Of a stretch of DNA of 64,000 nt, positions 1-64,000 are shown in pieces. The position numbers and the translations under genes were made by a program. Below the pieces are notes generated by a model. It was given only the letters and a program-made list of their open reading frames with translations. It did not search any database and was not told the DNA's origin. Location of the stretch: the NCBI GenBank assembly GCA_965208155.1, contig OZ242322.1:2175204-2239203 (forward strand), in the 5' to 3' direction. This DNA comes from Thermodesulfobacteriota bacterium (GTDB taxonomy: Bacteria > Desulfobacterota_D > UBA1144 > Nemesobacterales > Nemesobacteraceae). Positions within the stretch are counted from its first letter, which is position 1. Every line of letters starts with the position of its first letter.

Positions 1-391
1 ATGAAGAAAAGGGAAAACTTGGCCGTGGGACCCGTCCGGCTTCAGAAAGCCGTCTCGCACGTGAAAAAATCATGGTTGCCTTGCGGGATTAGTCTTCTCA
101 AAGTACCGCGTAAAGAGTCGTTCCGAAGCCGGTTTTATGCCGTTCTGCCAGACGGTTCTTTCAGTTCCGACTCCTTGACTTCCATTTGTAGTCACGATAT
201 AGCTAGTGCCTGTCAGAAAAGGCTTTTTTTCGTCGATTTTCCGACAGAATTCCAGATGGCACCAGGGGCCCGGCTCCTTCCAAAACCCAAATGCACTACA
301 AAATCACTAAATTATCCATTTTCTCCGATTTCCGGACAAACCCCTCCCTCGCTACCTCCCAAACAACTCATCCTTTCTGCTCCAAGGCTGC

Positions 392-1933
392 TTAAGCAGC
401 TGCCAGGAAACCAGGCTTGAGCCTTCTTTTCTCTTTTTCCCTCTCCCTGTTCCTCACCAACACCCCAAGACGATAAATGTTCGCCGCCAAAACAGATAAA
501 GCCACACTCCTCGCAAACCCCTCTTTCCCGTGAACTCTTACTTTCTCACACCCCTTGTGATTCAATCCGTTTATCGCCGACTCCACAGCGGGATGCTGCC
601 TCCTGGCTTCTGTAAACTCCTCACTGCCCTGCCTCTGTCTGTCCTTCTCTCCAAGCTTCCCCTTCTTCGGCAGATAGTTCCCTTCCAGTATTTCATCAAG
701 ACTCTTCCTGTTGTTCGGACTGTGGAATCCCTGATCAAAACTGCACGCCTCAAACTCAGGATACAGCTCTGTGGTTTCTTCTATAATAGGCACACACACA
801 TCCACATCGGATTCTTTCCACATCACCCTGTGATTGAGAATGAACTGATGCTGATCCTCCACTATGCACACCGGCACTCCAAATTCTACCGGTACTCCCG
901 CCTTACCCTTCGCTATCCAGCGCGTATGGGGTTCAAACACAGAGAATACTTTCTCTTCCTGCGGTATCACTTCTCCCAGAATCAAACGCCTGCGTACCTG
1001 ATCAATCTGACGGATTGCGTGCGCTTTATAGTAGTTTATCCCCTTAAGCCTCCAAACAGGCGCTCCTGCAACCACCAGTTCGCATAAAAGCTTGTCCGCA
1101 CGTCTTACCATATCCTCGCATGCGCTGAGATACTCTTGCAGACTGCCCGGATTACGGCCTCTTGTTTTCTTCGTTCTTACCCGGTTGTAAAGCTTCTGTA
1201 TCTTCTCACTCAGATGCCTGTGCTGACGCCAGCCGGGAAGCTTGTTTGCACAAGCCGCCTCCCCGCACACCCGAACAAGACATCTTGTCGCGTCCCAGCT
1301 CAAGCCCACATCAGTAGGATATTCCACATCGGTTTTAACGGGAAACGAATCACATCGACCTCGCAATTGTTCTCCAGGGTTTTTTTTTGATACAGCGTGT
1401 CCGCTCTGTATCACTATGAGGCTTATCTCCTTGAGCAACTCTGGACTCAGCAGCGACACGTTGTCTATTATGGTCTGAAGTTCGTACTTGTACTCGTCTC
1501 CATAACCACTGTGACCCAGCATCTGACGAAGCAGCATATCATTGTTAGCAAGGTGATGAAGGCGATCATAATCACAGCCAAGTCCCTGCTTCAATACCCC
1601 AAGCACCACAACTCTCCATACATCCATTCCGGGACGACCTGTGAGGAGGTCTATTTCAGGAAGAAACTTCTCCTCAAGCAGGGAAAACAGCCGCTGCCTT
1701 GTCTCGGGATTCGTGTATATGTGCTGCAGTCCTATCAGTATTGCGGGAATATCATCCCGGGATTTCAGATTGAAGCGTATGTCCTCAATTGCCGTTCCCG
1801 CGAGTTCGAGTTGAATATCTTTTATCTTTCTCATGGTGAGTTCTCCGAAGATTCTTTGAAATGGCCCAATATGTTGATAACTTGGGTATAATTCTACCAC
1901 ATATGGACAATCTTCACCAGGGAAAATCGACAA
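392..1933 (-). CDS. DDE transposase, tentatively ISNCY (IS1202-like) family
   Basis: 513-aa ORF. The C-terminal block (HPAVESAINGLNHKGCEKVRVHGKEGFARSVALSVLAANIYRLG) has the shape of DDE-transposase C-termini. Bracketed by imperfect inverted repeats GTTT(C/T)CTGGCAG near 398-415 and 1962-1978. Confidence 0.5.
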   Translation of the reverse strand: MSIFPGEDCPYVVELYPSYQHIGPFQRIFGELTMRKIKDIQLELAGTAIEDIRFNLKSRDDIPAILIGLQHIYTNPETRQRLFSLLEEKFLPEIDLLTGRPGMDVWRVVVLGVLKQGLGCDYDRLHHLANNDMLLRQMLGHSGYGDEYKYELQTIIDNVSLLSPELLKEISLIVIQSGHAVSKKNPGEQLRGRCDSFPVKTDVEYPTDVGLSWDATRCLVRVCGEAACANKLPGWRQHRHLSEKIQKLYNRVRTKKTRGRNPGSLQEYLSACEDMVRRADKLLCELVVAGAPVWRLKGINYYKAHAIRQIDQVRRRLILGEVIPQEEKVFSVFEPHTRWIAKGKAGVPVEFGVPVCIVEDQHQFILNHRVMWKESDVDVCVPIIEETTELYPEFEACSFDQGFHSPNNRKSLDEILEGNYLPKKGKLGEKDRQRQGSEEFTEARRQHPAVESAINGLNHKGCEKVRVHGKEGFARSVALSVLAANIYRLGVLVRNREREKEKRRLKPGFLAAA

Positions 1934-1978
1934 TATTTTATTTTATTTCAGTGAGTTAGCAGTTTTCTGGCAGACACT
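398..1978. mobile_element. Putative complete IS element (transposase plus terminal inverted repeats)
   Basis: By-eye match of ~11/12 nt between ctgccaggaaac (left) and the reverse complement of gttttctggcag (right), flanking the single transposase ORF. Confidence 0.3.
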
Positions 1979-2034
1979 AGCTACACTTGCGAATGTGAAG
2001 TTCTAAACGGTGCAGAGAATCAGGAGGCTGTTTC

Positions 2035-2289
2035 ATGGAATTTGCTTTGCGTCAGGCAAAAGCGCGTCTTTCCGAGCTGGTGTCCGCTGCCGAGAAAGGA
2101 GAACGCGTCGTCATAACCAAATACGGGAAACCCGTGGTTGAACTCGTGCGTCTGCGCGGGCGCGGAGGGATCGACCTTGAGAAGCTTGCAGAGGATTGCA
2201 AACGGGCTGGAATCCGGGAAAGCAAGGAAGGGTGGCCGAAGGAGTTTGACGATCCTGCGTTCAGCCGGAAAATCCTTGGGCTCGGGTAG
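2035..2289 (+). CDS. Phd/YefM-type antitoxin (type II TA), apparently orphan
   Basis: 84 aa. N-terminal MEFALRQAKARLSELVSAAEKGERVVITKYGKPVVELV is the canonical Phd/YefM fold signature. No intact toxin ORF follows. Confidence 0.7.
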   Translation: MEFALRQAKARLSELVSAAEKGERVVITKYGKPVVELVRLRGRGGIDLEKLAEDCKRAGIRESKEGWPKEFDDPAFSRKILGLG

Positions 2290-2325
2290 GAAATCCTGAA
2301 TCGTCCTATGCGTATCTTGATCAGT

Positions 2326-2943
2326 TTATAGACCAGTTTCGCCTGGTGTCTCGCTACGGATTTTCTCCGCTTTCTCGGGCTCTCCAGTCTTTTCGTACAC
2401 AAGACTCAACTGTCTTCTTGCTTGGACATAGTAGGGACTTTCACTTCCGTCCACTTCTGAGAGGTGCTCTATGCTCTTGTTCCATTTCTCAAGCTTAAAG
2501 GCGGACAGCCCGATCACAAGATTTGTGCCATCGCGGAAAATACCGTCTTCGGGGTCCTCGTCAAGAAAAAGTTCAAGATGTTTTATCGCTTCTTCGAAGT
2601 TCTCAAGCTGGTAATTGATCATTCCCATCTGGTAAAGAGCCAGAACCGACACCTCGGTTCCGGGATGTTCTTCATGCAGTGTCTGGAACTGTGAAAGAGA
2701 ATTTTCCATTTCTCCGCTGTCGTAGCTCTCAAGAGCCTTGCTGAGCTGCTCGTTTGCCAGGAGGTCTTTTTCTTCCTGTTGGGAGGAAGCAAAGCAGACT
2801 GCTAGCAGGGCCACTACTATGACGCCTATCCCGATAAGTATCTTGTTGAAGTGTTCCGAGAGACCTTCGAGTGATTCCACCAGGAACTCCCTGAATCTGT
2901 CGGGGCGCTTAAGTTCTTTGGTCGTGTATTTTATCTTGGACAT
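2326..2943 (-). CDS. Membrane-anchored TPR-like protein (YfgM/UPF0070-like architecture)
   Basis: Start chosen at the internal MSKIKY. A short cytoplasmic N-terminus, one TM (ILIGIGVIVVALLAVCFASS), then helical repeat-rich periplasmic part. Confidence 0.45.
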   Translation of the reverse strand: MSKIKYTTKELKRPDRFREFLVESLEGLSEHFNKILIGIGVIVVALLAVCFASSQQEEKDLLANEQLSKALESYDSGEMENSLSQFQTLHEEHPGTEVSVLALYQMGMINYQLENFEEAIKHLELFLDEDPEDGIFRDGTNLVIGLSAFKLEKWNKSIEHLSEVDGSESPYYVQARRQLSLVYEKTGEPEKAEKIRSETPGETGL

Positions 2944-3149
2944 GAATTGTAAATTCCTGCCTGATAGAAAAAGCGGCAAGTCTCTAAATTTCGTGTTATT
3001 ACTGCCGGATTTATCTGCTGTGTTAGAATATTCCTTGAGTGAACATGATACGTTGTTTCTTCAGACAATGTCAAAGGTTTTCGGGGAATTATCGGGGGAA
3101 CCTGTTAAGGCCTGATTCCCCGGCCCGAAAGTCCGGACGAAAAAGGGTA

Positions 3150-4526
3150 ATGCCGCAAGCGGGCGGGAGTCCGCTTCTGCGCCTTTCGATTTTTTTCCTG
3201 CTTCTCTCAGCGATTCTGGGTTACCATGTATCCGCCGCCGAGCAGGAACTTTCTCCACGTACAGTGGAAATAGTCGAGATCGAGATAAACGGTTCCATAA
3301 ACCCCTCGACTGTTGACTACATTAAAACCGGTCTTTTAGAAGCGCGCGCCCGGAATGCAACGGCTCTGCTTATCCTCCTCGATACTCCCGGAGGGCTTCT
3401 TAATTCCACTAAGGACATAGTGAAGGTACTTCTTAATTCTGAGGTTCCGGTGATAGTTTACGTCTACCCGAGAGGAGCGACTGCCACTTCCGCGGGAGTT
3501 TTCATCACGCTATCTGCCCACGTGGCGGCCATGTCTCCTGGAACAAGCATAGGCGCGGCTCATCCCGTGATGCTGGGGGGTGGACAGAGGGGACCGGGCA
3601 AGTCTGAAGAAAAAAAAGACGATAAGTCTTCTGACGTGATGAACGAGAAGATTGAGAATTTCGCGTCTTCTTTTATCGAAAGCATAGCCAAGGAAAGGGG
3701 AAGAAACACGAAGTGGGCAGTCGATTCGGTTAGAAAAAGCGTTTCGGTGACCGCGGATGAGGCGCTTAAAAAAAATGTGATTGACATTATATCTCCCGAT
3801 ATTCCCTCACTTCTCTCCGAAATAGACGGCAAGGAAGTGAAAACGGGCGAAAAAACCGTCCGTCTTGAGACAGCCGGAGCAAAGACGCAGCGCCTTGAGA
3901 TGAGCCTGCGGCAGAAGGTAGTCAATATTCTAAGCACCCCTGACATAGCGTTTCTGCTTCTCTCCTTAGGTTCGCTCGGAATATTCCTTGAGTTCTACAA
4001 CCCGGGAATGATTTTCCCCGGAGTAGCCGGACTTATTGCTCTTCTCGTCGGGTTTGTCTCTCTTCAGATACTTCCTTTTAATTATGCCGGCCTCATACTG
4101 CTTTTCGTCGCCATGGCGCTTTTGATATCGGAGGTGTACGTGACGAGTTACGGCCTTTTGAGCCTAGCTGCGCTTGGGTGCCTTGTGTTCGGGGGGCTTC
4201 TGCTTTTCGATACGCCGGAATCTGATCTCGGCGTGAGCGGGGGAACCATAGCGGCAGTGGCCGTGAGCATTGGATTGCTTTCGGTTTTTATTGTATATTT
4301 AGGCGTAAAATCGTTCAAAGTTCCCGTTCAGGGCGGTTTCGAGGGGATGGTGGGTCAGAAGGGGGAAGTTGTTTCCTGGTCCCAAAAGAGCGGAAAGGTC
4401 TACATCGGGGGAGAATACTGGGAAGCGACGGGAGAGCGCGAGTTTTCACCCGGGGAAAAAATAAAGGTAATAGAGAGCACAGGAGATCTCGTCGTCAGGG
4501 TTTCAGACTATGACGACAAACAGTGA
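3150..4526 (+). CDS. NfeD-family membrane-bound ClpP-class serine protease (stomatin operon partner)
   Basis: Signal/TM N-terminus, ClpP/S49-like domain (LLDTPGG...GATATSAGVFI..SPGTSIGAAHPV), multi-TM middle and C-terminal beta-domain. Immediately followed by an SPFH gene. Confidence 0.75.
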   Translation: MPQAGGSPLLRLSIFFLLLSAILGYHVSAAEQELSPRTVEIVEIEINGSINPSTVDYIKTGLLEARARNATALLILLDTPGGLLNSTKDIVKVLLNSEVPVIVYVYPRGATATSAGVFITLSAHVAAMSPGTSIGAAHPVMLGGGQRGPGKSEEKKDDKSSDVMNEKIENFASSFIESIAKERGRNTKWAVDSVRKSVSVTADEALKKNVIDIISPDIPSLLSEIDGKEVKTGEKTVRLETAGAKTQRLEMSLRQKVVNILSTPDIAFLLLSLGSLGIFLEFYNPGMIFPGVAGLIALLVGFVSLQILPFNYAGLILLFVAMALLISEVYVTSYGLLSLAALGCLVFGGLLLFDTPESDLGVSGGTIAAVAVSIGLLSVFIVYLGVKSFKVPVQGGFEGMVGQKGEVVSWSQKSGKVYIGGEYWEATGEREFSPGEKIKVIESTGDLVVRVSDYDDKQ

Positions 4527-4532
4527 CGCACA

Positions 4533-5294
4533 ATGTCGATAACCGCGATTGTAGTTCTTGTAATTGCTTTTCTCATCATCATATCGGGACTTAAGATCCT
4601 CTATGAATATGAAAGGGGTGTGATATTCCGTCTCGGAAGAATAGTCGGAGTGAGGGGTCCCGGATTCATTGTCGTTATCCCGTTTCTTGAAAAAATGGTG
4701 AGAGTAAGTCTGCGGCTCGTAACCATGGACGTGCCTCCCCAGGACGTGATCACCAAGGATAACGTTTCGGTCAAGGTAAACGCGGTTGTCTATTTCAGGG
4801 TGGTTGAGCCGAACAGGGCGATTCTCCAGGTTGAAAACTATCTCTACGCCACTTCCCAGCTTGCCCAGACAACCCTGAGGAGCATCCTCGGGCAGGTGGA
4901 GCTTGATGAACTTCTGGCGGAGAGGGATAAACTCAACGTCAAGCTCCAGGAGGTTCTCGACAAGCAGACCGACTCTTGGGGAATCAAGGTTACCATGGTC
5001 GAGGTTAAGTACGTCGATCTTCCGCAGGAAATGCAGAGAGCGATGGCCAAGCAGGCGGAAGCCGAGAGGGAGAGGAGGGCGAAGGTAATAAGCGCGGAAG
5101 GAGAGTTCCAGGCATCGGCCAAGATTGCTGAAGCCTCTGAAATACTGTCTGCAAACCCGGTCTCTCTCCAGCTCAGGTTCCTTCAGACAATGCACGATAT
5201 GGCGTCTTCCGAAAGAGCTTCCACAATTATTCTGCCTCTTCCGATTGACATGTTGTCGGCTTTTGCAAAAAAAGACGAAAAAACGGATTCGTAA
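4533..5294 (+). CDS. SPFH/band-7 stomatin-like protein
   Basis: N-terminal TM then a prohibitin/stomatin core ([29 protein letters not shown]...[26 protein letters not shown]). Classic nfeD-stomatin pair. Confidence 0.85.
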
Positions 5295-5329
5295 GCTTTC
5301 TGCCGGACCGAAGCTCTTTGTAAAACTTC

Positions 5330-6988
5330 ATGGGAAAATTTCTGCGTCTCTTTGCACTCGCGCTGCTGGTCGCGTCCGCGGGGTTCTTCTCTGCGGGATG
5401 CTCCCGAAGCACGGACTGTCAGGATAAAAACGATAACGCCTCGCTTGTCGGCAACGCGGACCCGAAGTCCTTTTCCGCCGGGGGTTCGCTTATAAGGGAA
5501 CTCGGCGAGGAGCCCGCAACCCTTAATCCCGTTATAGCGACGGATGTCTACGAAGGTATCGTTAACGGCGGAATCTACGAGACGCTTGTAAGAAGAAACA
5601 ACGAGACCCTTGAGTTCGAGCCCCTTCTTGCAAGTTCCTGGAAAGTTTCAGGGGACGGGCTTTCCTATACTTTTCACCTTAGAAAAGACGTGAAATGGCA
5701 TGATGGAACCCCGTTTACCGCGGATGACGTGGTTTTTTCCTATGAATCCATAAGAAACCCCAAAGTCGCCGCCGCCCACCTCCAAAGCTACTACCAGGAC
5801 GTAAAGTCCTACAGAAAAATTGATTCCCACACCGTGATATGCGAGTACGGAAAACCCTACTTCCGCGCTTTTGAGTTCTGCGGCGGAATTCCAATAGTGC
5901 CGAAGCACGTGTTCGCAAAAGGGGACTTCAACACGAACCCCGCCGGAAGAAGCCCCGTCGGAACGGGACCCTATCTGTTTGAGCACTGGGAGACCGGAAG
6001 GGAGATAAGGGTCAGGAGAAATCCCGACTACTGGGGCGAGCCCGCGTTGCTTAGCGAAGTGGTCTACAAGGTAGTGCTTGATCCCACCGTGAAGCTTCAG
6101 CTCCTGAAAAAGCAGGAGCTTGACTACGGAGGTCTTCTTCCGCTTCAGTGGTCAAAGCAGAGCTGCGGGGGGCCGTTTCGGAAAAAGTTCTACAGGGCAT
6201 CCTATACAACCCCGGGTTACAACTACATAGGCTGGAATTCGAGGAAGCCTTTTTTCAGCGATAAAAGGGTAAGGCGGGCGATGACCCATTTTGTCGACAG
6301 GGAGACCATACTGAGAGAAATTCTCCTGGGCCTGGGAGAGATAGTGACCACGACTTTTTTTGTGAACAGTCCCGAATACCCGAAGGATATAAAGCCGTAC
6401 GCCTATGACCCGAAGAGGGCGAGGTTGCTTCTTGAGGAGGCGGGATGGCGTGACAGCGACGGTGACGGGATAATGGACAAAGACGGCATCCCGTTCCGTT
6501 TCGAGTTTCTGCTGCCCACGGGTTCTGAAACCGGTGAGAAGATAGCCACCATACTGAAAGAGGAGCTTTCCCGCTCCGGAATAGAGATGAGCATAAGAAA
6601 GATAGAGTGGGCGGTTTTCATCCAGAGCATAACCGAGCGGAAATTCGATGCCGTGACCTTGGGGTGGAGCCTGGGAGTGGAAAGCGACCCCTACCAGCTC
6701 TGGCATTCCTCCCAGGCCGAAGAGGGCTCGAATTTCGTGGGATTTAAAAATCCCCGAGCGGATGTCCTGATTGAGAAGGCAAGAGAGGAGTTCTCAAGGC
6801 CCAAGCGGATTAAAAAATACGAGGAGTTCTCAAGAATTCTTCACGAAGAGCAGCCGTACACGTTTCTGTTCGCGAGGAAATCCACGGTGGTCGTGCACAG
6901 AAGATTCCACAACGTAAGGCTTTATCCGCTGGGATTTGATACCAGGGAGTGGTTTGTTCCGAAGAATTTGCGTAAATACTCAAACTGA
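5330..6988 (+). CDS. ABC transporter substrate-binding lipoprotein, peptide/nickel family 5 (DppA/OppA-like)
   Basis: Lipoprotein signal (LLVASAGFFSAGC). 552 aa with the family-5 SBP layout. Permease and ATPase genes of the same transporter type lie 6 kb downstream. Confidence 0.8.
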   Translation: MGKFLRLFALALLVASAGFFSAGCSRSTDCQDKNDNASLVGNADPKSFSAGGSLIRELGEEPATLNPVIATDVYEGIVNGGIYETLVRRNNETLEFEPLLASSWKVSGDGLSYTFHLRKDVKWHDGTPFTADDVVFSYESIRNPKVAAAHLQSYYQDVKSYRKIDSHTVICEYGKPYFRAFEFCGGIPIVPKHVFAKGDFNTNPAGRSPVGTGPYLFEHWETGREIRVRRNPDYWGEPALLSEVVYKVVLDPTVKLQLLKKQELDYGGLLPLQWSKQSCGGPFRKKFYRASYTTPGYNYIGWNSRKPFFSDKRVRRAMTHFVDRETILREILLGLGEIVTTTFFVNSPEYPKDIKPYAYDPKRARLLLEEAGWRDSDGDGIMDKDGIPFRFEFLLPTGSETGEKIATILKEELSRSGIEMSIRKIEWAVFIQSITERKFDAVTLGWSLGVESDPYQLWHSSQAEEGSNFVGFKNPRADVLIEKAREEFSRPKRIKKYEEFSRILHEEQPYTFLFARKSTVVVHRRFHNVRLYPLGFDTREWFVPKNLRKYSN

Positions 6989-7158
6989 TTGTTACGCTCA
7001 GGAATTATTGCCTTAAGAACCTATCTCTGCCCGAGAAGGCAATCTAGTTTTTATCAAGATTCTTCTGCCCCGTAACGATTTTATTCCAATGGAGGTTTTA
7101 TGTCTTCCGTGAATTATTTGATCCATCTTGTTTTATTAGAATGCTATAATATCTGTAT

Positions 7159-7187
7159 TTGACAAAACATTTTTTATAACATTTAAT
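7159..7187 (+). promoter_or_regulatory. Candidate sigma70-type promoter upstream of hipA
   Basis: TTGACA (7159-7164), 17-nt spacer, TTTAAT (7182-7187), 34 nt before the hipA ATG in an AT-rich leader. Confidence 0.3.
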
Positions 7188-7220
7188 GCTATTAATAAAA
7201 CAACCAAGTGGATTGAATCA

Positions 7221-8432
7221 ATGGCGACTAATCTCTGGGGTAACGTATATTACAAGGATACTTTCGCCGGCATTCTCTCGCAGGAGGCCGGAGGCAGATG
7301 CGTATTTACCTACGACGAAAGTTATCTGCAAAGCTCTTTGCCCGCTATTTCCTACACGCTGCCGCTTTGGGCCAAGCCTCATTTAAGCGAATATGGATTG
7401 CACCCTTTCTTTGAAAATCTATGTGCGGAGGGCTGGCTTAAGGATGCGCAGGCACGCGCCCTCGGCCTGCGAAGGGACGACCGTTTCTCACTGCTGCTTG
7501 CCTTCGGCACAGACCTTGCCGGTGCCGTAAGCGTCATTGATCCAGACCCTGCCGGGGAGATTAAAATCGACCACGACGACCCGGAAAACATTGCGGCGCT
7601 TTCAGCAAGGGCGTCTCTTTCCGGGGTTCAGCCGAAACTAGGCGCAATAAAGGAAGGCCGTGTGTTCCGCCCCGTAGGGCGCGGTGAGCGGGCAACCTAT
7701 ATAGCCAAGCTCCCGTCCCCCATACTGCCCGATATTCTCGGGCTTGAGTACATCACTACGCAGGCGTGCGCGGCCCTTCTTAAGGAAGACACCGTTGCGG
7801 AGATGGCTTTGGCAGCGCTTCAGGGCGTTTCTGAGAGGTCTCTGTTCGTCAAACGCTTTGACAGGACTGAAGACGGCAAGCAAATTCACTTCGAGGAATT
7901 TAACCAGCTGCTCGGTAACCGCTCGGAGGACAAATACGAGGCCTGCTACGAGCACATGGCCAATTTTATCATCCAAAACGGCGACATATGCCTGCGGGCT
8001 GAGTGCGATACCCTGTTTCGCCGGGTGATGGCCTGTATTCTCACGGGAAATACAGATGCACATCTTAAAAACTTCGCTATGGAGCACACAGAAAGCGGAT
8101 TGCGCCTCGCCCCCTGCTATGATCTTGTTGCTGCCGCCTGCTACCCGAAATACCAGACACTGGCACTGGGGATTGCGGGAGCCGAGAACATGCGAATTGG
8201 CAGGATCGGTCCGAAGAACATAGTCCGGCTGGGCAAGCTGTTCGGCCTGCCCGACAAAGCAGTTATGCTGGCGGTTTCTGATTTCGCCAGCCGTCTCGAT
8301 AAAGCCCACAGCGCTGTTGATGCCTCGAAGAATGTCGGCCAGGACATTAAAGACAAACTGCATCGGCAAATGGAGAAAAGATGGAACGGAACATTCGACT
8401 TAATTGGAACTTACTTGTCAAAGAGGCAATAA
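7221..8432 (+). CDS. hipA: HipA-family serine/threonine kinase toxin
   Basis: HipA N-terminal coupling motifs (FFENLCAEGW..., SGVQPKLGA) and the kinase catalytic loop (NTDAHLKNFAM) align with E. coli HipA. Confidence 0.8.
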   Translation: MATNLWGNVYYKDTFAGILSQEAGGRCVFTYDESYLQSSLPAISYTLPLWAKPHLSEYGLHPFFENLCAEGWLKDAQARALGLRRDDRFSLLLAFGTDLAGAVSVIDPDPAGEIKIDHDDPENIAALSARASLSGVQPKLGAIKEGRVFRPVGRGERATYIAKLPSPILPDILGLEYITTQACAALLKEDTVAEMALAALQGVSERSLFVKRFDRTEDGKQIHFEEFNQLLGNRSEDKYEACYEHMANFIIQNGDICLRAECDTLFRRVMACILTGNTDAHLKNFAMEHTESGLRLAPCYDLVAAACYPKYQTLALGIAGAENMRIGRIGPKNIVRLGKLFGLPDKAVMLAVSDFASRLDKAHSAVDASKNVGQDIKDKLHRQMEKRWNGTFDLIGTYLSKRQ

Positions 8433-8587
8433 AGCGGCGCAAGGAACGAAAAATCTCTCAACGTCGCTTAGCCATTATAGCTGAGGTGAGTCAACCGACG
8501 GTCTCCCGTTTTGAGCAGCAAAAAGAAGACATTCAGTTGTCAAGTGCTTTTAAAATTTTTGATGTTCTGGGATTGATAGATAAGTAA
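8381..8587 (+). CDS. XRE-family HTH protein (HipB-like), overlapping the hipA 3' end
   Basis: 68 aa with a classic HTH (ISQRRLAIIAEVSQPTVSRFE). Starts 52 nt inside hipA in another frame. Confidence 0.5.
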   Translation: MERNIRLNWNLLVKEAIKRRKERKISQRRLAIIAEVSQPTVSRFEQQKEDIQLSSAFKIFDVLGLIDK

Positions 8588-8639
8588 TGCCGGGGGACTT
8601 GAATCTGCAAAGAACTTCAGAAGGTAACGCCGGGGCGGC

Positions 8640-10073
8640 TCAGGAAAAGACAACCTGAATATCCGTGTATTCCACCAGGCCTTCCTCCGCGAATTCAACG
8701 CCGAAGCCCGAGCGTTTTACCCCGCCGAACGGGGCGTTGGGCTGGATCATGCCGTGCTTGTTTATCCAGACCGAGCCGCATTCCATCCGGTTCGCGATTT
8801 CCCTCGCCTTTTCTATGTCCCGGCTCCAGACCGACCCCCCGAGACCGTTCGGGTTGTCGTTTGCCTTCTCGATTGCTTCCTCGATCTGGTGATAGCGGAT
8901 AATCGGCAGAACGGGGCCGAACTGCTCCTCGTCGACCAGGGGGTCTCCGTTTTCAAGGCCGGCTATGATTGTGAGCGGATAAAAATATCCCTTCCCGCCC
9001 ATTTCCCCCCGTATCTCTCCGGGATCTCCGCCCAGGAGCACGCGTCCCTTGGACTCCGCGCTTCGCACCAAGTCAGCCACGATATCGTATTGTTTGCTGT
9101 TCTGGATCGGACCCAAAACGACATCCTCATCCGTACCCTCGCCAACTTTCATCTTTCGGGCGAACGCGACCAGTTCATCGCAGACCTCATCGTACACGTC
9201 ATCATGAACGTAAAGCCTTTTTAGCGCCGCGCAGGTCTGGCCGCTGTTGATGAACGCGCCCCAGAAAAGCCCCTCGGCGATCTGCTTCGGGTCGATGTCC
9301 GGAAGAACGATTCCGGCGTCGTTTCCGCCGAGTTCAAGAGTCAGTCGTTTCATGGTTTCCGCCGCATTTGCCATGATCTTCTGGCCGGTAGCGCAGGAGC
9401 CGGTGAAAACGATCTTGCCGATTCCTTCATGCGCCGTCATTGCGGCGCCCAGCCTGTCTTTGCCGGCGATGCAGTTGACCACGCCTTCCGGCAACACCTC
9501 GTTCATGAGTTCGACAAGGCGCAGAGTTGACAGGGGCGTGAAGGGAGACGGTTTGCACACTACCGTGTTGCCCGAGAGAACAGCGGGAACGATATGCCAG
9601 ATTGCGATCAGGACCGGGAAGTTCCAGGGAGTAATGGAGCCCACAACACCGATCGGCTTGCGGTGAAGCTCGACTTTGCCCTCATCGTTGTCCTGGAGGA
9701 CCTTCACCGGCAGGGAAAGGCCGGCTGTATAGCGGGTCCAGGCTACCGCGCCGCCGATTTCCCACCGTGAGCCGAGACCATTTAAAGGCTTGCCCTGCTC
9801 AGCGGTCAGGATGTGGGCGAGTTCCTCTGTGTTTTCCTCGATTTTCGATGCAATTTCAAGACATGCTGCCTGTCGTCGGGATTCGGGCACTTCGCGCCAC
9901 TTTTCAAACGCCATCCGGGCGGCTCGCACGGCATCATCCAGATCTTTCTTTCTTGCCAGCGATGCAAGTCCGGCCACTTTTTCGTTAGCGGGATTCAGCA
10001 CTTCAAAGCATCGTCCGGTAGGGACCTTCTTGCCGTTGATGACAAGGTGAAATGGTTTCCTTGTTAAGCTCAT
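8640..10073 (-). CDS. NAD(P)-dependent aldehyde dehydrogenase
   Basis: 477 aa. ALDH family hallmarks (ELGGNDA, catalytic Cys context GQTCAA, Rossmann GxxxxG). Confidence 0.85.
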   Translation of the reverse strand: MSLTRKPFHLVINGKKVPTGRCFEVLNPANEKVAGLASLARKKDLDDAVRAARMAFEKWREVPESRRQAACLEIASKIEENTEELAHILTAEQGKPLNGLGSRWEIGGAVAWTRYTAGLSLPVKVLQDNDEGKVELHRKPIGVVGSITPWNFPVLIAIWHIVPAVLSGNTVVCKPSPFTPLSTLRLVELMNEVLPEGVVNCIAGKDRLGAAMTAHEGIGKIVFTGSCATGQKIMANAAETMKRLTLELGGNDAGIVLPDIDPKQIAEGLFWGAFINSGQTCAALKRLYVHDDVYDEVCDELVAFARKMKVGEGTDEDVVLGPIQNSKQYDIVADLVRSAESKGRVLLGGDPGEIRGEMGGKGYFYPLTIIAGLENGDPLVDEEQFGPVLPIIRYHQIEEAIEKANDNPNGLGGSVWSRDIEKAREIANRMECGSVWINKHGMIQPNAPFGGVKRSGFGVEFAEEGLVEYTDIQVVFS

Positions 10074-10423
10074 TTAGTTCTTCCTGTAAATACTGCAATA
10101 AGTTCCGACATATCGATCATAATATCTGATACTGCGACATTCTTACATGGTGATAATGTCTAGACCGAATGTCAAGGGGTTTCGACTTTTTCCCAAGATT
10201 GTATAATTACAATTGCTCCCGACAATATTTCCTCTGCGTTAAACAGGTTTGGAGCGCTCCTTTTGTCCAGTCGAGTTAAAATGAGGAGAAAATCAATAAA
10301 AATTTCAGCGGAAATGGGTTCCACCGTAGAAAGCGCAAGCGGATCAGTTCTTTTTATGTTTGCGCTCGCATTGTTTGTTTTTTTATCGGGCGCACTTTAT
10401 CTCTGTGCCCGCGAGGACATGGG

Positions 10424-11884
10424 ATGAGCAAAGCAGAAGGCGGTGATGGCAGGGTCGAATTTGATCTCAGTATGTCACCGGAACAGATGCTGGCACTTGC
10501 ACGCAAAACGGCAGAGTTAGTGGTGCAGCGCATAGAGAACTTGCCCGGAGAAGGTGCCTGGGAAGGAGAGTTCCGACGAGAACTCGAGGACCAACTGCTT
10601 AAGGATCCTCCCGAGGACGGCCGGTCGGCCTCGCAAGTGATCGAGCAGGCCGCACATGATATCCTCCCGGTCGCAATGCGCTTGGACCACCCGCGTTGCT
10701 TTGGATTCATCCCTTCGCAGCCCACCTGGCCCGGAGTGCTGGCCGACTTCATGGTTGCCGGATTTAACATCAACCAGTGTTCCTGGCTGACTTCGAGCGG
10801 TCCGAGCCAGCTCGAGCTCGTCGTGATCGACTGGTTTCGGCGCTGGCTTGGATATCCGGAGAGTGCGGGTGGGCTGTTGACGAGCGGGGGCTCGGCGGCG
10901 AACCTTGATGCCTTGGTCGCGGCGCGGGAGGCCGCAAACCACCCGGAACGTGCCAGTTTGTACATGAGCGACCAGAGCCACAGTGCGCTCGTCAAAGCGG
11001 CCAGGATTATAGGCGTTCGTCCAGAATGCATTCGTATGATTCCGACCGACGGGCGTTTCCGCATGGACATGGGTGCGCTTGTCGAGACCGTAGCTGAGGA
11101 CCGAGCTGCCGGACTCAGTCCCATCGCAGTGTGCGCGACCGCTGGAACGTCGAGCAGCGGAGCTGTCGACCCGCTGGAAGTGATGGCGGACTACTGTGAG
11201 GCGCAAGATATATGGCTTCACGTCGACGCCGCGCATGGAGGCTTCGCGATCGTGACCGAGGAGGGCAAGAAGGTCTTGAGTGGAATCGAGCGCGCAGATT
11301 CAATTGTGCTGGATGCACACAAGTGGTTTTTCCAGCCCTATGAGGTGGGGGGCCTGATGGTGAAGGATGTACGCACGCTCGAGCGGGTGTTTGCCGGCAA
11401 GCACGATATTCTCCAGGACACGATCTGGGGCGCTGACCATCCGAATTTTTCGGACAGGGGCCTGCAGCTCAGTCGCTCCGTTCGGGCGTTGAAGATCTGG
11501 ATGTCGGTTCAGACCTTCGGTATGGCCGCGTTCCGGGGAAAGGTATCGCATGGGATGGCGCTGGCGCACCGGATTGAGGAGTACATTGAGGACAGTCCCG
11601 TCCTGGAGATGTTGACTCCGGCGGTATTGGGAATCGCATGCTTCCGCGTCAACCCCGCAAACACCGACCTTGGCGAGGACGAGTTGGAAGAAATCAACAG
11701 GACCGTACTCGCCCGTGTCTTCTGGGAAGACCGCGCGTTCATATCATCGACACTTCTTCACGGGACGTTTGCGCTCAGGATGTGTGTCATCAACTACTCG
11801 ACGACTTGGAACGACGTACGCGAGACATTGGAAGTCATCTCGAAATTCGGGACGGAGAGCTTGATCCGAACCGATTCTTCATGA
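10424..11884 (+). CDS. Group II pyridoxal-phosphate-dependent amino-acid decarboxylase
   Basis: 486 aa. SGGSAANL, and DAHKW with the PLP lysine. Overall AADC/DABA-decarboxylase-like. Confidence 0.8.
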   Translation: MSKAEGGDGRVEFDLSMSPEQMLALARKTAELVVQRIENLPGEGAWEGEFRRELEDQLLKDPPEDGRSASQVIEQAAHDILPVAMRLDHPRCFGFIPSQPTWPGVLADFMVAGFNINQCSWLTSSGPSQLELVVIDWFRRWLGYPESAGGLLTSGGSAANLDALVAAREAANHPERASLYMSDQSHSALVKAARIIGVRPECIRMIPTDGRFRMDMGALVETVAEDRAAGLSPIAVCATAGTSSSGAVDPLEVMADYCEAQDIWLHVDAAHGGFAIVTEEGKKVLSGIERADSIVLDAHKWFFQPYEVGGLMVKDVRTLERVFAGKHDILQDTIWGADHPNFSDRGLQLSRSVRALKIWMSVQTFGMAAFRGKVSHGMALAHRIEEYIEDSPVLEMLTPAVLGIACFRVNPANTDLGEDELEEINRTVLARVFWEDRAFISSTLLHGTFALRMCVINYSTTWNDVRETLEVISKFGTESLIRTDSS

Positions 11885-12241
11885 ATACAAACAGCGCGTC
11901 TCTATGCTTTAGGTAACGGTTCCTTAACCGTACCGCGTCCTGTTGCTCAGGTTCGGTTTCGAGCAGTTCGTCAACTCTTCTCTCAAAGTCCTTGAGATGT
12001 TCCTCAAGCGCTGCGTCGTCAAAGCTGTCACGACACCTTTGTTGTCTGCGGACTTGAGTCCTTGGAAAAAGATAGATTTCGGAGGTGAAAGCATTTTTTC
12101 CGATTGAGAAATTTCAGGAATATAGATAAAATAAATACTTATCTATTGATAAATATATAAACACTTTTGAGGAATTATTTTTATATTTTCTTAAAAGTAT
12201 AGTATAATTGTATTTATATTTTAAATAATAAACTAAGAAAC

Positions 12242-13069
12242 TTGGATCAAGCGCAGACCGAGGATGTTGGTATGAGACACGTAGAAACACAGGATGAAAC
12301 CCCACGGAGAACCAGAATCAACCGCCTGCTTGCCCAGAATCCCCCGGGTGTTCCTATGACCAGCGGGTGGCTTGCCTTACGGCAGGTTTCTCCCCAATTG
12401 CTGCAAGGCTACAAAAGCAGTGGCTGGCTGAGTCCCATTGGCAGAGGGGCATGGATGCGGGCGGGTACGGAACCTACCTTGTCTGGTTCCATCTACGCTT
12501 TGCAACGCCAGGGATCGGCAACCGTTTACCCAGCGGCGTGCACGGCGCTTGGATATCAGGGGCGCCTGCATTACCTGCCGCTTGGGGAAAGCCCGGTTCT
12601 GCAACTCGGCGTCGGGTCTGATAAGAAACTGCCCCAGTGGTTCACCCGCCAGACGTTCGCCAAAAACCTGCGCGTGCTAAACGCCGATGCGCTGTTTGAC
12701 CCAGTCTCAGCGGGTGTGACCGACTGGCGCACCGGGGAGTTCTCGCTCGAAATAAGCTCTCCCGAACGGGCCATGCTCGAGTACTGCTATCTGCTGCCGA
12801 ACCACGCGGATTTCGAGGAAGCCAGGCAGCTTATGGAAGGTCTTGCGACGTTGTGCCCCGAGATGGTACAAACCATCCTGCTTGCCTGCAGGTCGGTAAA
12901 GGCAAAGCGGCTGTTTCTTGCCTTGGCGGAGATTGTCGGTCACGAATGGTACCGTGAACTGGACTTGGGGTCCGTTAAGCTCGGTTCCGGGAGCCGTCAT
13001 GTCGTAAGCGGCGGATTTTGGAACTCGAGATTCAAGATAACGGTTCCCGAAATCTGGACGGCTTCATGA
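12242..13069 (+). CDS. AbiEi-like (type IV TA antitoxin-like) transcriptional regulator, tentative, no AbiEii partner
   Basis: The N-terminal pattern (LTSGWLALRQVSPQLLQGYKSSGWLSPIGRGAW) resembles the AbiEi_4 winged-helix. The downstream gene is an ABC permease, not a nucleotidyltransferase. Confidence 0.35.
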   Translation: MDQAQTEDVGMRHVETQDETPRRTRINRLLAQNPPGVPMTSGWLALRQVSPQLLQGYKSSGWLSPIGRGAWMRAGTEPTLSGSIYALQRQGSATVYPAACTALGYQGRLHYLPLGESPVLQLGVGSDKKLPQWFTRQTFAKNLRVLNADALFDPVSAGVTDWRTGEFSLEISSPERAMLEYCYLLPNHADFEEARQLMEGLATLCPEMVQTILLACRSVKAKRLFLALAEIVGHEWYRELDLGSVKLGSGSRHVVSGGFWNSRFKITVPEIWTAS

Positions 13070-13196
13070 CGGAAGCGTATCGGAGACAACCAAGCTTGTT
13101 TTTGGAAACATATGAAGTAAATTTGGGCATGGCGAGTATACTTTCCGTCTGGTTTATAAAAAATCCAACCCTTGAAGGATATTCTTTTTTCGCCCA

Positions 13197-14198
13197 ATGA
13201 AGGACTATATCCTGAAAAGACTTCTGCTGATGATTCCCACACTGTTCGGGATCACCCTTATCACTTTTTTGGTGATACAGCTTGCCCCGGGGAGCCCCGT
13301 TGAGAGCAGGATGTCGATTGATCAGGGAATAAAAAGCGATCAGGTAACAAAGGAGATAGTCGAGCAGACGAAAAAACTCTACGGTCTCGATAAGCCCGTT
13401 CACCAGAGGTACTTCATCTGGCTCCGCCAGATCGCGACGCTTGATTTCGGAAATTCCTACAAGGACCACCGCCCGGTCATAGACAAGATAGCGGAAAGAC
13501 TCCCGATCACCCTCATACTTAACGTGCTTTCAATCTTTCTCGTTTACCTGATAGCCATACCGATTGGGGCCTGGTCCGCCGTGCGGCAGTGGAGTTTCGC
13601 GGAACGGGCCACGACTTTCGTTCTTTTTCTTCTCTACTCGATTCCGAGCTTCTGGATGGCCGTGGTGCTCATCTATTTCTTCGGTGGAGGCGGAGCGCTG
13701 GATATCTTTCCCATATACGGCGTGCACTCGAGGGGATATGAGGACCTTCCTTTTTTCGAGAGAACTCTCGATTTCCTCTGGCACCTTGTTCTTCCCGTGT
13801 TCTGCCTTACCTACGCGAGCCTCGCGTCGCTTTCTCGCTACCAGAAGGGAAGCCTTCTCGAGGTGCTCAGAGAGGACTACATAAGGACCGCGAGGGCCAA
13901 GGGGCTTGCGCCCGACAGGGTGCTTTTCAAGCACGCCCTAAGGAACTCGCTCATCCCCATAGTGACGATAATCGCCTCGATTCTTCCCGCCATGATAGGG
14001 GGAAGCGTTATCATAGAGACCATATTCTCGATCCCCGGGATAGGAAGGCTTGGTTTTGAGTCGGTGCTCTCAAGGGACTACCCCGTCATAATGGCCGTTG
14101 CCACCATATCCGCTTTCCTTACCCTGATCGGCATTCTCATATCGGACATAACCTACGCCATTGTCGATCCCAGGATAGGCTTTGGGAGGAAGTCATGA
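13197..14198 (+). CDS. Peptide ABC transporter permease (DppB/OppB-like)
   Basis: 333 aa, 6 TM, BPD_transp_1 signature region (EDYIRTARAKGL). Confidence 0.85.
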   Translation: MKDYILKRLLLMIPTLFGITLITFLVIQLAPGSPVESRMSIDQGIKSDQVTKEIVEQTKKLYGLDKPVHQRYFIWLRQIATLDFGNSYKDHRPVIDKIAERLPITLILNVLSIFLVYLIAIPIGAWSAVRQWSFAERATTFVLFLLYSIPSFWMAVVLIYFFGGGGALDIFPIYGVHSRGYEDLPFFERTLDFLWHLVLPVFCLTYASLASLSRYQKGSLLEVLREDYIRTARAKGLAPDRVLFKHALRNSLIPIVTIIASILPAMIGGSVIIETIFSIPGIGRLGFESVLSRDYPVIMAVATISAFLTLIGILISDITYAIVDPRIGFGRKS

Positions 14199-15193
14199 AG
14201 CAGAGCTCAGGCGCAGGATACTGGGACGGGGTATGGATCGAGTTCAAAAAGGATTTCCTAGCGTACGCCTCGTTTTTTTTCATAGTCCTCCTCGCGGTGA
14301 CGGCGATTTTCGAGAGTTTCCTTGCGGGCAACAGGCCCATAGTGCTCGTTGACGAGGGCAAGTACTATTTCCCCGTGGTTATCGATTATCCCGAGTTTCG
14401 AGGAGAGGATCTTCGGGCCATGTATCTTGACGACGCGGATTCGTTCGCGATTTTCCCCCCTGTAAAATACAGTCCCACCGAGAGCGATTTCTTCTCCGTT
14501 CTCGCGGCTCCCGACGGGAACCATTTTCTGGGTACGGACGACAGGGGAAGGGATGTTCTAAGCAGAATGATTCACGGGGCGAGAATATCGCTCTCAATAG
14601 GGGTGGTCGCCGTCGGGATAGCCATGGTGATAGGAATAATGCTGGGGGCGATTGCTGGTTATTACGGCGGCTGGATTGATTTTGCGATTTCAAGACTGAT
14701 AGAAGTGATGATCACTTTTCCTGTTTTCTTTCTGATCCTCACTATTCTCGCTTTTACCGAGCCCAGCATTTACAACATCATGATAGTGATAGGCATAACG
14801 GGCTGGACGGGCGTGGCGAGGCTCGTTCGCGGGGAATTTCTGAAACTTCGCCAGACGAACTATGTCGAGGCGGCGTGGGCCCTTGGAAGCGGCGACCGCA
14901 GGATTATACTAAAGCACATGCTTCCCAATGCTCTCGCGCCCGTTTTGGTAAGCGCCACCTTCGGAGTGGCGGGAGCTATACTGGTTGAATCGAGTCTCAG
15001 TTTTCTCGGGTTCGGGGTTACGCCTCCTGAACCCAGCTGGGGAGAGATAATCTCGCAGTCCCAGAAGTACGTGGATTTCGCGTGGTGGCTTGTTCTTTTC
15101 CCGGGGCTTGCGATTTTCGCGACGGTTACGGCGCTTAATCTTGTGGGGGAAGGATTCAGAAACGCGATAGACCCGAAACTAAAGGAAAGATAA
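14195..15193 (+). CDS. Peptide ABC transporter permease (DppC/OppC-like)
   Basis: 332 aa. Overlaps the preceding permease by 4 nt. Typical OppC N-terminal extension and permease core. Confidence 0.85.
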   Translation: MKQSSGAGYWDGVWIEFKKDFLAYASFFFIVLLAVTAIFESFLAGNRPIVLVDEGKYYFPVVIDYPEFRGEDLRAMYLDDADSFAIFPPVKYSPTESDFFSVLAAPDGNHFLGTDDRGRDVLSRMIHGARISLSIGVVAVGIAMVIGIMLGAIAGYYGGWIDFAISRLIEVMITFPVFFLILTILAFTEPSIYNIMIVIGITGWTGVARLVRGEFLKLRQTNYVEAAWALGSGDRRIILKHMLPNALAPVLVSATFGVAGAILVESSLSFLGFGVTPPEPSWGEIISQSQKYVDFAWWLVLFPGLAIFATVTALNLVGEGFRNAIDPKLKER

Positions 15194-15199
15194 TATTAA

Positions 15200-16195
15200 G
15201 TGATGGCAAATTCAGAATTGCTCGAGATAAAAAATCTTAACGTGTCCTTTCCCTCAGAAGGCGGGGAACTTGAGGTTCTGGGGGACGTGAGCCTTAGCAT
15301 AGGGGAGGGGAGGATAGTCGGGGTTGTGGGAGAAAGCGGCTGCGGAAAAACCCTTACCGCTCTTTCCGTCATGGGGCTTCTGCCCGCACCGCCTGCCAGA
15401 GTGAACTCGGGGGAGGTGATATACAAGGGAGAAAATCTCCTCTCGCTCACCGAGCGGGAACTCAGGCGTTACCGCGGAAACAGGATCTCCATGATATTCC
15501 AGGAGCCGATGAGTTCGCTTAATCCCGTTTATACCGTGGGAGATCAGATAGGCGAGGTCATAAGGGTTCACGAGAACGTCTCAAGGAAAGAGGAAAAAAG
15601 GAGGGTGGTTGATCTGCTTGACACTGTGGGCATTCCCTCTCCCGCGGAGAGATATTCTAGCTATCCGCACGAACTCAGCGGAGGAATGTGCCAGAGAGTC
15701 ATGATCGCTATGGCTCTTGCATGCAGCCCCGAACTTCTGATAGCCGATGAACCGACGACTGCCCTTGACGTGACCATTCAGGCGGGAATTCTGTCCCTTA
15801 TAAAGAGTCTGCGGGACAGGATGGGGATGGCAGTCATGCTGATCTCACACGACCTTGGGGTCATCTCGAATGTTGCGGACGATGTCTATGTTCTCTACGC
15901 TGGCAAGGTGGTTGAGCGGGGAAGCGTTGAGCAACTTTTCTCCGCCCCTGCCCATCCCTACACAATAGGACTTATAAACTCGATTCCCGGTCAGTCGGCT
16001 GGCGAGGAGCTTTACTCTATAAAGGGCACTATTCCCTCTCCGGGGGAGTTCCCTGAGGGGTGCAGGTTCAACAACCGCTGCGAGTACGCGGAAGGGAAAT
16101 GTTTTGAGGCGCAGCCGGATCTTTACAGTATTTCTGATTCTCATGGTTCAGCCTGTTTTCGCTACGAGATGTTTTTGAAAAATGGATCGGAATAA
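15200..16195 (+). CDS. Peptide ABC transporter ATP-binding protein (DppD/OppD-like)
   Basis: Walker A GESGCGKT, signature LSGGMCQR, Walker [13 protein letters not shown], and the Cys-rich oligopeptide C-terminal extension. Confidence 0.85.
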
Positions 16196-16240
16196 TGCGT
16201 TTAAACGGGTAGAAATTCCACTTTGTTGAAGTATTTGGTG

Positions 16241-16558
16241 TTATCTCAGGGCCTGTACATGAAGTTTTACGCCCTCTCTTTCTTTTAAAGACGCTAGCAG
16301 GGAGGAGATGTTTTTAAGACTCGGGTTCCCCTTCGGACCGAGCATGCGCATTAGGCTTTTCGGGTCTTTTTTCGTAAGAGCCCCAAGTTCCTGAAAACCG
16401 ACTGTCGCGTTAACGTAGTCTCTTAATAAGTCTTTGGCTACGTCAATTTCATCATTGAGCACACACTCAATTGCTTCGGTCAGAAGACCGACGCGGAACT
16501 CCGGATCTCTCTTCGCCCGTTCCATTACGGTATCTCTGAAATCGCATGTTAATGCCAT
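16241..16558 (-). CDS. Putative addiction-module antidote protein (HTH, TIGR02684-like)
   Basis: 105 aa. Resembles the antidote partner of RelE/ParE-like 'addiction module killer' proteins. Only a C-terminal remnant of a killer gene lies upstream. Confidence 0.5.
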   Translation of the reverse strand: MALTCDFRDTVMERAKRDPEFRVGLLTEAIECVLNDEIDVAKDLLRDYVNATVGFQELGALTKKDPKSLMRMLGPKGNPSLKNISSLLASLKEREGVKLHVQALR

Positions 16559-16585
16559 TATTTGTTTCCCTTTTTTGGATTTTTA

Positions 16586-16690
16586 TTTCCTGCCTCTGTA
16601 GTCTCGCAAATGTTCCTTTGCCCTGTCAATATAATTCTGCCGATGTCTTTTCGTTTTGCTGACCAGAAAATAATTAGAGTTGTTCCCACG
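16586..16690 (-). pseudogene. Remnant of the 3' end of a RelE/ParE-like killer gene
   Basis: The reverse strand reads ...NSNYFLVSKTKRHRQNYIDRAKEHLRDYRGRK*. This resembles killer-protein C-termini (GGDKSxQQKDIxKAKEL) and ends just before the antidote start. The upstream body is replaced by the higB locus. Confidence 0.2.
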
Positions 16691-16724
16691 CAGTATTTTT
16701 ACTGATTTTGTAAAACCGGTTAAG

Positions 16725-17006
16725 TTCTTTACGAATGATTCGCAGCTTCAAGGACCGCAACACCCAGCGTTTTTTCGAGGGGCAGCGTGTCGCGGCGTTT
16801 CAAGGATTATTTGCAGATCAGGCAACGCGACGCTTGACAACGCCGAAACGCTAAGTGATCTGGCGGCCCTGCCGAGTAATCGGTTGGAGGCAATGCGGGG
16901 CGATCGGGCCGGTCAATACAGCATAGGAATCAACGCACAGTGGCGGATTTGTTTCCGTTGGACCGATGATGGGCCATGCGATGTGGAGATTGTAAATTAC
17001 CACTAA
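16725..17006 (+). pseudogene. higB: higB (RelE/ParE-superfamily killer) disrupted by a frameshift
   Basis: The N-terminus MIRSFKDRNTQRFFEGQRVAAFQGLFADQATRRL reads in one frame and hits a stop at 16852-16854. The C-terminus LDNAETLSDLAALPSNRLEAMRGDRAGQYSIGINAQWRICFRWTDDGPCDVEIVNYH reads in another frame. The frames switch around 16830-16845. Confidence 0.6.
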
Positions 17007-17017
17007 GGAGTATGGGA

Positions 17018-17323
17018 ATGAACTCTAGAAACGGAATGAGGCCGGTGCATCCGGGCGAAATACTTCGCGAGGAGCTCGAAACGCTCGGGCTGTCGGCTAA
17101 TGTCTTGTCGAAAGAGTTGGGCGTGCCGGCGAACCGAATCAGGATGATTCTGAACGGTCAGCGAGGCGTGAGTGCCAACACGGCACTGCGGTTGGCTAGG
17201 TATTTCGGGACGACACCGCAACTGTGGCTGAACCTGCAAAAGACATGGGAGCTTCGCCGGGCAGAAATCGAAGCAGGCCGCGAGATCGCTGAACGCGTTA
17301 CGCCCCGCGAGACAGTGGCGTAG
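17018..17323 (+). CDS. higA: HigA antitoxin (XRE HTH)
   Basis: MNSRNGMRPVHPGEILREELE...GTTPQLWLNLQ matches HigA. RBS AAGGAG sits 7 nt upstream. Lies directly downstream of higB. Confidence 0.75.
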   Translation: MNSRNGMRPVHPGEILREELETLGLSANVLSKELGVPANRIRMILNGQRGVSANTALRLARYFGTTPQLWLNLQKTWELRRAEIEAGREIAERVTPRETVA

Positions 17324-17330
17324 CGGAGGA

Positions 17331-18251
17331 TTGGTCCCCATGGCTGTCCCAGACTATCAAACGTTAATGCTCCCGGCCTTACAGGCACTTTCCAACGGAG
17401 TTGAAACACCCATTTCTGAAGTACGCGCGCGTGTCGCTGCTGCCGAAAATCTTACGGATCAGGATTTAAAGGAAATGCTACCCAGTAAACGCCAGCCAGT
17501 ATTTGTGAACCGGGTGAGTTGGGCAGTGATTTACATGGAGCGCGCAGGTCTTGTGGAGCGTGTCCGCCGGGCCGTGTATCGGGTCACAGCGGAAGGCAAG
17601 CGCTTGCTGCAGCAGAATCCGTCGAGGATCGATCTGAATGTTCTTCGTACATACCCAGCGTTTCTGAATTGGAGTGCAGCAAAAAAATCCAGCACCGTCG
17701 AGCCTTCGAGCGAGTCCGCGGATACCCCGGAGGAAGAGCTAGAAGGTGTGGTTCAGCAACTGCGCCGCACATTGGAATTTGATGTACTCGACCGTGTCCG
17801 CAAGGCGACACCAGCATTTTTGGAACAGGTGGTTATTGATCTGCTGATTGCTATGGGTTATGGAGGTGGTGACACCGCAATGGGGCACGTAACAGGAGGC
17901 CCGGGTGACGGTGGGATTGATGGGACAATCAGGGAAGACACCTTGGGTCTGGACGAGGTCTATGTTCAGGCTAAGAAGTATGCAGAGGGTAGTACCGTGG
18001 GTGAATCCGACCTACGTAACTTCGCTGGTGCAATTGATGCCGCGGGTACGACTAAGGGAGTGTTTGTCACCACCGCTAATTTTACACGCAGTGCGCGGAA
18101 TTATGTGGCGCGGAGTCCGAAACGTATAGTCCTGATTGACGGAGAAGAACTGGCGCGTCTGATGGTCGCCCATGATATCGGCGTGCGGATACGGATTTCC
18201 CATCAGATCAAGCGGATAGACGAGGATTATTTTACTCAGGACGCTCCGTAG
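17331..18251 (+). CDS. mrr: Mrr-family type IV (modification-dependent) restriction endonuclease
   Basis: N-terminal Mrr_N winged helix. C-terminal Mrr_cat with a PD-(D/E)xK-like core (GGIDGTI...VYVQAKKY). Confidence 0.75.
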   Translation: MVPMAVPDYQTLMLPALQALSNGVETPISEVRARVAAAENLTDQDLKEMLPSKRQPVFVNRVSWAVIYMERAGLVERVRRAVYRVTAEGKRLLQQNPSRIDLNVLRTYPAFLNWSAAKKSSTVEPSSESADTPEEELEGVVQQLRRTLEFDVLDRVRKATPAFLEQVVIDLLIAMGYGGGDTAMGHVTGGPGDGGIDGTIREDTLGLDEVYVQAKKYAEGSTVGESDLRNFAGAIDAAGTTKGVFVTTANFTRSARNYVARSPKRIVLIDGEELARLMVAHDIGVRIRISHQIKRIDEDYFTQDAP

Positions 18252-18362
18252 GCCATTGCCTGTTATGGAATGAGGTTTGTGTGTTTGCTACACTAGCTTT
18301 GTGGATGGATGAGACAGCACACCACTTGCGAAAGTGGCGAAATGCCGAGTTGTAATCTTTTT

Positions 18363-19343
18363 ATGGAAATGAATAAAGCAATATTAAGCGTAAGGGGACT
18401 TAAAAAGTACTTTCCGATTCGCAAGGGTATTTTATCCAGGGTTTCTAACTATGTACGTGCTGTTGATGAAGTAGAACTTGAAATAAAAAAAGGCAGTACG
18501 GTGGGTCTTGTGGGAGAGAGCGGAAGCGGCAAGACGACTCTTGGAAAAACGGTACTGAGACTCCTTTCCCCAACCGCTGGGAAAATTTTCTTTGAGGGAG
18601 AGGACATCACCGAACTTGACTCCGCCCGGCTTCGCTCTCTCAGAAGAGAAATGCAGATGATATTCCAGAACCCCTACGGCTCACTTAATCCCAGAATGAA
18701 CGTGGGTTCGCTTGTTTCCGAGGGAATAAGTATCCACAACACGGTAAAGAAAGAAGAGCGCCGCGAGTTTGTGGTCCAGCTTCTGGGCGAGGTGGGACTG
18801 GGTGCCGACGTTATGAACCGCTATCCTCACGAGTTCAGCGGTGGGCAGCGCCAGAGAATAGCCATAGCGCGCGCGATTTCTCTTCGCCCGAAGTTTGTTG
18901 TCTGTGATGAGCCTGTCTCGGCTCTTGATGTGTCCGTACAGGCGCAGATAATAAATCTGCTTAAGGACCTCCAGAGGAAACACGGCCTCTCCTATCTTTT
19001 TATATCCCATGACCTTCGCGTCGTAAAACACATAAGCGACCTGGTGGCCGTAATGTACCTTGGAAAAATAGTCGAGATTGCCCCAAGCGAGGAAATCTAC
19101 TCAAACCCCGTGCATCCTTACACCAAGGTGCTTATCTCCGCCATTCCCGAGATAAAAAGAACCGGGAGCAGAAACGGCAAGGAAGTCTCGATATCGGGGG
19201 AAATACGGAATCTCGCGGACATTCCCTCTGGGTGCAGCTTCCATCCGAGGTGCCCTCTTGCGAGCGAGGTGTGCTCAAGGGAGACTCCGCGTCTTGAGAA
19301 AAAAGGAATCGATGGGCGAAGCGTCGCCTGTCATAACGTCTGA
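18363..19343 (+). CDS. Peptide ABC transporter ATP-binding protein (DppF/OppF-like)
   Basis: Walker A GESGSGKT, signature FSGGQRQR, Walker B VVCDEPVSALD, and a Cys-containing C-terminal extension. Start taken at the internal MEMNK. Confidence 0.85.
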   Translation: MEMNKAILSVRGLKKYFPIRKGILSRVSNYVRAVDEVELEIKKGSTVGLVGESGSGKTTLGKTVLRLLSPTAGKIFFEGEDITELDSARLRSLRREMQMIFQNPYGSLNPRMNVGSLVSEGISIHNTVKKEERREFVVQLLGEVGLGADVMNRYPHEFSGGQRQRIAIARAISLRPKFVVCDEPVSALDVSVQAQIINLLKDLQRKHGLSYLFISHDLRVVKHISDLVAVMYLGKIVEIAPSEEIYSNPVHPYTKVLISAIPEIKRTGSRNGKEVSISGEIRNLADIPSGCSFHPRCPLASEVCSRETPRLEKKGIDGRSVACHNV

Positions 19344-19384
19344 TCGGCCCGTTTTTTTCCTGCTGGCCCGTCTTTTCTGAATCC

Positions 19385-20284
19385 GTGCTTTCAAGACTGA
19401 AACCACAGATTAATGAGGATAAAACATTGAGGAAAATCTTGATTGCCGTTGTTTTTGTCGGGTTGGTTGCTTCAAATGCTTGTTCTGAATCGCCGGAGGG
19501 ATATTATTCCGCGGCGGCGGAAAAGACAGGAGATGCCCTAAAGTCTGCTCTCCACGAGATCATTGACGATCACGATGTTCTTCCCTATACACAGCCTGGG
19601 AATGATGACTGGCACGACGGAGAAAATATTGATGTCTGGGAAGCCCTTGTCTACACTGATTCTTCCTGTCCCGATGCCGACCCAGAGTGCGGAAGGGTCC
19701 GTCTGCTCTATCTTGACGAGGACCGTTCCATTAATCAAGCAAACAGAGGCGAAGGTAAAAACGATTCTTGGGAACGTGAACATGTCTGGCCAAAATCCCG
19801 AGGATTTCCGGATGAAAACCAAGACGGTTATACAGATCTTCACCATCTTCGACCTGCCGACAGGAATATCAATTCCAGACGTTCAAATTATGGATACAAT
19901 GTGGGCGGAAGAACGGTAATGGACAAGTTGAGTAATGGAGAACAGGTTCCAACAGCGGCAAAGATCGATGTGGATAATAATTCCTTTGAACCGCCCGATC
20001 CAGCAAAAGGTCAGGTTGCGCGGATGATCTTCTACATGGCTGTTCGATACGAAGGGGAGCCCGGTGAGAACATGCCAGACCTTGTTCTGCGCAACGAGAA
20101 CAACAAGGTTAGTGAACCTTGGATAGGCAGCCTGTGTACTTTGGTAGAATGGAATAACAAGTTTGCTCCAACTGAATTCGAACGCCGCAGGAACAATAGA
20201 GTTATGGAACTCCAGGGCAATCGCAACCCCTTCATTGACGAGCCGAACTGGGCCGACCTGATCTGGGGTCATCGCTGCAAATGA
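19385..20284 (+). CDS. Secreted endonuclease I family nuclease (EndA/Vvn-like)
   Basis: Signal/lipoprotein-like N-terminus. EREHVWPKS and DLHHLRPADRNINSRRSN motifs characteristic of periplasmic/extracellular endonuclease I. Confidence 0.65.
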   Translation: MLSRLKPQINEDKTLRKILIAVVFVGLVASNACSESPEGYYSAAAEKTGDALKSALHEIIDDHDVLPYTQPGNDDWHDGENIDVWEALVYTDSSCPDADPECGRVRLLYLDEDRSINQANRGEGKNDSWEREHVWPKSRGFPDENQDGYTDLHHLRPADRNINSRRSNYGYNVGGRTVMDKLSNGEQVPTAAKIDVDNNSFEPPDPAKGQVARMIFYMAVRYEGEPGENMPDLVLRNENNKVSEPWIGSLCTLVEWNNKFAPTEFERRRNNRVMELQGNRNPFIDEPNWADLIWGHRCK

Positions 20285-20410
20285 AACCATATGAACGGGA
20301 TATTGGTCCATGGTTTTAAAGTTGAAACAACGAGATATTCTTTTTTGTATTTGCAATAAAGCGATTGTGGTTTATATTAGAGCAATTTTCACAGGCGGGG
20401 TTTCCGCGCG

Positions 20411-20920
20411 ATGATAATTAACGTATCGGAAATAAAGGACGGGGGATTGAGCCTCAATCTCACGAGGGGGCCGGGATGGCTCGGCGGTTCCGAGAAATCA
20501 GAGGTCGCTAGCGTGGATTCCGATATAGAGTTTCATATTGATCTTTTACGCACGGCGAGCGAGATAAGCGTGCGGGGCAAAATCGGATTCTCGGCGGTTG
20601 CCCGGTGTTCCCGCTGCCTGAGTGACGTGGATGTTGATACGAACCTTGAGGTAAAACTCATTCTTTCGCCTTCTGAGACGGAAAAGAAGGAGAAAGCAGG
20701 CGGGGAGATAGATTATGAAACTTACCGCGGGAGAAAAATAGACCTTAACGATTATATGAGAGAGCAGGTGAATCTTTCGCTTCCCTACAAGGTGGTCTGC
20801 GGCGAGGACTGCAGGGGACTTTGCGGCGGGTGCGGACGGAATCTTAACGAGCAGCAGTGCGGCTGCGAGACTCACGAAGAGGACTCGCGTTTTGCGGTAC
20901 TTAAAGATATAAAGATATAA
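20411..20920 (+). CDS. yceD: YceD/DUF177 family protein (23S rRNA accumulation protein)
   Basis: 169 aa with the C-terminal CxxC...CxxC cluster (CGEDCRGLCGGCG...CGCE). Conserved position upstream of rpmF. Confidence 0.7.
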   Translation: MIINVSEIKDGGLSLNLTRGPGWLGGSEKSEVASVDSDIEFHIDLLRTASEISVRGKIGFSAVARCSRCLSDVDVDTNLEVKLILSPSETEKKEKAGGEIDYETYRGRKIDLNDYMREQVNLSLPYKVVCGEDCRGLCGGCGRNLNEQQCGCETHEEDSRFAVLKDIKI

Positions 20921-20950
20921 AGATATAAAGATATAAAGATATAAAGATAT
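20903..20950. repeat. Perfect tandem repeat (AAAGATAT) x6 spanning the yceD stop codon
   Basis: Read directly: the 8-nt unit aaagatat repeats 6 times from 20903 to 20950, and the yceD stop (taa, 20918-20920) lies inside the array. Confidence 0.9.
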
Positions 20951-20972
20951 AGCTTCAAGCCAGGAGATTGAG

Positions 20973-21176
20973 ATGGCATTACCCAAGAGAAAGACTTCAA
21001 GGTCGAAATCAAGAAAAAGAAGAACCCACTATACCGTAGCGTTGTCGGGAGCTTCTTTTTGTCCCGAGTGCAACGAGATGAAACCTCCCCACAGAGCGTG
21101 TCCCAGTTGCGGTCACTACAAGGGAAGGAATTTCTTCAGAGAGGTTCCGGATACGGAAGTCGTTGCGGAAGACTAA
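20973..21176 (+). CDS. rpmF: 50S ribosomal protein L32
   Basis: MALPKRKTSRSKSRKRR... with the C-terminal Zn-ribbon CPECNEMKPPHRACPSCGHY. Confidence 0.85.
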   Translation: MALPKRKTSRSKSRKRRTHYTVALSGASFCPECNEMKPPHRACPSCGHYKGRNFFREVPDTEVVAED

Positions 21177-21191
21177 CAACACACTGAATCC

Positions 21192-22127
21192 ATGATAGCT
21201 TTCCTTTTTCCAGGTCAGGGTTCCCAGTACATTGGTATGGGCGCTGATTTCTGTGCCGAGTTTGCGGTCGCGAGGCGGACTTTTGAGGAAGCAAGCGACG
21301 CTCTCGGAGTCAGTGTGGCGAAGCTTTGCTTTGAGGGCGAAGCCGCTACCCTTGCTCTTACCGCGAACGCGCAGCCGGCGATACTTACGGCGAGCGTGGC
21401 AGCGTTGAGAGTGGTTCTTGAGGAGACGGAAATAAGGCCGTACCTGGTTGCCGGGCACAGCCTGGGGGAGTTTACGGCCCTTGTGGCCTCTGAGTGCCTC
21501 GGGTTCAGCGACGCTGTGCGCACCGTGAGGAAAAGAGGGGAGTTCATGCAGGAAGCGGTTCCGGCGGGAGTCGGGAAAATGGCTGCGGTGCTGGGCCTCA
21601 CGTCAGAGGAAGTAACCGGGCTTTGTGCAGAGGTTGCGGGGGAAGAGGCCGTGGTTTCCCCGGCCAATTTCAATTCGCCCACCCAGACCGTTATCTCAGG
21701 AGAAGCCCGGGCCGTAGAGGCCGCGGCGGAACTTGCGAAGGAAAAAGGGGCAAGACGGGTCGTCGAGCTTGATGTGAGCGCGCCTTTTCACTGCTCCCTT
21801 ATGGAGCCAGCGGCCGCGCGCCTAAAAGACGTTCTTGGGGAAATAGATTTCCAGCCCATAAAATATCCTGTGGTCACAAATATCGAGGCAAAAGCCAACT
21901 CCGATTCCGCGAGGGTGGCGGACATCCTGGTGGAGCAGGTGGTAAGCCCGGTGAGATGGGCTGAGTCCCTTGAGTTCCTAAAGAACTCCGGGGTTTCTGA
22001 GTTTCTCGAGATCGGCCCTTCCAAGGTTCTAAGCGGTCTTGTGAAAAGAACTCTTAAGGGCGTTCGTTGCGCCGGTATTGAAAAACTTGAGGAGTTAAAT
22101 CATATTAAAGCAGATGGAATTCAGTAA
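21192..22127 (+). CDS. fabD: Malonyl-CoA:ACP transacylase
   Basis: FPGQGSQYIGMG and the GHSLGE active-site serine motif. Confidence 0.85.
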   Translation: MIAFLFPGQGSQYIGMGADFCAEFAVARRTFEEASDALGVSVAKLCFEGEAATLALTANAQPAILTASVAALRVVLEETEIRPYLVAGHSLGEFTALVASECLGFSDAVRTVRKRGEFMQEAVPAGVGKMAAVLGLTSEEVTGLCAEVAGEEAVVSPANFNSPTQTVISGEARAVEAAAELAKEKGARRVVELDVSAPFHCSLMEPAAARLKDVLGEIDFQPIKYPVVTNIEAKANSDSARVADILVEQVVSPVRWAESLEFLKNSGVSEFLEIGPSKVLSGLVKRTLKGVRCAGIEKLEELNHIKADGIQ

Positions 22128-22857
22128 TCAGGTTGCACTTATAACCGGCGGATCGCGCGGGATAGGAAAGGACATTGCGAAGAAACTCGCTTCGCGCGGG
22201 GCGTATGTTCTGGTTAACTACATCAGCAACAGCCAGGCCGCCGAGGAGACCCTGGGGGAGATAGAGCAGGAAGGGGGCAAGGGCAGGGCGGTCGGATTTG
22301 ACGTCTCCGATTTTGACGAGGTGCAGCGATACGTGGGAGAACTCTCGGGGGAGCTTGGCGGAATACACATACTTGTTAACAACGCTGGAATAAGGAATGA
22401 CGGGCTTTTGATGAGAATGGGGGAGGAGGACTGGGACCGCGTGATGGACATAAACCTCAAGGGAGCGTTTAACTGTACCAGGGCGGTTTCAAGGGGCATG
22501 TTCAAGAATCGTTACGGAAGAATAATAAATATCACCTCGACTGCGGGTGAGGTCGGAAACCCGGGGCAGGCTAATTACGCCGCCTCAAAGGCCGGGGTAA
22601 TAGGTCTTACGAAGGCAACCGCCAAGGAGTTCAGCACAAGGGGAATAACCGTGAACGCGGTAAGCCCCGGTTTTGTCGAAACTGACATTATCGCGGACCT
22701 TAACGAGGAGATGAGAAAAAAATATCTTGAAGCTATACCTCTCGGCAGATTCGGGCGCGTTGAGGACATCTCAAACGTGGTGTGTTTCCTGGTTTCCGAG
22801 GGTGCGTCGTACATAACCGGAGAGGTTATAAAGGTTAACGGCGGAATTTACATGTAA
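22114..22857 (+). CDS. fabG: 3-oxoacyl-ACP reductase
   Basis: SDR: [12 protein letters not shown], and catalytic YAASKAG. Confidence 0.85.
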
Positions 22858-22880
22858 AATTTAGAGGAGGTTTGACTCAC

Positions 22881-23147
22881 ATGTCAAAGGATAATGCGGA
22901 AGTTTTAGCTAAGGTAAAGGAGATGGTCGCGAGCCACCTTGGCAAGGCCGAGGATGAGATAACTCCCGACTCTTCCTTTATAGAGGATCTCGGAGCAGAC
23001 TCGCTTGACCTCGTGGAACTCATAATGTCCATGGAGGATGAGTTCGGGCTTGAGATCTCGGATGAAGACGCGGAGAACATAATAACCGTTCAGGACGCGA
23101 TCAACTTTATCCAGAGTTCAGTTGAAGCCGCTTCGGAGGATGACTGA
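22881..23147 (+). CDS. acpP: Acyl carrier protein
   Basis: [17 protein letters not shown] with the phosphopantetheine-attachment Ser. Confidence 0.9.
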
Positions 23148-23153
23148 GGAAAG

Positions 23154-24386
23154 ATGTCAAGAAGGGTAGTGGTTACAGGCATAGGGCTCATAACGCCCGT
23201 CGGGGTGGGCAATGACGCCACGTGGTCTTCGATCTGCGAGGGGATTCCCGGAGTGAGCAGGGTTTCGTCCTTTGATCCCTCGGATCTTAAAACGCAGATC
23301 GCCGGGCAGGTAAAGGATTTCGATCCCGAGCTTTACATGGAGCCTAAGGACGCGAAGAGAAACGACAGGTTCATTCAGCTCTCCATTGCGTCAACCGCCC
23401 TTGCGCTTTCTGACGCGGGGCTTGAGGTTACCGACGATATCTCCGGGCGCACGGGAACCTTCATCGGATCGGGAATCGGCGGGATGAAGACCTTCTACGA
23501 CACGGTCCTCACGATGGAGAACAAGGGTCCAAACCGCGTCTCTCCATTCTTCATACCGAACATAGTGACCAACATGGCTTCGGGATACGTCTCGATAAAG
23601 TTCAACGCCAAGGGCCCCAACTGTTCTTCGACGACTGCGTGTTCCGCAAGCGGTCACTCGCTTGCGCTTTCCGCCAAGATCATAAAGGACGGCAAGGCTG
23701 ACGTCATGATAGCCGGCGGATCGGAAGCTCCCCTCATACCTCTTACCTTCGCGGCTTTTAACGCCATGAAGGCGCTTTCGACCAGAAACGACGAACCGGA
23801 GACCGCTTCGAGGCCGTTTGAAGCTGGGCGCGACGGGTTTATCCTTTCAGAAGGCGCGGGAGTGCTGATTCTCGAGGAACTCGAGTTTGCCAGGAAAAGG
23901 GGTGCCGACATATACGCCGAGGTGCTGGGTTCCGGAATGAGCGCTGACGCCTTCCACATCACGGCGCCTTCGCTTGAGGGACCGTCAAGCTGCATGAATG
24001 CTGCCTTGGAGGATTCGGGTCTTAATCCCGAGGACGTGGATTACATAAACGCCCACGGAACCTCGACGCGTCTTAACGACGTTAACGAAACCAACGCGAT
24101 CAAGAAGGTGTTTGGCGGGAGCGCCCGGCAGATTCCGGTGAGTTCCACGAAATCCATGACAGGTCACCTGCTCGGCGCTGCGGGTGCGGTGGAAGCGGCA
24201 ATCTGCGTGCTTGCGCTCAGAAACGGTGTTTTGCCGCCGACTATAAATCTTTTTGAGAACGATCCTGAATGCGACCTCGATTACATTCCGCACACCGCGA
24301 GGGAAAGCGACATAGAAGTGGCGCTTAGCAACTCCTACGGTTTCGGCGGAACGAACGTAAGCGTCGCGCTTCGCAAATTCAGCTGA
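23154..24386 (+). CDS. fabF: 3-oxoacyl-ACP synthase II
   Basis: 410 aa KAS. Active-site Cys (NCSSTTACSAS) and the downstream His motifs (HGTST, GHLLGAAG). Confidence 0.9.
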   Translation: MSRRVVVTGIGLITPVGVGNDATWSSICEGIPGVSRVSSFDPSDLKTQIAGQVKDFDPELYMEPKDAKRNDRFIQLSIASTALALSDAGLEVTDDISGRTGTFIGSGIGGMKTFYDTVLTMENKGPNRVSPFFIPNIVTNMASGYVSIKFNAKGPNCSSTTACSASGHSLALSAKIIKDGKADVMIAGGSEAPLIPLTFAAFNAMKALSTRNDEPETASRPFEAGRDGFILSEGAGVLILEELEFARKRGADIYAEVLGSGMSADAFHITAPSLEGPSSCMNAALEDSGLNPEDVDYINAHGTSTRLNDVNETNAIKKVFGGSARQIPVSSTKSMTGHLLGAAGAVEAAICVLALRNGVLPPTINLFENDPECDLDYIPHTARESDIEVALSNSYGFGGTNVSVALRKFS

Positions 24387-24533
24387 CATTCCGGGGCCCG
24401 TAGAAAGCCGCCCGGATCCCCCAATCGCCCCGCTCCCGAAGCCAGCGCGAGGGATAATTTTATTTTTTCGCCCTTTTTGGTAAAATACCCCGCTAACTCC
24501 GCAAACGCGGAACCCTGAACAAAGAGGTGCCAT

Positions 24534-27200
24534 ATGGCTTTGAGTAACAATCTTGATACTCTTTCCGACCTTGCGGTCGGCGACAAAACCTACAGTATAT
24601 ACTCCCTGGCAAAACTTGAATCACGCTACGGCGTATCAGTTTCAAAACTTCCCTTTTCAATACGAATACTGCTTGAAAACGTGCTTAGAAATCTTGACGG
24701 AAAGACCGTTACGGAGCGGCACGTTGAGTCCCTTGCAAAGTGGGACCCCTCGAATGCCGAGCCCAGAGAAATTCCCTACAACCCCGCGAGGGTGATCCTT
24801 CAGGATTTCACGGGAGTTCCCTGCGTGGTCGACCTTGCCGCGATGAGATCGGTGGTCGAGAAAAAAGGGGGAGACCCCTCGCTTGTGAATCCCATAGTTC
24901 CTGTCGATCTGGTCATAGACCACTCCGTTCAGGTTGATTATTTCGCAAGCGGCGACGCTTTTGGAAAGAACGTGGAAGTTGAGTACGAAAGAAACAGGGA
25001 AAGATATACATTCCTTAAGTGGGCCCAGGGGTCTTTTGACAATTTCAGTGTCGTGCCCCCGGGAACCGGAATAGTGCACCAGGTGAATCTTGAGTGTCTT
25101 GCAAGCGTAGTAGTGTCAAAGCAGACAGACTCCGGGTCGGTGGCGTATCCTGACACCCTGGTGGGAACGGATTCCCACACGACAATGATAAACGGCCTGA
25201 GTGTTATGGGCTGGGGAGTGGGGGGAATAGAGGCAGAGGCGTGCATGCTCGGGCAGCCGCTTTACATGCTGATCCCTGACGTCATCGGATTCAGGCTCAC
25301 AGGCCGCCTCTCCCAGGGAGTTACCGCAACGGACCTGGTTCTCACGGTGACCGAGATGCTTAGAAAAAAAGGTGTTGTCGGCAAGTTCGTCGAGTTTTTC
25401 GGGCCCGGAGTAAGCAATCTCGCGCTCTCTGATCAGGCCACGATAGCCAACATGGCTCCTGAGTACGGAGCCACCATGGGATTTTTCCCCGTAGACACAG
25501 AAACCCTGAGATATCTTAGGACAACAGGCAGAGAGGACGCGGCCACGCTCGTTGAGGCCTACACGAAAGAACAGAAGATGTTCAGAACAGACGACGCGGA
25601 GGACCCCGTTTACACCGATACGCTAGAACTTGACATATCGACAGTGGAACCCTCTCTTGCGGGCCCGAGCCGCCCGCAGGACAGGATATCGCTTGGGGAC
25701 ATGAAAAGCTCCTACAACGAGAACCTCCAGGCAAGGGGGCTTGCCGCAAACGGGAACGCCTCGCGCGCCGCAAACGGAATTTCAGACGGCTCCGTCGTAA
25801 TAGCCGCCATCACGAGCTGCACTAACACCTCTAATCCCTCCGTCATGGTAGGGGCGGGACTTTTCGCAAAGAAGGCCGTTGAGAGAGGGCTCACCGTTTC
25901 GCCTTACGTGAAAACGAGCCTGGCGCCGGGATCAAGAGTGGTAACGGACTACCTAAATGCCGCGGGACTTACCCCCTATCTTGAAGAGCTGGGCTTCGGT
26001 CTGGTCGGGTACGGATGCACGACCTGCATAGGCAACAGCGGTCCGCTTCCAGAAGACGTGGACGCGGCCATAAGGGAGAACGATCTTACCTGCGCCGCGG
26101 TTCTAAGCGGAAACAGGAATTTTGAGGGCAGGGTGCACCCGCTTGTGAAATTCGCCTACCTGGCGTCGCCTCCGCTTGTCGTGGCGTTCGCCATAGCCGG
26201 CAAGGTGGGAATCGATCTCTACACAGAACCTCTCGGGGTCGGAAGCGGCGGAGAGGAAGTGTTCCTGAAGGACATCTGGCCGACGCAGCAGGAGATAATC
26301 GACACCGTTTCGCAGTCAATCACCCCCGAGATATTCAACAACCAGTACTCCCGGGTTTTCGAGGGCGATGAGACCTGGAAGTCCCTTGAGGCCCCGCAGT
26401 CAGACATTTACGAGTGGGACACGGAATCAACCTACATACAGGAGCCCCCGTTTTTCGATGATTTCCCGCTTGAGCCCGAAGATCCCGAGGACATAGAGAA
26501 CGCGAACGTCCTCGCGCTTCTCGGGGACTCGATAACAACAGACCATATCTCCCCCGCGGGCTCAATTCCCAAGGACGGCCCCGCAGGCGGCTATCTCATC
26601 TCGAAGGGCGTTTCCCAAAGGAGCTTTAACAGTTTCGGCTCAAGAAGGGGAAATCACGAGGTTATGATCCGCGGGTCGTTTGCCAACATCAGGATAAGAA
26701 ACAAGATGGTCGGAGGAAAGGAAGGAGGGTGGACCGTTCACGTTCCCACGGGAGAGGAAATGTCGATTTACGAAGCGTCCTCAAGGTACATGAGCGACGG
26801 GACGGACCTTGTCGTGATCGGCGGGAAGGAGTACGGGACGGGAAGTTCCCGGGACTGGGCGGCCAAGGGAACAGTTCTTCTGGGCGCAAGGTGCGTAATA
26901 GCTGAGAGCTTCGAGCGGATTCACAGGAGCAACCTGGTGGGGATGGGGGTTCTGCCCCTTCAGTTCGAAGAGGGGGAGAGCGCCGAGTCTCTTGGCCTGA
27001 CGGGCTTTGAGACCTTCAGCATAAGCGGCATATCAGAGGACCTTTATCCGGGCAAACAGATGTCCGTAACCGTGACGGACACTGACGGCGGGCAGAGAGA
27101 ATTTCACGCCACGTGCAGGCTCGATACGCCGGTTGAGGTCGAATATTACCGAAACGGCGGGATACTTCAGACCGTCCTGCGTCAGATGATATCAGGGTAG
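24534..27200 (+). CDS. acnA: Aconitate hydratase A
   Basis: 888 aa. Aconitase family Fe-S ligand cysteines ([17 protein letters not shown]) and swivel domain. Confidence 0.9.
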
Positions 27201-27286
27201 GTGGAGATACCGATTTGAAAAGGGTGGTTTTTTTCATTATATTCTAAGATTTAAATTTTCGTTTAGCTAAAAAGGAGAGGTGTTCA

Positions 27287-28531
27287 ATGACAGTCCCAAG
27301 CGGAGAAAAAATACAAATTGACGAGGGAAACAGAAAGCTTGTAATTCCCGACAACCCGATAATTCCCTTCATAGAAGGCGATGGGATAGGTCCCGACATC
27401 TGGCACGCGTCCCAGATAGTGTTTGACGCCGCGGTCGAGAAGGCTTACGAAGGGAAAAAGAAAATATCCTGGCTCGAGGTGCTGGCAGGAGAGAAAGCGT
27501 ATGATAAGACCGGCGAATGGCTTCCCGAGGAAACCACCGAAACGATAAAGGAATATATAGTCGCCATCAAGGGCCCGCTTACCACTCCGGTTGGAGGAGG
27601 AATAAGAAGCCTTAACGTTGCGCTCCGCCAGATACTTGATCTATACGCCTGCGTAAGGCCCGTAAGATGGATCAAGGGAACCCCCAACCCTCTTCTGGTT
27701 CCCGGCAAGCTCGACGTCGTGATATTCAGGGAGAACACCGAGGATGTGTACGCGGGAATCGAATGGGAGAGCGGCACGGAGGAAGCGACTGCCGTAAGGG
27801 AGTATCTCGTCGAAAATTACGGGGTGAACATCCGCGAGCTCAGCGGAATAGGAATAAAGCCCATAAGTCCTTTCGGAACCAAGAGGCTCGTTAGAAAGGC
27901 GATTGAATACGCAATGGAGTATAAAAGAAAGAGCGTCACCCTCGTTCACAAGGGCAACATAATGAAGTTTACCGAGGGTGCCTTCCGCGAATGGGGTTAC
28001 GAGCTTGCAAAAGAGGAGTTCCCGGAGATCACCATAACCGAGGATGAACTCTGGGACGATTACGGCGGCAAGCAGCCCGATGGCAAGATCGTCATAAAGG
28101 ACCGCATAGCCGACAGCATGTTCCAGCAGGTTCTCACGAGACCCAGTGAATACGACGTGATGGCCATGCCTAATCTAAACGGCGACTACATGTCAGATGC
28201 ATGCGCCGCGCAGGTAGGAGGTCTAGGAGTTGCCCCGGGCGGCAACATAGGCGATTACCTGGCGGTTTTCGAAGCCACTCACGGGACCGCTCCCAAGTAC
28301 ACCGGGCAGGACAAGGTAAACCCGGGTTCCGTGATACTCTCGGGAGTCATGATGTTCCAGTACCTGGGATGGCACGAGGCTGCGGAGCTTGTTTTCAGGG
28401 CGATGGAGGAGACTGTTTTGCAGAAGACGGTTACCTACGACCTCGAGAGACAGATGGATGGGGCGACCCTTCTTAAGTGTTCTGAGTACGGAGAGGCTAT
28501 CGTTAAGAACATGAGCAGGGTAATGGACTAA
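27287..28531 (+). CDS. icd: NADP-dependent isocitrate dehydrogenase
   Basis: 414 aa. Prokaryotic homodimeric IDH ([19 protein letters not shown]). Confidence 0.9.
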
Positions 28532-28573
28532 GGGGCGCGCGGCACAGCAAATCTTTTCAGAAGGAGTGGAATC

Positions 28574-29521
28574 TTGAAGAACGGCAGAGCGAAAATTTCT
28601 GTGATAGGTGCGGGAAACGTCGGCGCGTCGGCGGCGTTTCGGATTGCACAGCTTGAACTTGCCGACGTGGCTTTGATTGACATAGTGGAGGGAGTTCCCG
28701 AGGGAAAGGCGCTTGACCTTGCCCAGATGTGCCCGATTACAGGAAGCGACGTGAATCTCGTCGGTTCAACCAACTACGAAGACACGGCTGGCTCAGACGT
28801 GGTGATAATCACCTCGGGTATTCCGAGAAAGCCCGGGATGAGCCGTGACGACCTTATCTCGACGAACACCAAGGTTGTAAAGAGCGTTACGGAGCAGGTG
28901 GTCACTCATTCCCCGGACACAATACTCATCCTGGTAACCAATCCGCTTGACGCCATGGTTTACGTGGCGCACAGGGTAAGCGGCCTTTCAGACAACAAGG
29001 TGATGGGGATGGCAGGGGTGCTCGATTCCGCGCGATTCCGGGCGTTTATCGCGATGGAGCTCGGGGTATCGGTTGAGAACATAAACGCCTCGGTTCTCGG
29101 CGGACACGGAGACACGATGGTCCCGCTTCTAAGCAACACCACGATTGCGGGTGTTCCAATAGCGCAGCTTGTCCCCGCTGACAGGCTCGAAGCGATGGTC
29201 GACCGCACCAGGAAGGGAGGAGCGGAAATAGTAGCGCTTCTTAAGACCGGAAGCGCCTTTTACGCCCCCGCTGTAGCCGCGGTGGAGATGGCCGAGGCAA
29301 TCATAAAGGACAAGAAGAAGGTACTTCCCTGCTGCGTGTATGCGGACGGACATTACGGAGTGGAGGATACGTTCGTGGGTCTTCCCGTAAGGCTTGGCTC
29401 AGAAGGGGTTGAGGAGATAATAGGGGTTGAGATTTCCGATGAGGAGATGGATGCTCTGCACGTCTCGGCGGGCAAGGTGAAAGAGCTTTGCGAAGTAATT
29501 GACGGAATGGGAATCCTTTAG
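28574..29521 (+). CDS. mdh: Malate dehydrogenase (LDH-like MDH family)
   Basis: TTG start. GAGNVG Rossmann motif, and catalytic His in the LGGHGDTMVP context. Confidence 0.85.
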   Translation: MKNGRAKISVIGAGNVGASAAFRIAQLELADVALIDIVEGVPEGKALDLAQMCPITGSDVNLVGSTNYEDTAGSDVVIITSGIPRKPGMSRDDLISTNTKVVKSVTEQVVTHSPDTILILVTNPLDAMVYVAHRVSGLSDNKVMGMAGVLDSARFRAFIAMELGVSVENINASVLGGHGDTMVPLLSNTTIAGVPIAQLVPADRLEAMVDRTRKGGAEIVALLKTGSAFYAPAVAAVEMAEAIIKDKKKVLPCCVYADGHYGVEDTFVGLPVRLGSEGVEEIIGVEISDEEMDALHVSAGKVKELCEVIDGMGIL

Positions 29522-29604
29522 GGTTCCGTTTGCATTCCGCCCCCCGGCGCCGTTTATAATCTCGGACGGACGCTCCGGAAATATTTTTTGGAGGTTTCTG
29601 CAAT

Positions 29605-30336
29605 ATGGCTAACGGTACGGTGAGCAAAGCGCTCACTATGAGAAAGGATATGTGGTGGGTAGAGCCTCTTGTAACCGGGGTGGTGCTCGGGGCTTTTGGA
29701 ATCTACTCCACGTGGAGGGCTCTTTCGAACCAGTTTTTCTACACCGAGCCCTACCTCTCGCCTTTTTATTCCCCGCTTCTGCTCCTTGACTGGTGGCACT
29801 TTTCCCCGGCAATACTTATTCTCTGGGCGCCGCTTGGATTCCGAGCGACCTGCTATTACTACAGAAAAGCATACTACAGGGCGTATTTCTTCTCGCCTCC
29901 CGGCTGCGCGGTAAAACCGGTCGGCAAAAGGGGCTCCTACAAGGGTGAATCGAGTTTTCCGTTCATCCTGCAGAACATCCACAGGTTTTTTCTCTACGCC
30001 TCTATCGTCATTCTGCTGTTTTTGTGGATTGACTCGTACGAAGCCTTTTTCTTCCATGACGGGTTCGGCATCGGCGTCGGGACCCTGGTTCTTACCGCAA
30101 ACGCGTTTCTGCTTACAATGTATTCGTTTTCCTGCCACTCGTTTCGCCACCTGATGGGAGGGAATCTTGACGTGTTCTCAAAGTGTCCGACCCGCTTTCG
30201 TCTCTGGGGCGCCATAAGCGTCCAGAACGAAGTACATATGAAATGGGCGTGGACAAGCCTTGTCTTCGTGGCTCTAACCGATCTTTACGTGTTCTTGGTA
30301 GCGAACGGAACAATTACTGATCTGAGGTTGATATAA
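29605..30336 (+). CDS. sdhC: Succinate dehydrogenase/fumarate reductase cytochrome b subunit (single large 5-TM type)
   Basis: 243 aa, multiple TM helices with conserved His. Immediately upstream of sdhA/sdhB. Confidence 0.65.
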   Translation: MANGTVSKALTMRKDMWWVEPLVTGVVLGAFGIYSTWRALSNQFFYTEPYLSPFYSPLLLLDWWHFSPAILILWAPLGFRATCYYYRKAYYRAYFFSPPGCAVKPVGKRGSYKGESSFPFILQNIHRFFLYASIVILLFLWIDSYEAFFFHDGFGIGVGTLVLTANAFLLTMYSFSCHSFRHLMGGNLDVFSKCPTRFRLWGAISVQNEVHMKWAWTSLVFVALTDLYVFLVANGTITDLRLI

Positions 30337-30338
30337 AC

Positions 30339-32057
30339 GTGGAAAAATACGAAACACACACACATGACGTTATAGTTATCGGTGCCGGCGGGGCCGGTCT
30401 TCGGGCCGCCATCGAATCTTCAGCAAAGGGCGCCTCGACCGCACTTATATGCAAATCCCTGCTCGGCAAGGCACACACCGTGATGGCCGAGGGCGGAGTC
30501 GCTGCCGCCTTGGCAAACGTTGACACCAAGGACAACTGGGAAACCCACTTCAAGGACACGATGAAGGGCGGAAAAATGCTGAACAACTGGCAGATGGCCC
30601 TTTACCACGCAAAGGAAGCCCCCGAGAGGGTGCGCGAGCTTGAATACTGGGGAGCGCTTTTTGACAGAACAAAAGAGGGAAGAATAAACCAGAGGGCATT
30701 CGGCGGTCACACCTGGAAGAGGCTTGCACATGTGGGCGACCGGACCGGTCTTGAGATGATAAGGACCCTTCAGGAAAAGGGGATACACTCTGGAATAGAC
30801 GTCTACATGGAATGCACCATAACCCATCTCATAAAAGACGGAGACAGGGTGACGGGAGCCTTCGGCTACTGGAGAGAAAGCGGGAAGTTCGTTCTTTTTC
30901 GCGCAAACGCAATCATTCTCGCAACGGGCGGGGTAGGGAAAGCCTACAAGTACACTTCTAATTCCTGGGAATACACGGGCGACGGCCATTCGATGGCGTA
31001 TGAGGCAGGAGCTGAACTTATAGACATGGAATTCATACAGTTCCACCCCACGGGGATGGTCTGGCCTCCGAGCGTAAGGGGAATCCTTGTTACCGAGGCG
31101 GTGCGCGGAGAGGGAGGCATACTCACAAACAGCGAGGGCGAGCGCTTCATGGAGAAATACGATCCCGAGCGCATGGAGCTCTCAACCCGCGACGTGGTCG
31201 CAAGATCCATATACACCGAAGTGGAGCAGGGCCGCGGTTCTCCCCACGGCGGAGCGTTTCTCGACGTCTCTCACAGGGGAGCCGATTACGTAAAGCGAAA
31301 GCTTCCGAGCATGTACCACCAGTTCATGGAGTTTGCAGACATAGACATAACAAAAGGTCCGATGGAAGTATTCCCGACCACCCATTACGTCATGGGGGGA
31401 GTCAAGGTTGAAGGAGATACCTGCTCAAGCACCGTTCCGGGGCTTTTTGCCGCGGGCGAGGTCGCCGGAGGAATGCACGGCGCGAACCGTCTCGGCGGAA
31501 ACTCCCTCTCAGACCTTCTCGTTTTCGGAAAAAGGGCGGGAGAAGGAGCAGCGGCCTACGCAAGCGGGAAATCCCACTCATCCATACCCGCAGAGCTTGT
31601 TGAGGGATTCGCAAACGAGCTTCACGAGCCTTTTAACAACACACAGGGAGAGAACCCCTACACGATCCACCAGGATCTCCAGGACGTGATGCAGCTCTAC
31701 ATAGGGGTGTTCCGCACAGAAGAAAACATACAAACAGGCATAGACAAGATAGAGGTACTCAAGCAGAGGGCGAAAACGCTCAAGATAGAGGGCTCAGTGA
31801 TGTTTAACCCAGGCTGGCATCTCTGCAGGGATCTTAAGTCGATGCTGATCGTCTCGGAGGCGCTTGCGAGATGCGCGCTTGCGAGAAAGGAGAGCAGGGG
31901 AGCTCACAGCCGGGTCGATTACCCTGAGAGCGACGATGAGGTACTGGGCAAGCTCAATTCCATTGTCTCTTTTAAGGACGGGGCGATGGATGTCGCAACA
32001 CGGCCGATTGTGGAGATGCCCGAGGAGCTTTCGAAACTGTTTACGGAGGATAAGTGA
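30339..32057 (+). CDS. sdhA: Succinate dehydrogenase flavoprotein subunit
   Basis: FAD-binding GAGGAGLRAA. The covalent-FAD His region RSHTVMAEGG. Confidence 0.9.
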   Translation: MEKYETHTHDVIVIGAGGAGLRAAIESSAKGASTALICKSLLGKAHTVMAEGGVAAALANVDTKDNWETHFKDTMKGGKMLNNWQMALYHAKEAPERVRELEYWGALFDRTKEGRINQRAFGGHTWKRLAHVGDRTGLEMIRTLQEKGIHSGIDVYMECTITHLIKDGDRVTGAFGYWRESGKFVLFRANAIILATGGVGKAYKYTSNSWEYTGDGHSMAYEAGAELIDMEFIQFHPTGMVWPPSVRGILVTEAVRGEGGILTNSEGERFMEKYDPERMELSTRDVVARSIYTEVEQGRGSPHGGAFLDVSHRGADYVKRKLPSMYHQFMEFADIDITKGPMEVFPTTHYVMGGVKVEGDTCSSTVPGLFAAGEVAGGMHGANRLGGNSLSDLLVFGKRAGEGAAAYASGKSHSSIPAELVEGFANELHEPFNNTQGENPYTIHQDLQDVMQLYIGVFRTEENIQTGIDKIEVLKQRAKTLKIEGSVMFNPGWHLCRDLKSMLIVSEALARCALARKESRGAHSRVDYPESDDEVLGKLNSIVSFKDGAMDVATRPIVEMPEELSKLFTEDK

Positions 32058-32788
32058 TGTCGGTAGCCAAGCTAAGAGTTTTTCGCGGTGACGCGCAGGG
32101 TGGAGAGGAAAAGGAGTACGAGGTCCCGGTAGATGAGGGAATGGTTGTCCTCGACGCGCTTTTCTACATACAGGCAAACTACGACGGCGACCTGGCAATT
32201 AGATGGAACTGCAAGGCGGCAAAGTGCGGCTCCTGCAGCACCGAGATAAACGGAAAACCGAGTCTTGCATGCAAGACCCGGATGGACACTTTCGCAGAGG
32301 GCGAAACTATTACCGTTTACCCGATCAAGGCGTTTCCCGTGATAAAGGACCTTGTTACCGACGTCTCGTGGAACTACGAAGTAAGCAAGAAAATCCCTCC
32401 GTTTACCCCCGCAGAAGATACCGAGTGGATCATGTACCAGGAGGACGTTGAGAGAGGGCAGGAGTTTAGAAAATGCATAGAGTGCTTCATGTGCCAGAAC
32501 GTGTGCCACATACTTCGCGACCACAACAGAAAAGACGCGTTTGCCGGGCCCAGGTTCATGATAAAGATCGCCGAGCGGGAGATGCATCCCCTCGATGTCC
32601 TTGACAGGAGGGAGTTCGCGCGCGAGGAAGCGGGAGTCGGCTTCTGCAACATCACAAAGTGCTGCACCGAGGTATGCCCCGAGGACATACACATAACGGA
32701 TAACGGAATCATTCCGCTTAAGGAGAGGGTGGTTGACAAGTACTATGATCCGCTTTCCTGGCTTTTAAGGAAGATCAAGGGGAAATAG
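32054..32788 (+). CDS. sdhB: Succinate dehydrogenase iron-sulfur subunit
   Basis: 2Fe-2S (CKAAKCGSC) and 4Fe/3Fe cluster motifs (CIECFMCQNVC, CTKCCTEVCP). Confidence 0.9.
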   Translation: MMSVAKLRVFRGDAQGGEEKEYEVPVDEGMVVLDALFYIQANYDGDLAIRWNCKAAKCGSCSTEINGKPSLACKTRMDTFAEGETITVYPIKAFPVIKDLVTDVSWNYEVSKKIPPFTPAEDTEWIMYQEDVERGQEFRKCIECFMCQNVCHILRDHNRKDAFAGPRFMIKIAEREMHPLDVLDRREFAREEAGVGFCNITKCCTEVCPEDIHITDNGIIPLKERVVDKYYDPLSWLLRKIKGK

Positions 32789-32797
32789 GGGAGAGCA

Positions 32798-33964
32798 TTG
32801 AACGTACACGAATACCAGGCCAAAAAGCTTCTCTCTGATTCCGGGGTCAAGGTTCCGGGCGGACAGGTCGTTTTCAGTGCGGATGAGGTCTCGGAGGTAC
32901 TCGATACCCTTAACTCTGAAAAATACGTGGTAAAAGCCCAGATTCACGCCGGCGGCCGGGGCAAGGGAGGCGGAATAAAGGTAGTTGACAATTCCCACGA
33001 CGCTATGGCTGCCGCAGATGAGATAATCGGCATGAGCCTAGTTACCCACCAGACGGGCCCGGAGGGCAAGACCGTGGGAAGCGTTCTTATTGAGGAAGCT
33101 TCCAGTATAGAAAAGGAGTTCTACCTCGGCATGGTGATTGACCGCTCCCGGGAAAAAGTGGTCGTTATGGGAAGCCCCGAGGGCGGGGTTGAGATCGAGG
33201 AAGTGGCGGCCAAGTCTCCCGAGAAGATAATCAAGGAGCATGTTGATATCTCGCTTGGCGTTCAGCCTTATCAGTGCCGGAAAATCGCTTATTTCATGGG
33301 TCTTGAGGGTGGTGCCGTGAGGCAGGCTGTATCGTTTATTTCATCCCTTTACCGTGTGTTTATCGAAAAGGACTGTTCCCTCGCGGAGATAAACCCGCTT
33401 GTTCTAACTTCAGACGGTAACATAGTGGCTCTTGACGCGAAGATTAATTTTGATGATAACGCGCTTTTCCGCCACCGCGACATCGCAGGGTTAAGGGACA
33501 GGGACGAAGAGGATCCGCTTGAGCTTGAAGCAAGCGACGCGGGTATAAGTTTCGTTAAACTTGACGGAAATATAGGGTGTCTCGTTAACGGTGCGGGGCT
33601 TGCCATGGCTACCATGGATATTATAAAGCACCACGGCGGAGAACCCGCAAACTTCCTTGACGTCGGCGGAGGGGCTACCACGGAGCAGGTTACAAAGGCG
33701 TTTAAGATGATCCTTAGTGATGAGAACGTAAAGGCCATTTTCGTTAATATTTTCGGTGGTATAATGAAGTGCGACACCATCGCCGATGGTATCGTGGAAG
33801 CCGCAGACGAGGTCGGAATAAACGTTCCTTTAGTGGTCAGGCTTGAAGGAACCAACGTTGAAGCCGGAAGGGAGATTCTTTCAAACTCCGGTCTTGACAT
33901 CCAGACCGGGGCCGACATGAAAGAAGCCGCGTCCAAGGTAGTTGAAGCTGCCAAAGCTGCCTGA
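32798..33964 (+). CDS. sucC: Succinyl-CoA synthetase beta subunit (ADP-forming)
   Basis: TTG start. ATP-grasp N-terminus ([12 protein letters not shown]) and a ligase-CoA C-terminal domain. No sucD follows. Confidence 0.9.
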
Positions 33965-34190
33965 TTTCAGCGGGTTGCGATTTAACTTCTAGATTCTTTT
34001 CATTAAATTATGAGCGCGTAATCACCCGTTAGAGCGGCATCTTCTCTGGTTTTTGTGTTAATATATAATCTTGGGTGGGTTTTCCTTTATATGGCATGGT
34101 TTTATTGCCGTTTTTTGACCGGATTTGAAAGGGATACGAGATTTTTTAATTTACTAAAGAATTCCATCGATGTTATCTGAGAACTGAGAA

Positions 34191-35453
34191 GTGAAGATAT
34201 CAAAACTAAGACTTAAGAATATTAAATGTTTCAAAGACACTGAGATTTCGTTTGAGGGCGAAAAAGGCGGTGTTAAAGACTGGTCTCTTTTTGTGGGAGA
34301 TAACGGACAGGGAAAAACAACAATTCTTAGAAGTCTGGCCGCAGGGCTATGTGATAAGGAAGGGGCATCGGGTCTTTTATTGGAATTGTATGGAGAATTT
34401 CTAAGACGAGGTAAAAAGGAAGGGTCTATCGAGATTTGTTTAAGAGATGATGAAGGTGAGCAATATACTATTAAAACTTCTATAAGGGGCGATAACGAGT
34501 CTGTTTCTCAGGATGTCTTTCGGGGTGACCGTGTAGGTAAAAAAGGTACTAATGAGGTTAAAGATTTTAAGAGAGAAGAAATTTTCGCGGTAGCTTACGG
34601 TGCGGGTAGGTCTGTTACAGGTACAGAATCCTATGAAGAATATGCATTGGTCGATTCTGTGTATACGCTCTTTAATTATAAATATGCTCTGCAGAATGCG
34701 GAACTGGGAGCAAGCAGGGTTAAGCTTCATTCCGATGAAGAATGGGGAAAACTTAAAAACATTTTAAAAAGAGTTTTAATGTTTCGGGAAGACGATGAGA
34801 TTTCTCTGGAAAGAACAGGATTATATGTTGAAACTAGAAGAGGTAAAGAGTCTTTTAATACTTTAAGTGATGGGTATAAATCACTGACTTCTGTTATTTT
34901 AGATTTTCTAAGCTGGAATCTGATTTATAGAGAAGATGAAGATTTTGATTTAAGCAATCTTTCAGGAATTTTCATCATTGATGAGCTTGAACAGCACCTC
35001 CACCCAAAATGGCAACGGAGAATAGTAAAAATCCTTTCAGAGCAGTTTCCAAAGGTACAGTTCATATGCAGTACGCATACTCCTATTTGTGCTTTGGGGC
35101 TTAGCGACTTGGAGTGTGAATCTTGGCTTTTCAAAGCTGCTTACGTAAACGGGCATAGTGATATTGAGAAATTTGATCTTCGAGAAGATTTTAGGGGTTA
35201 CAGATCTGATCAGATATTGACTTCGGGCATTTTTGACCTTACAGACACGAGGAGCGTTTCCGTAGAAGATAAACTGGAAACTTATAGAAAGATATATCTC
35301 AAGGAAGAAAGCGAAAGAAGCGAGGAAGAAAAGCTGCAGTTTCATGCTATTGAAGACGAACTGAGAGATTTACCTATGTGGGACAACGAAAAAGAGAAGA
35401 AACAAAGGGAAGAGTTAATCAAATTACTTAAGAGCCAAAAAAAGAAATCCTAA
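34191..35453 (+). CDS. AAA_15/AAA_21-type ABC-like ATPase, Septu PtuA-like (copy 1)
   Basis: GTG start. N-terminal Walker A (FVGDNGQGKTTILRSL). C-terminal Walker B / D-loop / H-loop (IFIIDELEQHLHPKWQRRIV...ICSTHTP). Immediately followed by an HNH gene. Confidence 0.6.
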   Translation: MKISKLRLKNIKCFKDTEISFEGEKGGVKDWSLFVGDNGQGKTTILRSLAAGLCDKEGASGLLLELYGEFLRRGKKEGSIEICLRDDEGEQYTIKTSIRGDNESVSQDVFRGDRVGKKGTNEVKDFKREEIFAVAYGAGRSVTGTESYEEYALVDSVYTLFNYKYALQNAELGASRVKLHSDEEWGKLKNILKRVLMFREDDEISLERTGLYVETRRGKESFNTLSDGYKSLTSVILDFLSWNLIYREDEDFDLSNLSGIFIIDELEQHLHPKWQRRIVKILSEQFPKVQFICSTHTPICALGLSDLECESWLFKAAYVNGHSDIEKFDLREDFRGYRSDQILTSGIFDLTDTRSVSVEDKLETYRKIYLKEESERSEEEKLQFHAIEDELRDLPMWDNEKEKKQREELIKLLKSQKKKS

Positions 35454-35456
35454 ATA

Positions 35457-36200
35457 ATGATAAAGATTGAACGTGGAAGGCCCCCTAAAAACACCGCTAT
35501 AGACAAGAGAAGAGAAAGAGAGCTTCGGAAAATTAGGAAATTAGTAAAGTCTAGAGAATTAAAATCTAAGCATTTTGAAAATTTGTGGTCAGACCCAAAA
35601 GTTAAAGACTTCCTATACGAGTCTCAACATGGTAAATGCTGTTACTGTGAAAGAAAACGAGACAAAAGAGAGTCTGACGTAGAGCACTTTCGCCCCAAAG
35701 CTGAAGTTAAAGAAGCCGGAGAAGGCCATCAGGGTTACTGGTGGCTTGCCTATAGCTGGGAGAACTTACTTGTAGCTTGCAAAACGTGTAATCAAGAGTA
35801 CAAGAAATCAAAATTCCCACTAAAGAACAAACGGAAAAGAGCCTACACAGAAAATTGTGACCTTGGCGAGGAAGAACCATTTTTGGTCAACCCGCTAGAA
35901 GAAAAACCGGAATTGCTTATAGATTATGATCTTAGGGAAACTAGGCTTATGGCGAAAGCCGTTGGAAGGTGTGAACGAGGTGAGAGAACAGTCAATGAAC
36001 TGACAGGAATAAACGATAGAAAAGTGATGGAGAAAAGAGCAGACAAACTCAAGGATTATCGGGTGTGGGCATATTTAAAGAATAATGGGAGCGATGAATT
36101 AAAATCAGAGGCCGATGAACGTCTGCGGGAATACGTCTCTCCTTGCAGTGAATTTTCAGGATTTGCAAGATTCTATTTTCAGAAGGAAGGATGTCTTTAA
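35457..36200 (+). CDS. HNH endonuclease, Septu PtuB-like (copy 1)
   Basis: CCYCE...VEHFRPK...ACKTCN HNH core. Starts 3 nt after the ATPase stop. Confidence 0.65.
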   Translation: MIKIERGRPPKNTAIDKRRERELRKIRKLVKSRELKSKHFENLWSDPKVKDFLYESQHGKCCYCERKRDKRESDVEHFRPKAEVKEAGEGHQGYWWLAYSWENLLVACKTCNQEYKKSKFPLKNKRKRAYTENCDLGEEEPFLVNPLEEKPELLIDYDLRETRLMAKAVGRCERGERTVNELTGINDRKVMEKRADKLKDYRVWAYLKNNGSDELKSEADERLREYVSPCSEFSGFARFYFQKEGCL

Positions 36201-37354
36201 TGAAAGACTCCTTCCCGCTAGAACAGTCGGCCGAAACGCCTGCATTTATCTACAATTTAAGTGAAGTAAAAAAAAGGGCGAAACTTCTTTCCCAAATAAA
36301 AAACAAATCAAACTGCAAAATTCTTTATTCTGTAAAACCATTACCCTTGTACAGAGTCTTAGAGGAAATGGAATCCTTGGATGGTTTTTCTGTAAGTTCT
36401 TTTTTTGAAGCTGAATTAGCAAAAAAAGCCTGTAAAGACAAAAAAGAAATTCATTTCATCAGTCCTGGAATTAAGAGTGAACAATGGGAGGATATCTCAA
36501 CCGCTGTCAATTATTTAACCTTTAATTCCTTAGAGCAGTTGTCCTGTTTTGAAACTAGGCTCAAAAAGCAAAGCTACGGTATAAGAGTCAATCCGGAAAT
36601 CTCTTTTATTACAGATCCCAGATACAATCCCTGCCGTGAGTTTTCAAAGCTCGGTGTTCCCATTGCTCAGATTAAAAATAAGATTTCTGACGACCCGGAT
36701 TTTTTTAAAAAAATAGAGGGAATTCATTTTCACACAAACTTCGAAAGCAGAGATTTTTCTCATTTAACTGAGACATTTTCAAAGCTGAAGACCGAACTTG
36801 CGGACGAGCTTAAAAGGTTCAAGTGGATTAACTTGGGCGGCGGCTATCTCTTTGATGAATCGGAAAATCTATCCCTTTTTTATGAACTTATAGATGAACT
36901 TAACGATAATTACAATTTTGATGAAATTATTATCGAGCCTGGTACCTTCCTAGTTAGAGACAGCGGATATCTGGTTTCTTCTGTTATTGATCTTTTTCAG
37001 AGGGATGGAAAAAATGTTGCCGTTTTAGACACCACTGTGAATCACCTTCCGGAAGTCTTTGAATACCAATACGAACCTGATGTTCTAGGGGATGACTTCT
37101 CCAACAAGAATGAGTATATATTAGCCGGGAGCAGTTGTCTGGCAGGGGATGTTTTTGGTGTGTATCGTTTTGAGAACGAATTGGAACTGGGTTCAAAAGT
37201 GATCTTTGAGAAAGTGGGAAGTTATTCCCTAGTTAAGGCGCACACGTTTAATGGGATTAATCTTCCTGATGTTTATTGTCTTGAAGATGATGCTGGACTG
37301 AAAAGGGTGAAAAGCTTTACACTTGAACAATATGTGCACTATTACGGAGGATGA
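36191..37354 (+). CDS. Carboxynorspermidine/carboxyspermidine decarboxylase-like PLP enzyme (Orn/DAP/Arg decarboxylase fold)
   Basis: 387 aa. AFIYNL..., the conserved ILAGSSCLAGDVFGVYRFE and FNGINLPDVY blocks align with NspC. Overlaps the HNH stop by 10 nt. Confidence 0.65.
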   Translation: MSLMKDSFPLEQSAETPAFIYNLSEVKKRAKLLSQIKNKSNCKILYSVKPLPLYRVLEEMESLDGFSVSSFFEAELAKKACKDKKEIHFISPGIKSEQWEDISTAVNYLTFNSLEQLSCFETRLKKQSYGIRVNPEISFITDPRYNPCREFSKLGVPIAQIKNKISDDPDFFKKIEGIHFHTNFESRDFSHLTETFSKLKTELADELKRFKWINLGGGYLFDESENLSLFYELIDELNDNYNFDEIIIEPGTFLVRDSGYLVSSVIDLFQRDGKNVAVLDTTVNHLPEVFEYQYEPDVLGDDFSNKNEYILAGSSCLAGDVFGVYRFENELELGSKVIFEKVGSYSLVKAHTFNGINLPDVYCLEDDAGLKRVKSFTLEQYVHYYGG

Positions 37355-37357
37355 TTC

Positions 37358-38731
37358 ATGCGATTTTTAGAAAGAGAAATATCTTTTCCTAAAATTCAAG
37401 ACAATAGAGATTTGCTGTCATATATTGAAGAGCAAACGTCTTCTTGTTTGAGTGAAGAAGGCTTGCTACCTATAAGGATTGCTGTTACTGACAGCTCGGG
37501 CTCAGATTATAAGTGCGAAGTTGGTGCTTTGTGCACGGAAGACACAAGCAGCTTTGAGGAAGCGAAGCTAGTATTTGAGTTCAAGAAACGAAAGTTTGAA
37601 AACACCAAAAATTTTAATGTCGTTTTCTTGATTCCTACTGGAATTGGTTGTGAAATCGGGGGTCACGCTGGAGATGCCACCCCGGTTGCAAGACTTTTAT
37701 CTTCCAGTTGCGATAACCTCATCACTCATCCGAATGTTTTTAACGCTTCTGACCTCAACGAGATGCCCGAGAACAGTCTCTATGTTGAAGGGAGTACAAT
37801 TTGTCGTTTGATGATGGGAACTGTAGGTCTCCAACCCGTTAGGTCTAACAAAATTCTTGCCGTTATAGATAAAAATGAATATAAGATTTTTGAAAACGCT
37901 GCTGTTAATTCTATCAACGCTGCCAGGGCAGTCTTGGGAATAGAATGTTCCGATATAGTGAAATTAGACCCCTCAATAACTATGGAATCCGAATATTCGT
38001 CTTCCCAAAGAGCTGTCGGCACCATTGACGGAATCGATAACTTGTTCTCCATCTTGAAAAAGTACGAAGGAAGTTATGACGCAGTTGCCATCTCGTCGAT
38101 AATCAATGTCCCCGAGCATTATCACAAGGAGTATTTTCGTTGCAGGGGAGAGATGGTTAATCCTTGGGGAGGGGTAGAAGCCATGCTTACCCATGCTGTT
38201 TCTTACAAGCTCAACATTCCTTCGGCCCATTCCCCGATGTTTGAATCTCCTAAAGTTGCTCATCCAGACCCCGGAGTTGTTGAAGCCAGGATGTCAGCGG
38301 AAGCCGTCTCCACAACTTTTTTCCATTGCGTTTTAAAAGGACTTCATAAAAGTCCTAAAATTATTACCGACCCGGACATGTTTCATTATGACGATATTAT
38401 CTCGGCAAAAGACATTTCCTGCTTGGTTATTCCTGATGGCTGTCTGGGTCTTCCTACTCTTGCAGCTTTGGAACAGGGAACAAAAGTTGTTGCAGTAAAG
38501 GAAAACAAAAACCTGATGAAAAATGATCTCAACGAGCTTCCTTGGGATACCGGACAATTTATTCAAGTGGAAAACTATTTAGAGGCTGCCGGAGTTTTAA
38601 ACTCTATTAAAAATGGAATTGATCCTTCTTCGATAAGACGACCTTTTAAAACTTTAGATCCTTTTGGAACTTCAGATATTTCTCGTGATTCTGAGTATCA
38701 GAGGCCAGCTTTGAAACAGGTAAAAGGATAG
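37358..38731 (+). CDS. Hypothetical 457-aa protein, no recognisable family (glycine-rich VVFLIPTGIGCEIGGHAGDATP motif)
   Basis: Long uninterrupted ORF. RBS GGAGGA sits upstream. Starts 3 nt after the decarboxylase stop. Codon style matches the neighbouring island genes. Confidence 0.5.
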   Translation: MRFLEREISFPKIQDNRDLLSYIEEQTSSCLSEEGLLPIRIAVTDSSGSDYKCEVGALCTEDTSSFEEAKLVFEFKKRKFENTKNFNVVFLIPTGIGCEIGGHAGDATPVARLLSSSCDNLITHPNVFNASDLNEMPENSLYVEGSTICRLMMGTVGLQPVRSNKILAVIDKNEYKIFENAAVNSINAARAVLGIECSDIVKLDPSITMESEYSSSQRAVGTIDGIDNLFSILKKYEGSYDAVAISSIINVPEHYHKEYFRCRGEMVNPWGGVEAMLTHAVSYKLNIPSAHSPMFESPKVAHPDPGVVEARMSAEAVSTTFFHCVLKGLHKSPKIITDPDMFHYDDIISAKDISCLVIPDGCLGLPTLAALEQGTKVVAVKENKNLMKNDLNELPWDTGQFIQVENYLEAAGVLNSIKNGIDPSSIRRPFKTLDPFGTSDISRDSEYQRPALKQVKG

Positions 38732-38821
38732 GTTTCAGAGAGGTTACCACTCTTCATTTTATATTGAGTGTGCAGCTATCTGTTACAAAAGGTGTTACGT
38801 TTTAAGTTGAGAGATAAGAGA

Positions 38822-40123
38822 ATGCATATAACCAGTCTATATTTAGAAAATATAAAATGCTTTGAAAAGCTTACTTATAAATTCCAGGGTGATGGGGGAG
38901 CTTCGCTCGTCATTGCCGGGGATAACGGCGATGGTAAATCTACAATACTACGGAGCATTGCAATTTCTTTATGTGATCAGTGGTCTGCGGCAGGATTGCT
39001 AAGAGAACTGTCAGGAGAATTTATACGTGATAGATGTGACGAAGGAGTAATCAAACTCGGCTTAATATCTGGCAAGAAAAGAAAGAAAAGGTTCGAGATT
39101 GTTACACGTATAAGGTGGGATAGTAAAGAAACATATGAATACCCTTACAGGGAGATTAATCAGATCAAAACTAAGACTAGGGAGCCTGAAGAAATTGAAG
39201 ATTCCAACTTTGATTGGAAAGCGATATTTGCAACAGCTTATGGGTCTGGATTAAGAACTGTGGGAACACAAGATTTTCAGCACTACTTTACTGGCGATTC
39301 TATTTACTCTTTATTTAGGGACGATGTAACTTTGCAAAACCCCGAGTTGGCCATACGACGGATTTCCACTGGTGTTGTAGAAAAACCAACCGCAATCGAC
39401 TCTCAGGAAGAAATAGAGGCTTTTCAAAAAAATTTATTGGATTGGCTTGGTGAGATTTTGATACTTGATAACAAGTCTCTGGAAGTTCACGGAAATGGCA
39501 TTTTTGTTTGCACAAAAGGCAGTAAAACCAAAGTTCCCCTTGTAGCTACAGGCGACGGGTACAAAGCTCTAACGGCCTTGATTCTGGATATGCTCTCATG
39601 GTGGTTTCTCTACGCTTTCTATGGAGCAAAAACTGGAAGCAGAAATAAGGCGAAAATAACTTTGGATAGTCTTAAAATGATGAAAGGAGTTGTAATTATT
39701 GACGAAATAGAACAACATCTTCATCCGAAGTGGCAGAGCAAGATATTACCTTCCTTAGAAAAGAATTTTCCTCAAGTGCAATTTATTGTTGCTACCCATT
39801 CTCCATTAGTTGTGTCCTCCTCAGAAGATGATGTTTTAGTTATAGAAGATGGTCGGGCAAGAAAAGAGAAGTTATATGGCTGGCTTCCAGAAGACGTCTA
39901 TATACAGATGGGTAGAGAAGACGAAAGACCGCCCGAAATTGCAGAAAAAATATCTGAACTTGAGTTGCTGTATAGAGAAAAAATAAGTGGCACTATAAGC
40001 AAACAGGATGAAAAGAGATTCAATAGTATCTACGAACAACTTAAGGTTGAATTGCCTTCGCACGACCCAGTCCTGCAGACAATCAAATTTAATGTAATGC
40101 GTAGGTCTATACAAGATGATTGA
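38822..40123 (+). CDS. AAA_15/AAA_21-type ABC-like ATPase, Septu PtuA-like (copy 2)
   Basis: Walker A (IAGDNGDGKSTILRSI). C-terminal VVIIDEIEQHLHPKWQSKIL...VATHSPLVVS. Paralogous to the ATPase at 34191. Confidence 0.6.
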   Translation: MHITSLYLENIKCFEKLTYKFQGDGGASLVIAGDNGDGKSTILRSIAISLCDQWSAAGLLRELSGEFIRDRCDEGVIKLGLISGKKRKKRFEIVTRIRWDSKETYEYPYREINQIKTKTREPEEIEDSNFDWKAIFATAYGSGLRTVGTQDFQHYFTGDSIYSLFRDDVTLQNPELAIRRISTGVVEKPTAIDSQEEIEAFQKNLLDWLGEILILDNKSLEVHGNGIFVCTKGSKTKVPLVATGDGYKALTALILDMLSWWFLYAFYGAKTGSRNKAKITLDSLKMMKGVVIIDEIEQHLHPKWQSKILPSLEKNFPQVQFIVATHSPLVVSSSEDDVLVIEDGRARKEKLYGWLPEDVYIQMGREDERPPEIAEKISELELLYREKISGTISKQDEKRFNSIYEQLKVELPSHDPVLQTIKFNVMRRSIQDD

Positions 40124-40126
40124 ACC

Positions 40127-40780
40127 ATGAGATTGGTAAATAGAGGCGAGGAACCAGCTACCCTGAAACGAAATTCAAAAAAATGGACGGAAGAGTTGCT
40201 CGATGCTCATGAAAAAGGGGATCAGAACGCAATTGAAAAAGCAGAAAACAGATACAGAAAGCCCGAAATTCAAAAAGCTCTAAAAGATATGTACGGCGAT
40301 CTTTGTTGCTATTGCGAGGGAACCGTGAGTGCTAATAGCTTTGGGCATATCGAACACCGAAAGCCCAAGAGAGAGTTTCCAAAATATGCGTTCAATTGGG
40401 ATAATCTTCATTGGGTTTGTTGGAAATGTAACAATGCAAAAAGTGACAAATGGAATAGGGACAATCCAATTTTAGACCCCACTGCTGATACAGAAATAAT
40501 TCCGACTCATCTTAAACCTATACCTGGTCTTGAAACTATTAAGTTTGATTCTGAAACGGGCTCAGGAAAAACCACAATAGAGCATGCTGATTTGAACAGG
40601 TTAGATTTGGCAAAAGCAAGACGCAAAGTTTGTAATTATGCTTTGGCGTTAAAAAATACGCTTGAAGCAGGGGAAGAATTTTTGAGCGATATAAACATTG
40701 AGAACATTAAGAACCTGATTAATGAGATGAGAGTAGAAGAGTACGGCAGTTGTGTAAAAGAAATTCTTGAACAATCCTGA
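40127..40780 (+). CDS. HNH endonuclease, Septu PtuB-like (copy 2)
   Basis: CCYCEG...IEHRKPK...CWKCNN. Starts 3 nt after the ATPase stop. Confidence 0.65.
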   Translation: MRLVNRGEEPATLKRNSKKWTEELLDAHEKGDQNAIEKAENRYRKPEIQKALKDMYGDLCCYCEGTVSANSFGHIEHRKPKREFPKYAFNWDNLHWVCWKCNNAKSDKWNRDNPILDPTADTEIIPTHLKPIPGLETIKFDSETGSGKTTIEHADLNRLDLAKARRKVCNYALALKNTLEAGEEFLSDINIENIKNLINEMRVEEYGSCVKEILEQS

Positions 40781-40991
40781 TCAAAGGGATTCCAAAATCA
40801 TTGAGCATCTGTGTCAGCGGATCGTTAAAACCCTTCCAGGGATCAGCAAATCCTCTATGTCCTCCGAGCTCTAACTTGCCAGTGGTCTCTTGATTCTTTG
40901 GAGGGAGATGCTTGTCAAAAAGCTCCCTAAACAGATCTTTTGTTTCTTTTTGACCTTTCGGTTCAAAAGCCTTATTTTTTCTACCCATAGT

Positions 40992-41053
40992 GGCGTATCC
41001 TCCTATTGATTTATTTGGCTGAATTCAAATCAACCGGATACGCCGCTTTTTTT
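40992..41053 (+). terminator. Candidate intrinsic terminator / structured junction after the six-gene operon
   Basis: 9-bp inverted repeat ggcgtatcc ... ggatacgcc (with a nested tgaattca palindrome) followed by gcttttttt. Confidence 0.3.
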
Positions 41054-41088
41054 CAAGTTCTCCATACGCCAGTTTTAACTATATCTCT

Positions 41089-41547
41089 GTGGAAGGGGGC
41101 AAGAGGGTTATGTTCACCCGTACCACGGACCTTGTGCAGAGACTCCAGATGGCCCACAGAGAGCTTCGTATGGAGAGTATGCTTGAGCGACTCAACCGTT
41201 ATGACCTGCTGATTCTCGATGATCTTGCGTACGTACGCAAGGACAGAGACGAAACCAGGGTGCTGTTTGAGCTTATATCGAACCGTTATGAGAGCAGATC
41301 ACTGCTTATCACGGCGAATCAGCCCTTTGAAGAATGGAAAAACGTGTTTCCTGACGAAAATACGGCTGTGGCGGCAGTGGATCGCCTTGTACATCACTGC
41401 GTAATCCTTGAAATGAACGTGGAGAGCTACAGATTGCGTCATGCTATGGAGAAAAACAAGGAGGAGGTGAAGAAAAAACGGGGCAGACCCGCGAAATACG
41501 CTACCGAGAATAACTCGGAGGGTCTGACCTCGAAAACTGGAGATTGA
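41089..41547 (+). pseudogene. IS21-family IstB helper ATPase, C-terminal fragment (no Walker A)
   Basis: Aligns with the IstB C-terminal two-thirds (DLLILDDLAYV...LITANQPFEEW...DRLVHHCVILEMNVESYRL). The N-terminal ~110 aa are missing. Confidence 0.6.
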
Positions 41548-41594
41548 TATCTGTCAGATATGCCGGTATCGTCTCACAATCAGCGACACCCAGA

Positions 41595-41714
41595 GTGTCA
41601 TCTTGATTGTCGCAACAGTGCCATCTTGATTGTCGCGCTACACGTCCGAATTCGCTCGGAATAGGTGTCCGAATTCGCTCGGAATCACTGTCCGAATTCA
41701 GTCGTAATATGCAA
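41595..41714. repeat. Five ~19-bp direct repeats at 23-bp periodicity (two sequence classes) ending in a 27-mer shared with 43671-43697
   Basis: Units start at 41595, 41618, 41644, 41667 and 41690. The first two are gtg(t/c)catcttgattgtcgc. The last three are gtccgaattc(g/a)(c/g)tcg(g/t)aat. Confidence 0.8.
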
Positions 41715-41834
41715 CCAGTCCGCTTGCGATAGCAAGCGTAGATATCTATCTCGAAGAGGAGCAAGAGAACGCGTAGGCACTCTATCTCTCCTTGGGGATA
41801 ATATACTTAACTATCCAAAGATAGTTTTCTGTAG

Positions 41835-42224
41835 TTAATTGAGTTTTATGGCGTTTTTTAATATTGCCTTAGTTGCATTCTTTTGGGTTCTGTGGAAGTA
41901 GTAGGCAAGCCCAGCGAATAGGAAAGAGCATAGGATTGGCAATACAATCTTTTGTTCCCACCATATAATCTGGGTCTCAGGGGACCGCTCAAGAAGGTTC
42001 CAGATATAAGAAAGTCCAAAGAAAAGAAAACCGGTAAATAGGGACCAGCATGTTGTTGAGGCGGTATTGAAAGCATTTAGTTGCTCAAGTTCTATTTCTC
42101 TGACTCCGAACACCTTGTCTTTTCTCCCCCAATAATCGCTCTCAACACGAGCTCCCAGCCTTTCAGAAGGACTCCCTGAATCATTCATTGGACTCCTCCC
42201 TCTCGGACTTGGATATAAGCTCAA
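41835..42224 (-). CDS. Hypothetical small membrane protein (2 predicted TM)
   Basis: 129-aa ORF in AT-rich DNA. Overlaps the upstream small ORF by 44 nt. Confidence 0.3.
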   Translation of the reverse strand: MSLYPSPRGRSPMNDSGSPSERLGARVESDYWGRKDKVFGVREIELEQLNAFNTASTTCWSLFTGFLFFGLSYIWNLLERSPETQIIWWEQKIVLPILCSFLFAGLAYYFHRTQKNATKAILKNAIKLN

Positions 42225-42477
42225 TTCCGTATTTGCTTAAAGCATCGAGTAAAACTAAGGTAGCAGCATAAGATGAGAGATATCCACATGTCAAGCAAAC
42301 GGTCAGAAAAGCCGGATAGTAGACCTTGTCGCTTACGCTTGGAACTTTGATTAGTTCATCCATCAAGGTGTATTTGTCTTTCTTGCATTTTGAGCAAACA
42401 TTGAGTCCGTGCTTGTCAATCCACCTCTTTATCTTTTCTTGGTCCTCTTGCGAGAGTTTTTCCAGCTTTTCAGCCAT
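42181..42477 (-). CDS. Hypothetical small protein with CxxC...CxxC
   Basis: 98 aa (CSKCKK...CLTCGY). First gene of a two-gene minus-strand unit. Confidence 0.3.
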   Translation of the reverse strand: MAEKLEKLSQEDQEKIKRWIDKHGLNVCSKCKKDKYTLMDELIKVPSVSDKVYYPAFLTVCLTCGYLSSYAATLVLLDALSKYGIELISKSEREESNE

Positions 42478-42611
42478 AAAATCTTTCCTCTTGTTTTAAA
42501 TTTGGTTGCGGGGATTATACCCGGCGGACTGGACTTCTTGAGTTTCCGGTGATGCTTCCACTCCCACAATTTTAGCCGGTACAGCCCCGGAAGCAACCTA
42601 AGTCCTTTCTT

Positions 42612-43268
42612 GTGGGGAGGGAATGCGCTGAGAGGGAGAGCAGGAAGCAGCGGCGTCTGGTACGCGACGCTTGCTTCAGACTCAGGGCCGATCTGGTAGA
42701 TATTGACTACGGACATTCCCGTAATCTGAGAAAGGCTCAGATAGCCGAGCTTGCCCATGGAGACTGGGTAGAGCGGGGTCGCAATCTTCTCATAACGGGT
42801 CCTTGCGGAAGCGGCAAGACATGGATAGCTTGCGCTCTGGGTCATAACGCGTGTCTGAAGAGGGATATCGGTTCGTTACTACAGGATCTCAAGACTGTTT
42901 CTGGTTCTCTCCCAGGCAAAGGTGGACGGAAGCTACAACAAGCTTCTCTCAAAACTGGCAAGAGTGAACTTCTTATCGTAGACGACTGGGGTCTTGAGGC
43001 TGTGACCACGGCCCAGAGATATGATCTGATGGAGATAATGGATGACCGTTACGGGGAGAGTTCTACTGTGGTGATAAGTCAGCTTCCGGTAAGCGAGTGG
43101 CATGGCATCATAGGGGACAACACTGTTGCCGACGCGATCCTTGACAGGATCGTTCACAACTCTCATCGTCTTGAGCTCGGTGGGGAGTCGATGAGGAAAA
43201 TCGTTGCGGAGAAGGAAGCGAAACAGGAGTTTGTAAAAGGAAAAGAAGAGAATAGAGATGATTGTTAG
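42612..43268 (+). pseudogene. IS21-family IstB helper ATPase, N-terminally truncated
   Basis: Walker A GPCGSGKT, Walker B LLIVDDWG, and a C-terminal DRIVHNSHRLELGGESMR. Only ~30 residues precede the DIDYGH(=DFDF) region. No istA nearby. Confidence 0.5.
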
Positions 43269-43484
43269 GCTCTGGGGGCATGAGAGAAAACAGAGGTGAT
43301 TTTTAGGAGAAAAAACAGACTTTTTACTCGTCGTTTGACAGGGCAATTCTGAACGTGTTAGAGTCTGTTTTGAAGAAGAAAAAAATGGGGTACACGTGTT
43401 CACTTTCCCTCGGAATTGGTGTTCAAATAAATCGTAATACGCACCGGGCATTGATAATAGCTCCGAATAAAGAAAGGATTTGAA

Positions 43485-43556
43485 ATGAAGCTAGTAAAAA
43501 TAAAGTTAAGTAATTTCAGGTGCTATCAATCAGAGACGGAATTTGTATTAGACTGA
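43485..43556 (+). pseudogene. 23-codon N-terminal stub of another AAA_15/OLD/PtuA-type ATPase
   Basis: MKLVKIKLSNFRCYQSETEFVLD* has the same N-terminal signature as the two PtuA-like genes (MKISKLRLKNIKCF...). It is cut off before Walker A. Confidence 0.3.
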
Positions 43557-43649
43557 ACTTCAAGTAGCAAACCCTATTTCAACCGGAACTTTTTCTCCAC
43601 CGACCTGCTCAATGATGTTTTTGGGAAAAAGGAACCGAGAAGTTCAATC

Positions 43650-43697
43650 GTCCGAATTCGTTTGTAATCGCTGTCCGAATTCAGTCGTAATATGCAA
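43650..43697. repeat. Two 23-bp-periodic repeats. The second (43671-43697) is identical to 41688-41714.
   Basis: gtccgaattcgtttgtaat, then ctgtccgaattcagtcgtaatatgcaa. The 27-mer is identical at both loci and followed by unrelated sequence. Confidence 0.8.
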
Positions 43698-43874
43698 GCT
43701 GGCCATATTTAAACTTGACAATCAGCCATCCTCTAATTCAACACTTAACCATTATGTAATTACCTTTTATAAAAGAAGAAATTTAGTAAAACAATTAAAT
43801 GAAATCATTAATCTAACAATTAGTCGAAATATAAAATTGCAATTAGTCGCAAAAATAATTATATTTGATTCGTC

Positions 43875-45121
43875 ATGCTTGAAGCAGATTGTACGCGACA
43901 CGTTGAATCGCGATTGAGAGAGGTCATTAAGGATTCTCCTGTCGTGTTGATTCAGGGCCCCCGCCAGTGCGGAAAAACTACCCTTGCCCGCATGGTGGCA
44001 GGACCGAGGGCTATCACTACATAAGCCTTGATGAAGAGGATGTTCGTGCCGCCGCCGAGGCGGATATTGCGGGATTTGTAAAGACTTTGCCCAAGCGCGT
44101 AATTCTGGATGAGGTACAGAAAGTGCCGGAGATATTCTCATCCATAAAGCTTGCGGTTGACCGCGACCGTGCTCCAGGGCGTTTTATACTGACAGGTTCG
44201 GTAAGCGTGCTGCATGTTCGCGGGATAACAGATTCTCTTGCCGGTCGCATGGATATAATCAGGTTGCATCCTTTTTCACAAAGTGAAATTGAGGGGAACA
44301 CGCCGGGTTTTCCGGAAGCTCTGTTCTCCTCGGAGTTTGATATATGGCAAAGTGGGAGAGATCTGTCGGAGATAATTGTTATGGATAAACTGGCTGCCGG
44401 CGGATACCCGGTTGCCCTTCAGCGCTCTGCGGAGAGGCGTGCCGACTGGTACAGAAAGTATATAGAGGTGCTCGTGGAGCATGATTCTCGTGACATTGCC
44501 GCAATACGTTCATCCGGGATTCTGTCACAGCTGCTTTCCCTTGCTGCCGCTCAGACCGCGAAGCTTCTTAACGTAACCGGTCTTTCCTCTTCTTTTAAAC
44601 TTAGCCGCAATACGATTCATGACTACCTTCTTCTTCTGGAAAAAATGTTTTTGCTTGAACGGCTGCCCGCGTGGCACTGCAATCACCTCAAGCGTCTGGT
44701 CAAGGCTCCTAAACTTCACGTTACGGATACGGGTGTCGCTTGCGCGCTTATGAGGATGAATAGCGCCGCACTCTCGGCGAACAGGCCTTTTTACGGCCAT
44801 CTTCTTGAGACCTGGGTGCTGCAGGAACTGCGTCGCCAGTTAAGCGGACACGCAGAGCCGCATATCTTCTCTCACTATCGGGAAAAGGATGGGGCGGAAG
44901 TCGATATCGTTATAGAACGCGGGGCAACAGCTCTTGCCGGGGTTGAAGTCAAGGCGTCGGCTACTGTGAGAGGTTCGGATTTTCGGGGATTGCGCAAACT
45001 CAGGGCTGCAGCGGGCGATCGTTTTTCCTGCGGAGTCGTGCTTTATAACGGAGAAAGAAGTCTGCGGTTTGGTGCGGGACTCTATGCGGTGCCTCTGCAG
45101 TCACTCTGGGCGACGGAATAA
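43875..45121 (+). pseudogene. DUF4143-type AAA ATPase, frameshifted
   Basis: The Walker A part (MLEADCTRHVESRLREVIKDSPVVLIQGPRQCGKTTLARMVAGPRAITT*) ends at a stop near 44023. The rest (from GYHYISLDEEDV...) continues in another frame to 45121. Confidence 0.6.
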
Positions 45122-45326
45122 GGCAACTAGGGATAGCAGAACGCTTTTCAATGATATTTTCTGGATGTATATCTGGATTGAAAAGATTCTAAAATCATTA
45201 ATTCAAGCTATTTAGGATCAAATATTTAATGCGTTTTCTATTGATTTTCCCTTGACTTTTATTTTACTCTGAAACCTTGACACTCCACTTTTGATGATTA
45301 GTTTGAGGGATGGAGGTACATGCTAG

Positions 45327-46187
45327 ATGCAAACTGCGGTTGCCACATGCGATTCTCTTTCGGTTTTCATGCGGGAGATGGAAAAACATCCGCTTCTCTC
45401 AAAAGAGCAAGAGTACGCGCTTGCAGTGAGATATTACGAAAACAGGGACCTTGAAGCGGCCAACAAGCTTGTGGTGTCAAACCTCCGGTTTGTTATGAAA
45501 ATCGCTTCTGAATACAGATACTACGGTTTTCCGATGATGGACCTTGTTCAGGAAGGTTCAATAGGACTTATGCGTGCCGTGAAGAAATTCAACCCCTACA
45601 AGGGGTACAGGCTCATATCCTACGCGGTGTGGTGGATCAGGGTAAGGATTCAGAACCACATAATGAAGTTCTGGAGTAACGTGAAGATCGGAACAACGCA
45701 GTCCCAGAGAAAGCTTTTCCAGAGAATAGAGGGGGCAAAACGTAAACTCGGGATAACCGCCACCAGCATGGAAGACGACGACATAAGCCGCCTGGCGGAC
45801 CATTTCGGCGTTAAGGAAGAGGAAATCTCCGAGATGCAGGTCCGCGCTTCCAAAAGAGATCTTTCCCTCTCGGAGCGTCCCGCAGGGGATGACTCCTCGG
45901 CCACTTATGGGGAACTGCTTCCCGACCCGTCGGATAACCAGGAGCAGGTGCTCAGTGAACTCGGGTTTGACAGCCTTGCCAGGAAGAATCTGCGCGAGGC
46001 TCTCGAGATGCTTTCAGAGAGACAGAAAAAGGTAATAAACGAGAGGTATTTCACTGAACCTCCAAGAAAACTCCACGAAATAGCCTGCGATCTCGGGGTT
46101 TCCCAGGAGAGGGTAAGGCAGATACAGGCCGAGTCCATAGGGAAACTCAGGGGACACATGGCCGAAAAACTAGAAATTCACCCGTAA
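45327..46187 (+). CDS. rpoH: RNA polymerase sigma-32 (heat-shock sigma factor)
   Basis: Sigma-70 regions 2-4 plus the RpoH box (QRKLFQ). Directly upstream of dnaK. Confidence 0.8.
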   Translation: MQTAVATCDSLSVFMREMEKHPLLSKEQEYALAVRYYENRDLEAANKLVVSNLRFVMKIASEYRYYGFPMMDLVQEGSIGLMRAVKKFNPYKGYRLISYAVWWIRVRIQNHIMKFWSNVKIGTTQSQRKLFQRIEGAKRKLGITATSMEDDDISRLADHFGVKEEEISEMQVRASKRDLSLSERPAGDDSSATYGELLPDPSDNQEQVLSELGFDSLARKNLREALEMLSERQKKVINERYFTEPPRKLHEIACDLGVSQERVRQIQAESIGKLRGHMAEKLEIHP

Positions 46188-46213
46188 CAAGAAGAAAACT
46201 CAGGAGGAATTAA

Positions 46214-48136
46214 ATGGCTTCTAAGATAATAGGAATAGACCTTGGAACGACTAATTCATGCGTCGCCATCGTTGAGGGCGGTGAACCGAAAGTGATAATC
46301 AACGAGGAAGGCACGAGAACCACCCCTTCGGTGGTCGCGTTTCTAAAGGACGGAGACGAGGTTCTGGTCGGCGGACCGGCAAAGCGCCAGGCCGTGGCCA
46401 ACCCCGAGAACACTGTCTACTCTACAAAAAGACTTATGGGCAGAAGGTTCGAGGAGATATCAAGCGAAGTTGACAGCCTTGCCTACAAGGTAGTGAAATC
46501 AGGCAAATCTGACGCCTGGGTCGAGGTTGAGGGAAAAGAGTATTCTCCCCCGCAGGTCTCAGCGCACGTGCTCACGAAGCTTAAGAAGGCTGCCGAGGAT
46601 TACCTGGGTTCAGAAGTCCAAGAAGCCGTTATCACCGTTCCCGCGTATTTTAACGACAGCCAGCGCCAGGCCACGAAAGACGCCGGAAAGATAGCCGGTC
46701 TTGACGTAAAGCGCATAATAAACGAGCCGACCGCGGCGGCTTTGGCCTACGGGTTTGACAAGAAAAAAGAGGGGATGATAGTGGTCTATGACCTTGGGGG
46801 CGGAACTTTCGACGTATCGGTGCTTGAGGTCGGAAACAACGTCATAGAGGTTAAGTCCACAAACGGGGATACCCACCTCGGCGGGGACGATTTTGACAAG
46901 AGAGTTATTGATTACATCGTTTCCGAGTTCAAGAAAGATTCCGGAATAGACCTCGGGGCGGACAAGATGGCCGTGCAGAGGCTTAGAGAAGCCGCGGAGA
47001 AGGCCAAGATCGAGCTTTCAAACACCGTTGAGACGGAAATAAACCTGCCATTTATAACGGCTGATGCAAGCGGTCCCAAGCACCTGGTGCTTAAGATAAC
47101 GCGCTCCAAGTTTGAGCAGCTCGTCGAGGATCTCGTAAAAGGCACCTTAAAGCCCTGTGAGCAGGCTCTCAGGGATGCGGGGCTTCGCCCGGGCGAGATA
47201 GCCGAGGTAATACTTGTCGGCGGATCGACCAGGATTCCGCTTGTTCAGAAAGTCGTGACTGACTTTTTCGCAAAGGAGCCGAGCAGGGGAATAAACCCCG
47301 ACGAGGTGGTTGCCATGGGGGCTGCCATACAGGCGGGCGTGCTCGGTGGAGACGTAACCGACGTGCTCCTTCTCGACGTGATACCGCTCTCCCTTGGTAT
47401 AGAAACCCTCGGAGGGGTCATGACCACCATTATCGAGAGAAATACGACTATTCCCACCAAGAAAAGCCAGGTCTTCACCACGGCTGAGGACAACCAGAAC
47501 TCGGTTGAGATTCACGTGCTGCAGGGAGAAAGGCAAATGGCAGCCGATAACAGGACGCTTGCCAGATTCATCCTGTCGGGAATTCCCGCGGCGGCAAGAG
47601 GGATTCCACAGATAGAGGTTACTTTCGACACTGACGCCGACGGAATACTCCACGTATCCGCCAAGGATAACGCGACCCAGAAGGAACAGAAAGTGAAGGT
47701 TGAAGCCTCAAGCGGGCTAAGCAGCGACGAGATTGACTCCATGGTCGAGGAAGCCGAGAAGATGTCCGAGAAGGACAAGGAGAAAAGCGAGCAGGTTCAG
47801 AAGAGAAACCAGCTTGATGAACTTGTCTACAGGACCGACAAGAGCTTCCAGGAACTTGGCGACGGCCTCTCTGAGGATGAGAAAAAGGAGCTTGAGCAGG
47901 CCCTTGAGGAAGGAAAGGAAGCACTTAAATCGGATGACTTGGGCAGGATTGACCAGGCTACGGAGAAAATAACCGCTGTTTCCCACAAGCTTGCGGAGCT
48001 TATGTACAAGAAACAGCAGGAAGAGGCTGCTACGCAGGGTGCCGGGGAGGGTGGACAGCAAGACTCTGCGTCCGAGCAGGGAAATTCCACTTCGGGCGAT
48101 GATGTTATAGACGCCGAGTTTACCGAGCAAAAGTAA
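46214..48136 (+). CDS. dnaK: Chaperone DnaK (Hsp70)
   Basis: [22 protein letters not shown] and the full-length Hsp70 layout. Strong RBS AGGAGG. Confidence 0.95.
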
Positions 48137-48156
48137 GCCTCGAATTCAACTCCTCT

Positions 48157-48200
48157 TGTGGTTGCAAAGATGGCTTGATCAAATCATCTTTGCAACCACA
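48157..48200. terminator. Perfect 16-bp-stem hairpin between convergent dnaK and the helicase gene (bidirectional terminator candidate)
   Basis: tgtggttgcaaagatg, loop gcttgatcaaat, then catctttgcaaccaca. The downstream arm is also the left copy of the island-flanking direct repeat. Confidence 0.5.
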
Positions 48201-48205
48201 ATCTA

Positions 48206-51200
48206 CTAAGAAGGTGGTTCTAACGATATCCGCCACGTGTTCAGTACTTGGCACTGATGATTCTCGCTTATCCGGTTAGTCAAGTACTCCAGAAGATCTT
48301 CCTGCCTCGGCTGACCGAAAACAAGACGATAAACAGCAAGCATTCTCTTGAGTCGGCGGAAATGCGGTTCTTCTTTGCTGTAGGGAAGAATCGGTACATG
48401 CCGTTCAATACTCGCGCCTTCCTTAAGTTCGTAAAGCCAATACGGGATTAAATCACTCGCCCCGGTTGGACGGTCTTTCTTTGCTAATTCAAACAGGCAA
48501 GACCATGGGTCGCCTTGCCTGTTCCATTTGCCCCTTAAGGCACTCAATCCATACGCCTTGGCTATGTTTTTTCGAACCGCATGTCCCTTGTATCGTTGGA
48601 TTCGTCCTTCCCTTTGCTCTAAATCAACAGGATTGCTCGGCAGGTTCCAGTGAATTACCGAATGACACCAAGTATGGAAATCCAAGCCTTCCTGCCCAAT
48701 GGACGTCGAGGCGAGAACAAACGGTCTGAACGGTGAGTTAAAAGCATCCCGCACGGCGTCAGCCCTAACGACAGCACCTCTGTCGTCTTTCAGTTCACCA
48801 AACCGCAAAGCAAATCGACACCGCGTGTTATAGTCTTTAAGCTCAATCTTCTGTGACTCCGGACGGACAATCACTTCATCTAGCTGTAACCGAGACGTGC
48901 GTATAGAGAGCGAGGAACCTATTGAATCGCCGATGGTTTCAACCCGTTCGGTCTCTGGCTCGTCAATAACGCCAAGAGACTCGACAAGGCAATGCACTTG
49001 TTCATCCAACAATGACTGGATATTTCCTTCAAGGCAATGCTGAAGCGAAAGCCTCCAGTAAGACTCATCTCGTCTGTTTCCTCGAAGAAGTGCAATGCTT
49101 TCCGGAAGATTAAACAAAGTTCGAAAACCTTCAGAAATCCGAACCGCACCACAAAGAAGTTCCGAAGAGTCCAAATTAAGCGAAGGAGATTGTCGCCGAA
49201 GCGCGCGCAAGGCGCAGACACTTGGCGCCGCCACGGCCATCAGGCTTAGAACCTGGAGAAGGTCCGCCGGGGGTCGTCCAAGTGGTGAATCGATAGCGTG
49301 ATCCATGGTCTGGCGAAAAAGTTCCAAATGTTCTCTCAGTCCTTCCACTCTATCACTCGAGTCCTCTTTTGCTATTGAAAACCACCCTTTTTCATCATCA
49401 AGAAGCCAATGCTTTATGTCGGGAAACCTCTTCCCGTCCAGAAGCGCTGGCGCCGCCCAGTACCATCGCTGATCCTCCGGTCCGCTGGCAGGAGCCTCAA
49501 CAAGCAACTGATTAAGTGACGGTCTGATAAGCTCCGCGGCACTATTGAGCAACTCTGCGGCCGAGATAAGCTTATCCTTCTGGTGAGATACAGCGATGAT
49601 CAAAGGGTCTATCAGCATCGCTAGAGCCGGACTCGGGTACATCAAAATCAGCACGGGCATTCCGGTCGGGCGGTTTTCTGAGCCGCGGGAGTATCGAAGA
49701 AGGGGGCGCAGTTCGTCATAGAGCTGATCGTGGGTAATTGGTTTACGTAAACCGGAAAGCATCTTCCGCTCCGCCTCGTACGAGCAGAGAGAAGCTATGG
49801 CGTCAGGAACAACGTTCCACGCGGAGAAGACCAGAGATTTCGTTATGTCAGGTATATCGGCATAAGAGCCACCGGGTCTGCTGTACGGCATAGAGGGCGG
49901 CAGCCAGAGAATTTTCCAGAGTCCCCGATTTATCGTGAGATCGAACAGGTTTCTCATCCTCGGATTGGACGGTGACACTTCCCGATATGATTGAATGTCA
50001 TCCTTGTGTAAAAGATGGTCTGCGTCTGCCCGCAAAGCCTCAATCAGTTCTTCTGGCGCATTCTCACACTGGGCTTCCAGTTTCTGGCGGAATTCATACC
50101 TCCTCAGAAAGTTTATGAGATAGGGGCTTGATTTCCAGTATTCGATGATGTCGCGCGCGCCGACGCTTGACGCGACCCTGTCGGCCAAAACAGCCCCGTG
50201 AATATCCCGTGGTTCCAACGCTACTTCTTGTGGAAATTCTGAGAACATGGCGTCGCGCGAAGGCGTCATGCCCACTCTTTCCGTACGGCACATCACCCTG
50301 ATGAGTTTTGACTGGAGAACATCACGAGCGTTTGATATAGCCGTATCGTCGTCAGATCCGAGAGAATAAAGAGACTGCCTGAATGCTTGGATGTCCCTTT
50401 TGATGCCGTCTATAACCGTCTGGGGATCAACCGACTCGGAATGAGAGAGAAATCCCAATGTCTTCAGAAAGTCTGGGTAATGGTCATCATCCCGTTCATG
50501 GTCAAGAGAAAGCATCTTGTACGGAGTGGCCGACAAAAGCAGCGTTTTGACATTCTCGTATTGAAACAGCTTGTGAGCCAGCCGGTTTTTGTGGTTTTGA
50601 GAGTCTTCTTGATTTTTGGGATCCAGCAGGCTCCTAAACCTCTGAAACTCATCGAGTATGATAAGATCCGGCTCAAGCATATCAATGCTCATCTCGGCAA
50701 GGCGAAACCGCAATTCCGAAACAAGCCAGAGCCGTTCAGGGTCACCCCAAAGAATCCGCCTTCTGGATCGCGCGCAGAAATTCTTAATTTTCTCGTAAAA
50801 CTCCCGGTCCTCGCTTACATTCTTTACGAACTCGTCACGGATATCCTTATCAAGGCTTTCAGGTTTCCATTTGCGTGTCCACCACCACCAGTTTTCATCA
50901 CTCACGCGGCACTGGAGCAGCCGCCTTAAGCCCGCGGGGCTAATATTCAGCCTGCCTTTCAGCAGAAAGTGTATCAGCGCTCGCTCTTTAACCTTTCCAT
51001 CTCTCGATCTGGGATCGAAGCTTGTTCCCGGCGTGAGGCTCACGTAATTTACGCGGTTCTTTCGAATATCGGAGATATCTATTGGGAGAAGGGAAAGACG
51101 TGTAGATCTTTCGAATTTCTGTTCTCCCGAAACATTAAGTCGACGGAGGTTTTGAGACGCGATGCTCATATTCGAGCAGACATAGACAATATCGATCCGA

Positions 51201-51412
51201 CCGACCTTCTTGGCGAGCAAGTGCTCAGTCGCAAGGGCGATAACGCCGCCGGCCACGAGGGTTTTTCCGAGTCCAACCTCATCCGCTACGAGAAAACGAT
51301 CCGTAGTTTCAGGATCTGTATAGAAACGGCGAAACACATATTCGGCGGTCCGCCGCTGAAAGTCCTTAAGTCTTCCGAGGACAAGCTTCGTTTTATGTGA
51401 TTTTCCCGTCAC
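48206..51412 (-). CDS. SNF2-like superfamily-2 helicase (1068 aa)
   Basis: N-terminal motif I DEVGLGKT, DExx box LILDEFQ, and C-terminal motifs V/VI (ASTSIGQEGLDFHTWCHSVIHWNLPSNPVDLEQREGRIQR). Confidence 0.7.
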   Translation of the reverse strand: MTGKSHKTKLVLGRLKDFQRRTAEYVFRRFYTDPETTDRFLVADEVGLGKTLVAGGVIALATEHLLAKKVGRIDIVYVCSNMSIASQNLRRLNVSGEQKFERSTRLSLLPIDISDIRKNRVNYVSLTPGTSFDPRSRDGKVKERALIHFLLKGRLNISPAGLRRLLQCRVSDENWWWWTRKWKPESLDKDIRDEFVKNVSEDREFYEKIKNFCARSRRRILWGDPERLWLVSELRFRLAEMSIDMLEPDLIILDEFQRFRSLLDPKNQEDSQNHKNRLAHKLFQYENVKTLLLSATPYKMLSLDHERDDDHYPDFLKTLGFLSHSESVDPQTVIDGIKRDIQAFRQSLYSLGSDDDTAISNARDVLQSKLIRVMCRTERVGMTPSRDAMFSEFPQEVALEPRDIHGAVLADRVASSVGARDIIEYWKSSPYLINFLRRYEFRQKLEAQCENAPEELIEALRADADHLLHKDDIQSYREVSPSNPRMRNLFDLTINRGLWKILWLPPSMPYSRPGGSYADIPDITKSLVFSAWNVVPDAIASLCSYEAERKMLSGLRKPITHDQLYDELRPLLRYSRGSENRPTGMPVLILMYPSPALAMLIDPLIIAVSHQKDKLISAAELLNSAAELIRPSLNQLLVEAPASGPEDQRWYWAAPALLDGKRFPDIKHWLLDDEKGWFSIAKEDSSDRVEGLREHLELFRQTMDHAIDSPLGRPPADLLQVLSLMAVAAPSVCALRALRRQSPSLNLDSSELLCGAVRISEGFRTLFNLPESIALLRGNRRDESYWRLSLQHCLEGNIQSLLDEQVHCLVESLGVIDEPETERVETIGDSIGSSLSIRTSRLQLDEVIVRPESQKIELKDYNTRCRFALRFGELKDDRGAVVRADAVRDAFNSPFRPFVLASTSIGQEGLDFHTWCHSVIHWNLPSNPVDLEQREGRIQRYKGHAVRKNIAKAYGLSALRGKWNRQGDPWSCLFELAKKDRPTGASDLIPYWLYELKEGASIERHVPILPYSKEEPHFRRLKRMLAVYRLVFGQPRQEDLLEYLTNRISENHQCQVLNTWRISLEPPS

Positions 51413-53223
51413 TTGCCAGCCTCCTCCATGGCGGTTTCAAAGACTTCCCATAATCTCAGGAATTCCGGAGGAACAGAAGACGGTTTTGTCTGGTCGCTCG
51501 TAAGGCGCTTCACAACGGATTTCACCTCTTTTAGCTTATCGGGACCGCGGCTGAAAGCCCTTACGAGTTCCTCGAGTATCGCGGTATCCCCCAAGAAGTC
51601 ATCTGCAAGGGGACCGGTGGTTCCCTTCCTGCTGAAAATATCTCTGCCGCTAAAAAAACCGCCCGCGTATTCACTGAGCAGTAAAAGAACGTAACGGAGA
51701 AAACCCTCTTTGTTTTTCAAAACAAGTCTGAAAATTGCATCATCCCGGTTCTCCGGAAAACCGGTCACCGGAAGGTTAAGCACTATCCGCAAAGATATCT
51801 TCTTGTTGATTCCAGCCACGAATTCAAAGGCGATAAGTCCTGTAACGGATTCTGTGGCGAACCTCTCTAACTCAACAACCTGAGAGCTATTAAACCCGTA
51901 CGCATCTGACGCCCGATCCTCTGATACGGTAATTGGCCAGGCTTTTAGCTGGGATACCCCCGAAAGCACAATTTGCTTAGAGGAGACAAGCGTAAGTCGC
52001 CAAGCATCTGCGTCTGCTTCGCAGACGACCTTTAATTCTGCTGCGACCAACAAGTCTCTTGCCCCTTCAAGCGCTTTTCGCGCACGAGCTTCCTCATTTC
52101 CTGGCGTAGGAGGTTCCTGTGGAACATAGTCTGAGAGAACCGGACCGAGACCCTCTTCGCCTAAAAGAGTTTCAATATCCCCGACGCGGCTTTTTCTTCC
52201 GACAAGTTCCACCAGTATCTCGGTATTGCTTCGCTTTATAAGAGCTGCAGTTGTGGCGTTGGCTGAACCAATATAGAGCCTTGTTCGAAAGCCCTTTTCA
52301 ACCACGTACGCCTTAGCATGAAGACCAAAGGTATCCCGATTGTCCAACTCCTCACCGTCTTCAGTTTCTGCGGCTTCATCAAGTGTGAACCGCTTCCCAG
52401 ATAATTCCAAAGTATCGGGTGCAAGTCGGTTGAATTCTTCAGGTCTGGAGATAATGGTAACCAGATTTTCTGTTTGCTTACTTAGCCATAAAAGAGCAGC
52501 GTCAGTTACAAATGGGGAGATAACAGCCATCTGTCTTGATCGTGGCGGCACCCACTGCTTTCTGGGTGTTCCCATGATATGAAAAGACACCTCCTCGAAT
52601 TCACCGGGCAGTTCCCATACAGTTTTCCTGACTTCTTCCGCAAGTTTTTCGGCCCGCAATTTCGCTGATTCCGATACCTTCTGAGTGGCAATTGACGGTA
52701 AGGATCGCAGAAATTCACCCAATGGCCGATTAGCGGCGATAAATCGTCTGCTCGGTCGTCCATCGAGTTGAAGTGAGATGTCCCATGAGCGGTCATACGT
52801 GATGTTTCGCGACAGGACAAGGAGTCTTATCAAAGGAGGCTCATCAAGCTCAGGCTGAATGAAACGAAGCACCCATATTTTGGGATGGAATACCCCTCCT
52901 CTCGGTGCTTCGACCTGCTCGATCATGGGTTCGAGCAAACCGTAAAGTACTTTGTTTTCAGAGGGAATCTTTATTCCGTTACGATCCACGTAAACACTTA
53001 AACGGCCCGAGAGTCGACGGAGGGATTCAAGAAGCCTTATCGGATCAACCTGATCCGCAGATGGGCCCTGCCCTAAAGCGAGATGCACCGACAGTAAAAG
53101 CAGCGTGTCCGGATCAAGGGAGTAGGTGGTCGCTATCGCCTGGTCAAAAATGTATCCCGGTGGCGGGGTAACGGCCTCCGTGTAAAGGCTTCTGGAGTCA
53201 GGGCTTAGCACCATTTCCTCCAT
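51409..53223 (-). CDS. Phospholipase-D-family nuclease with two HKD motifs
   Basis: HPKIWVLRF near the N-terminus. A central HAKAYVVE...GSANAT (HxK...GSxN). Overlaps the helicase start by 4 nt. Confidence 0.7.
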   Translation of the reverse strand: MEEMVLSPDSRSLYTEAVTPPPGYIFDQAIATTYSLDPDTLLLLSVHLALGQGPSADQVDPIRLLESLRRLSGRLSVYVDRNGIKIPSENKVLYGLLEPMIEQVEAPRGGVFHPKIWVLRFIQPELDEPPLIRLLVLSRNITYDRSWDISLQLDGRPSRRFIAANRPLGEFLRSLPSIATQKVSESAKLRAEKLAEEVRKTVWELPGEFEEVSFHIMGTPRKQWVPPRSRQMAVISPFVTDAALLWLSKQTENLVTIISRPEEFNRLAPDTLELSGKRFTLDEAAETEDGEELDNRDTFGLHAKAYVVEKGFRTRLYIGSANATTAALIKRSNTEILVELVGRKSRVGDIETLLGEEGLGPVLSDYVPQEPPTPGNEEARARKALEGARDLLVAAELKVVCEADADAWRLTLVSSKQIVLSGVSQLKAWPITVSEDRASDAYGFNSSQVVELERFATESVTGLIAFEFVAGINKKISLRIVLNLPVTGFPENRDDAIFRLVLKNKEGFLRYVLLLLSEYAGGFFSGRDIFSRKGTTGPLADDFLGDTAILEELVRAFSRGPDKLKEVKSVVKRLTSDQTKPSSVPPEFLRLWEVFETAMEEAGK

Positions 53224-54415
53224 TTAAGCCCGCGTGGAGATCCGAGAGCAGTGTTTTAACGTTACCCCAGCGGTATTCCATCTGCCTGACTCCTGAATTT
53301 CCTCTCCACTGGTCAAGTGCCCTTTCATTCACAAAGCGGGAACGAACGTTTTTAAGGCGCCGTTCGCGGTTTTCGACAAGCATCCTGCTCTCAGGATCAT
53401 CGGCGACATCACCCTGAGTTTTCAAGACGCGACGACACCAGGCTGAGACAAAATTCATCGCCTGCGAGGTTATAGTATGTCCCTGACCAGAAGTAAGTTC
53501 CCAGAGTCCTCCAAGCGGAAGACCTATGTGCTGGCAGTTTTGCAGATCAACCTTCCACTTATCAAGATTGCCCCGATGCTTATCTTTGAGTTCCCCACGG
53601 TCCGAAAGCTCCGCCAGCATAAGATTATAAAGAAAAGCGGCGCCATGCATTATTACAGAGAAAAACTCCGCGTAGTCCAGCAAGTCCTTTTGGACAGCGG
53701 AAAAGTTATCCCTGTCCGGATGTTCCCACGGAAACTCGCAATCAACAGGCTCGCACTTCTGTGCCAAATGGGTGAGCAAACTCTCTTTATGAGATTCCAA
53801 GAGACGGTCAAGCAAGAAGCTTGCCTCCTCATATTCCAAAGTGAAACTCAAGTTCTGGATGTCATAGGGGAAATTGCTTGGCGGTTCAGGCAGGCGTGGA
53901 TGCCATATACTAGCCTCTGAAAAACCATTTTTCCCTTCTCCACCACTGGCAGAGATCTCAATCCGCTTGTACAGTTTGTCCACGTGGCTTTGATATTCAT
54001 CCTGCGAACACTCGATCCGACGAATGCCCCACACCCCAAGACCGTTCCAGTAGACTGAGCTTGGCAGTCGCTTCACTGCTTTCCCTGCTACTTTTCCGAA
54101 AACACCTGCATGATCAGAACTTTCCAGAAGGGGACCGATCAAAGTCGTCTCCATTTGGCGGGCTTTTATAGCGAAAACTGGTGGGAGCACGCGTTTTTTT
54201 TCGAGTTCTCTATAAACCCAGGGAACAAAAACCATGTACCGAAGACGGGTCTGGATCGTGCTCGTACCGGGAAATAGCCTGTCCGCAAACGAATCCCTGA
54301 TAGCACCCAGTCCAAGTTCCTCTCGACTATCTCTCTCTTGGAAAAGCGCCAAGATGCGAAGAGTCCGCTCCCTAGCGACCGGGTCGTGGTCTATCCATGT
54401 CAATGTGGACGGCAT
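53198..54415 (-). CDS. Hypothetical 405-aa protein, first gene of the PLD/helicase operon
   Basis: Long ORF that overlaps the PLD gene by 26 nt. No family recognised by eye. Confidence 0.4.
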   Translation of the reverse strand: MPSTLTWIDHDPVARERTLRILALFQERDSREELGLGAIRDSFADRLFPGTSTIQTRLRYMVFVPWVYRELEKKRVLPPVFAIKARQMETTLIGPLLESSDHAGVFGKVAGKAVKRLPSSVYWNGLGVWGIRRIECSQDEYQSHVDKLYKRIEISASGGEGKNGFSEASIWHPRLPEPPSNFPYDIQNLSFTLEYEEASFLLDRLLESHKESLLTHLAQKCEPVDCEFPWEHPDRDNFSAVQKDLLDYAEFFSVIMHGAAFLYNLMLAELSDRGELKDKHRGNLDKWKVDLQNCQHIGLPLGGLWELTSGQGHTITSQAMNFVSAWCRRVLKTQGDVADDPESRMLVENRERRLKNVRSRFVNERALDQWRGNSGVRQMEYRWGNVKTLLSDLHAGLNGGNGAKP

Positions 54416-54728
54416 TTCCTCAATCCTCCGTTCTATCCCCTTTCACCATTGTTATTGGGTATAAGCAAAAAAAGCTTTAGGAAAAAGGAATAAAAATGCT
54501 TAGAAAAGAAATTTGAGGTGTCGCCTGGTCACCTCTGGAATATGCGAGGAGGGCTGCCTCCATCTCCTACGGAACTTTTGGGGTCCAGGATTCCTCTCAA
54601 CAATCGCGACAGTATATTTTGCCGCATACTCTTAATAGTGGAATTTACCGAATGATTAACAGGAATCAATAGAAATTGTCCCAGTTTGCCACTCTTAGTA
54701 TAAGAAAAGTGATCAAACCACCTTTGTC

Positions 54729-54756
54729 GTTTGATCAAACCATTTTTGCAACCATA
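54729..54756. repeat. Right copy of the 28-bp imperfect direct repeat (24/28 identical to 48173-48200)
   Basis: gtttgatcaaaccatttttgcaaccata versus gcttgatcaaatcatctttgcaaccaca. Confidence 0.6.
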
Positions 54757-54962
54757 CTTGGGCTTCCTCGAAATAGTTTCTCGGCAGTAGTGATATTTTC
54801 CCCTCTGCGGTTAAAATGATTTTCCGAATCCGGGCTTCCGCTTTAGGTCCAAAGCACCGTTTTGAGCGTCTGAGGCCGGATTTTCGATAGCAAGAACAGC
54901 GTGGTTGCTCCATGTTGAAAATTTTCCCCGCGGCCCCGCTTCGCCGCGTTTTGTATGGATAC

Positions 54963-57632
54963 ATGGAAGAAGATCCTCAAATATCGGAAGAAGAAGCAGA
55001 AGATCGGGAATGGATCGAATCGCTTGAATACGTGATCGAGAATTCCGGCCGCGAGAGAGCAAGCGACCTGCTTCGGAAGCTCAGAATATACTCCCAGAAA
55101 AAAGGCGTTAAGATCCCCTACGCCGCAAATACCCCTTACGTAAACACCATTTCCCTCGAGGACCAGCCCCTATACCCCGGCAACTACGAAATAGAGCGCA
55201 ACATAAGAAGCATAATAAGGTGGAACGCCATGGCCCTGGTCGTGCGCGCAAACAGGATAAGTGACGGAATCGGCGGACACATTTCCACCTATGCATCAGC
55301 CGCCACGCTCTACGAGATAGGTTTCCACCATTTTTTCAGGGCCGGCGGCGAGAACAGGGAAGGGGACATAATCTACTTCCAGGGCCACGCTTCGCCGGGC
55401 ATATACGCAAGGGCGTTTCTCGAAGGCTCGGTATCTATCGAGCAGATGCGGAATTTCAGAAGGGAGATTGGCGGAGACGGTCTTTCTTCCTACCCCCATC
55501 CCTGGCTCATGCCGGACTTCTGGGAGTTCCCGACGGTCTCAATGGGGCTCTCCCCCATAATGGCGATTTATCAGGCCCGTTTTAACAGGTACCTCGAGGA
55601 CAGGGGCCTCAAGCCCAGGACCGACGCCAAGGTGTGGGCCTTTATAGGGGACGGGGAAACGGACGAGCCCGAAACCCTGGGGGCCATCACCCTTGCGTCA
55701 AGGGAGAAACTCGACAACCTCATATTCGTGATCAACTGCAACCTCCAGCGCCTAGACGGCCCCGTGAGGGGAAACGGCAAGATAATACAGGAGCTTGAGA
55801 GAATCTTCAGGGGGGCCGGGTGGAACGTGATAAAGGTTGTCTGGGGAGGAACTTGGGATCCGATCCTGGCGCAGGATAAAGACGGCTTCCTGGTAGAGAG
55901 GATGGAGGCGGCCCTTGACGGCGATTACCAGAGGTACACCATATCTCCGGGGAAGTACATAAGGGAGCATTTTTTCGGCACCCGCCCGGAAATCTTCGAG
56001 ATGGTCGAGGGGCACTCAGACGAGCAGCTTGAGAAACTCGCAAGAGGAGGCCACGATTCAGAGAAGGTCTATGCCGCCTACAAGGCCGCGGTTGAGAACA
56101 CCGGTTCTCCCACCGTGATTCTCGCAAAGACCATAAAGGGCTACGGCCTCGGGGAGGCGGGGGAGGGCAAGAACATAACCCACCAGCAGAAAAAGTTAAA
56201 CGAAGAGGAGCTAAAGCGTTTCAGGACCCGATTCTACATACCGATTACGGACAAGGAGATCAGAAGAGCTCCCTTCTACAGACCCGCTCCCGACAGCCCC
56301 GAGATGAAATATCTCCGCGAGAGAAGGGAGACCCTAGGCGGACCCATCCCCAAGCGGGTCGTGCGCGCCAAGCCCCTTGAAAAGATTCCGGAGAAAGTGT
56401 TTGAGGATTTCAAAAAGCCCTCGGGTTCCAAGAGAAAAGTGGCAACTACCATGGTAATCGTCCACATGCTCTCAAGACTCATGCGGGACAAGGATATAGG
56501 AGATCTGATAGTCCCAATAGTTCCTGACGAGGCTAGAACTTTCGGGATGGAGGCGCTTTTCAGGCAGGTGGGCATCTACTCAAGCGTGGGACAACTCTAC
56601 GAACCGGTCGACGCGGACACCCTCCTTTACTACAAGGAGGCAAAGGACGGACAGATCCTTGAAGAAGGCATAACCGAGGCGGGCAGCATGTCTTCCTTCA
56701 TCGCAGCCGGCACTGCCTACTCGACCCACGGCATAAACACCATCCCGTTTTTCATTTACTACTCCATGTTCGGGTTTCAGAGGATAGGGGACCTTATCTG
56801 GGCCGCCGCCGACATGAAATGCAGGGGCTTCATGGTGGGGGGCACCGCGGGGCGGACCACCCTTGCGGGCGAGGGTCTTCAGCACCAGGACGGAAACAGC
56901 CATCATTTCGCCTACGCGTATCCCAACCTGCGGGCCTACGACCCGGCTTTTTCCTACGAGATAGCGGTGATAGTCAGGGACGGGATAAAAAGGATGTACC
57001 AGGATGGGGAGGAGATATTTTACTACATAACGGTGATGAACGAGCGCTACGTGCAGCCCGCAATGCCTGAGGGGGTCGAGGAAGGTATAATAAGAGGGAT
57101 GTACAGGTTCGCCCCTTCGCAGATCGAGGACTCGGGGAAAAAGGTCCATCTTTTCGGAAGCGGGGCGATCATGAACGAGATTCTCTGGGCAAAAGAGGTC
57201 CTTGAGAGCGGCTACGGCGTTCCGACCGACGTCTGGAGCGTAACGAGCTACAAGGCGCTTTACGATGACGCAAAGGAGACAGAGAGGTGGAACCGCCTCA
57301 ATCCCGGGGAGAAGAGAAGAAAAAACTACATTTCGGAGTGCATGGAAGGGGAAGACGGGGTATTTATTGCCGCGACTGATTACTTAAAAAGCCTTCCCGA
57401 TTCCGTTTCCGCCCACTTCCCCAAACCTCTTGTTTCCCTGGGAACTGACGGGTTCGGAAGAAGCGACACTCGCGAGGCGCTTCGCGACTTTTTCGAGGTC
57501 GACTACCGCCACATCGCGATCGCGGCCCTTTACGAGCTTTACAGGGAAGGCAGGATCGATGAGAAAACCGTCAATGAGGCGATAAGCGAATTTGGAATTG
57601 ACCGGGGAAAGCCAAGCCCCTCGGTCTCGTGA
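54963..57632 (+). CDS. aceE: Pyruvate dehydrogenase E1 component, homodimeric type
   Basis: Aligns end to end with E. coli AceE (YPGNYEIERNIRSIIRWNAMA..., ThDP-binding region). Start chosen at the internal MEEDPQ by that alignment. Confidence 0.9.
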   Translation: MEEDPQISEEEAEDREWIESLEYVIENSGRERASDLLRKLRIYSQKKGVKIPYAANTPYVNTISLEDQPLYPGNYEIERNIRSIIRWNAMALVVRANRISDGIGGHISTYASAATLYEIGFHHFFRAGGENREGDIIYFQGHASPGIYARAFLEGSVSIEQMRNFRREIGGDGLSSYPHPWLMPDFWEFPTVSMGLSPIMAIYQARFNRYLEDRGLKPRTDAKVWAFIGDGETDEPETLGAITLASREKLDNLIFVINCNLQRLDGPVRGNGKIIQELERIFRGAGWNVIKVVWGGTWDPILAQDKDGFLVERMEAALDGDYQRYTISPGKYIREHFFGTRPEIFEMVEGHSDEQLEKLARGGHDSEKVYAAYKAAVENTGSPTVILAKTIKGYGLGEAGEGKNITHQQKKLNEEELKRFRTRFYIPITDKEIRRAPFYRPAPDSPEMKYLRERRETLGGPIPKRVVRAKPLEKIPEKVFEDFKKPSGSKRKVATTMVIVHMLSRLMRDKDIGDLIVPIVPDEARTFGMEALFRQVGIYSSVGQLYEPVDADTLLYYKEAKDGQILEEGITEAGSMSSFIAAGTAYSTHGINTIPFFIYYSMFGFQRIGDLIWAAADMKCRGFMVGGTAGRTTLAGEGLQHQDGNSHHFAYAYPNLRAYDPAFSYEIAVIVRDGIKRMYQDGEEIFYYITVMNERYVQPAMPEGVEEGIIRGMYRFAPSQIEDSGKKVHLFGSGAIMNEILWAKEVLESGYGVPTDVWSVTSYKALYDDAKETERWNRLNPGEKRRKNYISECMEGEDGVFIAATDYLKSLPDSVSAHFPKPLVSLGTDGFGRSDTREALRDFFEVDYRHIAIAALYELYREGRIDEKTVNEAISEFGIDRGKPSPSVS

Positions 57633-57645
57633 CGAGGAACACAAA

Positions 57646-58962
57646 TTGATAGAGTTCAAACTTCCCGAACTTGGAGAAGGAATTGAATCCGGGCAGGTGA
57701 TAGAGGTCCTAGTCGCGCCCGGAGACAGGGTCTCGCTTGAGCAGCCCTTGCTTGAAGTGGAAACTGACAAGGCCGCGGTTGAGATTCCTTCCCCCGCCGA
57801 CGGAACGATTGTCGACGTCCTGGTAAGCGCCGGGGACACCGTGGTGATAAACGAGGTCTTGGTAAGGATAAACGGCGACTCAGAGGACAAAGAGCCCGCT
57901 TCAGGGGAACCCGATGCCTCGGCGGCGGTTAAAGAGGCAGAAGAGGAAAGCCTTACCGCAGCGGAAAAACCTGTCCCAGAGGCAAAACCGGCAAAGGAAG
58001 AAAGAAAGCCTTCTCCACCGAGAACCCCCAGCGTAGAGGGCACAGCACCGTCTGGTCCCCTTAAAGTGGCCGCGGCGCCTTCTGTGAGGCGCCTTGCGAG
58101 GGAGCTTGGCGTTGAGCTCGGCTCCGTTTCGGGAACCGGTCCCCGCGGGAGAATCCTTGAGCGAGACGTAAAGGCCCACGCAAAGGCCATAATAAGGTCC
58201 GCTTCCTCGGCCCAGGCGGCGCCAGCAGAACCCGAGCTTCCCGATTTTTCAAGATGGGGAGAGACGGTTACCGAGAGTTTCTCGACCGTGAGGAAGCTTA
58301 CGGCCGAGCGGCTTTCCCAGGCATGGGCGGCCCCGCACGTAACGCAGTTTGACAAGGCGGACGCCACACGGCTTGAGGAGCTTAGAAAGCTCAACAAGGA
58401 GAAGGTGGCCGAAGCCGGGGGGAACCTTACCGTAACAGCGATTCTGGTAAAGGCCCTTTCCCGGGCGCTTTCTGAATTTCCGAAGTTTAATTCAAGCATA
58501 CATATGGGCAGTCGCACGATCGTTTACAAAAAATATGTAAACATAGGGGTTGCGGTGGATACGGAAAGGGGACTTCTTGTCCCGGTGATAAGGGATGTCG
58601 ACAAAAAGGATATAACGCAGATATCGGTTGAGTTAACCGATATCTCTTCCCGGGCGAGGGAGAAGAGACTTTCCGCCGACAGGCTTCAGGGAGGCTCCTT
58701 CACCATAACCAATTTGGGGGGAATAGGGGGAACATTCTTCACACCGATTCTCAATCCGCCCGAGGTGGCCATACTGGGAGTATCGAGATCCTCCTTTGAG
58801 CCCGCGTACGTAGACGGAGAGTTTGTGCCGAGATTTATGCTGCCGCTTTCGCTTTCCTACGACCACAGGATTATAGACGGGGCGGAGGCTGCCAGGTTTC
58901 TAAGATGGCTCTGCGAGATGCTTGAGCGCTCTCCCGAGAGCATCTTTGAGCAGGCGGTGTAG
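57646..58962 (+). CDS. aceF: Dihydrolipoamide acetyltransferase (E2)
   Basis: TTG start after RBS. Lipoyl domain (IEFKLPELGEG...ETDKA), PSBD, and catalytic domain with DHRIIDG. Confidence 0.85.
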   Translation: MIEFKLPELGEGIESGQVIEVLVAPGDRVSLEQPLLEVETDKAAVEIPSPADGTIVDVLVSAGDTVVINEVLVRINGDSEDKEPASGEPDASAAVKEAEEESLTAAEKPVPEAKPAKEERKPSPPRTPSVEGTAPSGPLKVAAAPSVRRLARELGVELGSVSGTGPRGRILERDVKAHAKAIIRSASSAQAAPAEPELPDFSRWGETVTESFSTVRKLTAERLSQAWAAPHVTQFDKADATRLEELRKLNKEKVAEAGGNLTVTAILVKALSRALSEFPKFNSSIHMGSRTIVYKKYVNIGVAVDTERGLLVPVIRDVDKKDITQISVELTDISSRAREKRLSADRLQGGSFTITNLGGIGGTFFTPILNPPEVAILGVSRSSFEPAYVDGEFVPRFMLPLSLSYDHRIIDGAEAARFLRWLCEMLERSPESIFEQAV

Positions 58963-58968
58963 CAGACA

Positions 58969-60402
58969 ATGGAGAGAATAACAACAGAAGTAGCGGTAAT
59001 AGGAGCGGGCCCGGGGGGATATCCCGCAGCGTTTTCCCTTGCCGACAAGGGAAAGAAAGTCACGCTTATAGATCCTGAGGCAAACCCCGGAGGGGTCTGT
59101 CTCTACAGGGGATGCATACCTTCAAAGGCCCTTCTTCACGCGGCGAGGGTGGCCGAGGAGGCAAGGGATGCCGTGGATTTCGGCCTTAGCTACGGAGAAC
59201 CGCGGATAGACCCCGGGAAGCTTTTTTCATGGAAAGACGAAGTGGTCTCCAAACTTACGGGCGGGCTTCGCACACTTGTGAGGGCAAGGAAGATAAATTA
59301 CGTGCGGGGAAAGGCGTCTTTTACATCTTCGAGCACCCTTTGTGTCGCAACGCCTTCTGGTGAGGAGCGGGAAGTCGTGTTTGAAAACGCCGTTATTTCC
59401 ACGGGTTCTGTTTCGAGGAAAATTCCGGGAGTAGATTTCAGCTCCCCGAACGTGGTTGATTCCGACGGCGCTCTCTCCATGGGGGATATCCCCAAGAGCC
59501 TGCTTGTGGTGGGCGGGGGTTACATAGGCCTTGAGCTTGGAACTTTTTTCTCTTCTCTGGGCACCGAGGTCACGGTTGTTGAGATGCTTCCTGGGATCGT
59601 ACAGGGGGTTGACAGGGACCTTGCGGCGGTGCTTAAAAAGAGGCTTGATCAGAAATTCCGCTCCATAATGCTTAAAACAAAACTGGTTTCTATCAGTGAG
59701 TTAGATAACGAAGTTCAAGTTTCATTTGAAGCCGACAGGAAAAGCTTCCAGGAGAGATACGAAAAGGTTTTGATCTCGGTTGGAAGGGTCCCGTACACAG
59801 AAGGCCTCGGCCTTGAGAGCACCCGGGTCGAGGTGGACGGGAAGGGCTTTATAGAGACGGACTCCCAGAGAAGGACGGCTGATCCGGCGATTTTTGCAAT
59901 CGGGGATGTTGCCGGGGAACCCATGCTTGCCCACAAGGCGACGTATGAAGCCAAGATCGTGGCAGAGGTTATAACCGGGGCCAAAACCCAGTACGACCCA
60001 AGAACCGTTCCGGCGGTAATCTTTACCGATCCTGAAATCGCCTGGTGCGGGGTTACCGAAAGCGAGGCCAGGGAATCGGGAATGGAAGTGGCTGTCTCTA
60101 AGTTTCCGTGGGCGGCTTCGGGTAGGGCCCTTACGCTTAACAGGACCGACGGTTTGACGAAGCTCATAACCCATAAGGGGACTGGGAGGGTTGTCGGTGT
60201 CGGAATTGCCGGACCGCAGGCGGGGGAGTTAATATCAGAATCCGTACTGGCAATTGAAATGGGTGCGACTGCGGAGGATATAGCTTTTTCAATACATCCT
60301 CACCCGACTCTCACCGAGACCATTATGGAAGCGGCAGAAGGCATATACGGAGCAAGCACCCACATTATGAAGAGACGTCCGAGAAAAACTTCACGGAAGT
60401 GA
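58969..60402 (+). CDS. lpd: Dihydrolipoyl dehydrogenase (E3)
   Basis: FAD motif GAGPGG, redox-active disulfide GGVCLYRGCIPSK, NAD motif GGGYIGLE, and the C-terminal HPHPTLTE. Confidence 0.9.
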   Translation: MERITTEVAVIGAGPGGYPAAFSLADKGKKVTLIDPEANPGGVCLYRGCIPSKALLHAARVAEEARDAVDFGLSYGEPRIDPGKLFSWKDEVVSKLTGGLRTLVRARKINYVRGKASFTSSSTLCVATPSGEEREVVFENAVISTGSVSRKIPGVDFSSPNVVDSDGALSMGDIPKSLLVVGGGYIGLELGTFFSSLGTEVTVVEMLPGIVQGVDRDLAAVLKKRLDQKFRSIMLKTKLVSISELDNEVQVSFEADRKSFQERYEKVLISVGRVPYTEGLGLESTRVEVDGKGFIETDSQRRTADPAIFAIGDVAGEPMLAHKATYEAKIVAEVITGAKTQYDPRTVPAVIFTDPEIAWCGVTESEARESGMEVAVSKFPWAASGRALTLNRTDGLTKLITHKGTGRVVGVGIAGPQAGELISESVLAIEMGATAEDIAFSIHPHPTLTETIMEAAEGIYGASTHIMKRRPRKTSRK

Positions 60403-60555
60403 CGGAGTAAAATCTGGAGCGTGGTCTAAGTCGACCAAAGGAGAAGAGGTTCCTTCTTTGTTGCAGCACTTGGAGAAGTGTGGTTTGATTCGGTATCTTG
60501 AGGGAAGAGAGATTGCTCTTACCGTAAATGGATACTCTCATACTGGAGAGAACTG

Positions 60556-61272
60556 ATGGGTTCATCTAAAAAAAAGCTTTTTCTCATACCCTGCTGCTCA
60601 ACTAAGTATTGTGGTGGAGATTCCTGGGCTCCCACGCCGGAACCGCTGACAGCTCTAGTTTCGGAGAAGACTTACTCCGCTATTTTGGAAACCAGAAGGC
60701 AGGTGCTGTCGGATATTCTCCAAGACAAGAAATACACCTCCAAAGAATACGAAAAAAACGGAAGTTTGGAACCGGGGTCGGATTTCGGCGGACAGAGCGC
60801 ATCGGGACTATACCTTCCAGCAGTGCAAAGATATAAAGGGACTCTGTACTCAAAAACCCCCACTCTCTCATCACGTAGCAACTGGGACGACCAGATTCTC
60901 ATCCTGTCGGCACTCTACGGGCCGCTGCACCCCCTCAGTCGCGTTCAGGATTACAATCTTCAGATGAGCGATAGGCCCGCTTACAAAACATGGAAAAAAC
61001 GCCTTCCCCAGTTTCTTCGAAACTATGCCCTTTTAAACGACATTCAGGAGATTCATCTCTTTTTCGGCAGTAGCACACACTATCTGAAAGTGGCTAAAGC
61101 CGCTGTGGAACCCCTGTTGAAAGAGAAACTGATTAAAAAAGCGGTTCAGTATCACGTCATTGACGGCAATACGAGGCTGACGCCGCAGACGCACGGCGAA
61201 CTGTTGGAAAACTGTCTGAAACGAGGAAACATAAATAAACTTCCCAAGAACATTAAGGAGCGTACCTTATGA
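60556..61272 (+). CDS. YaaA/DUF328-like protein (divergent)
   Basis: By-eye alignment to E. coli YaaA: LFLIPCCSTK ~ LILISPAKTL, AVQRYKGTLY ~ AFKGDVYTGL, SALYGPLHPLSRVQDYNLQM ~ [20 protein letters not shown]. Confidence 0.45.
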   Translation: MGSSKKKLFLIPCCSTKYCGGDSWAPTPEPLTALVSEKTYSAILETRRQVLSDILQDKKYTSKEYEKNGSLEPGSDFGGQSASGLYLPAVQRYKGTLYSKTPTLSSRSNWDDQILILSALYGPLHPLSRVQDYNLQMSDRPAYKTWKKRLPQFLRNYALLNDIQEIHLFFGSSTHYLKVAKAAVEPLLKEKLIKKAVQYHVIDGNTRLTPQTHGELLENCLKRGNINKLPKNIKERTL

Positions 61273-61898
61273 GTGACGCATGCCGATTTATACATGATCT
61301 TGCGGGGCATTTCGACAGGCATGAATTTCCTTTCGAACCTGAACTGATTCCTGAAAGCGGAATCTATCTGCTTTTCGAGGCGGGGGAAACCGCCCACGGA
61401 ACCGAGCGAATCGTTCATGTCGGAACGCATACGGGAAATCGGCGGCTCATGTCAAGGCTTCAGGAACACGACAGTTCCAACAAGGACCGGAGCATATTAA
61501 GAAAGAATGTTGGCCGAGCGCTTTTGCGCAAAAGCGGGGACCCCTTTCTGGAGAAATGGAATATTGATCTCACCTCAAGGGAAAAGAGAGAGAAATACGA
61601 GCCGCTCGTTGACTTCGAACGACAAGGTGACGTCGAGGCTGCGGTGACGGACAGAATTCGGCGAAATTTTTCCTTTGTCGCATTGCCCGTGGAAGACAAG
61701 AAATCACGGTCCGAGCTTAAACTGAAGATTATATCCACCTTGTCTCTTTGCGGTTGCTGTCGGCCGTCAGAGCAATGGCTGGGCCTGTGGTCTTCCAAGA
61801 GCAAAATTCGAGAAAGCGGACTTTGGCTTGAACAAGGGCTGTACAAGGAACCGCTGTCAGCGGATGAAATCAGCGCATTGCGGGCAATCGCGTCGTGA
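61269..61898 (+). CDS. GIY-YIG nuclease-domain protein
   Basis: GIYLLFEAGETAHGTERIVHVGTHTGNRRLMSRLQEH fits GIY-(10-12)-YVG-...-R..H. Overlaps the YaaA-like gene by 4 nt. Confidence 0.5.
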   Translation: MSDACRFIHDLAGHFDRHEFPFEPELIPESGIYLLFEAGETAHGTERIVHVGTHTGNRRLMSRLQEHDSSNKDRSILRKNVGRALLRKSGDPFLEKWNIDLTSREKREKYEPLVDFERQGDVEAAVTDRIRRNFSFVALPVEDKKSRSELKLKIISTLSLCGCCRPSEQWLGLWSSKSKIRESGLWLEQGLYKEPLSADEISALRAIAS

Positions 61899-62201
61899 AT
61901 GACTCGTGGCGGTGTTCCTCCCCGTTAAATCAAGAGCACTATTTGCTAACCGGATTCATGAAGAAATCCCTCCTCCTAAACTTTCAAGATGTTGCAACAA
62001 GGATCAAGTACAGAACACAGGAATATCTAATCTCGCAAGTGAGAATGACAGGATAATGGGAAGAAAACCAAAAATCATCCCACATATTCCGGGAACGCTT
62101 GAGCAGATAACCGACGCTATCTTCGCGAAGGATAAGGTTGTTAAGAAAAGAAAAACTAAACCGGCGAGTAAAAATACTAGAAACAAAAAAGGTCTGCATC
62201 T

Positions 62202-62435
62202 CTAAAGAAAATTTAAGGAAGGAAAGATTTTCTGTATTAAAAACTGAGCTAACGCAAAAACAAGACCTGTTATAACAGCAAGCACAAACCATCTGGCAAC
62301 TCCTACTTGAGTTTCTAGCTTCGTTAACCGAGCTTCCATTTGAGTGTGAGCTTCCAGTGTCGATAGTCGATGTTCTACATCGCGTTCATACGAACCGCCA
62401 ACTTCAGGAGTATCTGGGGGTGTTATTTCTGTCAT
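62202..62435 (-). CDS. Hypothetical tail-anchored small protein (coiled segment plus C-terminal TM)
   Basis: 77 aa. C-terminal WFVLAVITGLVFALAQFLI. Starts 3 nt after the upstream minus-strand ORF. Confidence 0.3.
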   Translation of the reverse strand: MTEITPPDTPEVGGSYERDVEHRLSTLEAHTQMEARLTKLETQVGVARWFVLAVITGLVFALAQFLIQKIFPSLNFL

Positions 62436-62438
62436 TGT

Positions 62439-62810
62439 TTAAGAATACCGATTGGAACGCAACCATTCCCACAAGCTCCTCGGAGCGAACCCGTGGTAAA
62501 ACCCCTCAACTGGAAACACTACCCCAATTGGTTTATCTACCATGGATCCGTTTAACCCCAACTTAGCCGTCACATCGCTGGCTAAGGAAGTTTTGTCAGA
62601 TACCAGATAAGAAGTCGGACTAATCTTGTAATGTTTTGTTGCGGGATAAAGAGAAGTAATCTTTGTAGCAACTTGAGCGTTTGGTTCTTGAAGGACTACA
62701 ACATATGCAGGCATTCGTCTAGTATCCTCCAGCTGATAGTTGCGTCTATTATATTCCGGTTTCGAAAACAATCGCAAGAAAAACTTTTTAAACTTCTCTT
62801 TGTGTAACAT
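62439..62810 (-). CDS. Hypothetical protein
   Basis: 123-aa ORF in an AT-rich patch. Upstream gene of a two-gene minus-strand unit. Confidence 0.3.
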   Translation of the reverse strand: MLHKEKFKKFFLRLFSKPEYNRRNYQLEDTRRMPAYVVVLQEPNAQVATKITSLYPATKHYKISPTSYLVSDKTSLASDVTAKLGLNGSMVDKPIGVVFPVEGFYHGFAPRSLWEWLRSNRYS

Positions 62811-62894
62811 TGTATAATCCCTTTGTTTTTATTGACAATGTGGGAAGAAGATGTAGAATTCAATCTTCATTTTTAAACCCCGGAGGATTTTATT

Positions 62895-63182
62895 ATGGGC
62901 CTTAGAACGAAATCGGCACAGAAAAAGCATCGCCAGAGCCTGAAAAGGCGAGAGAGAAACAGGTTCGTAACGTCCACTCTTAAAACCAAGCTAAAGCGTT
63001 ACTCAGAAGCTATTGGAAGCGAGGATCTCGAGAAATCGCAGACTCTCCTCAAGGAACTGGTTTCCCTTACCGATAAGGCCGCCACTAAAGGGGTTATCCA
63101 CAAGAAAAAAGCCTCAAGGTACGTATCGAGGTTTTCAAAAAAGCTCTCGGACTTAAGCAGTTCCCAGACTGCCGGTTCCTAG
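62895..63182 (+). CDS. rpsT: 30S ribosomal protein S20
   Basis: AATKGVIHKKKASRYVSRF aligns with E. coli S20 AAKGLIHKNKAARHKANL. Basic N-terminus. Confidence 0.85.
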   Translation: MGLRTKSAQKKHRQSLKRRERNRFVTSTLKTKLKRYSEAIGSEDLEKSQTLLKELVSLTDKAATKGVIHKKKASRYVSRFSKKLSDLSSSQTAGS

Positions 63183-63991
63183 GTCTTCTGAGAGCATATC
63201 CCAAGAAGAAGTTTCTCAAGAAGTATGTAGTTGTCCCCGGAACTGTTTTTGATTCCGAAGTCCGTTTCCTCTATAAGACCCAGTATTCTGCCGAGATCGT
63301 TTTCCCTGAAGTTGCGCACGCTTTTTTTAAGGTAAAAGACGGCCCCTCGGGATGTTTTTACGGCCTTCGCGATGGCTTCATCCGATTTTCCTTCCCGAAG
63401 ATGCTGCGAGACCTTGAATATCTGGCGGAATCTCCAGGCTATCATGTAAAGTATGGAGAGAGGGTCCTCCCTGTTTCTCTCAAGCTCCCGCAGTATCCTG
63501 AGAGAACCCCGGAGATCCCTGTTTGAAAGCGCGGTCGAGAGGGAAAACACGTTCTCGGTGCTGCGTTTCTCGATAAGCCCCCTTAACTCCTTCTCGCCTA
63601 CGGGTTTTCCCCCGTCAACGTAAAGGGATATCTTCCCAAGCTCGTTTTTGACAAGGTTCATGTCCTCGCCGAGCATGGTTTTTACGAAACCCACAGCCCC
63701 GGGAGTAAGGGATATACCGAGTCTTTCCCCAAGGCGTCTTATTTCCTGCTCGGGCTTGCTCCCGCGGTCAAGATCGACAAGCTTTATGCCTCTTGCAGGC
63801 TTTGTCTTGCCCTTCCGGGATCCCCCGGAGAGCAGTACCAGCATGGAGGAAGAGGCCGGGGCCCCGGCGTATTTGTTAAGCAACTCAAGATCGTCTTTTT
63901 TAAGGCCGTCATATCCCTTTGCCACGATTAGCTTTTTCTCGTGAAACATTGGGAGGGTCCTTGCGTCCTCGACTACTTCCTGAAGGGACAT
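63179..63991 (-). CDS. holA: DNA polymerase III delta subunit, cut by the window end
   Basis: C-terminal 270 aa of a HolA-like clamp-loader delta (KKLIVAKGY...LLSGG...). The ORF runs off the window. Divergent from rpsT as in many genomes. Confidence 0.7.
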   Translation of the reverse strand: MSLQEVVEDARTLPMFHEKKLIVAKGYDGLKKDDLELLNKYAGAPASSSMLVLLSGGSRKGKTKPARGIKLVDLDRGSKPEQEIRRLGERLGISLTPGAVGFVKTMLGEDMNLVKNELGKISLYVDGGKPVGEKELRGLIEKRSTENVFSLSTALSNRDLRGSLRILRELERNREDPLSILYMIAWRFRQIFKVSQHLREGKSDEAIAKAVKTSRGAVFYLKKSVRNFRENDLGRILGLIEETDFGIKNSSGDNYILLEKLLLGICSQKT

Positions 63992-64000
63992 ATCGTCGAG

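Follow-up and report, generated by a model that had tools for sequence, protein, structure and literature searches.

What is the three-gene operon that stands alone on the minus strand between dnaK and aceE, and what are the repeats on either side of it? The locus lies in a 64-kb stretch of DNA (hereafter, the window), and the host genome is Candidatus Dadabacteria. The operon is flanked by the genes for HSP70 (dnaK) and PDH E1 (aceE), and its overlapping ORFs form the only minus-strand block within ~50 kb. The ORF coordinates agree with a first-pass annotation of this DNA, which had described three minus-strand genes between dnaK and aceE with overlaps of 26 nt (zacA/zacB) and 4 nt (zacB/zacC). 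The locus is very probably a complete Azaca (ZacABC) system carried on a cassette whose end-site copies are the 28-bp repeats. Azaca has already been described as a defence system, and judged by its sequence the operon is a further Dadabacteria copy; the only element that is possibly new is the set of sites at the cassette ends.

The first gene, zacA (53198–54415, minus strand), begins with an ATG preceded by GGAGG at 9 nt upstream and encodes a DUF6361 protein of 405 aa. It was identified by both Pfam (DUF6361, PF19888; E 4.5e-68, 230.5 bits, cut-off 25) and the PADLOC ZacA profile (E 1.1e-129, residues 1–398 on profile positions 1–395 of 396), and is ~46–50% identical to enterobacterial plasmid copies. 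The earlier suggestion that the 405-aa protein could be the recognition module finds no support in its AF2 model, which is all-alpha (pLDDT 81.8) and has no recognisable reader fold. The second gene, zacB (51409–53223, minus strand, ATG start), encodes a PLD-family nuclease of 604 aa that matches the PADLOC ZacB profile over its full length (E 1.1e-170), together with a weak Pfam PLDc_2 match at residues 300–343. It had been described as a two-HKD PLD nuclease: the PLD family and the two HxK motifs (H113-P-K115 and H302-A-K304, with GSANAT after the second) hold, but the canonical Asp of HxKx4D is missing from both. Both motifs are unchanged across 6 homologues, one of them from a Cronobacter plasmid and 46% identical.

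The third gene, zacC (48206–51412, minus strand), whose GTG start overlaps the zacB stop, encodes an SF2 helicase/ATPase of 1068 aa. Its PADLOC ZacC match (E 0, 1128.7 bits) places residues 9–1066 on profile positions 7–1016 of 1019, and Pfam reports DEAD and Helicase_C domains. Motif I (DEVGLGKT, 44–51, with Walker A GLGKT at 47–51), motif II (DEFQ, 254–257), SAT at 294 and motif VI (QREGRIQR, at about 933) can be read from the translation. PDB sequence searches with ZacB and ZacC returned nothing useful.

The proposed check with HMMs and a defence classifier thus assigned the three proteins to ZacA, ZacB and ZacC by PADLOC matches that span their full length, and the Pfam and PADLOC annotation bears out the earlier view of a defence operon in which a third protein accompanies a PLD nuclease and an SF2 helicase. 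In addition, the genes are adjacent, co-oriented and in A-B-C order, as in Azaca, and the same order with overlapping genes is repeated in contigs L095, L100 and L104 and on the Cronobacter plasmid.

Azaca is attributed in PMC10952713 to Millman et al. 2022. A Bacillus homologue protects more than 10^6-fold against T4, preferentially degrades T4 dsDNA in vitro, and requires the three Zac proteins together with the active site of the nuclease and the Walker A motif of ZacC (bioRxiv 10.1101/2025.07.10.664194). By homology with that system, ZacA, ZacB and ZacC would be expected to act jointly as an ATP-dependent nuclease and to degrade the dsDNA of invading phages; the preferred substrate would be hyper-modified (glucosyl-hmC, T4-like) DNA. 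The idea that the operon targets modified DNA, already raised in the first-pass annotation, is in line with the glucosyl-hmC findings for the family (bioRxiv 10.1101/2025.07.10.664194). Substrate preference may nevertheless differ here because the Dadabacteria Zac proteins are distant from the Bacillus system studied.

Comparison with relatives confirmed that the operon is an insertion. Synteny was compared with four of them (L091 to L094): the dnaK-side homology stops at 48134–48136, at the dnaK stop codon, and no Azaca operon lies beside dnaK in any of the four. Homology to relatives restarts upstream of aceE at 54783, which delimits a variable segment (48137–54782). Relatives carry variable defence islands on both sides of a conserved sigma-dnaK block, and the Dadabacteria Azaca operon was found at no fewer than 5 distinct loci.

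The imperfect direct repeats that had been reported to bound the operon were reproduced, both in their coordinates (48173–48200 and 54729–54756) and in their identity (24/28). When up to 3 mismatches are allowed, a 24-nt core pattern finds 3 matches in the window, versus 0 in 100 shuffles. The repeat unit was refined to a 26-nt site, TGTGGTTGCAAARATGG + TTTGATCAA, in which an arm, TGTGGTTGCAAARATGG, and a core, TTTGATCA, can be distinguished; it is present in three copies plus a degenerate fourth half-copy. On the minus strand, the 3' end site (TGTGGTTGCAAAGATGA + TTTGATCAA, 48175–48200), which corresponds to the left repeat, was defined by alignment of 3' junctions. An inverted, plus-strand copy at 48157–48182, 20 nt past the dnaK stop, overlaps it to give a 46-bp palindrome of which it forms the 5' arm. 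At the other end, the 5' boundary (54709–54730, minus strand) is the half-copy, a degenerate arm (GACAAAGGTGG) followed by the core TTTGATCA(C), and was located by homology breakpoints; TTTGATC is invariant in 5/5 aligned 5' junctions. The outer site copy (TATGGTTGCAAAAATGG + TTTGATCAA, 54731–54756, minus strand), found with the core pattern and site searches, contains the right repeat. A 7-nt direct repeat, CCTCGAA, occurs 9–12 nt outside both outer site copies; it is off the ends and was treated as chance.

The left site copy is also the 3' arm of a perfect hairpin, as noted earlier, with a stem of 17 bp where 16 bp had been given (DNA folding −18.3 kcal/mol, z = −7.8). No evidence was found for its proposed role as the dnaK terminator: there is no T-run, a terminator scan made no call at the hairpin, and the inverted copy at 48157–48182 is missing after dnaK in the four relatives. 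A strong hairpin is found at only one of four cassette 3' ends. An Rfam scan of 47900–55100 with E up to 1 gave no match.

Between the 5' boundary and zacA lies a conserved non-coding leader (54416–54708, minus strand). In contigs L095 and L097 it is ~91% identical, and the lengths of its indels are not divisible by three. A 28-nt block within it, TTGATTCCTGTTAATCATTCGGTAAATT (54642–54669), is a candidate promoter by inference: it is identical (28/28) in all three Azaca cassettes, is retained at 26/28 in an unrelated PDC-S11 cassette of L084, and has 0 matches in 1.34 Mb of control loci. The promoter scan scored the block 8/12 against a threshold of 9/12, and called no minus-strand promoter upstream of zacA; its sole call was a plus-strand promoter-like site at 54790–54817, in the conserved upstream region of aceE.

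The Azaca cassette recurs at 91% nucleotide identity in two further contigs. In L095 it lies downstream of dnaK in the opposite orientation and with different neighbours, and homology is limited by 48157, that is, through the inverted copy to its outer TGTGG terminus, and by 54723. In L097 it lies upstream of the sigma gene, and the limits are 48176, within the core, and 54717. The outer site copy (54731–54756) is missing from both. In L084, the same site and leader frame an unrelated PDC-S11/DUF4268 defence gene, and in both L084 and L089 the double site also precedes other cargo genes. Contig L097 carries a second small cassette that likewise terminates in the arm, so that two cassettes stand in tandem. 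Dadabacteria Azaca copies that have diverged further, at other loci, are without sites, and elsewhere a DUF4268 gene that shares 89% identity with the cargo of L084 is found without the frame. The junctions themselves vary, from the palindrome in the window to a degenerate form in L095 and an arm-core-leader arrangement in L097; simple inversion, single-crossover and one-site models were considered and fail to account for all of them. No recombinase or transposase genes were found in the cassette or among the ORFs scanned in the 64-kb window, IstB fragments excepted.

Several other explanations of this arrangement deserve consideration. The operon could be a housekeeping pair, a RapA-like helicase with a cardiolipin-synthase-like PLD protein kept beside dnaK, and a weak, local similarity to RapA does exist over 50 residues in the helicase C domain of ZacC; but the NCBIfam RapA score is 36.4 bits versus a cut-off of 576, and the synteny comparison, with the operon missing next to dnaK in L091 to L094 and present at at least 5 different Dadabacteria loci, refutes this reading, which the first-pass annotation had itself named as the one that would overturn its own, and reduces its probability to almost nothing. 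Insertion between dnaK and aceE by an integrase or transposase, with duplication of a target or att site, would explain why 24/28 direct repeats bracket the only minus-strand operon in ~50 kb. However, both repeat copies lie inside the segment that is missing from relatives, and a near-identical 26-mer flanks the different cargo of L084 and is also found in L089 and L097, whereas a duplicated target would vary from site to site. No integrase was found, and the tRNA scan detected no tRNA in the window and therefore no tRNA integration site. The first reading of the repeats as the footprint of target duplication is thus set aside, since the copies lie within the variable segment and bound cassettes at other loci, and an origin of this kind is highly improbable. 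In the proposed search for the repeat elsewhere, matches to the site were limited to cassette borders, and 1.34 Mb of unrelated loci gave a single one. Viral contigs gave 0 matches to the site motif, and a metagenome motif scan returned 10 contigs, 8 of which represent the same unrelated locus, where the one copy is probably due to chance.

The inverted copies at 48157–48182 and 54731–54756 are 23/26 identical, the right end shows tandem 22-nt spacing, and the L095 homology stops exactly at the outer TGTGG terminus at 48157. These features would suit a non-autonomous transposon (48157–54756) with 26-bp TIRs starting TGTGG/TATGG and internal repeats spaced by 22 nt in a Tn7/Mu-type-like manner, mobilised in trans; it is, however, an improbable explanation, given that there is no target-site duplication (flanks CCTCT versus CTTGG), that L084 has direct copies only, that the cassettes of L095 and L097 have no outer copy at their 5' ends, and that no transposase is present. 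Alternatively, the site may be a REP/REPIN-like intergenic palindromic element that is found at cassette borders merely as a hotspot of recombination or IS insertion. Elements of this kind stand behind genes singly or as inverted or tandem doublets. IS110-family elements target repeated palindromes, and in L097 an IS110-family element has inserted precisely at the junction of arm and core. The window holds both a hairpin-forming inverted doublet and a tandem doublet, and site copies follow the stop codons of dnaK and an ABC ATPase gene at a distance of 15–20 nt. Yet the 64 kb contain no more than two site loci, one at each border of Azaca, and L001 and L091 to L094 have no sites; furthermore, a short REP would not explain the ~110 nt of adjoining leader common to cassettes with different cargo. 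We regard this explanation as unlikely, though it deserves to be kept in mind.

Returning to the cassette reading, the operon, its ~310-nt leader and the end sites very probably form a unit of ~6.6 kb (48157/48176 to 54717/54723), placed in a defence-island hotspot adjoining the conserved sigma-dnaK block. Genomes have very probably exchanged such units at or beside the core, where the breakpoints are seen in the comparisons. A more speculative and less probable reading is that the 26-nt arm-plus-core site and the shared leader mark an undescribed Dadabacteria system of cassette exchange, in which promoter-bearing defence cassettes recombine at the palindromic TGATCA core, in either orientation, with a recombinase encoded elsewhere. 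Its cargo would comprise Azaca, PDC-S11/DUF4268, a small Zn-ribbon-like ORF and possibly HipA, moved between hotspots. No such cassettes were found in the literature on Dadabacteria integrons or defence.

The biochemistry of the Azaca family is only beginning to be described, and a Dadabacteria member is by itself ordinary. The Dadabacteria genomes compared are small and largely sponge- and ocean-associated; their defence genes cluster around the sigma-dnaK block, and some of these genes, at least, move in cassettes that are framed by a recurring end site. If this is a true recombination site, it would provide a handle on defence-island assembly in an uncultured phylum and a sequence tag to find new cargo genes.

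Among known systems, the closest counterpart is Azaca itself: the DUF6361 protein, PLD nuclease and SF2 helicase follow in the same order and all three profiles are matched over their full length, while the uncultured Dadabacteria host and the cassette with conserved end sites, in which the operon rides, set this copy apart. These full-length matches replace the initial view of the operon as rearranged parts of SauUSI, Mokosh or DISARM. SauUSI and Mokosh also couple a helicase ATPase to PLD nuclease chemistry, and SauUSI shares the preference for modified DNA that the Azaca family appears to have. They differ, however, in consisting of one or two proteins, with PLD and helicase fused or otherwise ordered and without a ZacA counterpart. 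The PADLOC PLD_Helicase model gave only a marginal match (E 9e-6). A SauUSI-like single-chain enzyme was rejected, as the PLD and helicase functions are spread over three polypeptides and NCBIfam phospholipD_antiphage (NF042964) reaches 37.5 bits where the cut-off is 1100.

DISARM likewise combines a PLD protein with an SNF2-like helicase, and there are local matches, one between ZacB and DrmC (E 6e-4) and one between the C-terminal domain of ZacC and DrmD (E 3e-16). Unlike DISARM, the variable segment has no DUF1998 protein, DrmA or methyltransferase; its three genes include neither a methyltransferase nor a DUF1998 gene, exactly as first described. DISARM was rejected for this three-gene segment, in which the matches are local to domains and the NCBIfam DrmD score (59 bits) falls well under the cut-off of 610.

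For the cassette, the natural comparison is with integron cassettes and their attC sites, including chromosomal integrons with defence genes. No RYYYAAC/GTTRRRY core pair was seen by eye in the 46-bp site, and no integron integrase is present among the window ORFs scanned; with neither attC cores nor an integrase, an integron cassette was rejected. As in integrons, a recurring, partly palindromic 3' site frames the cargo, a tandem pair exists (in L097) and breakpoints fall inside the site, whereas the cassettes described here carry their own leader and are found in both orientations. If the proposed exchange system is true, it would be functionally integron-like, with different sites and rules.

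The three minus-strand ORFs between dnaK and the aceE-aceF-lpd operon were recovered at the positions given in the first-pass annotation, and the operon which they form is identified by profile matching as an Azaca system. The genes zacA (53198-54415, 405 aa), zacB (51409-53223, 604 aa) and zacC (48206-51412, 1068 aa, GTG start) overlap by 26 nt (zacA/zacB) and 4 nt (zacB/zacC) according to the ORF coordinates, and they constitute the sole minus-strand block from about 10 to 62 kb of the window. Full-length matches to the PADLOC profiles were obtained for ZacA (E 1.1e-129), ZacB (E 1.1e-170) and ZacC (1128.7 bits), the Pfam family of the 405-aa ZacA is DUF6361, and all sequence-testable features of Azaca were found. 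The earlier reading as a defence operon is thereby retained, while the new SauUSI/Mokosh/DISARM-like arrangement gives way to the full-length ZacABC match. Matches to DISARM DrmC/DrmD, DpdE, BrxH and RapA were local only and far under the curated cut-offs; the operon belongs neither to DISARM nor to the SauUSI-type enzymes, and the housekeeping RapA-like/cardiolipin synthase identity, named in the annotation as its own counter-reading, was rejected as well.

Two HxK motifs are present in ZacB (H113-P-K115, and H302-A-K304 with GSANAT after it) and are unchanged in six of six homologues, a Cronobacter plasmid copy among them. Since the canonical Asp is absent from both, the former label of a two-HKD PLD nuclease is only approximate. 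SF2 motifs I, II, III and VI were found in ZacC. The AlphaFold model of ZacA is all-helical and confident (pLDDT 81.8), a structural search of the PDB with this model gave no informative neighbour, and a PDB search by sequence returned no solved relative for ZacA, ZacB or ZacC.

PMC10952713 credits Millman et al. (2022) with Azaca. In a Bacillus system (10.1101/2025.07.10.664194, preprint 2025), protection against T4 exceeded 10^6-fold (>10^6) and T4 dsDNA was preferentially degraded in vitro; each of the three proteins was needed, as were the nuclease active site and the Walker A motif of ZacC, mutation of conserved ZacA residues had no effect, and glucosyl-hydroxymethylcytosine was suggested by the authors as a possible cue. 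By homology, ZacABC of the window would be an ATP-dependent nuclease complex, whose nuclease would destroy modified phage DNA. The family assignment is established by the profile matches, whereas the activity and substrate of this copy are inferred.

The nearest DnaK and ZacA proteins belong to Candidatus Dadabacteria, and the nearest genome found is OZ242379 (MAG chromosome, 2.28 Mb). With four relatives, the window shares nucleotide homology only in the block of the sigma factor and dnaK (about 45212-48136), up to the stop codon of dnaK. In the relatives, this block is flanked on both sides by different defence genes, namely one set with a type IIS R-M system, Mrr, GmrSD and AAA_15/DUF3696, and another with Kiwa, type II CBASS, a Metallophos + HATPase pair and a KAP NTPase. 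OZ242379 likewise has dnaK next to aceE, with a different island of ~10 kb in between, and homology with the window starts again at 54783; the variable segment therefore spans 48137-54782 and includes both 28-bp repeats reported around the operon. A 513-aa protein of the window without family match (392-1933, minus) has an 82% identical homologue inside the OZ242379 island (L092 19408-20850), which implies that the two genomes differ either by a ~53-kb rearrangement or by movement of this gene.

These direct repeats (48173-48200 and 54729-54756) are indeed present and identical at 24 of 28 positions, and their 24-nt core has three matches in the window versus none in 100 shuffles. The Azaca cassette recurs at about 91% nucleotide identity in two further contexts: downstream of dnaK and inverted, beyond an AAA_13 gene and a HipA module (contigs L095/L096), and upstream of the sigma gene (contig L097). 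The homology spans 48157-54723 with L095 and 48176-54717 with L097, so both ends fall within the repeat motif. The repeats, read originally as the footprint of a site-specific or target-duplicating insertion, are element-borne end sites rather than a duplicated target, lying inside the variable segment with homology ending within the motif. The 7-nt direct repeat CCTCGAA (48138-48144 and 54766-54772), 12 and 9 nt outside the outer site copies, does not adjoin the ends and is probably due to chance.

Read from zacA to zacC, the cassette opens with the core TTTGATCA(C) and a ~310-nt leader and closes with the arm TGTGGTTGCAAAGATGR and, after it, a second copy of that core. Beyond the 3' core, an inverted arm completes a palindrome in the window, a degenerate inverted arm is found in L095, and in L097 a second small cassette begins, itself ending in a perfect arm. 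Exactly between this arm, TGTGGTTGCAAAAATGG, and the expected core lies an IS110-family element (L097 12260-13813, far end not defined; transposase 12355-13434, minus), which suggests that this IS targets the site specifically. The left repeat is one arm of a perfect stem, as described, of 17 rather than 16 bp (DNA folding energy -18.3 kcal/mol, z = -7.8); this strong hairpin occurs in the window only. Proposed earlier as the dnaK terminator, it is not a conserved one, because the relatives lack it after dnaK, it has no T-run and it is carried with the cassette to L095, but it may stop transcription even so.

The 5' core of the window is preceded by a degenerate arm and this in turn by one more complete arm and core copy, which contains the right repeat. 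L084 and L089, metagenome contigs of related organisms, have the same double site ahead of other genes. The gene framed in L084 is a DUF4268 gene matching the PADLOC candidate PDC-S11 (E 4e-168); its frame consists of the double site, ~75 nt of the Azaca cassette leader and, downstream, a direct site copy. A 28-nt leader block that does not vary among the three Azaca cassettes, and agrees at 26/28 positions with L084, may be a promoter (TTGATT, 16 nt, TAAATT); a promoter scan did not call it. The leader also contains a small conserved hairpin (54500-54545, minus; GAGGTGACCAGGCGACACCTC), with no Rfam match, and after it an AT-rich stretch that hardly varies. Where the window has an Endonuclease I gene (19385-20284; region 19355-20350), L084 (112-1764) has an AT-rich stretch and the framed PDC-S11 cassette; L084 further has a HigA-like ORF and a 1287-aa gene (4384-8247) inserted within an oligopeptide ABC transporter operon. 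The HipA + HTH_3 toxin-antitoxin module of the window (7115-8615), with a boundary at a TTTGATC motif (7117-7123) resembling the cassette core, is 88% identical to that of L095 (8185-9690), which lies 6 nt from the Azaca cassette.

A relaxed 26-mer search found copies only at such cassette borders, with a single hit among 1.34 Mb of unrelated loci. As site copy number is established for the compared loci rather than genome-wide, a serious alternative to a dedicated cassette-exchange system is a REP-like repeat to which recombination and IS insertion are simply drawn. No recombinase gene was found in the cassette or the 64-kb window, only IstB fragments. Two further loci, lepB-pyrR and lpd-rpsT, have more diverged Azaca operons of Dadabacteria (ZacA identity 72-75%) that lack the end sites, and a DUF4268 gene with 89% identity to the L084 cargo lies at another place without the frame. 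A non-autonomous transposon bounded by TIRs is possible, although it would have to be one without target duplication.

A second variable island (33981-45212) upstream of the sigma-dnaK block holds two Septu-like PtuA+PtuB pairs (34191-36200, 38768-40780), a PDC-S01 candidate (AAA_14/DUF4143; 43967-45121) and two IstB/IS21 fragments (41089-41547, 42612-43268), interspersed with an ornithine-decarboxylase-like gene and a DUF3326 gene. Segment 60409-62812, with a YaaA/DUF6884-like gene (60556-61272) and a 209-aa ORF, is absent from the related MAG L001. The same lpd to rpsT/holA gap carries a 410-aa gene and another Azaca operon (ZacA 75% identical) in the TARA contig L104, and appears to be another hotspot.

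Homologues of ZacA occur widely (2549 protein-search hits, 48 plasmids, one phage record), with 21 of the 48 plasmids from Cronobacter. In the IncFIB plasmid pA14-1 of Cronobacter dublinensis (L106 5933-13189), the DUF6361-PLD-helicase triad is immediately preceded by a tyrosine recombinase gene. The operon is an already named, ordinary defence system and not new in kind. In the literature on Dadabacteria with integrons or defence, no description of a recurring cassette-end site with shared leader was found, and novelty, if any, lies in this combination alone. The mobility signature of the cassette is moderately interesting; on inspection of the site and a scan of the window ORFs, the cassette falls outside the attC/intI definition of an integron.

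Follow-up and report, generated by a model that had tools for sequence, protein, structure and literature searches.

Two genes, A and B, lie on the plus strand of the window, i.e., the whole 64,000-nucleotide stretch of DNA analysed here, between lpd (58969–60402) on one side and rpsT (62895–63182) on the other, and small ORFs also flank them. As described in the initial annotation, the two ORFs overlap by 4 nt. The shared letters are ATGA, and each ORF has its own Shine-Dalgarno sequence:

60545–60550, plus strand: Shine-Dalgarno-like GGAGAG, 5 nt before the ATG of A (direct sequence reading)
60556–61272, plus strand: gene A (238 aa), encoding a protein with the YaaA/DUF328 fold that represents the "long" version of the DUF6884-type partner
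61255–61260, plus strand: Shine-Dalgarno AAGGAG for B, within the 3' end of A (direct sequence reading)
61269–61272, plus strand: start/stop overlap ATGA of A and B, 4 nt, translational coupling (ORF coordinates and sequence)
61269–61898, plus strand: gene B, encoding a 209-aa GIY_YIG_3 (PF26468) protein that matches PADLOC PDC-M57B

Homologues of A and B were retrieved with E-values down to 1e-100 and better, and dN/dS ratios of 0.13–0.35 within the window's clade indicate purifying selection on both, so that A and B represent real genes rather than chance ORFs. The pair had been placed in an AT-rich patch between lpd and rpsT; this holds for the region downstream of B (61899–62894, GC 0.31–0.42), whereas A (GC 0.477) and B (0.513) are themselves at the window mean (0.502, sd 0.049), and 15% of equal-size windows elsewhere show a GC content below that of the whole lpd–rpsT patch. 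No sigma-70-like promoter or plus-strand terminator was found bracketing the pair, no Rfam family matched within 60200–63300, and a neighbouring 123-aa ORF had no homologue among 5.8 billion proteins. Since the 64-kb window contains no tRNA genes and the pair is not flanked by meaningful repeats, no integration scar could be defined.

Profile searches bore out the initial assignment of the first protein to the YaaA/DUF328 family: A scored 41.3 bits against Pfam PF03883 over residues 38–182, above the gathering threshold of 29.6 bits, and it shows the "cantaloupe" alpha/beta fold of E. coli YaaA (5CAJ). Its scores against the NCBIfam YaaA equivalogs (PRK02101.x) were 12–25 bits (best 25.2), far from the corresponding cut-offs of 204–368 bits. 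Against Pfam PF21818 (DUF6884), A reached 26.0 bits, under the 30-bit gathering threshold, and the precomputed annotation of an identical protein (P0121) includes PF21818.4. Two motifs stand out in A:

60592–60606, plus strand: CxxxK motif, C13-C14-S15-T16-K17, with C13 and K17 invariant (55-sequence alignment)
60904–60921, plus strand: LSAxxG motif, L117-S118-A119-L120-Y121-G122 (55-sequence alignment; profile alignment to 5CAJ)

Both have been named as motifs of DUF6884 (PMC11701544), and LSAxxG is also common to YaaA, where it reads LSGLYG. Residues C13, K17, L117, S118 and G122 did not vary over the 55 homologues. Several homologues of A are annotated as "peroxide stress protein YaaA". At the level of the fold, A is a YaaA-type protein. 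Among proteins of this fold, YaaA binds duplex DNA and DpdC chemically converts a DNA base.

The GIY-YIG assignment of the second protein was likewise upheld, as a protein identical to B (P0001) is a precomputed member of PF26468, a family named GIY_YIG_3. Against a local Pfam copy without PF26468, the sole match of B was a weak one to DUF123 (E 0.021), a family of the GIY-YIG clan. In structural comparison, the N-terminal domain of UvrC ranks with the best matches of B, and I-TevI is also a match; a Foldseek search of the B model against the PDB gave no significant match, and the B profile retrieved only noise from PDB sequences. Aligning this profile to the E. coli UvrC N-terminus with hhalign gave a sensible register at a non-significant E-value of 0.13, in which R63-L64 of B lines up with the R-L of UvrC. 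At the level of the predicted fold, B probably carries a GIY-YIG-type nuclease domain, and it is therefore a putative nuclease. Conservation of its key positions was evaluated over 211 unique sequences:

61359–61367, plus strand: GIY motif, G31-I32-Y33, on strand 1 (G in 209/211, Y in 208/211; model strand 31–42; aligned to GVY of UvrC)
61455–61469, plus strand: R63-L64-Q65-E66-H67 on helix 1, in which R63 is the putative catalytic Arg and H67 a His four positions further on (alignment)
61635–61637, plus strand: E123 in an inserted helical region, an alternative metal-ligand candidate (211/211; conserved in subfamily B' too)
61719–61721, plus strand: K151, aligned to the canonical Glu after strand 3 (IERN of B', IEEE of GIY_YIG_2)
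61749–61760, plus strand: CxxC motif, C161-G-C-C164 (C161 in 206/211, C164 in 205/211)

R63 and H67 are present in all 211 sequences, and also in subfamily B' and in GIY_YIG_2. The tyrosine of the second-strand YIG is not present in B, in which position 50 is a His; of the 211 family sequences, 183 have R at this position, 15 have H, 12 have Q and a single one has Y, and only G52 is invariant in this segment. The metal-binding Glu after strand 3 is also missing from the window's B, which has K151 in its place. Position 151 is E in 183 family members, K in 27 and R in 1, and the K group essentially coincides with the window's clade. C5 and H9 (209/211 each), together with C161 and C164, are all missing in subfamily B', and judging from this pattern the four residues probably form a metal site of structural role that is particular to the B subfamily.

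We identified the closest described counterpart of the pair among PADLOC models. The initial annotation knew of no described two-gene system with this pairing; the PADLOC candidate PDC-M57 already has the same architecture. B matched PDC-M57B (PDLC04713) at E 1.3e-79 over model positions 1–208 of 211, while the match of A to PDC-M57A (PDLC04712) was weak and partial (E 4.3e-4, 18.7 bits, model positions 22–106 of 138), and the PDC-M57A model did not match another long A. The PADLOC model set thus appears to miss the long-A form of PDC-M57. A natural fusion protein (P0086) matched both models, and A and B are adjacent on the same strand, as in PDC-M57. PDC-M57 corresponds to cassette CAS_00183 and is one of 145 "guilt-by-embedding" anti-phage candidates (Payne et al. 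2024, bioRxiv 10.1101/2024.01.29.577857). It comes with no proposed mechanism, and it was derived from genes lying inside BREX, DISARM and type I R-M systems. "PDC-M57" was not found by name in literature main texts, and no link between YaaA and GIY-YIG was found in the literature. As a side observation, most mentions of "YaaA" in defence papers apparently concern an unrelated string, possibly the YADD-to-YAAA mutant of reverse transcriptases.

A neighbourhood survey of related loci, a check proposed in the initial annotation, showed that the pairing recurs well beyond this genome: at 76 of 80 genome loci, B either has an A-type gene immediately upstream or is fused to one, and this is also the case on 10 of 11 viral or mobile-element contigs. 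Among related unfused loci, the two genes overlap by 4 nt in 32 cases, by 8 nt in 27 and by more in about 12; in 13 other loci they are fused. Fusions of A and B occur in both orders, the gene order is reversed with nuclease subfamily B', and one A-like gene is partnered by a GIY_YIG_2 protein. GIY_YIG_3 is usually partnered by DUF6884; B is hardly ever present without an A-type gene, and A-type genes without B do occur. A conserved third gene was not detected, with no family present in more than 3 of 149 neighbours. These observations show that A and B are co-translated and co-inherited.

Across the genomes of 185,579 species, B relatives turned up in 408 stretches, and the module is spread over very diverse bacteria and archaea, including CPR and DPANN lineages. 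The closest relatives are in Thermodesulfobacteriota and Dadabacteria metagenome-assembled genomes, identity between phyla is high (50–57%), and close relatives hold the pair at differing chromosomal loci, with some copies broken or decayed. By tblastn, B had no match in 72,556 plasmids and none in 50,697 phage genomes, and it is rare in viral contigs. In Massilia, the pair adjoins an integrase. The module is accessory and horizontally moving.

The gene content around the pair favours a role in defence, and lends support to the initial reading as a defence or DNA-damage module. The window includes a complete Azaca system 6 kb from the pair, as well as Septu-type ATPases and PDC-S01. In Ferrovum myxofaciens (CP149478.1, locus L146), a long-A/B pair of the E151 type is located between hsdM and hsdS and thus inside a type I R-M operon. 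The closest member of the clade (L140) carries the pair in an island with FRG/PDC-S15, Nmad2, Dcm and Vsr, and Eco57I-type R-M genes. Elsewhere, the pair adjoins GmrSD (L097) or HNH and Azaca genes (L081), and B also occurs as a fusion with a Swt1-like HEPN domain or with MazG. A fixed link between the pair and Azaca was considered and rejected, as the two co-localise in the window and in L081 only. In Ferrovum, Desulfohalotomaculum and Massilia, every homologue labelled "YaaA" lies beside a GIY_YIG_3 gene.

Our preferred reading, to which we give about even credence, is that A and B are subunits of a single DNA-targeting machine of the PDC-M57 type, whose role would most likely be defence against phages or other foreign DNA. 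In such a machine, A would act as a sensor that inspects DNA, perhaps by base flipping into a pocket that C13, K17, S118 and Y121 line, and would recognise when the state of a base is modified, foreign or damaged; A would then position or license B, which would cut the DNA. Because K151 takes the place of the likely metal-binding Glu, members of the window's clade may cut by an altered chemistry, with E123 as a ligand. Alternatively, the chemistry of A may do the main work in this clade, with B serving as a DNA-binding scaffold. There is precedent for the logic of this scheme: CMoRE/PD-T4-3 associates a GIY-YIG nuclease with a modification sensor (PMC12923530), and in an R-M-like system the DUF328 enzyme DpdC works on a DNA base. 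A more general and rather doubtful extension is that the YaaA fold, including YaaA, DpdC, DUF6884 and the long form, could be a general base reader or converter, and the module a restriction system of a new, two-chain type that is built on this fold and depends on a modification or a lesion. Under this extension, since the Glu-to-Lys change is found in genes that are nonetheless kept under selection, the variant of the window's clade may use non-canonical chemistry, for instance base excision or covalent capture by the Cys/Lys pair of A, with B as a DNA clamp.

Several other functions could be envisioned for such a pair. A compact, horizontally transferred DNA-repair module, in which B would incise beside a lesion recognised by A, be it an abasic site, a ribonucleotide or an oxidised base, much like UvrB–UvrC or a glycosylase/AP-endonuclease pair, appears unlikely. 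It would fit the enrichment of B. subtilis YfjM (DUF6884) in pull-downs on abasic and ribonucleotide-containing DNA, the DNA binding of YaaA and its designation as a peroxide-stress protein, the place of the UvrC N-terminal domain among the best structural matches of B, and a UDG gene about 6 kb from the pair in one locus (L144). Invariant K17 of the CxxxK motif could conceivably be a Schiff-base nucleophile, and many carriers are genome-reduced DPANN archaea or CPR bacteria. A repair function is, however, difficult to reconcile with the very patchy distribution, the differing positions and decayed copies among close relatives, the occurrence inside a type I R-M operon and within defence islands, the fusion of B to HEPN, and a dN/dS of 0.2–0.3, which is relaxed for a core repair gene. 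Patchiness, identities of 50–57% across phyla, variable positions and decaying copies could also be expected of a selfish mobile cassette in which a free-standing GIY-YIG homing endonuclease, aided by a DNA-binding protein, cuts empty sites and so spreads, especially as many GIY-YIG enzymes are homing endonucleases and B structurally matches I-TevI. Yet there is no recurrent insertion target, intron or intein context, or flanking repeat, B is missing from the phage genomes and plasmids searched and rare in viral contigs, and both genes are under purifying selection, which together make this explanation very improbable.

Two further alternatives assign A a role other than sensing for B. In an R-M-like or addiction module, A would protect the host, either by converting a host base as DpdC does or by restraining B, and B would be a nuclease toxic to unprotected DNA. 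Since A usually precedes B and is translationally coupled to it, synthesis of the protective part would come ahead of that of the nuclease, and the near-absence of B without an A-type partner, while A-type genes do occur without B, would also be expected. The invariant Cys/Lys pair of A looks catalytic, no separate methyltransferase is conserved nearby, and DpdC, part of an R-M system, shows that a DUF328 fold can catalyse the conversion of a DNA base. We nevertheless consider this scenario quite improbable: covalent fusions in both orders are unusual among toxin–antitoxin pairs, B' systems have the reversed gene order, A does not match the PADLOC DpdC models, no preQ0 or dpdA genes were seen nearby, and the 140-aa short form is devoid of an evident cofactor- or donor-binding domain. 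The possibility that A is simply the YaaA orthologue of this organism, involved in peroxide or iron stress and placed beside an unrelated B, is in line with the PF03883 match and with the "peroxide stress protein YaaA" label of several homologues. It is effectively refuted by the sub-threshold equivalog scores (12–25 bits against 204–368), the DUF6884-type Cys motif where YaaA has SPAK, the documented coupling and fusions of A and B and their recurrent pairing, and the GIY_YIG_3 neighbours of the "YaaA" genes noted above.

Genomes routinely label YaaA/DUF328 proteins as "peroxide stress protein", and the "YaaA" genes of Ferrovum, Massilia and Desulfohalotomaculum, which are partners of GIY_YIG_3, flag a systematic type of misannotation. 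The obligate coupling of a YaaA-fold protein to a GIY-YIG-type nuclease makes the function of this fold directly testable, and if the module is a base-reading two-chain system, it would offer the first direct experimental handle on how the YaaA fold acts on DNA. Were it a modification-dependent nuclease, it might also be useful as a reagent, as proposed for CMoRE.

The two components differ to varying degrees from the systems to which they are related. A is not an orthologue of E. coli YaaA (DUF328/UPF0246; PDB 5CAJ): identity between the two is 19%, the SPAK of YaaA is replaced by PCCxxK, and A has an obligate nuclease partner. DpdC, from the Dpd 7-deazaguanine R-M system, is a DUF328/PF03883 protein acting on a base inside DNA (dPreQ0 to dADG) and as such provides a precedent for a YaaA fold with this role in a defence system. 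Unlike in Dpd, however, no dpdA, dpdB or queuosine genes were seen among those flanking the pair (lpd, small ORFs and rpsT), and A had no match to the PADLOC DpdC models at E ≤ 1; the short fusion form matched these models weakly (E 1.2e-4). With DUF6884 (PF21818; e.g., B. subtilis YfjM), A shares both CxxxK and LSAxxG, but it keeps the extra helical region found in YaaA and missing from short DUF6884 proteins.

On the nuclease side, CMoRE/PD-T4-3 is a type IV modification-dependent GIY-YIG restriction endonuclease (PMC12923530; PDB 9u75) that combines a GIYxY-YIG motif and a C-terminal modification sensor in a single chain, whereas in B the motif reads GIYLL, the YIG tyrosine is not conserved, a helical region of about 50–60 residues is inserted, and the YaaA-fold partner is a separate protein. 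The UvrC N-terminal GIY-YIG domain, which works with UvrB, has no sequence-level relationship to B and a partner of a different fold, and UvrC/UvrB are universal while the A/B pair is accessory. The same two-gene plan, an A-type gene of the DUF6884 superfamily followed by a GIY_YIG_3 gene, is found in PDC-M57, from which the window's copy departs through a 238-aa A with a full YaaA fold, compared to the 138 positions of the short-DUF6884 PDC-M57A model, and through K151 in B. With its long A and K151, the copy in the window is an unusual variant of the PDC-M57 candidate.

The two genes of the pair overlap by 4 bases (ATGA) between lpd and rpsT, as the initial annotation had placed them, and each start codon is preceded by a Shine-Dalgarno-like motif:

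58969-60402: lpd, on one side of the pair
60545-60550: Shine-Dalgarno-like GGAGAG, ahead of the start of A
60556..61272, plus strand: ORF A (YaaA/DUF328-like), 238 aa, ATG start
61255-61260: Shine-Dalgarno-like AAGGAG, ahead of the start of B
61269..61898, plus strand: ORF B (the GIY-YIG-type partner), 209 aa, ATG start
62094-62078: terminator-like hairpin of two small genes by B
62838-62809: promoter-like site of the same small genes
62895-63182: rpsT, on the other side of the pair

Since database searches returned many homologues at E below 1e-50 for both proteins, and pairwise dN/dS within the closest clade was 0.13–0.35 for both, A and B are genuine genes. The proposed AT-rich setting held for only part of the patch: positions 61899-62894, downstream of B, have a GC content of 0.31–0.42, whereas A (0.477) and B (0.513) lie at the window mean (0.502), and 15% of same-size windows elsewhere have a GC content below that of the whole patch. 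The truly AT-rich stretch holds, directly downstream of B, two small minus-strand genes (62202-62810). One encodes a 77-aa protein, hydrophobic in its C-terminal helix, that matches the phage 'hemolysin' family phrog_1193 (E 8.5e-6), which we take to be XhlA-like, and the other is a 123-aa ORF with no homologue in 5.8 billion proteins; these genes may be a phage-derived remnant.

Protein A passed the Pfam threshold for YaaA/DUF328 (PF03883; 41.3 vs 29.6 bits), confirming its initial family assignment, and narrowly missed that for DUF6884 (26 bits, cut-off 30). As a YaaA orthologue it was rejected, with NCBIfam equivalog scores of 12–25 bits against cut-offs of 204–368. While E. coli YaaA carries SPAK at its N-terminus, A has at that place P12-C13-(C14)-x-x-K17, which is invariant in the homologue alignment, as is a second motif, ILSALYGP. 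These are the CxxxK and LSAxxG motifs of DUF6884, regarded by the Pfam curators as a possible active site (PMC11701544). With its PF03883 match and its DUF6884 motifs, A is therefore a YaaA-fold protein of full length whose putative catalytic residues are of the DUF6884 type.

For B, the local Pfam copy gave no significant match (only DUF123, a member of the GIY-YIG clan, came up weakly, at E 0.021), a Foldseek search against the PDB returned nothing significant, and the B profile found no sequence-level relative among PDB sequences. The GIY-YIG call was nonetheless upheld, as a database protein identical to B is annotated PF26468 (GIY_YIG_3) in Pfam, and B carries the expected motif pattern. 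In this pattern, strand 1 carries G31-I32-Y33, strand 2 carries xVG52 and the first helix carries R63 and H67; together they make up the N-terminal half of the active site and support the predicted fold. G52, R63 and H67 are the same in all 211 unique sequences, and 208 of these have Y33; an hhalign alignment to the E. coli UvrC domain, although weak, agrees with these motifs in register. B departs from canonical GIY-YIG proteins in three respects. The YIG tyrosine is not conserved, being replaced by R, H or Q at position 50, and helix 1 is separated from strand 3 by a helical insertion rich in invariant residues (NKDRS, RKN, E123). Third, B retains C5, H9, C161 and C164 as a set of which B', a divergent sister GIY-YIG subfamily, has none; this suggests a putative structural metal site.

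Conserved Arg and Glu residues form the catalytic pair of GIY-YIG nucleases (PMC12923530). Aligning B with B' and one GIY_YIG_2 protein placed the canonical post-strand-3 Glu at position 151 of B (IERN in B', IEEE in GIY_YIG_2, LESK in consensus B). This position is Glu in 183 of the 211 sequences and Lys in 27, the Lys group being essentially the window's own clade. Given that the K151 clade is still under purifying selection and keeps Y33, R63, H67 and the invariant E123 despite a lysine at the Glu position, either E123 would be the real metal ligand of the B family, or this clade would have an altered or lost canonical cleavage.

We next evaluated how often the two genes occur together. Across one genome per species (185,579 species), 408 stretches encode B relatives, the closest (76–79% identity) in Thermodesulfobacteriota and Dadabacteria, and others in Methanosarcinales, DPANN archaea, CPR bacteria, Planctomycetota, Chloroflexota, Bacteroidota and further lineages. 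When HMMs were built and run over the best 80 of these 408 loci, 75 showed an A-type ORF that either directly precedes B, in the same orientation, or is fused to it, and one more locus was paired with a divergent DUF6884 protein, so that the pairing, with an A-type partner at 76 of the 80 best loci, is not unique to this genome. The partner is mostly a short (~140-aa) DUF6884 protein, the long YaaA-like form being found in the window's own clade and in a few further lineages. Unfused pairs overlap by 4 nt in 32 cases, 8 nt in 27 and more in about 12, and 13 loci are fused. A metagenome scan with the A profile recovered 12 loci with long A followed by canonical B, and others in which long A accompanies B' (E about 1e-84 to PADLOC's second PDC-M57B model, PDLC04714), located downstream, upstream, or fused in both orders. 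Five metagenome contigs (L112–L116; e.g., 3179-4738 in L113) encode single ~520-aa proteins with the PDLC04714 domain N-terminal and the long YaaA-like domain C-terminal, opposite to the order in DUF6884-GIY_YIG_3 fusions. In another locus (L117, 3484-5186), the A-like gene, flanked by a DUF6979 gene, precedes a GIY_YIG_2 (PF20815) nuclease gene, with no GIY_YIG_3. That the YaaA-fold and GIY-YIG proteins work as one unit is shown by their recurrent adjacency and conserved translational coupling, by fusions that are independent of each other, and by exchanges of gene order and of nuclease subfamily. No conserved third gene was found: of 149 neighbouring genes, at most 3 belonged to any one family. 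B is also fused to MazG-like and Swt1-type HEPN domains; in locus L070 (2309-3838), a Swt1-like HEPN domain forms the C-terminus of a 510-aa protein.

The window itself is rich in defence genes:

34191-35453: Septu-type PtuA ATPase
38768-40123: second Septu-type PtuA ATPase
43967-45121: PDC-S01 candidate (DUF4143/AAA_14)
45327-46187: MzaA-like ORF
48206-51412, minus strand: ZacC (Azaca), 1128 bits
51409-53223, minus strand: ZacB (Azaca), E 1.1e-170
53198-54415, minus strand: ZacA (Azaca), E 5.8e-129

An ORF of 217–247 aa after each PtuA ATPase could be PtuB, and a DUF3326 gene and a PLP-decarboxylase gene lie between the two ATPases. Most of the PtuA, PDC-S01 and MzaA-like genes (34–46 kb) are housed in a low-GC block (0.385–0.44 over 34–44 kb). 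The complete Azaca system (48206-54415) is separated from aceE by only about 500 nt and from the A-B pair by 6 kb, leaving the PDH operon between two accessory elements. The aceF ORF as listed has a TTG start and a 41-nt overlap with the end of aceE (57592-57632); its true start is probably further downstream.

Among the closest relatives, the pair is found elsewhere on the chromosome, and lpd, rpsT and holA are not in its vicinity. In three Thermodesulfobacteriota/Dadabacteria MAG chromosomes of the window's own clade (about 5240-6645), A and/or B is broken: A is frameshifted in L003 and L005, while in L006 A is truncated and B has two in-frame stops, which could reflect true pseudogenes or long-read assembly errors. 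In the same clade, one locus (L140) clearly lies in a defence island, which also holds FRG/PDC-S15, Nmad2, a pair of endonucleases, Dcm, Vsr and HATPase genes, along with AccI-like and Eco57I-type R-M genes. In Ferrovum myxofaciens (CP149478.1, 3304-10744), a long-A/GIY_YIG_3 pair sits between hsdM and an NTase-HsdS fusion gene, with NTase_sub_bind, DUF4268 and reverse transcriptase genes downstream and resolvase and IS66 genes upstream, and GmrSD adjoins the module at a further locus (L097). A Logan contig (SRR28149492, 2172-11573) brings the module and Azaca together a second time, independently of the window: a DUF6884 gene precedes one for a GIY_YIG_3-MazG-like fusion, and around them lie HsdR_N-like and HNH_2 genes and an Azaca-like trio 41–46% identical to the window's ZacA, ZacB and ZacC. 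The pair of a Massilia species comes after a phage-type integrase and beside mutS, and some other loci lie among housekeeping genes.

The initial annotation knew of no described two-gene system with this pairing. PADLOC does list one, PDC-M57 (cassette CAS_00183, marked 'Assign as candidate'), while our literature search found no paper testing PDC-M57 or connecting YaaA with GIY-YIG. PDC systems derive from genes found inside BREX, DISARM and type I R-M loci, and comprise 145 candidates, all untested (Payne et al. 2024, 10.1101/2024.01.29.577857). B matches PDC-M57B over its whole length (E 1.3e-79). The match of A to PDC-M57A is weak and partial (E 4.3e-4), and long A at another locus has no PADLOC match, so that the window system is probably a variant missed by the existing PDC-M57A model. 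The pairing is thus already catalogued (PDC-M57; Pfam DUF6884 and GIY_YIG_3) but functionally uncharacterised, and the window carries a distinct variant of it, in which the YaaA-fold partner is long and the putative nuclease has K151.

Overall, A and B are expressed and inherited together as one unit. A adopts the YaaA fold, B contains a GIY-YIG-type putative nuclease domain, and the module is accessory and mobile, often in defence loci. Between the defence and DNA-damage roles initially suggested, the defence-locus contexts favour defence. Three A homologues from cultured organisms, Ferrovum myxofaciens, Desulfohalotomaculum tongense and a Massilia species, are labelled 'peroxide stress protein YaaA' by NCBI or UniRef and all adjoin GIY_YIG_3 genes; the reading of A as a plain YaaA orthologue beside an unrelated neighbour is effectively refuted. 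A horizontally transferred lesion-incision repair module seems unlikely, and we hold it quite unlikely that the pair is an R-M or addiction-type module with A as its protective, DNA-modifying component. A selfish homing cassette is very improbable; no B was found in 72,556 plasmids and 50,697 phage genomes, and in viral contigs B is rare (11 loci, again with DUF6884).

We place even odds on A and B forming a two-chain analogue of a modification-dependent restriction enzyme, serving defence. YaaA binds DNA via a positively charged cleft (as summarised in PMC11701544). Another DUF328 protein, DpdC, turns dPreQ0 into dADG in DNA as part of an R-M-like system and needs neither DpdA nor DpdB for this step, and a DUF6884 member, YfjM, shows enrichment on DNA lesions (abasic sites and ribonucleotides). 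In this restriction-like scheme, A would inspect DNA and recognise its base state as modified, foreign or damaged, and B would cleave the DNA after recognition by A. The module is one of many defence candidates, and the link it makes between a nuclease and the unexplained YaaA fold is directly testable. A parallel is CMoRE/PD-T4-3, in which a GIY-YIG nuclease joined to a modification sensor constitutes a type IV restriction enzyme (PMC12923530).
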